DNA of 64,000 bases from Eledone cirrhosa (lineage: Eukaryota): positions 71,424,001-71,488,000 of the forward strand of contig OZ024746.1 in assembly GCA_964016885.1 (NCBI GenBank), read 5' to 3'. Of this stretch, positions 1-64,000 are shown one piece after another. A program made the translations under genes and the position numbers. Below the pieces are notes generated by a model, which was not told where the DNA came from, did no database searches, and saw only the letters and a program-made list of their open reading frames with translations. How positions within the stretch are numbered: position 1 is the first letter of the stretch; every line of letters begins with the position of its first letter.

Positions 1-160
1 GTTAAATGGTTAAGATTTCTAGCATAGTTACGTCCCTTTACAGTCTGAGTTCAAATCCCGCTGAGGTTAACTTTGCCTTTCATCTTTACGGGGTCGATAA
101 AATAAAGTACCAGTAATGTACTGGGTAATTGCTGGTCTTGTGCCTAAAGTAGAAACAATT
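1..160 (+). mobile_element. Same SINE family, 5'-truncated
   Basis: B-box, Meta-like domain and TAGAAACAATT tail. Confidence 0.85.
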
Positions 161-518
161 AATGTATATATATATATATATATAAAGCGATGAAATGCCT
201 ACGACGGTTGGAAGGCCACTGATGAAGGACAAACTTTTTCATATGTAACCCATTTGCAACGCCGCAGCTCCATTATTATCATATATATATATATATATAT
301 TCATTTAATTTATTAATTTATTGATATTTTATTTGAGTGACCCGAATCTTCCTGGTCGTTCTTTTTCGGCTGCACGGGTGATTCTAGGCATGATCTCTAT
401 GTGTTGGTATTTTAACGATAGTTATAGCTCTGATTTATCCAAATTATTGAGCCCTCTGCCACACATCGGATTTGTTTATCGTGATTTCGTGGGCTGATAT
501 TCCGATTCTCGATTATTC

Positions 519-583
<65 letters not shown>

Positions 584-909
584 CAGGTTTTCCTGCAACT
601 GTGTAGTTACATAGCCCAGAGTACCTATGATAATAGGTAAAAATGAAAATGTATCGCCAGAATACGTGAAATGTATGTCCCACATTAGTTCTTCATATAC
701 AATACATTCACATCCGTTCGCCATATAAATCCTACAGTAGTGCATCACTTTTGTTCACTGTCTTATAGAACAAACTATATCAGTTCTGTTGTGTTGGCAG
801 CACAGAAAACAACAACCGAAAGGTGGTCACGGATGGAATGCTTTTGGTCATAAGTTTTATCGATCTGGGTTGACTTTGGGATAAATATCAATAACACCGT
901 TACCATTCT

Positions 910-950
910 ACATCATCATCATCATCATCATCATCATTATCACCATCATC

Positions 951-983
<33 letters not shown>

Positions 984-1775
984 TTCATCAACATCATTGA
1001 CAGCTCCAACTAATACAATGTTCACTATACCACCACTACTACCACACACACACACACACACCACCACCACCACCACCACCACCACCACCACCACCACACC
1101 CACCACTACCACCATCATCATCATCACTATCACATCACATCAATGCCATCATTACCATCACTTCTACCAGCACCAGCAGCACCACCACCATCACCATCAC
1201 CACCATCACTATCACATCAGATCAACGCCATCATCATCACCACCACCACCAACACCACCACCACCACTACGATCACCACCAACACCACCACCACGATCAC
1301 CACCAACACCACCACCACCATCACATCACATCAACGCCATCATTACCATCATCACTTCTACCACCACTACCACCACTACCATCACCACCACCACCACTAC
1401 CACCACCACCACCACCACCACCACCATCACCACCACTACCACCACCACCACCACCACCACCACCACCAATACCACCCCACCACCACTACCACTACCACCA
1501 CCACCACCACTACCATCACCACCAACACCACCACCACCACTACCACCACCACCACCACCAACATCACCACCACCACCACCACCACCACCACCACCACCAC
1601 CACCATCACCACCACTACCACCACCACCACCACCACCACCAATACCACCCCACCACCACCAATACCACCCCACCACCACTAGCACCACCACCACCACCAC
1701 CACCACCACCACCATCACCACCAACACCACCACCACAACCGCCACCACCACCACCACCAACACCACCAACACCAA
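910..1775. repeat. (CAT)n/(CAC)n trinucleotide tract
   Basis: Direct reading. Confidence 0.9.
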
Positions 1776-1921
1776 TCAGCTCGGCAGGCAGTCACGCTTC
1801 ATTTAACCCTCATTAGCACTAAACCAGACAGCGATCAAACCCGACGATCACCGCCCACTGACACCCCATTAAAACCACTACCACACACAATGTATATGTC
1901 TATATATATGTAATGTATATG

Positions 1922-2001
<80 letters not shown>

Positions 2002-2127
2002 CATACTACGGAGTGTGTGTATGTCTTTACATGCAAATATAAACCCCTTCATCAGTGTACACAAAAATACACACGGAAGCTAAGACATAAACATCCGTGG
2101 AAGATAAGGAGCGGTGTGTATATATAT

Positions 2128-2268
<141 letters not shown>

Positions 2269-2294
2269 TATACATATATATACACATATATATA

Positions 2295-2360
<66 letters not shown>

Positions 2361-2428
2361 ACAAAATATAAAGTATAACATTACAAAGTCCATTTATTAA
2401 TATCATATATATATATATATTTATATAT

Positions 2429-2494
<66 letters not shown>

Positions 2495-2497
2495 ATA

Positions 2498-2582
<85 letters not shown>

Positions 2583-2601
2583 TATATATATACATATATA
2601 T

Positions 2602-2730
<129 letters not shown>

Positions 2731-2973
2731 ATATTTACTCATTCATGTGCGCTAGTGCTTGCACATTTGTGTACATTAATGTGGACGTATATATTTGCAT
2801 AAACACATTCACCATAAAAGACAAAACAGATACATATATATACATGTGTACATACATATCTAAATATACATACACAAACACAGATATGTATATATATGTC
2901 ATATACATATGTATATCATGTGTGTGTGTATGCGTGTGTGGATATGTCTACATGTGTATAATATGAATGTATG

Positions 2974-3085
<112 letters not shown>

Positions 3086-3227
3086 TATGTATGTATATAT
3101 ATATGTACATACAGACACATATATCTATATATACATACAAACATGCATAATTATATACATGTCCATACGCGCATGTGTATTCACTATACTTGTGTGTGTA
3201 TGTGTCTATAGATATATATGTATGCAA

Positions 3228-3268
<41 letters not shown>

Positions 3269-3287
3269 CACATATATATATATATAT

Positions 3288-3466
<179 letters not shown>

Positions 3467-3483
3467 TATATCATATATATATT

Positions 3484-3600
<117 letters not shown>

Positions 3601-3622
3601 CATATATATATATCATATATAT

Positions 3623-3693
<71 letters not shown>

Positions 3694-4105
3694 TATATAT
3701 ATATATATACGAGTGTGTGTGCGAGTGTGTGTGTGCGAGTGTGAGTGTGCGAGTGTGAGTGTGTGCGAGTGTGTGTGTGTGCGAGTTTGTGTGTGAGTGT
3801 GCGAGTGTGCGTGCGAGTTTGTGTGTGTGTGTTTCCTATACAAAACTCTATTGATGCCATAACAAGACAGTTCCTTAATAAACTCTGCTGCCGTCCTCGT
3901 TAAACATCGCCTCTCTATACACACCGGGATATATATATATACATAACCAATATATAATTGCTATATACAATCTCTTTTGCTTTTGACATCACTAAATGTC
4001 ATTGTTCTATTCAATTTCTACTCACCCTTACCCATCCATTCACCTCTCGCCCTCTTACTCACTCTCTCTCTCTCTCCCCTTCTCTCACTCTCTCTCTACA
4101 CCCTC

Positions 4106-4209
<104 letters not shown>

Positions 4210-4866
4210 TATATTCTCTCATTCCCCCCTCCGACTTTCTTATTCTACCTACCTATCCACCTACCTATCCACCTACCTACCTACCTACCTACCTACCTTC
4301 CTACCTACCTACCTACCTACCTACCTACCTACCTACCCACATACCTACCTACCTATCTACCTATCTATCTATCTATCTATCTATCCTACTGCATTTCCCA
4401 TCGCGACCATTTTCTTCTCATCTCTCTTTCAACCCCATCTCCTCTCTCCACACACACACCACATCACATTTTATTATTCATTCTTCTTCTTCTTCTTCTT
4501 CTTCTTCTTCTTCTTCTTCTTCTTCTTCTTCTTCTTCTTCTTCTTCTTCTTCTTCTTCTTCTTCTTCTTTATTGTGTGTGCCGCCACCAATGGCTGTGTG
4601 CTTATGATGTTAAATTCGCAACAACTTGGACACGGGAACGACCCTACCGTGCGCCATCTTACGATATTCCGCTATGAATCTTGAGATAATGATTGCCAAT
4701 GCTGACGCGGCTAAGTTTGTCTTCCATACTTCTAGCGTCGATCAAAATGTTGTACCAGTCATATAGGGAGGCTCAATCAATCAATTCGTCTAATCAAAGG
4801 AATTTATCTAGTGCAAATGCTTTGCAACCAGAAAATAATTGTGGCTATGGTAAATCATCTAGTGAA

Positions 4867-4939
<73 letters not shown>

Positions 4940-4997
4940 ATACATACATACGCGAAACTAATAAGACTTTGTGTGCCTCGGTTATGTTGTTTCCTTG

Positions 4998-5032
<35 letters not shown>

Positions 5033-5034
<2 letters not shown>

Positions 5035-5299
5035 AACCAGTAAGACCCCGACAGCTGAGCTCAAGCCGTTTCGACGGCTAATTCTGGACTAAAATGATTT
5101 TAGTCCAGAATTAGCCGTCGAAACGGCTTGAGCTCAGCTGTCGGGGTCTTACTGGTGATTTTAGTCCAGAATTAGCCGTCGAAACGGCTTGAGCTCAGCT
5201 GTCGGGGTCTTACTGGTTCCTATTACCCACTCTACTACCTCAAGTATTGAGTACTTTGGTGCGTTATGGTCCACCTGGTTCCTTACCACATTTCCTTCG

Positions 5300-5301
<2 letters not shown>
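5033..5301. mobile_element. TA-inserted non-autonomous element (25.6-kb HHR family), foldback with internal duplication
   Basis: Inverted arm 5033-5094, then two forward copies of TAGTCCAGAATTAGCCGTCGAAACGGCTTGAGCTCAGCTGTCGGGGTC. Confidence 0.8.
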
Positions 5302-5335
<34 letters not shown>

Positions 5336-5360
5336 CTATATATATATATATATATATAAC

Positions 5361-5391
<31 letters not shown>

Positions 5392-5417
5392 TACTATATA
5401 TATATATGTATATATAG

Positions 5418-6187
5418 TAATAATAATAAATTGGAAGACTAAAATCCAAAGAGGGTTCGATAAGGATAAATATATATCACATATATAAGAACCGTAGAGC
5501 AAATATTTATTAAAATAACAGATTAAAGTTTAAGCAAAGAATCGCTGTTTTCACCCTTAACGGGATTTTCTGAAACTAACAAAGTCAATCTGTGAACGCA
5601 GAAGTGAATATTTCAAAAAACGTTGCAACCGGAGGAAGACAGGAAGACGATACTTTGGTCCGTGGAAACGTTCCCCCGCTCCACATATGACGTATTATCT
5701 TCGTTTTTTTCCGTTCATTGACAGAGAACGTCTCTATGAACAACCTAATAGAATATTAGTCTACGACTTCCTTTATACCATAAACGTGGTTTTGTCTTTG
5801 CGTGTAATTGTTTTTCACCGCTCCTAATAATGACGCAATGCTTTGATGCATAGAGTTACGGTCCTTGCCACTCTGAGTTCAAATCCCGCCGTGGTTAACT
5901 TTGCCTTTCATCCTTATGGGGTCGATAAAATAAAGTACCAGTAATACACTGGGTAATTGCTGGCCTTGTGCCAAAAGTAGAAATAATTATATTCGTTTTT
6001 TCCCGTTCTTTGCCAGGGAACGTTTCCACGGACCAAAGTATCGTCTTCCTGTCTTCCTCCGGTTGCAACGTTTTTTTGAAATATTCACTTCTGCGTTCAC
6101 AGATTGACTTTGTTAGTTTCAGAAGATCCCGTTAAGGGTGAAAGCAGCGATTATTTGCTTAAACTTTAATCTGTTATTTTAATAAAT
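5418..6187. mobile_element. Foldback TA-inserted element (CAGAAGA family) with a nested SINE at ~5837-5990
   Basis: ~5505-5685 is the inverse of ~6015-6187; homologous to 48268-49145. Confidence 0.75.
6115..6165 (+). ncRNA. Hammerhead-like motif with CAGAAGA core (U4A); also at 48985-49035 (+) and ~5527-5577 (-, mutated)
   Basis: AGTTT-CAGAAGA-T-CCC/GGG stem II-T-GAA-AGCA...TGCT-T-AAACT; three stems form, but the core is non-canonical. Confidence 0.4.
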
Positions 6188-6283
6188 ATATATATATGTA
6201 TATATATGCAAAAGTTTTACTTAAAATCGCTGGGTTACCGCTCATATTTATGGTACGTCAAAATTATTTATAAAACTGTTTAT

Positions 6284-6360
6284 ATATTGTATTTTATCTG
6301 ACGAAGGCATGCCATATTTTTAATATGGTATCCCCGAAATATGTATAATGAAATAAATAT
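6284..6360 (+). ncRNA. Type I hammerhead ribozyme in a short TA-inserted element (~6208-6398)
   Basis: TATTTTAT-CTGACGA-stem II ATGCCATATT/AATATGGTAT-CGAA-ATATGTAT-A-ATGAAATA. Confidence 0.75.
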
Positions 6361-6618
6361 GGTTTTATAAATATAGTTTCCATTTGTTTAATATCGTATA
6401 TATGTATATATATATATATACACATGCATACTTACACTACACACACACAGAGATACACAGACACACACATGCATATCTATCTATTATCAATCCCTGGCAT
6501 GTGTCTTTGTATTGTCCCCTTTTCTTGTGCGCCCTTCATCATCACCCCCATCCTCGACATCATCACCAACAGCAACTACAACATCATCACCATCATCATC
6601 ATTTTTTTTTATTGTTAT

Positions 6619-6656
<38 letters not shown>

Positions 6657-6765
6657 CCAACGTAATTATCCCTGTCATCACACTCTTCATCCCCAACGTC
6701 GCCGTCACTACCACCATTATTACCGCGACAACCATCATCACCACCATCATCATGCAGTCACCACC

Positions 6766-6796
<31 letters not shown>

Positions 6797-7165
6797 ACGC
6801 CACCACAACCACCACCACTATCACCACCACTACCACCACCACCACAACCACCATCACCACCATCATCATCTACGCCGCCACCACCACCACCATCATCAAC
6901 GCCACCGCCGCCATCACCACCACCACCACCACCACCACATTTACCGGTGTTTTAACACAAACCCCGTAATTTTGTTTGTATCAAGATGCAACTAATGAAC
7001 CGTGAAGAGTTAACTTAATGTAGCAGTTGTAGTAGTGGTGGTAGTAGTAGTTGTAGTAGTGGTGATTGTGTTGGCGGTAGTAGTAGCAGTAGTAGTAGTT
7101 GTAGTATTAATAGAATTAGTAGAAGTGGGAGCAGTAGTAGTAGTAATAGCAGCAGCAGCAGTAGC

Positions 7166-7199
<34 letters not shown>

Positions 7200-7363
7200 A
7201 TAGCGGTAGTAGCGGTGATGGTCGTGGTAGTAATCGAAGTCGTGTTGTTAGTGTTAGTAGTATTAGTTCATACCACTTTCTCTGTTTACCCTGTCACAGC
7301 CTCACTCAACAAATGTACACACACGCCCACAAATACACACACACACACAAATACACACACACA

Positions 7364-7441
<78 letters not shown>

Positions 7442-7499
7442 GACACACACACACACACACAAATACATTTATATGTATGAGTGTGGGTGTGTGTGTTTG

Positions 7500-7538
<39 letters not shown>

Positions 7539-8446
7539 TACATGAATCAAAGTTCTGTTTAAACCATTTATTCGCTTACAATTGTTTCTTCCAAACCGAG
7601 GTTTGGAGTCTTCGGAGCAATTTTTCAATGATTGTTTACATACATGACCTCCTTTTCAACACAAGGGACATACAGAAACATATGTATATATTGATGCACA
7701 GTGGGTTGACATCCATTATAATATTTTAGCATGGTAATAAATTACTGTCTTTCACTATTTAGGGTTTAAAATATATATAACTATAAAAGGTTTTAGTATA
7801 TACATAACCATAAATAGTATCCTTAATACTATATATATATATACATATAAATATACACACAAATGTATTTATTGATGTCAGTGCTTACTTCAAACAGGCC
7901 GAATTACCTAAAGAGAAATTACACACTCATACGAGAAAGGAAATGTCATCAACCGTCCCCTTCCCATAATTAAAAAAAAAAATCTAATGATAGAAATTGG
8001 TGACAAAATCAAAGACACTTGGATTCGAACTCACGTTACCTAATTGTCACCTTGGTGTAATGGCCACTACACTACGTGTATAGAAAGACACATTTTATTA
8101 ATTTGAAATATATTTGAAAATGAACAATAAAAGAACTGAGATGGAATAAATAAGAAGGGTTTTGAGAGGGTCAATCATATACCTTTGTCTGTATGGTATG
8201 TCTGTATGTATTTACAACTTCTATAGTCTTGGCTAAGCGGTATATCTCAGCTGCACCTTGCTAACAAGATGCCGTAAGCATTGACCTGGAGAACAGCCAG
8301 CTCTGCCCGCTGAGTCAGTTATTATATGTCGCGTAGGAAAATGACAAGCTGAGGGCTGAAGCCACAGAAGGTTTCGGTGGTAACTGGTACAACTAAACTA
8401 GAATAGAGATGTAGCACACTAATTCTTATACAGATTCATGTTAAAT

Positions 8447-9580
8447 TGGTGGATTGACAAATCCATTAGAGCGTTGGAAACATATTTTGTGGTATTTGCT
8501 CTGGCTCTTTACATTCTGAGTTCAAATCTCCCTGAGGTTAACACAGCTTTTCGCTGTTTTAGGTTCTATAAAATAAAGTACACCTCAAGTACTAGGCTTG
8601 AATCAATCGATTACCCCCACCCCAAAGAAAATGCTAGCTTTGTGTCAAAATTAGAAACCATAAAAATAAGCTGGCGGATTCGCAGAACCATTTGAGCGTC
8701 GGACAAAATGCTTTGCGATAATCCAGTTCTTTATTTTCTGTGTTCAAATCTCACCAAGGTCAACTTAGCTTTCGGTTCATATTTCTGAAATTGACAAAGT
8801 CAAGTACTAGGATCAATTTAGTCGGCTTTCTTTTCCCCACAAATTGATGGACTTGTGTATAAACTTGAAACCATCGGTAGACGGTCGGACGCCATGCTTT
8901 GAAGCATAGAGTTAGCTCCCTTTATGATCTGAATTCAAATCCCGCCGAGGTTAACTTTGCCTTTCATCCTTACGGGGTCGATAAAATAAAATACCAGTAA
9001 TGCACTGGCTAATTGCTGGCCTTGTGTCAAATGTAGAAACAATTATATTGACGCGTGAACAAGAAGTAACTCATTTGGTTTTCTTTGCCATACACATTCT
9101 TCGAATTCTTGATAAATATAAACACTTTTGTACCTCACTAACAATAAATGTTTCTACTTTTGGCGCAAGAACAGCAACTTAAAGGGAAAGGGAACGTCGA
9201 TTAAATCGACCCCTGTGCATTACTAGTGCTTTATTTTATCAATCCCGTAATTATGGAAGGCAAAGCTAACCTCAGCGGGATTTGAACTCAGAACGTAAAG
9301 GGCCGTAACTCTACGCCACAAAGCAAGTTGTCCGACGCTCTATCGATACTGCCAATCTACCGCCCTACATATGTTAACAATAATAATATCGATTTTAGGC
9401 AGAAGCTCAGCAATTTGAGGGTAGGTGAAAATAGAAATTGATTAGAATTATATTTTATCGACCATTGAAGGATAAAAGGTCAATTTCATCTCCGTATGAT
9501 TTGAACTAAGAATGTAAAGAACCATAATTGGATATGGCGATGACACTTTACCTGGGCCCCGACAATTCTGTCAAGCCACA
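8447..9580. mobile_element. Cluster of five SINE copies (three plus at ~8447-9047, two minus at ~9190-9580)
   Basis: Repeated GTTCAAAT/ATTTGAAC B-boxes and Meta-like domain at varying divergence. Confidence 0.75.
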
Positions 9581-10154
9581 TCCACCAACATTATAAACAT
9601 CACTGTTAGCACTATAACTGCCATTGCTTTCCACCACTATATCCACTGCCACTACTGTCGCTATCACTAACCACCACCACCAGCAGCAGCACATCCATCA
9701 CCACCACCACCACCACCATCACCACCACCACGCTAATACTACTACCACACACACCACCACCAACCAAGACGCCTGCACCACCACCACCACTACTAACCCC
9801 ATCATCCATATCCATATCTTGTCCTAATAAGGCCATCAACGCAACGTCAGGCTACGGTTCAGTGCACAGAGAAATGATCCGATCTGAATTGTTTAACCAG
9901 CTGACCAATGTCGCTTATTTAACACGCCTTTAGCCTCACTCTTCCTCGCTGTTTCTCGCTGTTTCTCGTTGGTTCTAGCTGATTAGTATTGCTGTCAGAA
10001 AGACAGTATTAGTGGAAGTGTCGTGGGGCTGTGAGAGTGTGTGTGTGGAGGGGGGGCGGAGGAGATAGAGGCTGGTTGGTTGGTGGCTTGTATAATGGCA
10101 ATGGCAGTGTAATGAGTGGAGGCTTGCAGAAGGTGTACAGTGGGTGATATTGTG

Positions 10155-10985
10155 TATGAAGGGTAGTGTGTATGGTGGAGTGTACATTGGGTTGTATAGT
10201 GTATACATGGTAGTATGGTAGTGAGTATGGTGGAGTGTACAGTAGATTGTATAGTGTATATATGGTAGTATGGTAGTGTGTATGGTGGAGTATACAGTAG
10301 ATTGTATAGTGTATATATGGTAGTATGGTAGTGAGTATGGTGGAGTGTACAGTAGATTGTATAGTGTATATATGGTAGTATGGTAGTGTGTATGGTGGAG
10401 TGTACAGTAGATTGTATAGTGTATATATGGTAGTATGGTAGTGAGTATGGTGGAGTGTACAGTAGATTGTATAGTGTATATATGGTAGTATGGTAGTGTG
10501 TATGGTGGAGTGTACAGTAGATTGTATAGTGTATATATGGTAGTATGGTAGTGAGTATGGTGGAGTGTACAGTAGATTGTATAGTGTATATATGGTAGTA
10601 TGGTAGTGTGTATGGTGGAGTGTACAGTAGATTGTATAGTGTATATATGGTAGTATGGTAGTGAGTATGGTGGAGTGTACATTGAATTGTATAGTGTATA
10701 TATGGTAGTATGGTAGTGTGTATGGTGGAGTGTACAATAAATTGTATAGTGTATATATGGTAGTATGGTAGTGTGTATGGTGGAGTGTACAATAAATTGT
10801 ATAGTGTATATATGGTAGTATGGTAGTGTGTATGGTGGAGTGTACATTGAATTGTATAGTGTATACATGGTAGTATGGTAGTGTGTATGGTGGAGTGTAC
10901 AGTAGATTGTATAGTGTATATATGGTAGTATGGTAGTGTGTGTGGTGGAGTGTACAGTAGATTGTATAGTGTATATATATGGTAC
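10155..10985. repeat. 55-bp minisatellite, ~15 copies
   Basis: AGTAGATTGT at 10241, 10296 and 10351 onward. Confidence 0.9.
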
Positions 10986-10989
10986 TGTT

Positions 10990-13900
10990 GTGGTGTGTAT
11001 GGTGGTGTGTATGGTGGTGTGTATGGTGGTGTGTATGGTGGTGTGTATGGTGGTGTGTATGGGGGAGTGTATGGTGGTGTGTATGGTGGAGTGTATGGTG
11101 GTGTATATGGTGGAGTGTATGGTGGTGTGTATGGTGGTGTGTATGGTGGTGTGTATGGTGGAGTGTATGGTGGTGTGTATGGTGGAGTGTATGGTGGTGT
11201 ATATGGTGGAGTGTATGGTGGTGTGTATGGTGGTGTGTATGGTGGTGTGTATGGTGGAGTGTATGGTGGTGTGTATGGTGGAGTGTATGGTGGTGTATAT
11301 GGTGGTGTGTATGGTGGTGTGTATGGTGGAGTGTATGGTGGTGTGTATGGTGGTGTGTATGGTGGAGTGTATGGTGGTGTGTATGGTGGTGTGTATGGTG
11401 GTGTGTATGGTGGTGTGTATGGTGGAGTGTATGGTGGTATGTATGGTGGTGTGTATGGTGGTGTGTATGGTGGTGTGTATGGTGGTGTGTATGGTGGTGC
11501 GTATGGTGGTGTGTATGGTGGTGTGTATGGTGGTATGTATGGTGGAGTGTATAGTGGAGTGTATGGTGGAGTGTATGGTGGTGTGTATGGTGGTGTGTAT
11601 GGTGGAGTGTATGGTGGTGTGTATGGTGGAGTGTATGGTGGAGTGTATGGTGATGTGTATGGTGGTGTGTATGGTGCTATGTATGGTGGAGTGTATAGTG
11701 GAGTGTATGGTGGAGTGTATGGTGGTGTGTATGGTGGTGTGTATGGTGGAGTGTATGGTGGTGTGTATGGTGGAGTGTATGGTGGTGTGTATGGTGGTGT
11801 GTATGGTGGTGTGTATGGTGGAGTGTATGGTGGTGTGTATGGTGGTGTGTATGGTGGTGTGTATGGTGGTGTGTATGGTGGAGTGTATGGTGGAGTGTAT
11901 GGTGGTGTGTATGGTGGGGGTGTATGGTAGTGTGTATGGTGGTGTGTATGGTGGAGTGTATGGTGGAGTGTATGGTGGTGTGTATGGTGGTGTGTATGGT
12001 GGAGTGTACGGTGGAGTGTATGGTGGAGTGTATGGTGGCGTGTATGGTGGTGTGTATGGTGGTGTGTATGGTGGTATGTATGGTGGTGTGTATGGTGGAG
12101 TGTACGGTGGAGTGTATGGTGGAGTGTATGGTGGTGTGTATGGTGGTGTGTATGGTGGTGTGTATGGTGGTGTGTATGGTGGAGTGTACGGTGGTGTGTA
12201 TGCTGGTATGTATGGTGGTGTGTATGGTGGAGTGTATGGTGGTGTGTATGGTGGTGTATATGGTGGAGTGTATGGTGGTGTGTATGGTGGTGTGTATGGT
12301 GGTGTGTATGGTGGTGTGTATGGTGGTGTGTATGGTGGTGTATATGGTGGAGTGTATGGTGGTGTGTATGGTGGTGTGTATGGTGGTGTGTATGGTGGTG
12401 TGTATGGTGGTGTGTATGGTGGAGTGTATGGTGGTGTGTATGGTGGTGTATATGGTGGAGTGTATGGTGGTGTGTATGGTGGTGTGTATGGTGGTGTGTA
12501 TGGTGGTGTGTATGGTGGAGTGTACGGTGGAGTGTATGGTGGAGTGTATGGTGGTGTGTATGGTGGTGTGTATGGTGGTATCTATGGTGGTGTGTATGGT
12601 GGTCTGTACGGTGGAGTGTATGGTGGTGTGTATGGTGGTGTGTATGGTGGAGTGTATGGTGGAGTGTATGGTGGTGTGTATGGTGGTATGTATGGTGGTG
12701 TGTATGGTGGTGTGTATGGTGGTGTGTATGGTGGTGTGTATGGTGGTGTGTATGGTGGAGTGTACGGTGGAGTGTATGGTGGTATGTATGGTGGTATGTA
12801 TGGTGGTGTGTATGGTGGTGTGTATGGTGGTGTGTATGGTGGAGTGTATGGTGGTGTGTACGGTGGAGTGTATGGTGGTGTGTATGGTGGTGTGTATGGT
12901 GGTGTATATGGTGGAGTGTACGGTGGAGTGTATGGTGGAGTGTATGGTGGTGTGTATGGTGGTGTGTATGGTGGTATCTATGGTGGTGTGTATGGTGGTG
13001 TGTACGGTGGAGTGTATGGTGGTGTGTATGGTGGTGTGTATGGTGGAGTGTATGGTGGAGTGTATGGTGGTGTGTATGGTGGTATGTATGGTGGTGTGTA
13101 TGGTGGAGTGTACGGTGGAGTGTATGGTGGTATGTATGGTGGTATGTATGGTGGTGTGTATGGTGGTATGTATGGTGGTGTGTATGGTGGAGTGTATGGT
13201 GGTGTGTACGGTGGAGTGTATGGTGGTGTGTATGGTGGTGTGTATGGTGGTGTATATGGTGGAGTGTACGGTGGAGTGTATGGTGGTGTGTATGGTGGTG
13301 TGTATGGTGGTGTATATGGTGGAGTGTACGGTGGAGTGTATGGTGGAGTGTATGGTGGTGTGTATGGTGGTGTGTATGGTGGTGTGTATGGTGGAGTGTA
13401 TAGTGGAGTGTATGGTGGAGTGTATGGTGGTGTGTACGGTGGTGTGTATGGTGGTGTGTATGGTGGTGTATATGGTGGAGTGTACGGTGGAGTGTATGGT
13501 GGTGTGTACGGTTGTGTGTATGGTGGAGTGTATGGTGGTGTGTATGGTGGTGTGTATGGTGGAGTGTATGGTGGAGTGTATGGTGGTGTGTATGGTGGAG
13601 TGTATGGTGGTGTGTACGGTGGAGTGTATGGTGGTGTGTATGGTGGAGTGTATGGTGGTGTGTATGGTGGTGTGTATGGTGGAGTGTATGGTGGAGTGTA
13701 TGGTGGAGTGTATGGTGGTATGTATGGTGGTATGTATGGTGGTGTGTATGGTGGTGTGTATGGTGGTGTGTATGGTGGAGTGTACGGTGGAGTGTATGGT
13801 GGTGTGTACGGTTGTGTGTATGGTGGAGTGTATGGTGGTGTGTATGGTGGTGTGTATGGTGGAGTGTATGGTGGAGTGTATGGTGGTGAGTACGGTGGAG

Positions 13901-14545
13901 TGTATGGTGGAGTGTATGGTGGTGTGTACGGTGGAGTGTATGGTGGAGTGTACGGTGGAGTGTATGGTGGTGTGTATGGTGGAGTGTACGGTGGAGTGTA
14001 TGGTGGTGTGTATGGTGGTGTGTATGGTGGAGCGTATGGTGGAGTGTATGGTGGTGTGTATGGTGGTGTCTATGGTGGAGTGTATGGTGGTGTGTATGGT
14101 GGAGTGTACGGTGTAGTGTATGGTGGTGTGTATGGTGGAGTGTACGGTGGAGTGTATGGTGGTGTGTACGGTTGTGTGTATGGTGGAGTGTATGGTGGTG
14201 TGTATGGTGGTGTGTATGGTGGAGTGTATGGTGGTGTGTATGGTGGAGTGTATGGTGGTGAGTACGGTGGAGTGTATGGTGGAGTGTATGGTGGTGTGTA
14301 CGGTGGAGTGTATGGTGGAGTGTACGGTGGAGTGTATGGTGGTGTGTATGGTGGAGTGTACGGTGAAGTGTATGGTGGAGTGTATGGTGGTGTGTATGGT
14401 GGTGTGTATGGTGGAGTGTATGGTGGAGTGTATGGTGGTGTGTATGGTGGTGTCTATGGTGGAGTGTATGGTGGTGTGTACGGTGGAGTGCATGGTGGTA
14501 TGTATGGTGGAGTGTACGGTGGAGTGTATGGTGGAGTGTACGGTG
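10990..14545. repeat. 12-bp minisatellite (GTGTATGGTGGW)n, ~295 copies
   Basis: Direct reading. Confidence 0.95.
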
Positions 14546-14971
14546 ACGATGATGCGAGTCAACATAACTTTTGCAATTTGCTGGTGTTTTTATTTTTGTT
14601 ACTATTGTTATTGTTGTTGTTGTTGTTACTGTTGTTGTTAGTGTTGTTGTTGTTACTGTTGTTGTTACTGTTGTTGTTACTGTTGTTGTTGTTACTGTTG
14701 TTGTTACTGTTGTTGTTGTTACCTTTGTTGTTGTTGTTACTCTTATTGTTGTTACTGTTGTTGTTGTTGTTACTGTTATTCTTGTTACTGTTGTGGTTAC
14801 TGTTGTTGTTGTTACTGTTGTTTTTATCATTTGTTTCCGATGTTTCTCTCTCTCACTCTTTCTTTATCCTTCATTATCTCACACTTTTCTCTCTCCTCCT
14901 CACTCCCCCTCTCTCCCTCTCACTCTTTCTTTATCCTTCATTATCTCACACTTTTCTCTCTCCCTCCTTCA

Positions 14972-15012
<41 letters not shown>

Positions 15013-15253
15013 TCTTTCAGCGAATGACAAATAACCCAGCAAAAATAAATTAAATACATAAATAAATGGATGAATAAATAAGTGGATATATAAAATATAT
15101 AAACAAACAAACAAACAAGCAAATAAATATACAGGCTGACAAAATAAATGAAGCTGATAAAACATACATCTTATATATGTTTTTATGTGATTGTGTGTGT
15201 CTGTGTGTGTACATATTTATGGACAAACACACACAGAGGTAAAACAGATACAT

Positions 15254-15345
<92 letters not shown>

Positions 15346-15458
15346 GTGTGTGTGTGTTCATACAGATAATTGTATATTCATACAGACACTTTTAAAACCG
15401 AGTTTGTAACGCCTCGACGCCGAAAAACTATCGTTTACAAACATTCACGCAATATGCA

Positions 15459-15610
<152 letters not shown>

Positions 15611-15932
15611 TCTCATCCACATACAGACACATAGAGGCCATTTTAGCACAGGCTGGAGGCGGAGAAGAAAAAATAGGTAGAAAGTGTGAAAGAGTAGCAA
15701 GCCTCTTTAATGGCCATCAGTGATTGCCTCCCCTGCCAACGCTGCCACCTGCCATAACGTTTTAGATCGATGGTTAAAATGGCAGCCATTAATTTACGTG
15801 TCTTCTGAATAGTTTTGTGTCTCACTTGCTCCTTTACCATCTCTTCCTTCATTTCTTTCCCTTTTCTCTCTCCCACATCTCTCCCTTGCTCTATTTTTCT
15901 CTTTTCCTCTGTCCTAGTCTTTCCTCCTTCCT

Positions 15933-16001
<69 letters not shown>

Positions 16002-16326
16002 CTCTTCCATCTTCTATCTGTCTCTCTCCCTCTCCAAGTATGTTTGTTAATGTCACACCTATTCTTTTTCTGTTAGTATATTGGTTATTACTCTCTTCTC
16101 ACCCTCTCTCTGTTTCTTTCTCGCCGCGTATCTATTAATATGTATTTATTCGTCAATTTCTCACTCTGCTTCACTTTCACTCACTCCCTTATCTTCACAT
16201 ACATTCTCTCAGTCAATCACTCATTTACCCCTCTCTCTTTTAATTATTTCTATTTCTTTCAAATCCATCTTTTTATTGCATATACCCATATACACACAAC
16301 CATTCACAGATAGAAGCCACATATCC

Positions 16327-16488
<162 letters not shown>

Positions 16489-16552
16489 GCACATTTATTT
16501 ATACCTATATCTATCTATATCTATCTATCTATCTCTATATATATACATATAA

Positions 16553-16623
<71 letters not shown>

Positions 16624-16769
16624 CGTATGTGTGTCAGTCTGTCTGTATGTGTGTATGTGTGCATATATAAATAAATATATATATATATATAATAGAGTCA
16701 CACACGAACGATATAGTGAATGGAAATATTTTTCAACCAGTTGAGATTTAACCTTGCAAATCGAAGACA

Positions 16770-16990
16770 AAGCCTCCCTTTAGGTACGTTCAGATCTAAA
16801 ACTCAAAGCGAGTGAGAGAACTCCTATGATATCATCTGATCCAAATTTGGGGAGAAATTGTAGATCATACTGTAAGAATGCGCCATATTTTTATAGCCAA
16901 CATATAAATCCAATGGACTTGTTTCTATCTTGTCAGGTCTCATTAGCGATGCATATTCACTTTTAGCTGGCTGTACTTAGAGTGAATCAC
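16770..16990 (-). pseudogene. Possible highly decayed Ty3/gypsy RT remnant
   Basis: Manual translation gives QPAKSEYAS... and DDII..L...VLDL in shifted frames. Confidence 0.3.
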
Positions 16991-17314
16991 CAGTGATTAT
17001 GTGTATCAATATTGGGATGCAGGAAAAATACCTCAGAGGATCATTCTACTTGATATACTTGTATGTAGTAGAGTTTCGCATGCGGCGTGAGTTATATGCA
17101 CACATACACACATACACACACGCACACACACACTCAAACAGACACACACATACACACACCAACACATTCACACACGCACACACACACACAAATTGGGTGA
17201 GATAGAGAGAGAGAGGGGAGATTAGATACACATCAGAGTGGGTGTATAAAAAGATAAGAGAGAAAAAAGAGAAAATATTGAAATAAATAAATAAAGTATG
17301 GATGCGAAACTAAG

Positions 17315-17328
17315 CCACTAGATGGCGC
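17315..17328 (+). promoter_or_regulatory. CTCF-like motif CCACTAGATGGCGC
   Basis: Exact match to the CCASYAGRKGGCRS consensus. Confidence 0.5.
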
Positions 17329-17813
17329 CAACGTCCGTGCAACAGTAACACCAATATGGCAGAGTTTGCCAAAAGGTTGTTTTTAGTGGAGGCAAACTCT
17401 AAAACGTTTCATGCTTGAAGAAACAAGCTAACAATGATGAATTGCTCTAAGATTCGAACTTACCGCATCACTGCACAGAGTGCCGGCCGAAGCAAAATGG
17501 AAGTCACCTTGCCATTTGTATCGCCATCTTGGTCGGCTGTTTAATTTATGTCAGTCACGTGACGGAGCCAGCCAACCACAATTTTAAGCAGATCTGTGGT
17601 CAGTAATAAGCTTATAAAAATTGGTCGGTCTCTATGTGTGTATATGTGTATGCGTGTCTGTCTTGCTGTTTTTGTATATGTACACACACACACTCACACA
17701 CACACACAAGGACACATATATGTATGTGTGTAAGTTTCTGTATATGTGCTTGTACATCTATGTGAATGTCTGTGTATGAGTGTAGGAATGCATGTGAGCG
17801 TGTGTGCGTGTTT

Positions 17814-17851
<38 letters not shown>

Positions 17852-18137
17852 ACATATACATACAAGTGTAAACAGCCGACGTGTCTTTTGTTGCAGCGAT
17901 CGGAGTATCTCGTTTGTCTGCAACAAAACCCACCACTTGCGTAGTTTCATCAATTAGAATTTATAGTACTACTGTTGGACCAATTGTTTGACCAACTGAA
18001 CAACCTAGTCGATAAATTAACGTGCAAATGACTGAACATTTCATAGACAAGTAATTCACAGTGACATTCAAACTGAGACAGTGACAAGACTGGTCCTTTG
18101 AGTTACAAGTATAATACATTTGTTTTTGCTGATTTAA

Positions 18138-18309
18138 CCCTTTAGCATTTACATTACACTATATTTACTATTGTGGTAAACAAGAGATTTTCATGTTATT
18201 TATTTTGAGAACAATATCTTAACATCAGTATGAGCAGCCGGTTACAACCGGTCTGAACAGAAAAAGGTGAGAATTCTGGCTGGATATGACTGGTTTAAAG
18301 GCTAAAGGG
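18138..18309. mobile_element. piggyBac-type MITE
   Basis: TTAA|CCCTTTAGC ... GCTAAAGGG|TTAA. Confidence 0.75.
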
Positions 18310-19322
18310 TTAATAAAAGCACAGTGAAACAAAGTGTCTAGTTCAAGGGGATTTAACTCCCGAGTCTACGATCATCAGCCAAGCCTTCTAACCTCTAGTT
18401 ACGTGCCTTCACAAAGTGTAGTATAGATAGAGGTAATCGTAATTCTTCGGTACCCAATTCTACGGAGTCCCATGTTGAAAGAACTTGCGGTGATTAGTAT
18501 TGTCATATCGCCATACTGGTGGACATGATCCTCATCTTGAGAGCCCATGATGGGTTGGTTTGGCGCATCTAAAGAGATAGAGAATTGAGTTCAAAATATG
18601 GTCATACTCGACAGCAAGTCGAAAAAAAAATCATCAAGAATGATAGGTGTGTATATATGTAAGTAACTACTTGTTTGTGCATGAATATACAAACGCCTGC
18701 TTGTATATACACTCCTACCAATATATCACTGACGAAGGACTATTTTTATCATATGTAACCTATGTGCAACCACGCAGTATTCTTCTTTCTTCTCATGTTT
18801 TTTATATATATTCACCTCGGCTGCGTTTGTCTATTTCACTCTTACTGCTTCCCCGTTCTCTCTGTTTCTCTCACCTTCTTTCGCCCCTTCTGTCAGTTAC
18901 ACTTTCTCTCGACTGACCGCTTCCTCGCACTTCCACTCACTCACTCTCTGTTTCTCCCCTTCTCACTTCCTCCCGTTTGGCTAACAGTGGGCCTCTTCTT
19001 GCTTACATCCCACTCACGCTGGACGTGTCTGTACCTTTCGCTCATGAAATCCACCCGGCTTATGCTGACCAGGACTACCAATGTTGCTTGTTTATTTCAT
19101 TTCTTTGGTTTGCTTTTATCCTTCTATGTTGTTCACTTGTCCCCCTCGCTTTACGCGATTTACTGGTCCCAATAACTTTTTTTAGTTATTGCTCGCACCA
19201 ACCTGAGGTATCTGATTTTTAATGCGATGAAATACCAATGATGGTTGGAAAATCACTGACGAAGGACTATTTTTATCATATGTAACCCATGTGCAAACCA
19301 CGCAGTATTCTTCTTTCTTCTC

Positions 19323-19360
<38 letters not shown>

Positions 19361-19507
19361 CAAACAACCAAACCGAGCATTATAATAAATGTTCGGTAAA
19401 CCGATACGTGCATATATATATATGTGTACATGTATGTATATATATATACATACTACTGTACGTCTGTATACATATATGTATGTACGTATACGTACATACA
19501 TACTTAC

Positions 19508-19542
<35 letters not shown>

Positions 19543-19755
19543 GAACGATCGACTTTCGTCAAATCGGACCGAGGAAACAATGTTTCCGTTGGTCTTTCCA
19601 ATTGCTAATACTATCTATCGGTCGCAACTCCAGGTAGAAGGAGCAACGTGAAATAAAGTGTCTTGCTCAAGGACATAACGCATCGCCCGGTCCAGGAATT
19701 GAACTCCCAACCTCACGATTGCGAATCCAGTTCTCTAACCACTCAGCCACACGCC

Positions 19756-20024
<269 letters not shown>

Positions 20025-20136
20025 GTATATATATGTAGGAGGTGAGTTTTATTGTAGTACAATAAAGCAATGCAGATATGTTGATTTAAAACTGCACTAT
20101 CCACAAGTGTTTTTTAGCCTTCATATCATGTTCTCC

Positions 20137-20207
20137 TGTTTTATCTGATGAAAACACAAATATTATTGCATGATGATGTTTGGTTTTGAAATGCGCATAA
20201 TAAAATA
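20137..20207 (+). ncRNA. Type I hammerhead ribozyme, solo copy of the 47-kb pLTR family (element ~20076-20240)
   Basis: TGTTTTAT-CTGATGA-stem II-GAA-ATGCGCAT-A-ATAAAATA; flanks match 46993-47157. Confidence 0.82.
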
Positions 20208-20610
20208 CATGGAACTCCTTTAACCATCTTTTGATCTTATATTATATGTATATATATATATATATTGTAAACACAAATTGCATAAAACCTTCCTGTATTA
20301 CAGCCCTACATTATATCCTAACGGAGAGTACGGGCAACATGCAGATAATATATGTCATGATGTGGTTAGCTAAGTATACAATTATTTATACAATTATTTA
20401 TTTGTATATGTATGTACACCTTAACTGTATGTTTGTGTTTGTACGTATATTTTACGTATGCATTTATGTGTGTATGTGATGTGTTATACGTATATATATG
20501 TATGTGAGTATGTATATATGTGTATGTGTATATATATATATATATATATGTATGTGAGTATGTATGTATGTGCGTGTGTGTGTATATATATATGTATATA
20601 TATGTATATG

Positions 20611-20686
<76 letters not shown>

Positions 20687-20809
20687 AAAGTTTTATTTAA
20701 AATTGTTGGGTTACAACAAGTAAATATTTTATAACTGATATAAAGCACTCAACAAGTTTTGGAGTAGATCTACGATATTAAACAAATGGAAACTATATTT
20801 ATAAAACCA

Positions 20810-20885
20810 TATTTATTTCATTATACATATTTCGGGGATACCATATTAAAAATATGGCATGCCTTCTTCAGATAAAATACAATAT
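20810..20885 (-). ncRNA. Type I hammerhead ribozyme, second copy of the 6.3-kb family (element ~20684-20925)
   Basis: Reverse complement reads TATTTTAT-CTGAAGA-AGGCATGCCATATT...AATATGGTATCCCC-GAAATATGTATA-ATGAAATA; differs from the 6.3-kb copy at free core position 7. Confidence 0.75.
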
Positions 20886-20984
20886 ATAAACAGTTTTATA
20901 AATAATTTTGACGTACCATAAATATTGATCAACTTTTATGTATGTATGTGTGTGTGTATGTGTGCGTGTATATATGTGTATAGA

Positions 20985-21625
20985 CTGAAAGTTGCTTCAT
21001 AAGATTGTAGCCAGATTTGCTCACGAACCCTCTGGTTCCAACTTCTCTGGCGAGAACTTTGACGCAGAAGTTGGCTTCCTTCAGACTATTGGTCAAACTG
21101 GCGTATTTTTCGGTCTTAAATACGTGTGCTTCTTTTATTCTCCTTTGAAATGGTAGGGTGTGTTCAATCAAAACCAGGTGTTTTGATGAACAGGAATGGA
21201 GTTCTGGTGATTTCTGGTTGTTTTGCTGACCCCGACAAGACTGCTGTACACTCCCAGTTGTCCACAATACTCAGAGGATTCGGTTCCTGTGTCCCGTATG
21301 GCATAGCCCTTCCTGATCATGATTTGCCGCCTCCTGTCGTATAGAATCTTGTTGGAGATTCTCGTACTACGGGTTTTACTTTTGTCGCACTTATCATATG
21401 TATGATCTCCTTAAGCACTTGCTTGTGCCACTACGTATACCTTCTTTGAGATAGTGCTACTCTGCATGAGCTCGGAATGTGTTCCACTGTCTGTCTACCC
21501 TGGCAGAGGGGATGCTCGGCGTTATCTGATTTGCTCCACTTCACTAGATTCGTATTCGTGGGCAGGAGATCATAGATAGATCCGAGAAGAAAAGTGATTC
21601 TAAGAGGCACGACATGCCACAGGTC
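20985..21625 (-). pseudogene. C-terminal remnant of an RLE-type non-LTR retrotransposon (Hero/NeSL-like): zinc knuckle plus restriction-like endonuclease
   Basis: PLCQGRQTVEHIPSSCRVALSQRRYT*WHKQVLK and HLVLIEHTLPF..EAHVFKTEKY..EVGTRGF. Confidence 0.8.
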
Positions 21626-21636
21626 ATATATATGTA

Positions 21637-21726
<90 letters not shown>

Positions 21727-21766
21727 TAGAAACACACGCATATATATATATATATATATATATATA

Positions 21767-21959
21767 GGAACGAGTAGGACCCCGACGGCTGAGCTCAAGT
21801 CGTTTCGACGGCTAATTCAGAATTGAGAATTAGCCGTCGAAACGGCTTGAGCTCAGCCGTCGGGGACCTACTCGTTCCTATTACCCACTCTACTACCCTA
21901 AGTATTGAGTACTTTGGTGCGTTATGGTCCACCTGGTTCCTTACCACATTTCCTCCGTT
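21767..21959. mobile_element. Same family, foldback copy in (TA)n
   Basis: Shared sequence with 5033-5301; inverted short arm. Confidence 0.8.
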
Positions 21960-21977
21960 ATATATATATATATATAT

Positions 21978-23685
21978 AAGAGAGTATTGAAGTTTGCTTG
22001 AAGCATTGTGGAACAATAAGTAAATATCTTTAAGTCGTTAGGAAGCCCCCACAATGCAAATGGGTAAATCTCCGAGTAACAAGGTCCGGTGGTGGAGAGA
22101 GAGATGTAATTGGGTATACGTTGAGATGCGTGGTGTGTATAAGATGTGTGAGATGTGTAGAATGAAGGGAAGAGTATAAAGGATAAAATAAAAATAACAA
22201 CACAAGAGAGAGTTACCTTGGGAGAGATTTAATAGTCCCTATATATTTCGGATTCACATGCATCAACTGGGTTTTTTTTCCGGGGTGGGGGAAAAGGTTG
22301 TCTGTCGCACAAGTCCGGAACGCGTCCTTCGCTGTTTGTTGTTTTGAATATCTGGGGTATTCGGCAGAGAGCGCGTGCGCGTGAAATGGGGTCGGTCGTA
22401 CAGAGGTCAGCGGCCGAATGAGGGAGTGGGATGGCGCTAGCTGTCAGTCCTCTCTCTGCCTGTTAGTTAAATGTTACTGTGCGTGTGTGTGCGTGTGTTG
22501 TTGTCTCGCTTGAGTGTGTGTGTGTGTGCGTGTGTTGTTGCCTTGTTCCTCTTTATTGGCAGTGTAGTATGTTCGTATGGTGGAATGCTACTGTGTGTGT
22601 GTGCGTGTGTGTGTGTAGTTGTCTCGTTTGCGTGTGTGCGTGTGTTGTGTGTTGTTGCATCGCTTGTTAACTTAAACCAGCCATCTCATTTCGCTTCTCT
22701 CTGATCGGTTGTTTATTTGCGGTCGCAGTCGTTTGATAAAAAGCGCCAACGTTTCTTTCAGTCGCTAGAATTGTGACAACGGGCCTTCCGTCTTTGTTTC
22801 CGCATTTGTCTATGTGTTTCCGGAAAGACGAGGCCCTGGTTTTAATGTGTTCCTTGATCCGGATGTGCAAAGGTCGAATTGTGCTACCTATGTAGTATTG
22901 GTTGCACCTGTCACATTCTATCTTATACACGACGTATGTGCGTAGGCAACAGTTCGCATGGCGTATTGGGCAGTCTCTGAGGGAGCATGCGTCAGTAGAT
23001 TTTTTCGGGTTTCCTGGAGAGGCATCTTCGTAGGGAGGGGCCCGAGTGGGCCAGGTGGATGAGGAGGCCCTCCCTCCGTATAGCCTTGCGGATAGCGTTG
23101 GTGGTTTTCTCGCCCAGGTGTGGCATTTTAAGGAAGCACTTGCCTTGGGTGCTTCTCTGTCTCTTGCGTCTGGTGTCTCCTATTCTGTCTGTGATCGAGG
23201 TAGGGTACCCGTTCGTCTCCAGCACCTCGAGGAATCGCTTGGTATGAGTGACACCACTCGCGGGATCGCTGCATCTGTTTTTGATTCGCGCGATCTCGTT
23301 CGTGATGTATCCTCTTTTGGCACTGTTAGGGAGGGCAGACTTGTAGTGAACGAATAGGTCCCTGCAGGCTGCCTTTCGGTAGAAGTTGCAGTGGATCCTT
23401 CCCCGTTTCGTGATGTTGATTCGGAAGTCGAGGAGGGCAAGTTGATGGATGTGAATCCGAAATATATAGGGACTATTAAATCTCTTCCAAGGTAACTCTC
23501 TCTTGTGTTGTTATTTTTATTTTATCCTTTATACTCTTACCTTCATTCTACACATCTCACACATCTTATACACACCACGCATCTCAACGTACACCCACTT
23601 ACATCTCTCTCTCCACCACCGGACCTTGTTACTCGGAGATTTACCCATTTGCATTGTCGAGGCTTCCAAACGACTTAAAGATATT

Positions 23686-23688
<3 letters not shown>
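21978..23688 (-). mobile_element. 5'-truncated Penelope-like retroelement with inverted pLTR, inserted in (TA)n
   Basis: RT thumb (LLDFRINI..FYRK..FVHYKSALP..NGYP), Cys linker and GIY-YIG (VVYKIECDRCNQYYIGSTIRPLHIRIKEH). 23440-23688 is an inverted copy of ~22020-22268. Confidence 0.9.
22667..23440 (-). pseudogene. PLE RT-thumb/GIY-YIG endonuclease fragment (frameshifted)
   Basis: ORF track pieces 22667-22930 and 22992-23225, plus manual translation. Confidence 0.85.
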
Positions 23689-23728
<40 letters not shown>

Positions 23729-24482
23729 TATGAACTATTGAAGTGCTTGATGACTTGAAATTTGAAAATGGGGGAATCTCAAACGCAGAAAATATCTGTA
23801 ACGATAGTCGATCACTATAAATAATAGCTATATCTGTATTTCACCCAACTTTCTAAGCTATTACTTACAGCTATCTACTACTGTTACCGTTATTTTCTGC
23901 GTTTGGGTTCTCCACTTTTCGTGAGTGTGTATATATATATATATGTGTGTATATATATATAAAAATTAGAAGAAACAAGGAACTGTGTGGTTACTTGATA
24001 AAGTGTATTTAGAAGTAAAAGGAAAACACAAACAAGGGACAGGTCCTCTTTTCAGCTGTCTGCTGGAGTTTACTGGCATTTCAACGCATTAAAGACAATA
24101 TGTCTATCTCCAGTGCGTCACTAATTTCAGCGGCATCGATCCCACTTGCCCGGAAAACCTATAAGGGCCATGGACACTGCCCCATCCTCCAAACTTACCA
24201 AACAAAGAAGATAAAACATACTTAACTATATCTAAATAGGCTCACTAAGGGATTGAACTCAAGACGAACAGCTACACAAGCACACCTAACACAACACCAA
24301 CAATTATATCGACTCTGCTATTGTCATGAGTTCATTACTTCGTGTATAACCAATACACAAGAATAAGTTTGCATGTGTGTGGTCGCGATTTGGTGTGTTG
24401 ATCTTGTCTCGTATTGTATACACACACACATATACATACATATATATATATATATGTATGTATGTATCTATCTATCTATCTA

Positions 24483-24601
<119 letters not shown>

Positions 24602-24993
24602 TATATATATATATATATATACGTATATACAATATCTATGTATCATTATGTATGTGGGGATTAGGGGGAGAAGAGAGGTATTGTGTTTATACATCCATAT
24701 GGTCCTGGGTTGTATCACACGTGTTTCTGAATGGTTGCGTAAGTACATCTGTTTGTGCACATCTCCATATGTATATATATATATATATATACATATATAC
24801 ATACATACATACACACACAAACACACATATATATATGTGTATGTATATATGTGTATATGTATATATGAGTACACACATATATGTATGTGTATATATACAC
24901 ACATACATATGTACATACACACACATACACGTAATCACGCACACACATATGTAAGAATGGTGTTCCGTTAAAGAATGGAGAGGAACCTCAATG

Positions 24994-25037
<44 letters not shown>

Positions 25038-25258
25038 GTACATATGTGCGTGTGTGTATGTATGTGTGCAGAATATCTGTCTGTTTGTGTGTGTATGAAA
25101 GCGTGGGTGAGGCTGTAAAATTGTAATTGTGCGTGGGTGTGTTTTTCTTACCCGCCTGCGTTTGTTTACAAGCAGTTATTATATCTCCAGGCGTGTCAAC
25201 AGGATGACCCCCCCCCCTTTCTCACACACAAAAATACACACATATATATATATATATT

Positions 25259-25325
<67 letters not shown>

Positions 25326-25327
<2 letters not shown>

Positions 25328-25709
25328 CGAAGGAGATGTGGTAAGGAACCAGATGGACCATAACGCACCAGAGTACTCAATACTTAGGGTAGTAGAGTGG
25401 GTAATAGGAAAAAGTATGACCCCCCCCCCCGCCGACGGCAGAGCTCAAGCCGTTTCGATGGCTCCACTCACTCCCTCATTGTTCTACAGGCAAGTTCAGC
25501 CACCCCTACCTCCCACCATTTGCCATGATAGACTTACTTGTGTTTACAACAAATTCTGACCAATCCTCTTGACAACTACAATCTTCCCATATAAGGAAGT
25601 ACCCCTTGATAAGTTCGGCTATATATTTACCAGGCTAAAAATTCTAATTTAGTCCAGAAATAGCCGTCGAAACGGCTTGAGCTCTGCCGTCGGGGTCATA
25701 CTTTTTCCT
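25326..25709. mobile_element. Same family, longest copy (contains the whole HHR)
   Basis: Minus arm 25326-~25463, plus arm to 25709; TA flanks. Confidence 0.8.
25601..25696 (+). ncRNA. Hammerhead ribozyme with U3-A8 core variant
   Basis: Stem I ACCCC/GGGGT; core TTGATAA (25606-25612); stem II CGGCTAT/ATAGCCG closed by G-C; GAAA (25669-25672); stem III ACGGC...GCCGT; GUC site at 25691. Confidence 0.65.
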
Positions 25710-25724
25710 ATATATATATATATA

Positions 25725-25937
25725 AGGCGTGTGGCTGGGTGGTTAGAGAATTGGATTCGCAATCGTAAGGTTGTGAGTTCGGTCCCTGGACCAGGCGATG
25801 CGTTATGTCCTTGAGCAAGACACTTTATTTCACGTTGCTCCTTCTACCTGGAGTTGCGACCGATAGATAGTATTAGCAATTGGTAAAACCAACGGAAACA
25901 TTGTTCCCTCGGTCCGATTTGACGAAAGTCAATCGTT

Positions 25938-25941
<4 letters not shown>
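25725..25941 (+). mobile_element. tRNA-derived CORE-like SINE; second copy at 19539-19757 (-), decayed head at ~56400-56495 (-)
   Basis: A-box TGGCTGGGTGG, B-box GAGTTCG, TCCTTGAGCAAGACACTT core; inserted in TA/CA tracts. Confidence 0.75.
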
Positions 25942-26013
<72 letters not shown>

Positions 26014-26338
26014 CGTTTATGAATTTGTTTAGCAAGATTCTTTATCTGAAATCGTGTGTTGAAACCGATATTGTTATACTTTGGGAGGGTCATGTTGCCA
26101 ATAAGAAACACACGCACCAGTTGCTTTCACTTCAATTTATTATATATTTATAAATTTATAAATTTACAAATCTACAAATTTACAAATTTATAAATTTCTG
26201 GTTGGTTGGTTGGTTCCACAACCAGATAGTTGTTTATATATATAGTCATAGTCCTTTCGTCACACACTCTGTGACCTCTTCAGTGACTGGGGATTCCTTT
26301 CTTCGTTTCTGTGCCTTTCCTTTCTTCTATCCTACGCC

Positions 26339-26381
<43 letters not shown>

Positions 26382-27390
26382 GAATCATGCAAATTCCCAC
26401 CAGACCATGTCTCAATCTCTCCCATTCCATCTTCCCATTCTCCCTTTATGGTATTTGCTCCGGCTCTCAGCGCTCTCAGTTCAAATCCCGTTGAGATCAA
26501 CTTTACCTATCATCCTTTCGACGTCGATAAATAAAAGCACCAGTCTAGTTCTGTGTCGATTCTTCCTCTATATATCTCTTTCTCATTTCTTTTATTTTCT
26601 ATCATTCTCTGGAAGAGATCTGCTGTACTCAGGCCTAGTGTTGGGGTGGACTCCGCCAGGCTTAAAATGTCCAAGGAAACACCGTTTGTCTCTACGTCAC
26701 CCATATAACTCTATCAGGAGTCACGGGACGATACCATACTGTGATTTTAGTGCAGTTTGGCTGCTATTTCAGTGGAGTGACACAAAAGACTTATTTACTG
26801 TGTCATTGCTGTTGGCCATACAATAGCCTATAATGAAAGGTATTCCACCAGTGGCCATCCTGCACTTTCCTATATTTAAGTAGAGATTGCTTTTAAGCGG
26901 ATAGAAAGTATTTTGAGGGCGTTAGAGTGACCATTTCTAAGGAATGATTCGAAAGACTCACTCACTGAGTCGTTGCAGCTATTGCTATTATTGCTAGCCA
27001 TAAACAAACTTATAATGATAGGCGTTCCAGCTATGGCTATATCCTAATGTTCTATATAGCGTAATCCGATTAAAAAATTTTTTTTTTTTAAAACTTTTTT
27101 TTAAGAGGGTAGAGTTGGATTTTAGACAGATTTGACTGCTATTTCTAGCGGGTTTAGAGACCATTTGAAGGTCAAATCACTAATTTGCTGTTTTTGTAAA
27201 GCATTTCTAAAAACTCATCTCCATTCTCCCCGACTTCCCCTCCATGTCTCACTTGTTTTTCTTCTTTTGGTCTCTTTTACTCGCACTTTCTCGGTCTTTC
27301 ACTTCCCCTCTCTCTTTCTTTCTCTCTCTCTGTCTCTCTCTCAGTCTCTGTCTGTCTCTCTATCTATCTCAGTCGATCTCTCTCCCCCCC

Positions 27391-27460
<70 letters not shown>

Positions 27461-27778
27461 CTATCTGTCTGTCTATTTGTCTCTCCGTTTCTAACACTAT
27501 TGCCCTCCTTCATCATAAGTTTCTTTGTCGTTCAATGCCACACATCTCTCTTCTAAAAACCTCCACCTTCTACTTTATCCTCCTTTTTTCCACATTCACA
27601 TCATCGTCCCTTCTATTTTCAAACTCACACTCTCCCCCTCTCTCTCTCTCAACACATACACACATTCTCTCTTTCCCATTCACACTCGCCCTCTCAATCT
27701 AATGTACAGGCTCTCCTCTAATTTTCTCAGTACACTCACTTTCTTTCTTTCTTTCTCTCTCTCTCTCCATCTCTCTCT

Positions 27779-27834
<56 letters not shown>

Positions 27835-28192
27835 ACCTTTCACGGTTACACACATGGTTATACACACGGACACTAACACATAAACACACGCATGGACACA
27901 CGTACACACGTTCTACCTGGCCCTCACCCACTCTCCCTACTCTCTCTGATCCTTTCACCACTGGTTTCTGCGTCACACACCGACCATGATGTCATTTGAT
28001 CGCTGGCTCGGGCAATTCGAAGGTAGGTGACGGTCAGAGGAGGTGAGAAGGGGTTTGGCTGAAAAGGGTGAATGGGGCGGGGTACGGTGAGGTAGGGTTG
28101 TTTGTGGTTGGGTGGAGCCGGTAAGGAGCAACGTTCACCCCCCCCCCAACGACACCTTCACATACACCACCATCATCTCCTCTACCAGAACC

Positions 28193-28223
<31 letters not shown>

Positions 28224-28452
28224 CAACCAACACATACTCAACCCCTCCTCCATACACCACTTTCCCGTCCCTTCAGTCCCTACAAACAGCCCTCCTCCCT
28301 TTCCCCCCCAACGAACTCCCTACACTCCCCTACTCATGTCCGCCACTAGGCACTAACAAATTAATTAGGGAATAACACGAGTGGTCTGCAGATGGGGTCT
28401 CTGGTATACATATGTATATGCATAGGCGTGTGTGTGTATGAGTGTATGTATA

Positions 28453-28532
<80 letters not shown>

Positions 28533-28757
28533 TATACATATATATATGTATATATGCACAATTATGTATTGTATACGTATTTATTTTCGTATGTTTGTAT
28601 ACGTGTTTCTGTCTCTCTCACTATATATATATATATATACATGTATATACATATATATATACACATACACACACACACTCTCTCTCCCACATACACAAAT
28701 ATATATATATATATATATATGCATATATATATATATTTGTGTGTGTATATAAAATAT

Positions 28758-28805
<48 letters not shown>

Positions 28806-29132
28806 ATGGCAAGGCATGCGGCCCCTTACACCACCCTAACACCTCATTTCCTCGATTTTCGACGTCAGACATCTTGGCTCAGCTAAATATGGTTCAAGGG
28901 GTCACCTGGTTCTTACTTTTTGCTATTGCTGTCATTGTTGTTACCGCCATGGGTTTCTCATTCTTTCTGGTTGTTGTTGTACAATAGTTATCAAGATAGT
29001 GGAGGTAATAATTCTTGTATTGCTGCTGTTGTTGTTTTTATTGACGAGTGGTTGTGCTGTTGTTTCTGTCGTTGCTGTTTGTTGTTATCATCGTTATTCC
29101 TGGTTTTCTTATTGCTACTGTTGTTACTTTTC

Positions 29133-29929
29133 ATTATTTGCTTTATTTTGGATTGGCTGTATCTGTAGAGGGTCGGACGCCATGCTTTCCAGCATAGTTA
29201 CGTCCCTTTACGATCTGAGTTCAAATCCCGCCGAGGTTAACTTTGCCTTTCATCCTTACGGGGTCGATAAAATAAAGTACCAGTAATGCACTGGATAATT
29301 GCTGGCCTTGTGCCTAAAGTAGAAACAATTATTTGCTTTATTTTGGATTGGCAGTATCGGTAGAGGGTCGGACGCCATGCTTTCCAGCATAGTTACGTCC
29401 CTTTACGATCTGAGTTCAAATCCCGCCGAGGTTAACTTTGCCTTTCATCCTTACGGGGTCGATAAAATAAAGTACCAGTAATGCACTGGATAATTGCTGG
29501 CCTTGTGCCTAAAGTAGAAACAATTATTTGCTTTATTTTGGATTGGCAGTATCGGTAGAGGGTCGGACACCATGCTTTCCAGCATAGTTACGTCCCTTTA
29601 CGATCTGAGTTCAAATCCTGCCGAGGTTAACTTTGCCTTTCATCCTTACGGGGTCGATAAAATAAAGTACCAGTAATGCACTGGATAATTGCTGGCCTTG
29701 TGCCTAAAGTAGAAACAATTATTTGCTTTATTTTGGATTGGCAGTATCGGTAGAGGGTCGGACGCCATGCTTTCCAGCATAGTTACGTCCCTTTACGATC
29801 TGAGTTCAAATCCCGCCGAGGTTAACTTTGCCTTTCATCCTTACGGGGTCGATAAAATAAAGTACCAGTAATGCACTGGGTAATTGCTGGCCTTGTGCCT
29901 AAAGTAGAAACGATTATTTGCTTTATTTT
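29133..29929 (+). mobile_element. Four tandem SINE copies (195-bp unit = SINE + TSD)
   Basis: GATTGGC at 29151, 29346, 29541 and 29736; ATTATTTGCTTTATTTT present five times. Confidence 0.9.
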
Positions 29930-30280
29930 CTATTCATAAGTAATGTTTTCTATTCTAGTGCCTTTTACTTTAAGACTTGACAGAGTTGCTATTGTTGTTA
30001 TAGCTGTTGATGTTGGTGATGCTGTTGTCGTTAAAGTTGTTTTTGCTGTTGTTTTACAACCGATCAACTCTGATCAACCCATGAGTAGACAAATAGCAAT
30101 CCAGTGGTGACCCTCCAGTTTACTACGAGAAATCAACCCTACATTGACGAATACGTGTGCATTCTTTATTCAAGACAATAGAGTTTAATTCGAGAGAGAT
30201 TTGGGAGCTATTTCTATCAGCAAGAAAGAATAGATTAAGGGTTATTATTATTGAAATGACTATTAGAAAAAAATTTGAAA

Positions 30281-33200
30281 AAATATTGAAACAGTTATGT
30301 TATATAGTAGTGTGGTGTGGTGTTGACAGTAACAGATATTGAAACAGTTATGTTATATAGTAGTGTGGTGTAGACGGTAACAGATATTGAAACAGTTCTG
30401 TTGTATAGTAGTGTGGTGTAGACAGTAACAGATATTGAAACAGTTCTGTTATATAGTAGTGTGGTGTGGTGTTGACAGTAACAGATATTGAAACAGTTCT
30501 GTTATATAGTAGTGTAGTGTGGTGTAGACAGTAACAGATATTGAAACAGTTCTGTTGTATAGTAGTGTGGTGTGGTGTAGACAGTAAAAGATATTGAAAC
30601 AGTTCTGTTGTATAGTAGTGTGGTGTAGACAGTAACAGATATTGAAACAGTTCTGTTATATAGTAGTGTGGTGTTGACAGTAACAGATATTGAAACAGTT
30701 CTGTTATATAGTAGTGTGGTGTAGACAGTAACAGATATTGAAACAGTTCTGTTATATAGTAGTGTGGTGTAGACAGTAACAGATATTGAAACAGTTCTGT
30801 TGTATAGTAGTGTGGTGTTGTGTTGACAGTAACAGATATTGAAACAGTTCTGTTATATAGTAGTGTGGTGTAGACAGTAACAGATATTGAAACAGTTCTG
30901 TTGTATAGTAGTGTGGTGTGGTGTAGACAGTAACAGATATTGAAACACTTCTGTTGTATAGTAGTGTGGTGTTGTGTTGACAGTAACAGATATTGAAACA
31001 GTTCTGTTATATAGTAGTGTGGTGTAGACAGTAACAGATATTGAAACAGTTCTGTTGTATAGTAGTGTGGTGTGGTGTAGACAGTAACAGATATTGAAAC
31101 AGTTCTGTTGTATAGTAGTGTGGTGTGGTGTAGACAGTAACAGATATTGAAACAGTTCTGTTATATAGTAGTGTGGTGTTGTGTTGACAGTAACAGATAT
31201 TGAAACAGTTCTGTTATATAGTTGTGTGGTGTAGACAGTAACAGATATTGAAACAGTTCTGTTGTATAGTAGTGTGGTGTGGTGTAGACAGTAACAGATA
31301 TTGAAACAGTTCTGTTATATAGTAGTGTGGTGTGGTGTTGACAGTAACAGATATTGAAACAGTTCTGTTGTATAGTAGTGTGGTGTTGACAGTAACAGAT
31401 ATTGAAACAGTTCTGTTATATAGTAGTGTGGTGTAGACAGTAACAGATATTGAAACAGTTCTGTTATATAGTAGTGTGGTGTAGACAGTAACAGATATTG
31501 AAACAGTTCTGTTATATAGTAGTGTGGTGTAGACAGTAACAGATATTGAAACAGTTCTGTTATATAGTAGTGTGGTGTGGTGTAGACAGTAACAGATATT
31601 GAAACAGTTCTGTTGTATAGTAGTGTGGTGTGGTGTTGACAGTAACAGATATTGAAACAGTTCTGTTGTATAGTAGTGTAGTGTGGTGTTGACAGTAACA
31701 GATATTGAAACAGTTCTGTTATATAGTAGTGTGGTGTAGACAGTAACAGATATTGAAACAGTTCTGTTGTATAGTAGTGTGGTGTAGACAGTAACAGATA
31801 TTGAAACAGTTCTGTTATATAGTAGTGTGGTGTAGACAGTAACAGATATTGAAACAGTTCTGTTATATAGTAGTGTGGTGTGGTGTAGACAGTAACAGAT
31901 ATTGAAACAGTTCTGTTGTATAGTAGTGTGGTGTGGTGTTGACAGTAACAGATATTGAAACAGTTCTGTTGTATAGTAGTGTGGTGTGGTGTTGACAGTA
32001 ACAGATATTGAAACAGTTCTGTTATATAGTAGTCTGGTGTGGTGTTGACAGTAACAGATATTGAAACAGTTCTGTTATATAGTAGTGTGGTGTGGTGTTG
32101 ACAGTAACAGATATTGAAACAGTTCTGTTATATAGTAGTGTGGTGTAGACAGTAACAGATATTGAAACAGTTCTGTTATATAGTAGTGTGGTGTGGTGTA
32201 GACAGTAACAGATATTGAAACAGTTCTGTTGTATAGTAGTGTGGTGTGGTGTTGACAGTAACAGATATTGAAACAGTTCTGTTGTATAGTAGTGTGGTGT
32301 GGTGTTGACAGTAACAGATATTGAAACAGTTCTGTTATATAGTAGTCTGGTGTGGTGTTGACAGTAACAGATATTGAAACAGTTCTGTTATATAGTAGTG
32401 TGGTGTAGACAGTAACAGATATTGAAACAGTTCTGTTATATAGTAGTGTGGTGTGGTGTTGACAGTAACAGATATTGAAACAGTTCTGTTATATAGTAGT
32501 GTGGTGTAGACGGTAACAGATATTGAAACAGTTCTGTTGTATAGTAGTGTGGTGTAGACAGTAACAGATATTGAAACAGTTCTGTTATATAGTAGTGTGG
32601 TGTAGACAGTAACAGATATTGAAACAGTTCTGTTATATAGTAGTGTGGTGTGGTGTTGACAGTAACAGATATTGAAACAGTTCTGTTGTATAGTAGTGTG
32701 GTGTGGTGTTGACAGTAACAGATATTGAAACAGTTCTGTTATATAGTAGTGTGGTGTTGACAGTAACAGATATTGAAACAGTTCTGTTATATAGTAGTGT
32801 GGTGTGGTGTTGACAGTAACAGATATTGAAACAGTTCTGTTGTATAGTAGTGTGGTGTGGTGTTGACAGTAACAGATATTGAAACAGTTCTGTTGTATAG
32901 TAGTGTGGTGTGGTGTTGACAGTAACAGATATTGAAACAGTTCTGTTATATAGTAGTGTGGTGTAGACAGTAACAGATATTGAAACAGTTCTGTTGTATA
33001 GTAGTGTAGTGTGGTGTAGACAGTAACAGATATTGAAACAGTTCTGTTGTATAGTAGTGTGGTGTGGTGTAGACAGTAACAGATATTGAAACAGTTCTGT
33101 TATATAGTAGTGTGGTGTAGACAGTAACAGATATTGAAACAGTTCTGTTATATAGTAGTGTGGTGTAGACAGTAACAGATATTGAAACAGTTCTGTTGTA

Positions 33201-36200
33201 TAGTAGTGTGGTGTGGTGTAGACAGTAACAGATATTGAAACAGTTCTGTTGTATAGTAGTGTGGTGTGGTGTAGACAGTAACAGATATTGAAACAGTTCT
33301 GTTATATAGTAGTGTGGTGTGGTGTTGACAGTAACAGATATTGAAACAGTTCTGTTGTATAGTAGTGTGGTGTTGTGTTGACAGTAACAGATATTGAAAC
33401 AGTTCTGTTATATAGTAGTGTGGTGTGGTGTTGACAGTAACAGATATTGAAACAGTTCTGTTATATAGTAGTGTGGTGTGGTGTTGACAGTAACAGATAT
33501 TGAAACAGTTCTGTAATATAGTAGTGTGGTGTGGTGTAGACAGTAACAGATATTGAAACAGTTCTGTTATATAGTAGTGTGGTGTGGTGTAGACAGTAAC
33601 AGATATTGAAACAGTTCTGTTATATAGTAGTGTGGTGTGGTGTTGACAGTAACAGATATTGAAACAGTTCTGTTGTATAGTAGTGTGGTGTTGACAGTAA
33701 CAGATATTGAAGCAGTTCTGTTATATAGTAGTGTAGTGTGGTGTTGACAGTAACAGATATTGAAACAGTTCTGTTATATAGTAGTGTAGTGTGGTGTAGA
33801 CAGTAACAGATATTGAAACAGTTCTGTTATATAGTAGTGTAGTGTGGTGTAGACAGTAACAGATATTGAAACAGTTCTGTTATATAGTAGTGTGGTGTGG
33901 TGTTGACAGTAACAGATATTGAAACAGTTCTGTTGTATAGTAGTGTGGTGTTGACAGTAACAGATATTGAAACAGTTCTGTTATATAGGAGTGTGGTGTT
34001 GTGTTGACAGTAACAGATATTGAAACAGTTCTGTTATATAGTAGTGTAGTGTGGTGTAGACAGTAACAGATATTGAAACAGTTCTGTTATATAGTAGTGT
34101 GGTGTGGTGTTGACAGTAACAGATATTGAAACAGTTCTGTTGTATAGTAGTGTGGTGTTGACAGTAACAGATATTGAAACAGTTCTGTTATATAGTAGTG
34201 TAGTGTGGTGTTGACAGTAACAGATATTGAAACAGTTCTGTTGTATAGTAGTGTGGTGTGGTGTTGACAGTAACAGATATTGAAACAGTTCTGTTATATA
34301 GTAGTGTAGTGTGGTGTTGACAGTAACAGATATTGAAACAGTTCTGTTGTATAGTAGTGTGGTGTGGTGTTGACAGTAACAGATATTGAAACAGTTCTGT
34401 TATATAGTAGTGTGGTGTGGTGTAGACAGTAACAGATATTTAAACAGTTCTGTTGTATAGTAGTGTGGTGTGGTGTTGACAGTAACAGATATTGAAACAG
34501 TTCTGTTATATAGTAGTGTGGTGTGGTGTTGACAGTAACAGATATTTAAACAGTTCTGTTATATAGTAGTGTGGTGTGGTGTAGACAGTAACAGATATTG
34601 AAACAGTTCTGTTATATAGTAGTGTGGTGTGGTGTAGACAGTAACAGATATTGAAACAGTTCTGTTATATAGTAGTGTGGTGTGGTGTAGACAGTAACAG
34701 ATATTGAAACAGTTCTGTTATATAGTAGTGTGGTGTGGTGTAGACAGTAACAGATATTGAAACAGTTCTGTTATATAGTAGTGTGGTGTGGTGTAGACAG
34801 TAACAGTTATTGAAACAGTTCTGTTATATAGTAGTGTGGTGTGGTGTTGACAGTAACAGATATTGAAACAGTTCTGTTATATAGTAGTGTGGTGTAGACA
34901 GTAACAGATATTGAAACAGTTCTGTTATATAGGAGTGTAGTGTGGTGTAGACAGTAACAGATATTGAAACAGTTCTGTTATATAGTAGTGTGGTGTTGAC
35001 AGTAACAGATATTGAAACAGTTCTGTTATATAGGAGTGTGGTGTGGTGTAGACAGTAACAGATATTGAAACAGTTCTGTTATATAGTAGTGTAGTGTGGT
35101 GTAGACAGTAACAGATATTGAAACAGTTCTGTTATATAGTAGTGTGGTGTTGACAGTAACAGATATTGAAACAGTTCTGTTATATAGGAGTGTGGTGTGG
35201 TGTAGACAGTAACAGATATTGAAACAGTTCTGTTATATAGTAGTGTAGTGTGGTGTAGACAGTAACAGATATTGAAACAGTTCTGTTATATAGTAGTGTG
35301 GTGTTGACAGTAACAGATATTGAAACAGTTCTGTTATATAGGAGTGTGGTGTGGTGTAGACAGTAACAGATATTGAAACAGTTCTGTTATATAGGAGTGT
35401 GGTGTTGTGTAGACAGTAACAGATATTGAAACAGTTCTGTTATATAGTAGAGTGGTGTGGTGTAGACAGTAACAGATATTGAAACAGTTCTGTTATATAG
35501 TAGTGTGGTGTGATGTAGACAGTAACAGATATTGAAACAGTTCTGTTATATAGTAGTGTGGTGTGGTGTTGACAGTAACAGATATTGAAACAGTTCTGTT
35601 ATATAGTAGTGTGGTGTGGTGTTGACAGTAACAGATATTGAAACAGTTCTGTAATATAGTAGTGTGGTGTAGTGTTGACAGTAACAGATATTGCAACAGT
35701 TCTGTTATATAGTAGTGTGGTGTTGTGTTGACAGTAACAGATATTGAAACAGTTCTGTTATATAGTAGTGTGGTGTGGTGTTGACAGTAACAGATATTGA
35801 AACAGTTCTGTTATATAGTAGTGTGGTGTGGTGTTGACAGTAACAGATATTGAAACAGTTCTGTTATATAGTAGTGTGGTGTTGACAGTAACAGATATTG
35901 AAACAGTTCTGTTATATAGTAGTGTGGTGTGGTGTTGACAGTAACAGATATTGAAACAGCTCTGTTATATAGTAGTGTGGTGTTGACAGTAACAGATATT
36001 GAAACAGTTCTGTTATATAGTAGTGTGGTGTGGTGTTGACAGTAACAGATATTGAAACAGTTCTGTTATATAGTAGTGTGGTGTTGACAGTAACAGATAT
36101 TGAAACAGTTCTGTTATATAGTAGTGTGGTGTGGTGTTGACAGTAACAGATATTGAAACAGTTCTGTTATATAGTAGTGTGGTGTGGTGTTGACAGTAAC

Positions 36201-36645
36201 AGATATTGAAACAGTTCTGTTATATAGTAGTGTGGTGTTGACAGTAACAGATATTGAAACAGTTCTGTTATATAGTAGTGTGGTGTGGTGTTGACAGTAA
36301 CAGATATTGAAACAGTTCTGTTGTATAGTAGTGTAGTGTGGTGTTGACAGTAACATATATTGAAACAGTTCTGTTATATAGTAGTGTGGTGTGGTGTTGA
36401 CAGTAACAGATATTGAAACAGTTCTGTTATATAGTAGTGTGGTGTGGTGTTGACAGTAACAGATATTGAAACCGTTCTATTGTATAGTAGTGTAGTGTAG
36501 ACAGTAACAGATATTGAAACAGTTCTATTGTATAGTAGTGTAGTGTTGACAGTAACAGATATATAAACAGTTCTATTGTATAGTAGTGTAGTGTTGACAG
36601 TAACAGATATATAAACAGTTCTATTGTATAGTAGTGTGGTGTGTA
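30281..36645. repeat. 48/53-bp minisatellite, ~125 copies
   Basis: GACAGTAACAGATATTGAAACAGTTCTGTTRTATAGTAGTGTGGT(GTGGT)GTW. Confidence 0.95.
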
Positions 36646-36744
36646 AAATAACAGATATGTTACGGTGTTGAGGTCAGCAATAATAGAAACATTGTGCTGA
36701 TGATGGTAAAGATGTAATATTTTGTTATTTCGATGTTAGATAAT

Positions 36745-38570
36745 GTTGTTATTGTCTTGTTACTGTTGTATTGGTTATTGTGGTTGTTGTTATTACTGTT
36801 GTATTGGTTATTGTTGTTGTTGTTGTTGTTACTGTTGTATTGGTTATTGTTGTTGTTGTTGTTGTTATTTGTTACTGTTGAATTGGTTATTGTTGTTGTT
36901 GTTGTTATTACTGTTGTATTGGTTATTGTTGTTGTTGTTATTACTGTTGTATTGGTTATTGTAGTTGTTGTTGTTGTTATTATTACTGTTGTATTGGTTA
37001 TTGTAGTTGTTGTTGTTGTTGTTGTTATTACTATTGTATTGGTTATTGTAGTTGTTGTTGTTGTTGTTATTATTACTGTTGTATTGGTTATTGTAGTTGT
37101 TGTTGTTGTTATTATTACTGTTGTTTTGGTTATTGTAGTTGTTGTTGTTGTTGTTGTTATTATTACTGTTGTATTGGTTATTGTTGTTGTTATTACTGTT
37201 GTATTGGTTATTGTAGTTGTTGTTATTACAGGTGTATTTTTACTCCGATTGTCATTGCTGTTATTGTGTTTGTTTTATTTGTCGTTTATTTATTGTTGTT
37301 ATTGTTATTGTTGGTGTTGTTGGTGGTGGTGGTGTTGGTGGTGGTGGTGGTTGTGGGGTTGGTTGTGGTGGTGTTGGTGTTCGTGGTGTTGGCGGTGGTG
37401 TTGGTTGTGGTGGTGGTGTTGGTTGTGGTGGTGTTGGTGGTGGTGGTATTGGTGGTGGTGGTGTTGGCGGTGTTGGTGGTGTTAGTGTTGGTGGTGGTGG
37501 TGGTGGTGGTGTTGGTTGTGGTGGTGTTGGTGGTGGTGGTGGTGTTCGTGGTGTTGGTGGTGGTAGTGTTGGTGGTGTTGGTTGCGGTGGTGTTGGTGGT
37601 GGTGGTGTTGGTGGTGGTGTTGGTGGTGTTGGTTGTGGTGGTGTTGTTGGTGGTGGTGTTGGTGGTGGTGGTGGTGGTGGTGGTGGTGGTGGTGTTGGTG
37701 GTGGTGGTGTTGGTTTTGGTGGTGTTGGTGGTGGTGGTGTTGGTGGTTGTGGTGCTGGTGGTGGTGGTGGTGGTGGTGGTGTTCGTGGTGTTGGTGGTGG
37801 TAGTGTTGGTGTTGTTGGTTGCGGTGGTGTTGGTGGTGGTGGTGTTGGTGGTGGTGTTAGTGGTGGTAGTGTTGGTGGTGTTGGTTGTGGTGGTGTTGTT
37901 GGTGGTGGTGTTGATGGTGGTGGTGGTGGTGGTGTTGGTGGTGGTGGTGTTGGTTCTGGTGGTGTTGGTGGTGGTGGTGTTGGTGGTTGTGGTGCTGGTG
38001 GTGTTGGTGGTGGTGGTGTTGGTTCTGGTGGTGTTGGTGGTGGTGGTGTTGGTGGTTGTGGTGCTGGTGGTGGTGGTGGTGTTCGTGGTGTTGGTGGTGG
38101 TAGTGTTTGTGGTGTTGGTGGTGTTGGTGGTGTTTGTGGTGGTGGTGTTGGTGGTGGTGGTATTGGTGGTGGTGGTGTTGGTGGTGTTGGTGGTGTTCGT
38201 GTGTTGGTGGTGGTAGTGTTGGTGGTGTTGGTTGTAGTGGTGTTGGTGGTGGTGGTGTTGGTGGTGGTGGTGGTTGTGGTGTTGGTTGTGGTGGTGTTAG
38301 TGGTGGTGGTGTTGGTGGTGGTGGTGTTGGTGGTGACAGTGTTGGTAGTGTGGTGGTGTTGGTGGTGTTGTTAGTGGTGATGTTGGTGCTGTTGGGGCTG
38401 TTGTTGTTGGTGATGCTGGTGGTGGTGTTGGTGGTGTTGTTAGCGATGGTGTTGGTGGTGTAGATGGTGTTGGTGGTGTTGATGTTGATGTTGGTGGCCG
38501 TGGTATTGGTTGTGGTAGTGTTGGTGGGGTTGTTAGTGGCGTAGTTAGTGGTGGTGGTGGTGGTGCTGGT
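36745..38570. repeat. GTT/GGT low-complexity tract
   Basis: Direct reading. Confidence 0.9.
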
Positions 38571-38920
38571 CGACATTTTTGAAACTTGCAGCAATATAAT
38601 GTATATTTGTTAGTATTGTTGTTTGTTTAGTTATTATTGTTACTCTTTTTGTTGTTGTTATTGTTGTCGTTGTTCTTCTTATCATTGTTGATGTCGTTGT
38701 TCTTACTGTTGGTGTTGTTGCTGGTCGTGATCTTTAATTCTTGCAGGGGGTATAGTATGTGGTTTTTACAGTTACGGCTGTTGTCTTTGTCGTTGACTTC
38801 GTTGTTGTTGTTGTGGTTGCTGTTGGTATATTATGTCCCTGGAGTTACAATTTGGTGTGGCTCTATTCAATATTTAGACAGAAACATTTTGTCAAACCGT
38901 CACGCAGATGAGTGTCTCCT

Positions 38921-38962
<42 letters not shown>

Positions 38963-38986
38963 CTCTCTCTCTCTCTCCTCTCTCTC

Positions 38987-39095
<109 letters not shown>

Positions 39096-39393
39096 GTATA
39101 TATATACCTTTCATTTATATATATATATATATGTGTGTGTGTCTTTCTGTCTCTATGTGTGTGTGTATATATATATATATATGTGTCTCTGTGTATTACC
39201 ACGAGCTTTATCCCTTCACCCACACAGACATATGCACTATGCACATGTACGCACCCGCAAAGTAAGTTATGTATATACATACACATACACACGAACTCAC
39301 ACAACCTCATATAACCTAAGACCGCCTCTAGCCGGTAATAAATGAAGGGGATCACTAAGAGTTTGACCACATCGTCCACTCAATACACATACA

Positions 39394-39518
<125 letters not shown>

Positions 39519-39654
39519 GCTCAGACCTTAACATTCTGTGATAATAATTGTAATGTTTATTACCCAAGAACATATCGTATATAGGTCAATATACGCATCT
39601 GTACACACATACGCCTACGCACGTTTATACATACATACACATATATATATATAT

Positions 39655-39827
39655 GAAAAAGTATGACCCCGACGGCAGAGCTCAAGCCGTTTCGACAGCT
39701 ATTTCTGGACTATTCCAGAAATAGCCGTGGGGGCCATACTTTTTCCTATTTCCCACTCTACGACCCTAAGTATTGAGTACGCTGGTGCGTTATGGTCCAT
39801 TTGGTTCTTTACCACAATTCCTTTGTT
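39655..39827. mobile_element. Same family, foldback copy
   Basis: Shared sequence; TA flanks. Confidence 0.75.
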
Positions 39828-40261
39828 ATATATATATATATATATATATGAAAAACAAGGGAAAGAAGAATACTGCATGGTTGCACATGGATTACATATT
39901 ATAAAAATAGTCCCTCATCAGTGATTTTGCCAACCATCATTGGTATTTCATATATATATATAATCCTATCGGCTGGAACACGCAATAGAGTAATAGAATA
40001 TAAACACACACCAGACACACAGGTGTCCTAAATTACAATCACCCAAATAAACTAATTAGCCTGGAGTATCTCACAACACATACAACCTCTCACAGCGTCT
40101 ACCCTTCATACGTATTATTCTCTTTCTTACCTTTTTACGATCACCATTACATTGGTTATTGTACTCTCCGAGTAGGATGGTCTCATACCTCACTCAAACA
40201 TTCCCAACACCTTCTTCAAATCCTCTACTCGTCACGTATATTGATATCTTCTCCCTTACAC

Positions 40262-42180
40262 TAACCACAGCGCCACTCCACCACACCACCACTACACCAC
40301 AGCGCCACTCCACCACACCACCACTCCACCACACCATCACTACACCACAACGCCACTCCACCACACCACCACTCCACCACACCACCACTCCACCACACCA
40401 CCACTCCACCACACCACCACTCCACCACACCACCACTCCACCACACCACCACTACACCACAGCGCCACTCCACCACACCACTACACCACAACGCCACTAC
40501 ACCACAGCGCCACTCCACCACACCACCACTACACCACACCACCACAGCGCCACTCCACCACAACGGCACTCCACCACACCACCACTACACCACATCACCA
40601 CTCCACCACACCGCCACTACACCACAGCGCCACTCCACCACACCACTACACCACACCACGACTACACCACACCACCACTCCCCCCCCCCCCCCCCCCCCA
40701 CCACTACACCACAGCGCCACTCCACCACACCACCACTCCACCACACCACCACTACACCCAAGCACCACTCCACCACACCACCACTCCACACCACCACTAC
40801 ACCACAGCGCCACTCCACCACACCATCACTCCACCACACCACCACTCCACCACATCACCACTACACCACAACGCCACTACACCACACCGCCACTCCACCA
40901 CACCACGACTACACCACAACGCCACTCCACCACACCACCACTCCACCACCACACCACTACACCACAGCGCCACTACACCACACCACGACTACACCACACC
41001 GCCACTATACCACAACACCACTACACCACACCACCACACCACCACTACGCCACTACACCACACCAACACTCCACCACTCCGCCACTCCACCACACCACCA
41101 CACCACTACTCCACCTCTACGGCACTACACCACACCGCCACTCCACCACTACGCTACTACACCACACCGCCACGATACCCCAACACCACTACACCACACC
41201 ACCACACCACCACTACGCCACTACACCACACCAACACTCCACCACTCCGCCACTCCACCACACCACCACACCACTACTCCACCTCTACGGCACTACACCA
41301 CACCGCCACTCCACCACTACGCTACTACACCACACCGCCACGATACCCCAACACCACTACACCACACCACCACACCACCACTACGCCACTACACCACACC
41401 AACACTCCACCACTCCGCCACTCCACCACACCACCACACCACTACTCCACCTCTACGGCACTACACCACACCGCCACTCCACCACTACGCTACTACACCA
41501 CACCGCCACGATACCCCAACACCACTACACCACACCACCACACCAACACTCCACCACTCCACCACACCACTACTCCACCACTACGCTACTACACCACACC
41601 GCCACTCCACCTCTACGCCACTCCACCACACCACCACACCACTACTCCACCTCTACTCCACTACACCACACCGCCACTCCACCACACCACCACTCCACCA
41701 AACCACCACTACACCACAGCGCCACTACACCACACCACCACTCCACCACACCGCCACTATACCACTCCACCACTCCACCACTCCACCACACCACTACTCC
41801 ACCACTACGCTACTACACCACACCGCCACTCCACCTCTACGCCACTCCACTACACCACCACTCCACCACACCACCACTCCTCCACCACACCACTACTCCA
41901 CCACTACGCTACTACACCACACCGACACTCCACCTCTACGCCACTCCACTACACCGCCACTCCACTACACCACCACACCACCACTACGCCACTACACCAC
42001 ACCAACACTCCACCACTCCGAAACTCCACCACTCCACCACACTACTACTCCACCACAACGCTACTACACCACACCGCCACTCCACTACACCGCCACTCCA
42101 CTACACCGCCACTCCACCACACCACCACTCCACCACACCACCACTCCACCACTACGCTACTACACCACTCTGCCACTTTA
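40262..42180. repeat. CCACT/CACCA cryptic minisatellite with a 168-bp higher-order triplication
   Basis: GATACCCCAAC at 41174, 41342 and 41510. Confidence 0.85.
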
Positions 42181-42543
42181 CCACCAAGCCACGACGCCTG
42201 ATTTACCCTCTCCCCTATCGCAGCTCGTCGAGACTTTGTGGAATTCCTTCCAAACGCATGTGTTTTTTCCCTTGCAGTTTTAGACATGCAAATGTTGAAG
42301 AGGGTCGTTAATCGTGTCGCTCTCTCCAGTCTCGGAGGGACTCTGACGGCTATGGGCACATCCAATGTAATCCAATTATATATATCAACGCACATACACA
42401 CATATATATGTGTGTGTGTTTATGTGTGTGTGTGTGCGTGTGTGTGTGTGTGTGTGTGTGCGTATGTGTGTGTGTCTGTGTGTATAATATATGTATAAAT
42501 ATATATATATTTATAAATATATATATATATAGAGACATATATA

Positions 42544-42622
42544 TTGGGTCGTCAAGAATGAAATTTGTAGAAATTTATAGAAAAAAAACTAATTTCTACA
42601 TATTTCATACTTGACGACCCAA
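42544..42622. mobile_element. ~80-bp Tc1/mariner-like MITE
   Basis: TIR TTGGGTCGTCAAG/CTTGACGACCCAA with extended pairing; TA on both sides. Confidence 0.65.
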
Positions 42623-42653
42623 TATATATATATGCACATATATAAATAGAATG

Positions 42654-42685
<32 letters not shown>

Positions 42686-44037
42686 TATATATACATGGAT
42701 ACATATGTACATGTGTATCTATGTATGTGTGTGTGTGTAAGGAACAGCTTTTCGTTTAAACATATTACATGGAAAACACGACTGTGTTCCAGTTACATAA
42801 TTTTTATCAAGGAGCTTTCGTATTTCGCTACTAGTTCTTTATGCCTGACTTGGAAAAAGCTGAGTTCCTAAATCCACGTGTTTTGCGGAGCCTTCACCGT
42901 CCTTTAGAAACTCAATAGTCATACTTGAGGCGAATTGCTCATGTGTTTAGCAGTGATCATAAAGGATCATGGGAATGGTAGGAAATTATGGACATCTGAT
43001 TAAATTTTTCTTCGATGTTTAAAGCATGGCAGTTAGTATAATTTCTTTCGCGTATGGTGCCTCTGCTAATTTTTAGTTTATATTTTCATGTAAACCTTCC
43101 ATAGTGATGTCCTTGTGGCATAATGTAGTGCTATTTAATATATATATATATATATATATCAATAATTGTATCTACTTTAGGCACAAGGCCAGCAATTACC
43201 CAGTGCACTACTGGTACTTTATTTTATCGACCCCGTAAGGATGAAAGGGAAAATGGAAACTTTCTCTCTCTCTCTGAATATATATATATATATGCAAGTA
43301 AGTATGTATGTATACGTACATACATATATGTATACAGACGTACAGTAGTATGTATATATATATATATACATACATGCACACATATATATATATATGCACG
43401 TATCGGTTTACCGAACATTTATTATAATGTTCGGTTTGTTTGTAAACAAACAAACAGCCCGAAATACGCCGTACAGTGTTTAGGCAACCACGTCACCTTT
43501 TTGTTCAACACTGACACAGGAACGATGTACTAGTTTCAAGCTTATTAGCTATCGTCAGCATCGTATACCTTCCTGCCAGATGGTTGAACGTCTGAAAGTA
43601 TATACTTTCCTTATGCATATTAACGGCTGAGCAGCCTAATTTGCATATCGAATGAGTTTAGTCGGCCGGGCACACCGAAAACGATAAATGGAATAGAATG
43701 AAACGAAATTTCATTTCTCACTCTTAGTACGGCACTTACTTAAATGTAAGTATGTATGTATGTATGTATACGTACATACATATATGTATACAGACGTATA
43801 CATATATGTATACAGACGTACCGAACATTATAATAAATATATACAGTCGTACCGAACATTATAATAAATGTTCAGTAAACCGATACGTGCATATATATAT
43901 ATGTGTGCATGTATGTATATATATACATGCTACTGTACGTCTGTATACATATATATATGTACGTATACATACATACTTACATTTAAGTAAGTGCCGTACT
44001 AAGAGTGAGAAATGAAATTTCGTTTCATTCTATTCCA

Positions 44038-44136
<99 letters not shown>

Positions 44137-44371
44137 TTAAAAGAATAGAGGTGTAACACACAAGTTATTATATATTGGTAAACGGAATAGAAAATGCAAA
44201 CATCACGGACGCTCTATCTCAAAATTATTTTTGAAAAGCATTAGAAATGCGCAACAGGTAAAACTTAAAACCAAAACTGAATACTAACCAATACAATTAC
44301 TAATTCTCACTTATTCCTAATTAAACTATTTGTCACTGTGAACAATTTGTCAGCATTTTCTATTCCGTTTA

Positions 44372-44443
<72 letters not shown>

Positions 44444-44459
44444 CATATATATATATATA

Positions 44460-44495
<36 letters not shown>

Positions 44496-44847
44496 GAATG
44501 AAAATTGGAAGGAAAAACGAAGAAAGGCTGGAAAGTTGAAAGAAAGAACAAAAGAGAAAGCGAAGGAATAAAAAAGAAAAATATATTTATGAAAATTGAA
44601 GCATGGAAGATGAAAGAAGAATGAAGTAAAGGGAGGTAATATTAATCTAGTGAATTAAGAAGGTAGGCCAAATGAATGAAGCAAGAATTGAATAGATGAA
44701 AATATATATACCACATCGTAATGAATAAAATACATTGTGTATGTACGATATATAAAGTTATGAAGGATATGAAAATATGATATAAAGATATAAAGGACAG
44801 CAGTGGTGGCAATAGGAACGAATGAAATAAATAAATAAAATATAAAG

Positions 44848-44906
<59 letters not shown>

Positions 44907-45314
44907 TTTTTTTTTCAAATATAATGGAAGAAAAATGAAGAGAAATGAAAGAATGTAGTAGAAGAAGAAGAAGAAGAAGAAGAAGAAGAAGACACTTGAT
45001 ATATCTTTGCCACCCACATAAGCTAAGATGGCAACTAACAAGCAATTTTTTGAAAAGTGTATAAAACCCTATTACAACTAAATCCTGAGAAGGGAAAGAA
45101 CGTATATACGTATCTGGATGTTTCCAAGAAACTAACTGAGGTACAGCATGGCATACATTCTATAGGTAGTGATTGGTCGCTTTGAGAAAAGAGTTACTCA
45201 TAGTGTATAATACAACTGATGTATAGAATATTTTAGCCAGACTAGCGAAGAAGGCATTAGTTTTCGTTGAACTTGTACACACTAAATGTGTGGATGTATA
45301 TATAAATATATAAA

Positions 45315-47153
45315 TTATTCTTTAGTGCCTTAAATAAATGCTTCCCTCCCTCACATATCTATAGTAAAATATTTAACAAACACACTATAAAATTTTCCTA
45401 TTCGACCTCATCCAACATTTCCAACATTATCTCTAAACACAGCAATAAAATACTAAAAACTAAATCTCTTCCTTCCAACATAATAATAGTAATAGTACTC
45501 CCGACGTCATTGCAAACTCTAGGCTAATTTCTGCAAACCCAAATACAACGTCAAACACAACTTCGCTAAATGTTCTTAATCCCATTCTAAATCAAGAAAC
45601 TAGTATTCCTATCGTAAATAACTTCTCCAATCCAATTCCTTCTATAGATAACACTAGGTCACTTGTTAATAACTCTGCTAATCTCTCTAATCGCAATTGC
45701 AATTGCCTTGTTAAAAATAAATGTCCTCTCAACAACCATTGTCTTGAAAAAAACTTAATCTACGAATGTAAAGTTATAACTGATACCAATTCCTTCACCT
45801 ATTTTGGGTCCACTTCCACCTCCTTTAAAGCTCGTCTTTATAATCATCATTCGTCTTTTAAATACTAACTTAAAAGAACCAACACGGCACTCTCAGAACT
45901 CATATGGTCCTTGAAAGACAAAAATATTAAATATAACATCTCTTGGAAAAAGGTTTCTTCTGCTTCTTAAACAGTTCTCTATCCAAGACTTGCAATCTCT
46001 GTTTAAATGAAAAATTTACCATTATAACTAATTTAGATTCTTTAATAAATAGACGCACTGACTTGTTTTCTCTCTGCTTGCATAAATTCCACAGAACATT
46101 CCATAAAGTATACAGCTAATATCTAATACTTTATCAATTAAAATCCTTTTCTCAAAGGCACATATATATATATATACATATATATTTCTTTAAAAATATA
46201 CCCATCTTTCTACCTTATTTCAAAGTTATTTATTATACATTATATAATACTAGTTACTCATTCTATATCACTCCTATTTATCACTTCCCTTTCTTCCTTT
46301 TCCTTTTCTTTTCTTTTTCTTTTAATTTCTAACCCCTAATCTGTACCTTTTCTCATTGTGCCTAACATAGAAACAATTATTACACAGTACAATATATTCT
46401 TACTTTATATCACCTTAAAAAAATCCTTCGTAAACATAAACATTTTTTTGTTGACGTTAGATTATTCATCCTCAATTCATTATTTTTTTCTCCCTTTCAT
46501 GCTCATCTAACTTATTCATCCAATGTTCTACTTCTTTCACAATATATCCTTACTTACATTACTATTGCTATATTTTTACATTTTTTTAAATAATACATAT
46601 CAACATTTTCTTTCCATCGCACATATTATTAAACCCTTAAATATTATTCTTAATACATATTAACAATTTCTTTTCATCACACATATTATTAAACCCTTCA
46701 ATATACAAACCTTAACTTAACATTATTTTTCTCTTCGTTAATTTTCAAATTCTTTTAATTTATATATTATCTTTCCAACGGTTTTTCAACCTCTCTATGT
46801 AAAACAATATATTTTTCTCAGTTATAAAAGCTATCTCTCTCTCTCTATCACCCATCTCTCCTCCTATCTCATCCTTCCTCATTATACTCCTCCCCCTCCA
46901 CTTTTTACTCTCATCTCCTCCTCTTTTTCACCCCCCCCCCCCTCAAAAATGTTTTTTCCCAATATCACACATCAATCTAAAACTACTTTTCATATGTTGA
47001 TTTAAAACTGCACTATTCACAAGTGTATTTTAACCTTCATATCATGTCTTCCTATTTTATCTGACGAAAACACAAATGTTATTGCATGATGATATTTGTT
47101 TTTGAAATGCGCATAATAAAATACATGGAACTCTTTTAACCATCTTTTGATCT

Positions 47154-47157
<4 letters not shown>
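45315..47157 (+). mobile_element. 5'-truncated Penelope-like element (Naiad-like GIY-YIG C-terminus), long AT-rich 3' region and HHR-bearing pLTR ending in (TA)n
   Basis: FPPSHIYSKIFNKHTIKFSYS...NCNCLVKNKCPLNNHCLEKNLIYECKV..TYFGSTSTSFKARLYNH..CNLCLNEK..CLHK (45321-46119, with two TAA stops); HHR at 47053. Confidence 0.85.
47053..47123 (+). ncRNA. Type I hammerhead ribozyme in the 3' region (pLTR) of a PLE
   Basis: TATTTTAT-CTGACGA-long stem II (CAAATGTTAT/ATGATATTTG)-GAA-ATGCGCAT palindrome-A-ATAAAATA; perfect 8-bp stem I. Confidence 0.85.
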
Positions 47158-47207
<50 letters not shown>

Positions 47208-47209
<2 letters not shown>

Positions 47210-47301
47210 CGAAGGAAATGTGGTAAGGAACCAGGTGGACCATAACGCACTAAAGTACTCAATACTTAGGGTAGTAGAGTGGGTAATAGGTCCTACTCGT
47301 T

Positions 47302-47304
<3 letters not shown>
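47208..47304. mobile_element. Same family, short foldback copy
   Basis: AACGAAGGAAATGTGGTAAGGAACC... joined to inverted TCCTACTCGTTCCT; TA flanks. Confidence 0.7.
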
Positions 47305-47350
<46 letters not shown>

Positions 47351-47819
47351 CACAAATTTAAATAATTTTGAAAACCAAACAATGCACTAGGAAGAAATTA
47401 AATCACCAAGATAACGAAAGAATGTTAGCTTAGCAAATTTAAACCTATAATAAAGGGAGTAACCATATGAGAGAATTAAAAGATCGATCAGATTGACTTG
47501 CTTGTTTGGAGAGCAGATTTAAGTTAAATGAAATGAAAAGACGTTAAATTTTCGAACGTGCAAGTTGTGAAATGTATGATATATGCGTGAATGTGTACGT
47601 GAATGTAAGTGTGCTTAGTGGGATGTTTGTATGCGTATGCATATATGTTTATGTAGTGAAATATATGTGCGAATATGTATATAATAAAACGGGAAAAATA
47701 TGTGTGCAAAGTATGTATATGTATGTGTGCAATGTATGTATGTATGTAAGTATGTATATGTGAGTCTAAGTGTGCTCGCCTAGTGAGGACATAGATTTAA
47801 TTTCAAAGAAATAATGAAA

Positions 47820-47990
47820 CTGGTAGCTGGGATGTTGGAATACAGGCTTTTAAATTAGCCAAGAGATTTTATAACACTGGAGACAATGGGTCTAATTTTC
47901 AGGTCGGGTCCTTCTTTGTGGGTTTTGATCAGATGGTAGAAGTTGGGCAGCCTGCTGTTTCTTGTTATGTAATTGTACCGGAATCTCTTC
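47820..47990 (-). pseudogene. PLE reverse transcriptase N-terminal fragment with internal deletion
   Basis: LPNFYHLIKTHKEGPDLKIRPIVSS followed closely by FKSLYSNIP. Confidence 0.75.
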
Positions 47991-48028
<38 letters not shown>

Positions 48029-48226
48029 TCAATATTTGGAGACTGAAATCACAGCAACTTTAATTTCACTCGCCAGTTTTTGAGACAGATAGACTGCAGC
48101 CCGAGGTAATATCAAGTGGATGCTACTATTCACACATGCAGCGGATACTATGGGTCATGAGACCACAAGGAATGCTAAACATAGTAATGCCAGTATTTAT
48201 TGCAATGTAACAGGAATATATATATA

Positions 48227-48267
<41 letters not shown>

Positions 48268-48274
<7 letters not shown>

Positions 48275-49140
48275 ATTAAAATAACAGATTAAAATTTAAG
48301 CAAAGAATCGCTGCTTTCACCCTTAACGGGATCTTCCGTTATACGATCTAGCCTCAGCTAGGATCGCCCAGTGTAACCTATATTGGGTGTGGTTGTCTTT
48401 TAGACTCCAGATATAAGCTGAAAATGACGTCATATTCCTTCTTAAATGGTTAAGAAAAGAATGGGTATGCATGTAAAGACGCTGCTTGAATCTATTGGTG
48501 GTTAATCCTATGTAGGCCCTACGGGACGTGGGTGTTTCAACCTTACGTTTGTAGACAATGTTACTAGAGAGAAATTTCCCGGATAGGGGGCAGTCAACCC
48601 GATTCCTACCATTACAGTTAGTACTAGCTAGATGATTGCAGGTGTTACTACGGCTAGATTCGGTTTCCTAAATAGAATTTTAGTCTACGATTTCAGTTAT
48701 ACCATAAACGTGGTTTGTCTTTGCGTGTAATTGTCCTCCACGCTCCACATAATGACGTATTATCTTCGCTTTTCCGTTCATTGCCAGGGAACGTCTCCAC
48801 GAACCACCTAATAGAATATTAGTCTACGACTCCATTTATACCATAAACGTGGTTTTGTCTTTGCGTGTAATTGTTCTTACAGCTGCAAATAATGACGTAC
48901 TAACTTCGTTTTTTTTCTTCCGTTCTTTGCCAGTGCAACGTTTTTCGAAATATTTACTTCTGCGTTCACAGATTGATTTTTTTTAGTTTCAGAAGATCCC
49001 GTTAAGGGTGAAAGCAGCGATTCTTTGCTTAAACTTTAATCTGTTATTTTAATAAATATTTGCTCTACGGTTCTTATATATTTGATATATATTTATCCTT
49101 ATCGAGCCCTCTTTGGAATATTAGTTTCCAAATTTATTAT

Positions 49141-49145
<5 letters not shown>
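48268..49145. mobile_element. Second copy of the CAGAAGA family, with a short inverted arm (48268-48336) and ~140-bp internal subrepeats
   Basis: Sequence match to 5418-6187; subrepeats begin ~48667 and ~48807. Confidence 0.75.
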
Positions 49146-49208
<63 letters not shown>

Positions 49209-49624
49209 CTATCTATATATATATATATATTTCAATGACTGAAGCCATTAGTAGAAGAATACAAATATAAGAATAAATGTTTACACACCATCTTTTCGTG
49301 TATTCAAATCTAACACCAATGTCATGAATAGCACCAACAGGCTCTAGCGCTCCCCCCCCCCCAGCAACTCTAACCAACAAAACTTCCCTTATATATTAAA
49401 CAATACGCCCTTCCCACTAACAAACAAATTTCCCTCCTCTCTTCACACACACATACACACAACACCCATATATTCGTCATCATATTTTTGTTTTTGTTAT
49501 CTCACCTTAACCTTTTTGACATCAAACCGTCTGAAACTGTCTTTGGTTGTATGATACAATGCTGTTTATTTTAAAGTATTTATATTTATCTAAAAACCTT
49601 CATAATATTCTACATACAGACTTA

Positions 49625-49803
49625 ATAATTGTTTCCACTTTTGGCACAACGTCAGCAATTATACCAGTGTATTACTAGTACTTTATGTTATCGATCCCGT
49701 AAGGATGAAAGGCAAAGTTAACCTCAGCGGGATTTGAACTCAGAATGGCAAGGGCCGTAACTCTATGCGTCAAAGCATGGCGTCCGACCCTTACCAATAC
49801 TGC
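49625..49803 (-). mobile_element. Same SINE family; further partial copies at ~26455-26550, 43160-43250, 56030-56110 and 56730-56880
   Basis: Reverse complement of the 55520 consensus. Confidence 0.8.
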
Positions 49804-50073
49804 CTGAGCAAGTAATATTACTAAATCCTTCCAAATTCTTTATTATTTTCAAAACTATTTGAAAACCATAGGTGGGTCTTCTATTAGAAATATGGTAAGG
49901 AAATAATTAAGGAGCTACGAGCTTCCTTCCTTCAAATCTAACAATGATGTCTTCACCCACATCAACAGGCATTAAATCTATCCACAGCATTCTTAACCAA
50001 CCATATCTCTCGTCTCCGATATTCACAATATACGTCCTTCCAGTCAACCAGCCAATTTTTCAGTCATCTTACC

Positions 50074-50145
<72 letters not shown>

Positions 50146-50246
50146 CACACATGTCGCCCTCACAGTGTGTTTTTTTTTATAATCTAAATTTAAAGAGCTA
50201 CGATTTCCTCTCCTTTTTCCATTCGCGCCATAAACATAGACCTCAC

Positions 50247-50282
50247 CGAGTGAAAACGTTGACGAGAAACACCAGACGCCAT
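50247..50282 (-). CDS. Putative first coding exon of a host gene (MASGVSRQRFHS)
   Basis: Start context AAAATGGCG; donor TCG|GTGAGG; non-repetitive region with tandem ETS motifs upstream. Confidence 0.5.
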
Positions 50283-50584
50283 TTTGTCCTCTGCTGCTTG
50301 CTTTCTTAGTTTCTCGCCGTCTTCATCGTCACTGTTATTTTGATGGTGGCTATCTTTCCTACTGGTCTAGTTGTTGTTATTTCTATTAGAATGGTACTTT
50401 TCTTTGTTTTCTTGTTTCTTCTTTTTCATTATATATGTAGCTTTATTTTCTGTTTTACTTTTGTGCGGTCCTTTTAATATTTTTGGGTTTTTTTTCTTAT
50501 ATATTTGTTTCACCACCCTCCTTTGTCGAAGATGACAACAAGATCGGAGACAACTTCCAGTGTTTACTAACAAGAATATGTGCC

Positions 50585-50620
50585 AGACAACCGGAAACAT
50601 TCAAGCAGAACCGGAAATGG
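50585..50620 (-). promoter_or_regulatory. Tandem ETS-type motifs (CCGGAA x2, 20 bp apart); candidate promoter
   Basis: AACCGGAAA with CCGGAA cores at 50591 and 50611. Confidence 0.4.
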
Positions 50621-50986
50621 ACTCCATATTGATGTCTCAACCCAAGATCTACACATACAGAGATAATTTAACGCACACATACGCACACACACACACACAC
50701 ACGCATACACACACATACGCATACATACATTCACTCTCCATAGTGGTTTTCTTCTTGTTTTTCTTCTTCCCTCAGTCTTTATTCACACAATCCAGCAATA
50801 CACACACACACACATACACACACACGCAAACACACACACATACACACAGACATACACACGTACCCACGCACATAAGGATATATTTGAGTCGTAATAATAT
50901 GTATAGTTACATACATGTGTCTATATTATGAATTTATGTATATGTATTTCCGTGTGTACTTACACGTGTATATACATGTGTGTGTT

Positions 50987-51034
<48 letters not shown>

Positions 51035-51190
51035 TATACATAAATATATATATACATATATATATACATATATATATATATAGCATCAGTTCCGGGAAAA
51101 GGCAAACAAAGGCACACACACAGATGGCAAACTAGTGTTTATATTGACGAGATATACGTTGATAAACACGGCCATACTCAAACATACAAA

Positions 51191-51231
<41 letters not shown>

Positions 51232-51889
51232 ACACACACTCACACACACATATATATATATATATCCATACATACATTCTACACATGCACACGTTAACTC
51301 AATCCCCTAATATTTACACTAAGGATGTTTAACGAAGACACAGACACATACACACGCATACACACACACGCATACACACACACAGAAGCACAAACACACA
51401 CACAAGGCTATATAAGCACAAATATAACTACAATCACACTAAAACAATGTTTACATTCATTATATATACACTCACAAACGATCAATCATAGCCTCACACA
51501 CACAGGCATACACATACATATATCCACACACACATAGACGCACACATGCACAAACATACCGACACATACATAAACATAACTTCAAACACAAAAAGGCACT
51601 TACTGATTTATACATACATGCGTGAAATGTATATATTCACACATGTATATACACTCGAAGATTGTTTATAATGATGACGTGTGTACATTTACAAAGATAT
51701 AAATAAGACCATTCAAGACAATCCCACATGTATACATACAGCGAAGCCTATTCAATTCCATACACACACACACGCGCACACACATACACACACGCGTGCA
51801 CACTCACACACACATACACACACACATACAGACACACAACCACACACACACACTGACGCGTACATACACATGCACAAACGCAGAGATGC

Positions 51890-51968
<79 letters not shown>

Positions 51969-52253
51969 TATAAATACAATCAAATATTTATGGATAAATA
52001 TATATACATTTATGTATATATTTCTATATATCTCTGTGTGTGTGTGTATTTATCTCCCATCCCATCCCGCCAGACGCTTCTCTCTCTCTCTACATTACAC
52101 ACACAGACACACTCACATACACACACACACGCACACACACATATATACATATATATATATATATTCTTACATACACATAACGCAGCTGCACACCATGCTT
52201 ACAAAAGCATAATCGTATTTAATTATGCAATATATACCTACACACACACACAC

Positions 52254-52379
<126 letters not shown>

Positions 52380-52431
52380 GTATATATATGTATATATATG
52401 TATACAATTATATATCGTTTGTGAGTGTATA

Positions 52432-52483
<52 letters not shown>

Positions 52484-52648
52484 CAGAACCTGGGTGAACC
52501 TGAGGCAAATTACTTGCCCGATATGCTATGGAAAGCACCACCTCGGGATTGTGGAGCGTACAACTTAAGCACTCTGTCTTGCTTCAGTTCATATATAAGT
52601 TTGTGTGTATATGATGTGTGTGCGTGTATTTTTGTGCGTATGCATACG

Positions 52649-52744
<96 letters not shown>

Positions 52745-53051
52745 GTGAGGTTTTTTTTACAAAATGAAAAATAACCGAGGTGTCCTACACGAGTGAAAGT
52801 ATAAAGAAAAAAAAGATGAAATCGAAAATGCATCTGGAGTCTTATTTAAAAAAAATATATATATATATTTATTTGGTTCCTTTACCGGTTTCGCAGTTCT
52901 TCTGCTTTTTAAAAGTAAAGGAACCAAATAAATATATATATATTTTAAAAAATAAGACTCCAGTTGCATTTTCGATATCATCTTTTTTTTTTCTATACTT
53001 TCACTCGTGTAGGACACCTCGCTTATTTTTCAATTTGCAAAAAAACCTCAC

Positions 53052-53121
<70 letters not shown>

Positions 53122-53565
53122 CGTATGCACACGCACATAAACACACGCACACACACATCATATACACACAAACTTATATATGAACTGAAGCAAGACAGAG
53201 TGCTTAAGTTGTACGCTCCACAATCCCGAGGCCCTGCTTTCCATAGCATATCGGGCAAGTAACTTAGCCTCAGGTTCACCCAAGTTCTGTGAATAGCGAA
53301 GGTTCACCCAAGTTCTGGCTTGACGAAGACCGTATGGAGACCCGTCACAAAAAAAAGTGTTTTAGCAATTCAAAGGTGCAGGCATGTCACACGCTTTATT
53401 ACACTGATTCCACTTGAACATTACGTATGGTTACTCGTGTTGTTTGTAAAATATTCAGTCATTGTGCCCGTTAATTCATTGAAGAAATCGTTCACTTGAT
53501 TGAACAAATTGACACTTATATGTCGTTATATGCCGTTCTCGATGGGAGAACGCATTACTGTATGC

Positions 53566-53662
<97 letters not shown>

Positions 53663-53743
53663 GTGTGTGCGTGTGTGTGTGTATAGTGACCTGAAAGATG
53701 CATACACATTTGTGCATAGAACTATATTCTCAATAGTGTTATG

Positions 53744-53774
<31 letters not shown>

Positions 53775-54178
53775 GTAAACATATATATGCATATAAATAT
53801 ACACATATATATATATACATTACACACATAATTTATATAAATATATATATAAATATATATATAAATATATACATATATAAATTACGTGGAGGGTTTTTGA
53901 TGCATTAACGGTTTAACGGATGTATACGTTAAAAGAGGAAGACATCATAAATTAAACAGACCCTACATATGTGTATATACATTTGTGCAACTCACAAACT
54001 AACATATATACAGATAGACACTCCGACCCCCCCCCCCCCTTCACACACACACACTTCCTCTCTCTCTCTATCTTTCTCTCCCACTATCTATGTCTATATA
54101 TACCTTTCTATAAGATATAGACCAACCGGGCAACCGGGTACGAGAATATATTTATATATATAAATTTTCAAATATATA

Positions 54179-54262
<84 letters not shown>

Positions 54263-54293
54263 TCTCTCTCTCTCTCTCGCTTTCTCTTTCTCT

Positions 54294-54334
<41 letters not shown>

Positions 54335-54469
54335 TGCATATATATGAATGTATATATAAATATATATGAATGTATATAAATATATATATAAATATACACA
54401 CTGTAAATATACACACTATATCGGACTTAACGTTTGGCGCCCCCGAAGTCTTAGTGGCAATAAACGGAA

Positions 54470-55095
54470 TTAAACACAATTAAGCGGTAGGCCCCGATAG
54501 GTTCCTTGCTTGTGTCCTGGGGCTGTGTCGACACCTACTTCCATCTCTTCTTGCTAATCTGTGGAGGAACTCACTGGATGCTGGCTATACACCTGAAAAC
54601 TTTCTGTCCCAGTCCGTTTTCCCAGTTTTCAAAAACGGAAACAAGTCACTTGCAGTGAATTACTGTTCGATCTTACTCACCTCTCATATTATCAAGATAT
54701 TTGTGAGGGTGGTGAAATCCTGAATAACTCACTTTCTTGAAAGCAACAATCTGCTGAACTCCAACCGAGATGGGTTCCGTAATGGAAGAGACTACCTAAC
54801 GCAGCTCCTGTATCACTTTGATGACATTTTAAGAGCTTTGGGAGTGGGCTCTAACACTGATGTCTTCTACCTTGATTTTAGTTAGGACTTTCTTAGGGCT
54901 GATCACAATATTTTACAGAAAGAAAAAAACTCTCCAGCATGGTGTCTCTGGACAGTTACTGCAATGGATCAAGTATTTCCTGACAAAAAGAGCCCAACAT
55001 ATTGTAGTCGAAGGAGTACAACCAAGCCCAGCCAAAATCAATAGTGACGTTCTACAAGGCATTGTGTTGTACCCACTTCTTTTCATTATATATAC
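54470..55095 (+). pseudogene. LINE (CR1/L2-type) reverse transcriptase remnant
   Basis: GPD...PVFKNGNKSLAVNY..ILLTSHIIKIF...GFRNGR..LTQLL...DVFYLDFS, then VLQGIVLYPLLFIIY; contains stops and frameshifts. Confidence 0.85.
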
Positions 55096-55519
55096 TAGCA
55101 GAAAAACCACCATTCGAGCGGTTTTCTGCTAGCATATGTAATGTGCATATTAATATTTATGCAAATACACATGCATGTAGATATATGTAAAATAAAATCG
55201 TAACTGTAATCAGTAAAGCAATCCATGATACATTTAAAAAAGACGATATTGTATATAAACTGCATTACTGTGAAATGTAATGAAACCTTATATAACGATG
55301 CAAATATATGGATGTTTACATAAGCGATGTAATAAGTGTTATGATATAACGGACTCTAACCGGAAGTATAGACATTTGAAAATTTTAAAAGAAGTGAAAA
55401 TTTTAAAAGAAGTGAATCTTAAAATAAGCAATCATTATATATAAGAATATTTATGTTTAATCAACAACTACGAAATTTAGTAGATAAATTATGTAATATT
55501 CATTCATTATTTATTCAAA

Positions 55520-55705
55520 GGCGGTGGATTGGCAGTATCGGTAGAGGGTCGGACGCCATGCTTTCCAGCATAGTTACGTCCCTTTACGATCTGAGTTCAA
55601 ATCCCGCCGAGGTTGACTTTGCCTTTCATCCTTACGGGGTCGATAAAATAAAGTACCAGTAATGAACTGGGTAATTTGCTGGCCTTGTGCCTAAAAGTAG
55701 AAACA
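55520..55705 (+). mobile_element. Full-length tRNA-derived SINE with a Meta-like central domain and 15-bp TSD
   Basis: B-box GAGTTCAAATCC; GCCTTTCATCCTTACGGGGTCGATAAAATAAAGTACCAG domain; ATTATTTATTCAAAG at 55506 and 55706. Confidence 0.9.
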
Positions 55706-56918
55706 ATTATTTATTCAAAGTAATCTAACTTATTTTACTAACGGGATAAAAAAATATATTCGGGACGCAGTCCCCAGTTCCGCACTCCTCCCTTTATTAT
55801 ATTTATGATAAATAACGTTACTGATGTCATCAAACATAGCAACAGAGTCTCTGCAGATAATTCCAAGCTACAGAAGATGACTTTCTGGCTACACGGTGTC
55901 ACATAGCCATTCTTTCTGACATTTGTTTGGTTCATCCAAATATAAAAAGTCAGCAGTTAAATCAATGCAAGTAGGGTTTACACACATATTTGTAGTAGTT
56001 AATTCGATTGGAAATATCATTAAATGTTTTACGTTCTGAGTTCAAATTCTGCCAATACTATCTTTACAGTTAATCTTTCTGGGGTCGATAAAATAAAGTA
56101 CCAGTAAAGTACTGCACTCTTCATCTTCTTCTTCTTCTTCTTCTTCTCCTTCTCCTCCTCCTCCTTCTTCTTCTTCTTCTTCTTCTTCTTCTTCTTCTTC
56201 TTCTTCTTCTTCTTCTTCTTCTTCTTCTTCTTCTTCTTCTTCTTCTTCTTCTTCTTCTTCTTCTTCTTCTTCTCCTCCTCCTCCTTCTTCTTCTTCTTCT
56301 TCTTCTTCTTCTTCTTCTTCTTCTTCTTCTTCTTCTTCTTCTTCTTCTTCTTCTTCTTCTTCTTCGTCTTCTTCCTGAGAGGGTCGTGATGGAACGTGAA
56401 GGTACTATCCTCAAAAACACTATGTGACGACTGAGCCAGGACTCCAACTCCGACCTTTTGATTGCGAGTACAACAACCTAACCATTCAGCCACATACTTT
56501 CAAACTATAAAATATACATAAAAATATATATCAAAGAAAAAAAAAGTGAATACAGATATGCACTTTATCTATTTTAATTTTTAACTCTTCTTCTTTTAAA
56601 CTTTAAACATATCAAAGATAATATGTATTTTGTATTATTTTCTGGTCCTCTCTATTGATGAATGCCAAACAGATAATAAATATATCCACAGAATAAATTA
56701 AAAAAGTATTATACATATACTTACATATGAGGCGGTGAATTGATATAGTGGTCAAAGGGTCGTCTAGAATGGTTTGCAGTATTCGTTCCAGTACTCAGCA
56801 ACCTGAGTTCAAATACCACCAACCGTTGCCTTTCATTCTTCCGAGGTCGATAAAAAAGTACCAGCCCCCTATACTGACCGATTCTTTCCTTATATCTCTT
56901 TCTCATTCTCTCTCTCTC

Positions 56919-56955
<37 letters not shown>

Positions 56956-57127
56956 CTCTGTCTCTCGTGTTCACTAGAGAGGAATGGTCTACACCATATA
57001 AAAATGGCGAAGACACGTCGTTACTACGGTGTGTCTAAGACTCCGCCGGGATTTACGGATACATACCTACACACACACGCGCACACACACATCTATATAT
57101 ATATATATATATATGCATATATATATA

Positions 57128-57177
<50 letters not shown>

Positions 57178-57406
57178 TATGTATATATACATACATACAT
57201 ATATATATATCTATATCTATCTATATATATATATATATATAATAATAATAAGAATAAATGCTCTGAAATAGCGATATATATGTGAATATAGACATAGAAT
57301 ATTCGAAAATATTCTGTATGTTTATAATAAACATTTTGAAGACCTAATCGCTATAGAATAGAATACGTCACGTATTACAATTAGATTCTCGATAAAAGCA
57401 AGGGAA

Positions 57407-57449
57407 GTAATCTACGCGTTTCATTCTCGTTAGAAATCATCAGGACTAC
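57407..57449 (-). ncRNA. Type I hammerhead ribozyme (leftmost of 6 minus-strand copies)
   Basis: Reverse complement of the motif at 59193-59235. Confidence 0.88.
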
Positions 57450-59192
57450 ATATCCAGTGCTTTTATCGAGAATGACACAGCTAGAGACTTATAGAATACT
57501 TAGCTGTGTACAGGAACTGGTTTGAAAGAGCGGTTGCCGGTCCGGCAGAAATTAGAAATTGGAATAAATGCTCTGAAATAGCGATATATATGTGAATATA
57601 GACATAGAATATTCGAAAATATTCTGTATGTTTATAATAAACATTTTGAAGACCTAATCGCTATAGAATAGAATACGTCACGTATTACAATTAGATTCTC
57701 GATAAAAGCAAGGGAAGTAATCTACGCGTTTCATTCTCGTTAGAAATCATCAGGACTACATATCCAGTGCTTTTATCGAGAATGACACAGCTAGAGACTT
57801 ATAGAATACTTAGCTGTGTACAGGAACTGGTTTGAAAGAGCGGTTGCCGGTCCGGCAGAAATTAGAAATTGGAATAAATGCTCTGAAATAGCGATATATA
57901 TGTGAATATAGACATAGAATATTCGAAAATATTCTGTATGTTTATAATAAACATTTTGAAGACCTAATCGCTATAGAATAGAATACGTCACGTATTACAA
58001 TTAGATTCTCGATAAAAGCAAGGGAAGTAATCTACGCGTTTCATTCTCGTTAGAAATCATCAGGACTACATATCCAGTGCTTTTATCGAGAATGACACAG
58101 CTAGAGACTTATAGAATACTTAGCTGTGTACAGGAACTGGTTTGAAAGAGCGGTTGCCGGTCCGGCAGAAATTAGAAATTGGAATAAATGCTCTGAAATA
58201 GCGATATATATGTGAATATAGACATAGAATATTCGAAAATATTCTGTATGTTTATAATAAACATTTTGAAGACCTAATCGCTATAGAATAGAATACGTCA
58301 CGTATTACAATTAGATTCTCGATAAAAGCAAGGGAAGTAATCTACGCGTTTCATTCTCGTTAGAAATCATCAGGACTACATATCCAGTGCTTTTATCGAG
58401 AATGACACAGCTAGAGACTTATAGAATACTTAGCTGTGTACAGGAACTGGTTTGAAAGAGCGGTTGCCGGTCCGGCAGAAATTAGAAATTGGAATAAATG
58501 CTCTGAAATAGCGATATATATGTGAATATAGACATAGAATATTCGAAAATATTCTGTATGTTTATAATAAACATTTTGAAGACCTAATCGCTATAGAATA
58601 GAATACGTCACGTATTACAATTAGATTCTCGATAAAAGCAAGGGAAGTAATCTACGCGTTTCATTCTCGTTAGAAATCATCAGGACTACATATCCAGTGC
58701 TTTTATCGAGAATGACACAGCTAGAGACTTATAGAATACTTAGCTGTGTACAGGAACTGGTTTGAAAGAGCGGTTGCCGGTCCGGCAGAAATTAGAAATT
58801 GGAATAAATGCTCTGAAATAGCGATATATATGTGAATATAGACATAGAATATTCGAAAATATTCTGTATGTTTATAATAAACATTTTGAAGACCTAATCG
58901 CTATAGAATAGAATACGTCACGTATTACAATTAGATTCTCGATAAAAGCAAGGGAAGTAATCTACGCGTTTCATTCTCGTTAGAAATCATCAGGACTACA
59001 TATCCAGTGCTTTTATCGAGAATGACACAGCTAGAGACTTATAGAATACTTAGCTGTGTACAGGAACTGGTTTGAAAGAGCGGTTGCCGGTCCGGCAGAA
59101 ATTAGAAATTGGAATAAATGCTCTGAAATAGCGATATATATGTGAATATAGACATAGAATATTCGAAAATATTCTGTATAAGCACTGGATAT

Positions 59193-59235
59193 GTAGTCCT
59201 GATGATTTCTAACGAGAATGAAACGCGTAGATTAC
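59193..59235 (+). ncRNA. Type I hammerhead ribozyme (first of 12 plus-strand copies, repeated every 310 bp)
   Basis: Stem I GTAGTC/GATTAC; core CTGATGA (59199-59205); stem II TTCT-AACG-AGAA; GAAA (59220-59223); palindromic stem III ACGCGT; predicted cleavage after GUA at 59229. Confidence 0.88.
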
Positions 59236-62200
59236 TTCCCTTGCTTTTATCGAGAATCTAATTGTAATACGTGACGTATTCTATTCTATAGCGATTAGGT
59301 CTTCAAAATGTTTATTATAAACATACAGAATATTTTCGAATATTCTATGTCTATATTCACATATATATCGCTATTTCAGAGCATTTATTCCAATTTCTAA
59401 TTTCTGCCGGACCGGCAACCGCTCTTTCAAACCAGTTCCTGTACACAGCTAAGTATTCTATAAGTCTCTAGCTGTGTCATTCTCGATAAAAGCACTGGAT
59501 ATGTAGTCCTGATGATTTCTAACGAGAATGAAACGCGTAGATTACTTCCCTTGCTTTTATCGAGAATCTAATTGTAATACGTGACGTATTCTATTCTATA
59601 GCGATTAGGTCTTCAAAATGTTTATTATAAACATACAGAATATTTTCGAATATTCTATGTCTATATTCACATATATATCGCTATTTCAGAGCATTTATTC
59701 CAATTTCTAATTTCTGCCGGACCGGCAACCGCTCTTTCAAACCAGTTCCTGTACACAGCTAAGTATTCTATAAGTCTCTAGCTGTGTCATTCTCGATAAA
59801 AGCACTGGATATGTAGTCCTGATGATTTCTAACGAGAATGAAACGCGTAGATTACTTCCCTTGCTTTTATCGAGAATCTAATTGTAATACGTGACGTATT
59901 CTATTCTATAGCGATTAGGTCTTCAAAATGTTTATTATAAACATACAGAATATTTTCGAATATTCTATGTCTATATTCACATATATATCGCTATTTCAGA
60001 GCATTTATTCCAATTTCTAATTTCTGCCGGACCGGCAACCGCTCTTTCAAACCAGTTCCTGTACACAGCTAAGTATTCTATAAGTCTCTAGCTGTGTCAT
60101 TCTCGATAAAAGCACTGGATATGTAGTCCTGATGATTTCTAACGAGAATGAAACGCGTAGATTACTTCCCTTGCTTTTATCGAGAATCTAATTGTAATAC
60201 GTGACGTATTCTATTCTATAGCGATTAGGTCTTCAAAATGTTTATTATAAACATACAGAATATTTTCGAATATTCTATGTCTATATTCACATATATATCG
60301 CTATTTCAGAGCATTTATTCCAATTTCTAATTTCTGCCGGACCGGCAACCGCTCTTTCAAACCAGTTCCTGTACACAGCTAAGTATTCTATAAGTCTCTA
60401 GCTGTGTCATTCTCGATAAAAGCACTGGATATGTAGTCCTGATGATTTCTAACGAGAATGAAACGCGTAGATTACTTCCCTTGCTTTTATCGAGAATCTA
60501 ATTGTAATACGTGACGTATTCTATTCTATAGCGATTAGGTCTTCAAAATGTTTATTATAAACATACAGAATATTTTCGAATATTCTATGTCTATATTCAC
60601 ATATATATCGCTATTTCAGAGCATTTATTCCAATTTCTAATTTCTGCCGGACCGGCAACCGCTCTTTCAAACCAGTTCCTGTACACAGCTAAGTATTCTA
60701 TAAGTCTCTAGCTGTGTCATTCTCGATAAAAGCACTGGATATGTAGTCCTGATGATTTCTAACGAGAATGAAACGCGTAGATTACTTCCCTTGCTTTTAT
60801 CGAGAATCTAATTGTAATACGTGACGTATTCTATTCTATAGCGATTAGGTCTTCAAAATGTTTATTATAAACATACAGAATATTTTCGAATATTCTATGT
60901 CTATATTCACATATATATCGCTATTTCAGAGCATTTATTCCAATTTCTAATTTCTGCCGGACCGGCAACCGCTCTTTCAAACCAGTTCCTGTACACAGCT
61001 AAGTATTCTATAAGTCTCTAGCTGTGTCATTCTCGATAAAAGCACTGGATATGTAGTCCTGATGATTTCTAACGAGAATGAAACGCGTAGATTACTTCCC
61101 TTGCTTTTATCGAGAATCTAATTGTAATACGTGACGTATTCTATTCTATAGCGATTAGGTCTTCAAAATGTTTATTATAAACATACAGAATATTTTCGAA
61201 TATTCTATGTCTATATTCACATATATATCGCTATTTCAGAGCATTTATTCCAATTTCTAATTTCTGCCGGACCGGCAACCGCTCTTTCAAACCAGTTCCT
61301 GTACACAGCTAAGTATTCTATAAGTCTCTAGCTGTGTCATTCTCGATAAAAGCACTGGATATGTAGTCCTGATGATTTCTAACGAGAATGAAACGCGTAG
61401 ATTACTTCCCTTGCTTTTATCGAGAATCTAATTGTAATACGTGACGTATTCTATTCTATAGCGATTAGGTCTTCAAAATGTTTATTATAAACATACAGAA
61501 TATTTTCGAATATTCTATGTCTATATTCACATATATATCGCTATTTCAGAGCATTTATTCCAATTTCTAATTTCTGCCGGACCGGCAACCGCTCTTTCAA
61601 ACCAGTTCCTGTACACAGCTAAGTATTCTATAAGTCTCTAGCTGTGTCATTCTCGATAAAAGCACTGGATATGTAGTCCTGATGATTTCTAACGAGAATG
61701 AAACGCGTAGATTACTTCCCTTGCTTTTATCGAGAATCTAATTGTAATACGTGACGTATTCTATTCTATAGCGATTAGGTCTTCAAAATGTTTATTATAA
61801 ACATACAGAATATTTTCGAATATTCTATGTCTATATTCACATATATATCGCTATTTCAGAGCATTTATTCCAATTTCTAATTTCTGCCGGACCGGCAACC
61901 GCTCTTTCAAACCAGTTCCTGTACACAGCTAAGTATTCTATAAGTCTCTAGCTGTGTCATTCTCGATAAAAGCACTGGATATGTAGTCCTGATGATTTCT
62001 AACGAGAATGAAACGCGTAGATTACTTCCCTTGCTTTTATCGAGAATCTAATTGTAATACGTGACGTATTCTATTCTATAGCGATTAGGTCTTCAAAATG
62101 TTTATTATAAACATACAGAATATTTTCGAATATTCTATGTCTATATTCACATATATATCGCTATTTCAGAGCATTTATTCCAATTTCTAATTTCTGCCGG

Positions 62201-62797
62201 ACCGGCAACCGCTCTTTCAAACCAGTTCCTGTACACAGCTAAGTATTCTATAAGTCTCTAGCTGTGTCATTCTCGATAAAAGCACTGGATATGTAGTCCT
62301 GATGATTTCTAACGAGAATGAAACGCGTAGATTACTTCCCTTGCTTTTATCGAGAATCTAATTGTAATACGTGACGTATTCTATTCTATAGCGATTAGGT
62401 CTTCAAAATGTTTATTATAAACATACAGAATATTTTCGAATATTCTATGTCTATATTCACATATATATCGCTATTTCAGAGCATTTATTCCAATTTCTAA
62501 TTTCTGCCGGACCGGCAACCGCTCTTTCAAACCAGTTCCTGTACACAGCTAAGTATTCTATAAGTCTCTAGCTGTGTCATTCTCGATAAAAGCACTGGAT
62601 ATGTAGTCCTGATGATTTCTAACGAGAATGAAACGCGTAGATTACTTCCCTTGCTTTTATCGAGAATCTAATTGTAATACGTGACGTATTCTATTCTATA
62701 GCGATTAGGTCTTCAAAATGTTTATTATAAACATACAGAATATTTTCGAATATTCTATGTCTATATTCACATATATATATATATATATATGCATATG

Positions 62798-62854
<57 letters not shown>

Positions 62855-62855
<1 letters not shown>

Positions 62856-63045
62856 AGAACAAAGAGGGTGTGGTAAGAAACCAGATGGACCATAACGTAC
62901 CAGAGGCCTCGATATTTAGGGTAGTAGAGTGGGTAATAGGAAAAGAGTCAGGACCCCGACGGCTGAGCTCCAGCCGTTTCGACAGCTAGATCCGACCTGT
63001 CGATCGAAACGGCCGGAGCTCAGCCGTCGGGGTCCTGACTCTTTT

Positions 63046-63048
<3 letters not shown>
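62855..63048. mobile_element. Same family (diverged), foldback copy
   Basis: GACCCCGACGGCTGAGCTCCAGCCGTTTCG and its inverse; TA flanks. Confidence 0.75.
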
Positions 63049-63096
<48 letters not shown>

Positions 63097-63097
63097 A

Positions 63098-63162
<65 letters not shown>

Positions 63163-63274
63163 ACATATATATATATATATATACACGTTAGTATACAGAC
63201 ATGTGGATGCACAAATGTATGTATTGACAGTTGAAGTGAAGAGTGAGATGAAGAAACCGACTATTACCAGAAAC

Positions 63275-64000
63275 CCCACCACCACCTCCACCACCTCCAC
63301 CACCACCACCACCACCATCACCACCACCACCACCACCACCACCACCTCCACCACCACCACCACCACCACCACCATCACCACCACCACCACCACCACCACC
63401 ACCTCCACCACCACCACCACCACCACCACCACCATCACCACCACCACCACCACCACCACCACCTCCACCACCACCACCACCACCACCACCATCACCACCA
63501 CCACCACCACCACCACCACCTCCACCACCACCACCACCACCACCACCATCACCACCACCACCACCACCACCACCACCTCCACCACCACCACCACCACCAC
63601 CACCATCACCACCACCACCACCACCACCACCACCTCCACCACCACCACCACCACCACCACCATCACCACCACCACCACCACCACCACCACCTCCACCACC
63701 ACCACCACCACCACCACCATCACCACCACCACCACCATCACCATCACCACCACCACCACCACCATCACCTCCACCACCACCAGCACAAGCACCAGCAGCA
63801 GCACCACCACCACTAACACTATCACCACCATTAACACCCCCACCACCATCACCACCACCACCACCACCAACACCACCTCCACCACCACCAGCACAAGCAC
63901 CAGCAGCAGCACCACCACCACTAACACTACCACCACCATTAACACCACCACCACCATCACCACCACCACCACCACCAACACCACCACCACCACCACCACC
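63275..64000. repeat. (CAC)n tract with a ~57-bp periodic variant pattern
   Basis: Alternating ATC and TCC variants. Confidence 0.9.

Follow-up and report, generated by a model that had tools for sequence, protein, structure and literature searches.

Back-to-back arms of a 310-bp hammerhead repeat in a cephalopod genome point to a probable PLE-mediated insertion of a non-LTR retrozyme

How does a tandem repeat that carries a predicted self-cutting RNA, and no protein, reach new places in a genome? The question is raised by positions 57252-62778 of a 64,000-nucleotide stretch of Eledone cirrhosa DNA (the window), in which a sequence-only reading had described about 18 tandem 310-bp units, each with a type I hammerhead ribozyme and none with an ORF. 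The period is borne out, being exactly 310 bp with zero mismatches inside either arm; the longest ORF that recurs with the 310-bp unit has 30 aa, and the GC content of the unit is 34.5%. The number of copies also stands, since the array comprises 17.8 units and 18 hammerhead cores, but their head-to-tail uniformity does not: the array consists of two divergent arms, with 6.2 units on the minus strand and 11.6 on the plus strand (Table 1). This internal inversion, which had been missed, is the most informative feature of the array. At its 3' end the A arm runs from the AT-alternating stretch of the unit (132-139) into the (TA)n flank, whereas the B arm extends further by a "tail", a term used as in the available text of the PLE literature, including PMC3846280 and PMC11167929. 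The left and right flanks do not match each other. Our main reading, to which we assign a probability of roughly 70%, is that the array is a non-autonomous, PLE-mobilised non-LTR retrozyme which was inserted by twin-primed rolling-circle reverse transcription.

Table 1. Coordinates of the features in the window. Unit position 1 is window position 59230, the base directly 3' of the predicted cleavage site.
Feature	Position	Strand	Remarks
Left flank	57095..57251		(TA)n target tract, terminal short (TAA)n run
B arm, tail-bearing	57252..59179	-	1,928 bp, 6.22 identical units, 6 cores
B arm ends, RNA sense			5' = unit position 94 (junction); 3' = position 161
PLE-type tail, unit positions 140-161	57252..57273	-	one array end only
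Junction-proximal minus-strand hammerhead (predicted)	58957..58999	-	6 copies on B arm
Predicted minus-strand cleavage	between 58963 and 58962	-	core motif
Inversion junction, 5'-to-5', inside (TA)n	59179..59180		blunt: gap 0, overlap 0
A arm, tail-less	59180..62778	+	3,599 bp, 11.61 identical units, 12 cores
A arm ends			5' = unit position 261 (junction); 3' = position 139
First plus-strand type I hammerhead (predicted)	59193..59235	+	12 copies, one per 310 bp
Predicted plus-strand cleavage	after 59229	+	motif and helices
Predicted monomer/circle, 310 nt	59230..59539	+	fold z -3.9 vs shuffles
Long duplex prolonging stem I, about 18 bp	59470..59570	+	z -4.6
Right flank	62779..62855		(TA)n/(CA)n microsatellite

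The helices of the plus-strand hammerhead, as read by hand, comprise a stem I of 6 bp, the core CUGAUGA, a GUA triplet, a stem II of 4 bp below a U.U pair with the loop GAAA, and a palindromic stem III of 2 bp. In the computed fold they form as expected when the core is kept open, and except for the U.U at 10.1-11.1 they fit the canonical type I description in the accessible part of PMC4209133. Motif and helices predict the same cleavage site as had been proposed, and the hand-read core and helices likewise agree with one putative type I hammerhead per unit. The Rfam search suggested by the sequence-only reading turned out negative: across the window there were 0 matches at the gathering score, Hammerhead_1 is absent from the 6 matches at E<=10, and the best ribozyme match was Hammerhead_HH9 (15.8 bits compared to a cut-off of 52, E 1.1). 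A gathering match is no part of the published definition of non-LTR retrozymes, which used descriptors. Since Rfam remains below gathering, the hammerhead call rests on the core motif and the hand-read helices. A pattern search found 4,225 occurrences of the 32-nt hammerhead core in the genome, compared to 0 for the reversed control, and the core motif is thus not due to chance. Eight array-wide changes lie within the hammerhead, none of them at the 13 core positions (p ~0.06, simple arithmetic). The predicted hammerhead is weak, with a weak stem II and a score far under the Rfam cut-offs. Contigs of 340 nt were present in runs X1 and X2, that of X1 being self-closing; tandem DNA also yields circular contigs.

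The array belongs to a family of more than 1,200 dispersed insertions. Genome-wide, 1,240 A-end junctions and 1,034 B-end junctions at position 165 were counted, with 0 for the controls; a count of 5,009 units covers units with G at 295 only. Two divergent arms, corresponding to the 5'-truncated copy that lies inverted at the 5' end of PLE-type insertions, were found in 66 of the 77 insertions examined. The ends of the arms are confined to two regions of the unit. All 62 measured B ends lie at 161-172 (39 of them at 165), and the A end is at 128-139 in 16/16 insertions that had been selected by criteria other than the A end. The B end therefore exceeds the A end (~139) by 22-33 nt, which is the tail, and it does so at one end only. 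TA-rich sequence is found on both sides in 53/60 insertions. Non-LTR retrozymes are characterised by the lack of LTR, PBS and PPT and, where target site duplications occur, by a length of these above 4 bp. The unit has no LTR, and target site duplications are unreadable inside (TA)n. The element itself is not a PLE, as it has no RT/GIY-YIG ORF. The junctions, in contrast to the fixed 3' ends, are scattered, since the 132 arm ends fall on 106 different 5' positions. Microhomology of 1-5 nt is present in 38/65 junctions, and microhomology of at least 2 nt in 28 of 48 insert-free ones, compared to 0.185 by chance. Only 2/132 of the 5' ends lie within 3 nt of the cleavage site, which is no enrichment and, like the weak predicted hammerhead, counts against the main reading; the apparent 5' truncations at this site in L057, L063, L069 and L097 are alignment-edge artefacts. 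One of the arms is longer by more than one unit in 28, and the other in 18, of the 66 two-armed insertions. That either arm may be the longer one excludes fold-back self-copying of one arm on the other.

Together, the tail, the TA target, the inverted arm and the array-wide variants support what had been claimed about the origin of the array, namely that it belongs to a young family of non-LTR retrozymes which is copied by a rolling circle with an enzyme borrowed from a PLE, with the addition that some arrays suggest multimeric templates. We envisage that the hammerhead strand of an array would be transcribed and that 310-nt monomers would be released, probably by dimeric hammerheads, and ligated into a circle. 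As PLE biochemistry suggests, an RT/GIY-YIG protein of a PLE may then bind the RNA near positions 130-172, and both strands of the (TA)n tract would be cut. Each DNA end would prime a cDNA, one at ~139 and the other at 161-172, so that the tail would equal the difference between both priming positions; here the product is seen and the enzyme is putative. Both cDNAs would traverse several units of a template that in most cases is single and homogeneous, for which one monomeric circle is the best explanation, before ending at the scattered positions that are seen in the insertions. Joining of the cDNA ends, often with 1-5 nt of microhomology, would finally produce the divergent arms. In a minority of insertions the template would be multimeric, and a few of the long arms would have expanded later in DNA.

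The variants within the arrays bear on the nature of the template. We found 102 array-wide, 72 single and 14 intermediate variants in the arrays examined, the singletons amounting to 3.3e-4 per bp. One alternative retains PLE twin priming, but has as its usual template a long uncleaved transcript of a donor array, linear or multimeric and circular, monomer circles being rare or absent. It would fit the weak hammerhead, and also the accessible text of PMC11167929, in which uncleaved RNA is the dominant substrate in vitro and insertion persists with hammerhead mutants. Moreover, L069, L078 and L091 (3/62 complete two-armed arrays) have non-fixed variants that occur in both arms at the same round of copying, and L091 switches haplotype after two units, again in both arms. 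Because of this in-register sharing and the switch, a single monomer circle cannot produce these arrays. However, such sharing in three arrays compares to 45 unshared variants in the complete two-armed arrays, and each of the 23 array-wide haplotypes that occur in 65 arrays, 16 of them seen once, would require a one-unit bottleneck. For 232T>C, whose 10 copies genome-wide are the 8/8 units of L077 and two singletons on other haplotypes, whole-genome pattern counts in one assembly revealed no multimeric donor, and the donor of 173T>C in L078 was likewise not found in one assembly. Finally, 276G occurs in runs and never isolated among the first 100 of 834 matches. We therefore consider a long transcript unlikely as the usual template. 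A donor was also sought for 88A>T, which is array-wide in L098, L134 and L136 and is also found in L135, an old copy, and as a singleton in L133; the L133 unit lacks an upstream hammerhead, and therefore no donor is established.

Three further alternatives are less likely still. PLE-type insertions might at first be short, with one or two units, and later undergo expansion and homogenisation in DNA through unequal crossing-over and gene conversion. The available text of bioRxiv 10.64898/2026.07.22.740005 discusses this satellite route, and L050, L051 and L073, in which blocks are duplicated or variants have intermediate frequencies, would suit it. It is nevertheless improbable as the general explanation: intermediate variants are few compared to single and fixed ones, the inverted arms share the same haplotype in 60/61 arrays (expected 0.22), and both arms exceed one unit in 56/66 two-armed insertions, despite arrays that are nearly unmutated. 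Extrachromosomal DNA circles, if copied by a rolling circle at DNA level and inserted where a TA tract had broken, with no RNA step, would probably also yield homogeneous multimers and microhomology joints. Yet the ends fixed at two unit positions and the PLE tail both refer to the hammerhead-sense RNA. The same applies to two strand-specific features of the variants: array-wide changes at confidently paired sites preserve pairing of the hammerhead strand, G.U included, in 6/6 cases, compared to 4/25 for singletons (p 3e-4), and singletons are biased towards T>C (17, compared to 4 A>G, p 0.026). This makes DNA circles a very improbable source. As for an assembly artefact, a collapsed repeat or a fold-back chimera, long perfect repeats are difficult to assemble, and L058 contains a gap of Ns together with a local duplicate. 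It is hardly credible, however, in view of the 77 loci, which have flanks, junctions and haplotypes of their own, of the mutually unlike flanks and asymmetric arm ends in the window, and of contigs from run X5 in which the unit gives way to TA runs at 59368 (position 139) and at 59399 (position 170).

A tentative extension of the main reading, which we think somewhat more doubtful than probable, is that one RNA circle is copied simultaneously by the two RTs of a PLE dimer and that A-to-I-edited circles return to the germ line, the edit becoming fixed array-wide. A>G makes up 7/24 of the array-wide changes, compared to 4/72 singletons (p 0.005), and each of the five changes that create a wobble pair is A>G (P 0.0007 if the singleton spectrum is assumed, 0.053 if a flat one is). 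Most pair-keeping array-wide A>G changes fall in the long duplex that prolongs stem I. One of the changes, 276A>G, recurs on 4 haplotype backgrounds, has 834 copies, which come in runs among the first 100, and lies in a UAG context, which is preferred by ADAR. Selection for mild wobble pairs combined with recombination may explain the pattern instead. If the extension is true, the family would preserve in the genome a record of individual RNA molecules, with their edits and RT errors.

PLEs co-occur with the family in the genome. All 150 GIY-YIG candidates scored are above the cut-off, there are RT and EN fragments with hammerhead motifs of their own, and a GIY-YIG-encoding fragment in the window likewise has two arms, a tail and the TA layout. 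At 30 GIY-YIG loci +/-1.5 kb, which represent a few families only, no pLTR is homologous to the unit, the sole unit match, in L146, being an inserted older retrozyme. In 30 of 5,307 relatives no ORF is joined to the tail motif. These searches yielded no partner PLE. The available text of PMC11167929 describes a PLE protein that can cut and extend both strands and that initiates at two internal positions, one on each side of the tail; PMC3846280, as far as accessible, considers that head-to-head PLE inversions possibly arise via self-priming on an antisense template.

By its sequence, the array fits the non-LTR retrozymes. Those of corals, mussels and the axolotl (Cervera and de la Pena 2020, PMC7229834, accessible text) are likewise tandem non-coding units of 150-450 bp with a GC content below 50% and one type I hammerhead per unit, in genomes that contain PLEs; in the axolotl, HHR_Amex2 likewise carries a U.U pair at its stem II base, and its cleavage improves in the dimer. 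Cleavage and circles were demonstrated there, whereas our family is known from DNA. In the 2020 paper and its review, as available, reverse transcription of the circle into tandem cDNA by a PLE partner is a hypothesis. The two divergent arms, fixed ends and tail distinguish the present family, and the words "inverted" and "orientation" have 0 occurrences in the accessible text of PMC7229834. Vertebrate non-LTR retrozymes (bioRxiv 10.64898/2026.07.22.740005, accessible text) have the same unit size, a hammerhead per unit and a proposed PLE dependence. That link is based on co-occurrence and pLTR homology, whereas here it is the insertion signature, and no pLTR homologue was found at our 30 loci. 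The accessible preprint text leans to local amplification for the tandems, samples no mollusc, reports cleavage of 1/9 Xenopus dimers and has 0 occurrences of "tail" and "junction". In the freely accessible main texts searched, we found no description of two-arm insertions in retrozymes and no cephalopod retrozyme.

The family ties retrozymes to the PLE machinery by mechanism, and thus bears on the spread of tandem hammerhead repeats in animal genomes. Because it is young, each insertion retains its ends, junction and template haplotype. It marks both priming sites on the RNA, and the 310-nt unit offers a substrate for in vitro work. Moreover, every insertion forms a perfect palindrome on the scale of kilobases, and as such is a likely source of dsRNA and instability. 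In LINE-1 twin priming, too, both target ends prime, resulting in an inverted 5' part and a microhomology joint. The two parts that L1 copies, however, come from one linear polyadenylated RNA and do not overlap, whereas in our family the complete unit recurs many times in either arm and poly(A) is absent. The EN+ PLEs Penelope/Poseidon, Neptune and Naiad (10.1101/2021.04.23.441226, PMC3846280, PMC11167929, available text) likewise show an inverted 5'-truncated copy, a (TA)n bias, microhomology joints, two RT start sites and cutting and extension of both strands, with a tail of 30-40 bp at one end compared to 22-33 nt here. Unlike them, our family has no ORF, and both of its arms are multimeric, with up to 20 or more units; such back-to-back arms seem to record how self-cutting RNA circles may enter animal genomes as DNA.

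The 310-bp period of the sequence-only reading is exact, with 0 mismatches. The single uniform head-to-tail array that it had described is split into two opposed arms, whose 3' ends, on the hammerhead-sense strand, both face (TA)n flanks. Numbered from the first base after the predicted cleavage site (position 1 = 59230), the right arm (A) ends at 139 and the left arm (B), which carries a tail present at one array end only, ends at 161. The unit has a GC content of 34.5%, and the longest ORF repeating with it is 30 aa.

Features of the window
Feature	Position	Strand	Remarks
Left arm (tail-bearing)	57252-59179	-	reverse complement of unit; 6.22 units, 6 hammerhead cores
Right arm	59180-62778	+	11.61 units, 12 hammerhead cores
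Inter-arm junction	59179/59180		blunt; arms diverge from it on the hammerhead-sense strand
GIY-YIG/RT PLE fragment	21976-23692		broken, frameshifted
GIY-YIG-encoding part	22742-22999	-	22.9 bits, cut-off 22.6
3' end and its inverted repeat	22016-22268, 23440-23692		253 bp
Short TA-inserted family	62856-63050, 21764-21948, 25326-25711, 5044-5290, 39651-39827, 47219-47290
Type I hammerhead-like motifs, three other families	20139, 47055, 43564, 26289	+, +, -, -
Tandem repeat	29133-29929		195-bp unit, 4.1 copies, 98% alike
Large minisatellites	30283-36658, 10990-14545, 40264-42152		periods 53, 12, 16 bp

The type I core and helices proposed earlier agree with our analysis, activity being a prediction from sequence and folding; the suggested Rfam search did not call a hammerhead in the window. 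The predicted parts are a 6-bp stem I, CUGAUGA, a stem II with a U.U pair above its 4 bp, GAAA, a stem III that is a 2-bp palindrome, and GUA. A long duplex continues stem I (fold z -4.6; monomer fold z -3.9). Stem III segments of two copies pair over 6 bp (computed, -9.5 kcal/mol), the kind of pairing that dimeric cleavage requires according to PMC4209133. Axolotl HHR_Amex2 likewise has a U.U pair; PMC7229834 gives 22% cleavage for it as a monomer and better cleavage as a dimer. As to other repeats, the motif type found at 26289 also lies after a GIY-YIG ORF in loci L081, L082 and L095, and the 195-bp tandem unit is presumably SINE-like.

The two-armed insertions are real. Besides the window, 76 further loci were parsed, 10 chosen by hammerhead, 60 by A end (the first matches on contig C1) and 6 by variant. 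After exclusion of L049b (L050, seen twice), L058b (a local duplicate) and L135 (an old diverged copy), and merging of a duplicated junction in L041, 77 insertions remained, 66 with the divergent layout and 11 with a single arm. In 61 of the 77 the A-end position follows from how the locus was chosen; in all 16 insertions not so chosen it lies at 128-139. B ends fall at 161-172 in 62/62 measured cases (four more ran off the fetched stretch), and flanking sequence is TA-rich on both sides in 53/60. The 5' ends are scattered (106 distinct positions among 132; uniformity p 0.10). Arm medians are 3.2 and 4.5 units, and either arm can be the longer. Junctions overlap by 1-5 nt in 38/65 and by 17 nt in one, are blunt in nine, hold 1-29 extra bases in 16 and 272 bp of another multicopy element in one; microhomology exceeds chance (28/48 junctions vs 0.185 expected). 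The 272 bp (L051:1649-1920, between the arms), whose 96-98% alike copies cluster on contig C25 at 19-24 Mb, possibly reflect a template jump. The two arrays that have 173T>C in each arm, L078 and L175, both have a tail arm that stops at 172, adjoining the variant. The tail end of L073 (C1:97461503-97476482) lies ~14 kb from the junction, ~45 units if continuous. Duplication at the DNA level later affected L050, L051 and L073.

Counted per array and variant, where four or more copies were covered, substitutions in 219,559 aligned bases were array-wide in 102 cases, single in 72 and intermediate in 14. The hammerhead haplotype is identical between arms in 60/61 arrays, compared to 0.22 expected for independent templates, and 65 arrays carry 23 array-wide haplotypes, 16 seen once. 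A variant filling both arms must have passed through one unit, a passage that a monomeric circle would supply. Of the 10 genomic copies of 232T>C, eight fill L077 (8/8 units) and the other two are singletons whose haplotypes are unrelated; thus, it has no multimeric donor in this assembly. The second variant checked for donors, 88A>T, fills three arrays and is therefore not private. Non-fixed variants common to the same round of both arms occur in 3/62 complete two-armed arrays. One of the three, L091, changes from one haplotype to another after two units in each arm. These arrays require multimeric templates or coupled template switching. Unshared variants number 45 in 56,551 doubly covered bases. 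We estimate that ~10-20% of insertions stem from multimers if donors were as variable as present arrays, and more if many singletons postdate insertion or reflect assembly errors.

Judged by its substitutions, the template unit behaves as folded hammerhead-sense RNA, since array-wide changes keep pairing and spare the hammerhead core. Pairing is kept at confidently paired sites by 6/6 array-wide changes and 4/25 singletons. Eight array-wide changes lie inside the hammerhead: at position 7, in loop II, in stem I without loss of the pair, and at 10.1, where U.U becomes A-U. None is in the core, which has three singletons. Singletons comprise 17 T>C vs 4 A>G (p 0.026), an excess as would be expected from U.dG errors of an RT. 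A>G makes up 7/24 array-wide changes vs 4/72 singletons; five of the array-wide ones sit in duplexes. 276A>G arises on four haplotype backgrounds, and the first 100 of its 834 genomic matches form 13 runs with 0 isolated copies. Both the excess and the runs are expected if single circles underwent A-to-I editing and were then copied by rolling circle, a possibility that we put at roughly one in three. Selection favouring mild wobble pairs, together with recombination, would yield the same pattern less neatly.

The genome has 4,225 copies of the 32-nt core found in the window (control 0). From 5,009 units with G at 295, which make up 101/534 units in loci chosen by array end, the total is probably ~15,000-26,000 units. 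Exact junctions with TA runs (1,240 A-end, 1,034 position-165 B-end) suggest roughly 1,500-2,000 dispersed insertions. Among 5,307 tail-motif matches, the 30 examined (L101-L130) are older retrozyme-like families of 316-320 bp that have the tail motif, TA ends and unit positions ~60-200 in common with the 310-bp unit; their hammerhead is different, with a longer stem III, and ribozyme replacement is possible. Sequencing runs X1-X20 (17 studies, 18 organism codes) contain 65-100% of the unit's words, which may indistinguishably reflect close relatives, mixed samples, cross-contamination or horizontal spread.

In the main texts of openly accessible papers, we found no description of a cephalopod retrozyme or of two-armed retrozyme insertions, a layout that may already be familiar to repeat curators; PMC8490949 contributed nothing further. 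The 310-bp family fits non-LTR retrozymes by sequence and would work like them, with two of their defining features, cleavage and circRNA, predicted for it. Rolling-circle RT by a PLE (Penelope-like element) is already proposed as a hypothesis in PMC7229834 and PMC7761336, and the two-armed insertions make it a mapped, testable mechanism. The window's GIY-YIG/RT PLE fragment is an internal control with the same layout: its 3' end is copied inverted, the left arm alone has ~40 extra bases, and there are TA runs at either side. The short TA-inserted family, which consists mainly of paired inverted arms that differ in length by ~80 bp, probably represents PLE ends. A search of 30 GIY-YIG loci for related sequence found no partner PLE. 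Frangieh et al. (PMC11167929) showed that a PLE protein, which is modelled as a dimer, cuts and extends both strands, beginning synthesis at two internal RNA sites bracketing the tail. Finally, PLE insertions are described, in Craig et al. and in PMC3846280, by an inverted 5'-truncated copy, a tail at one end and a (TA)n bias; the 310-bp insertions have all three, and this is the PLE signature.
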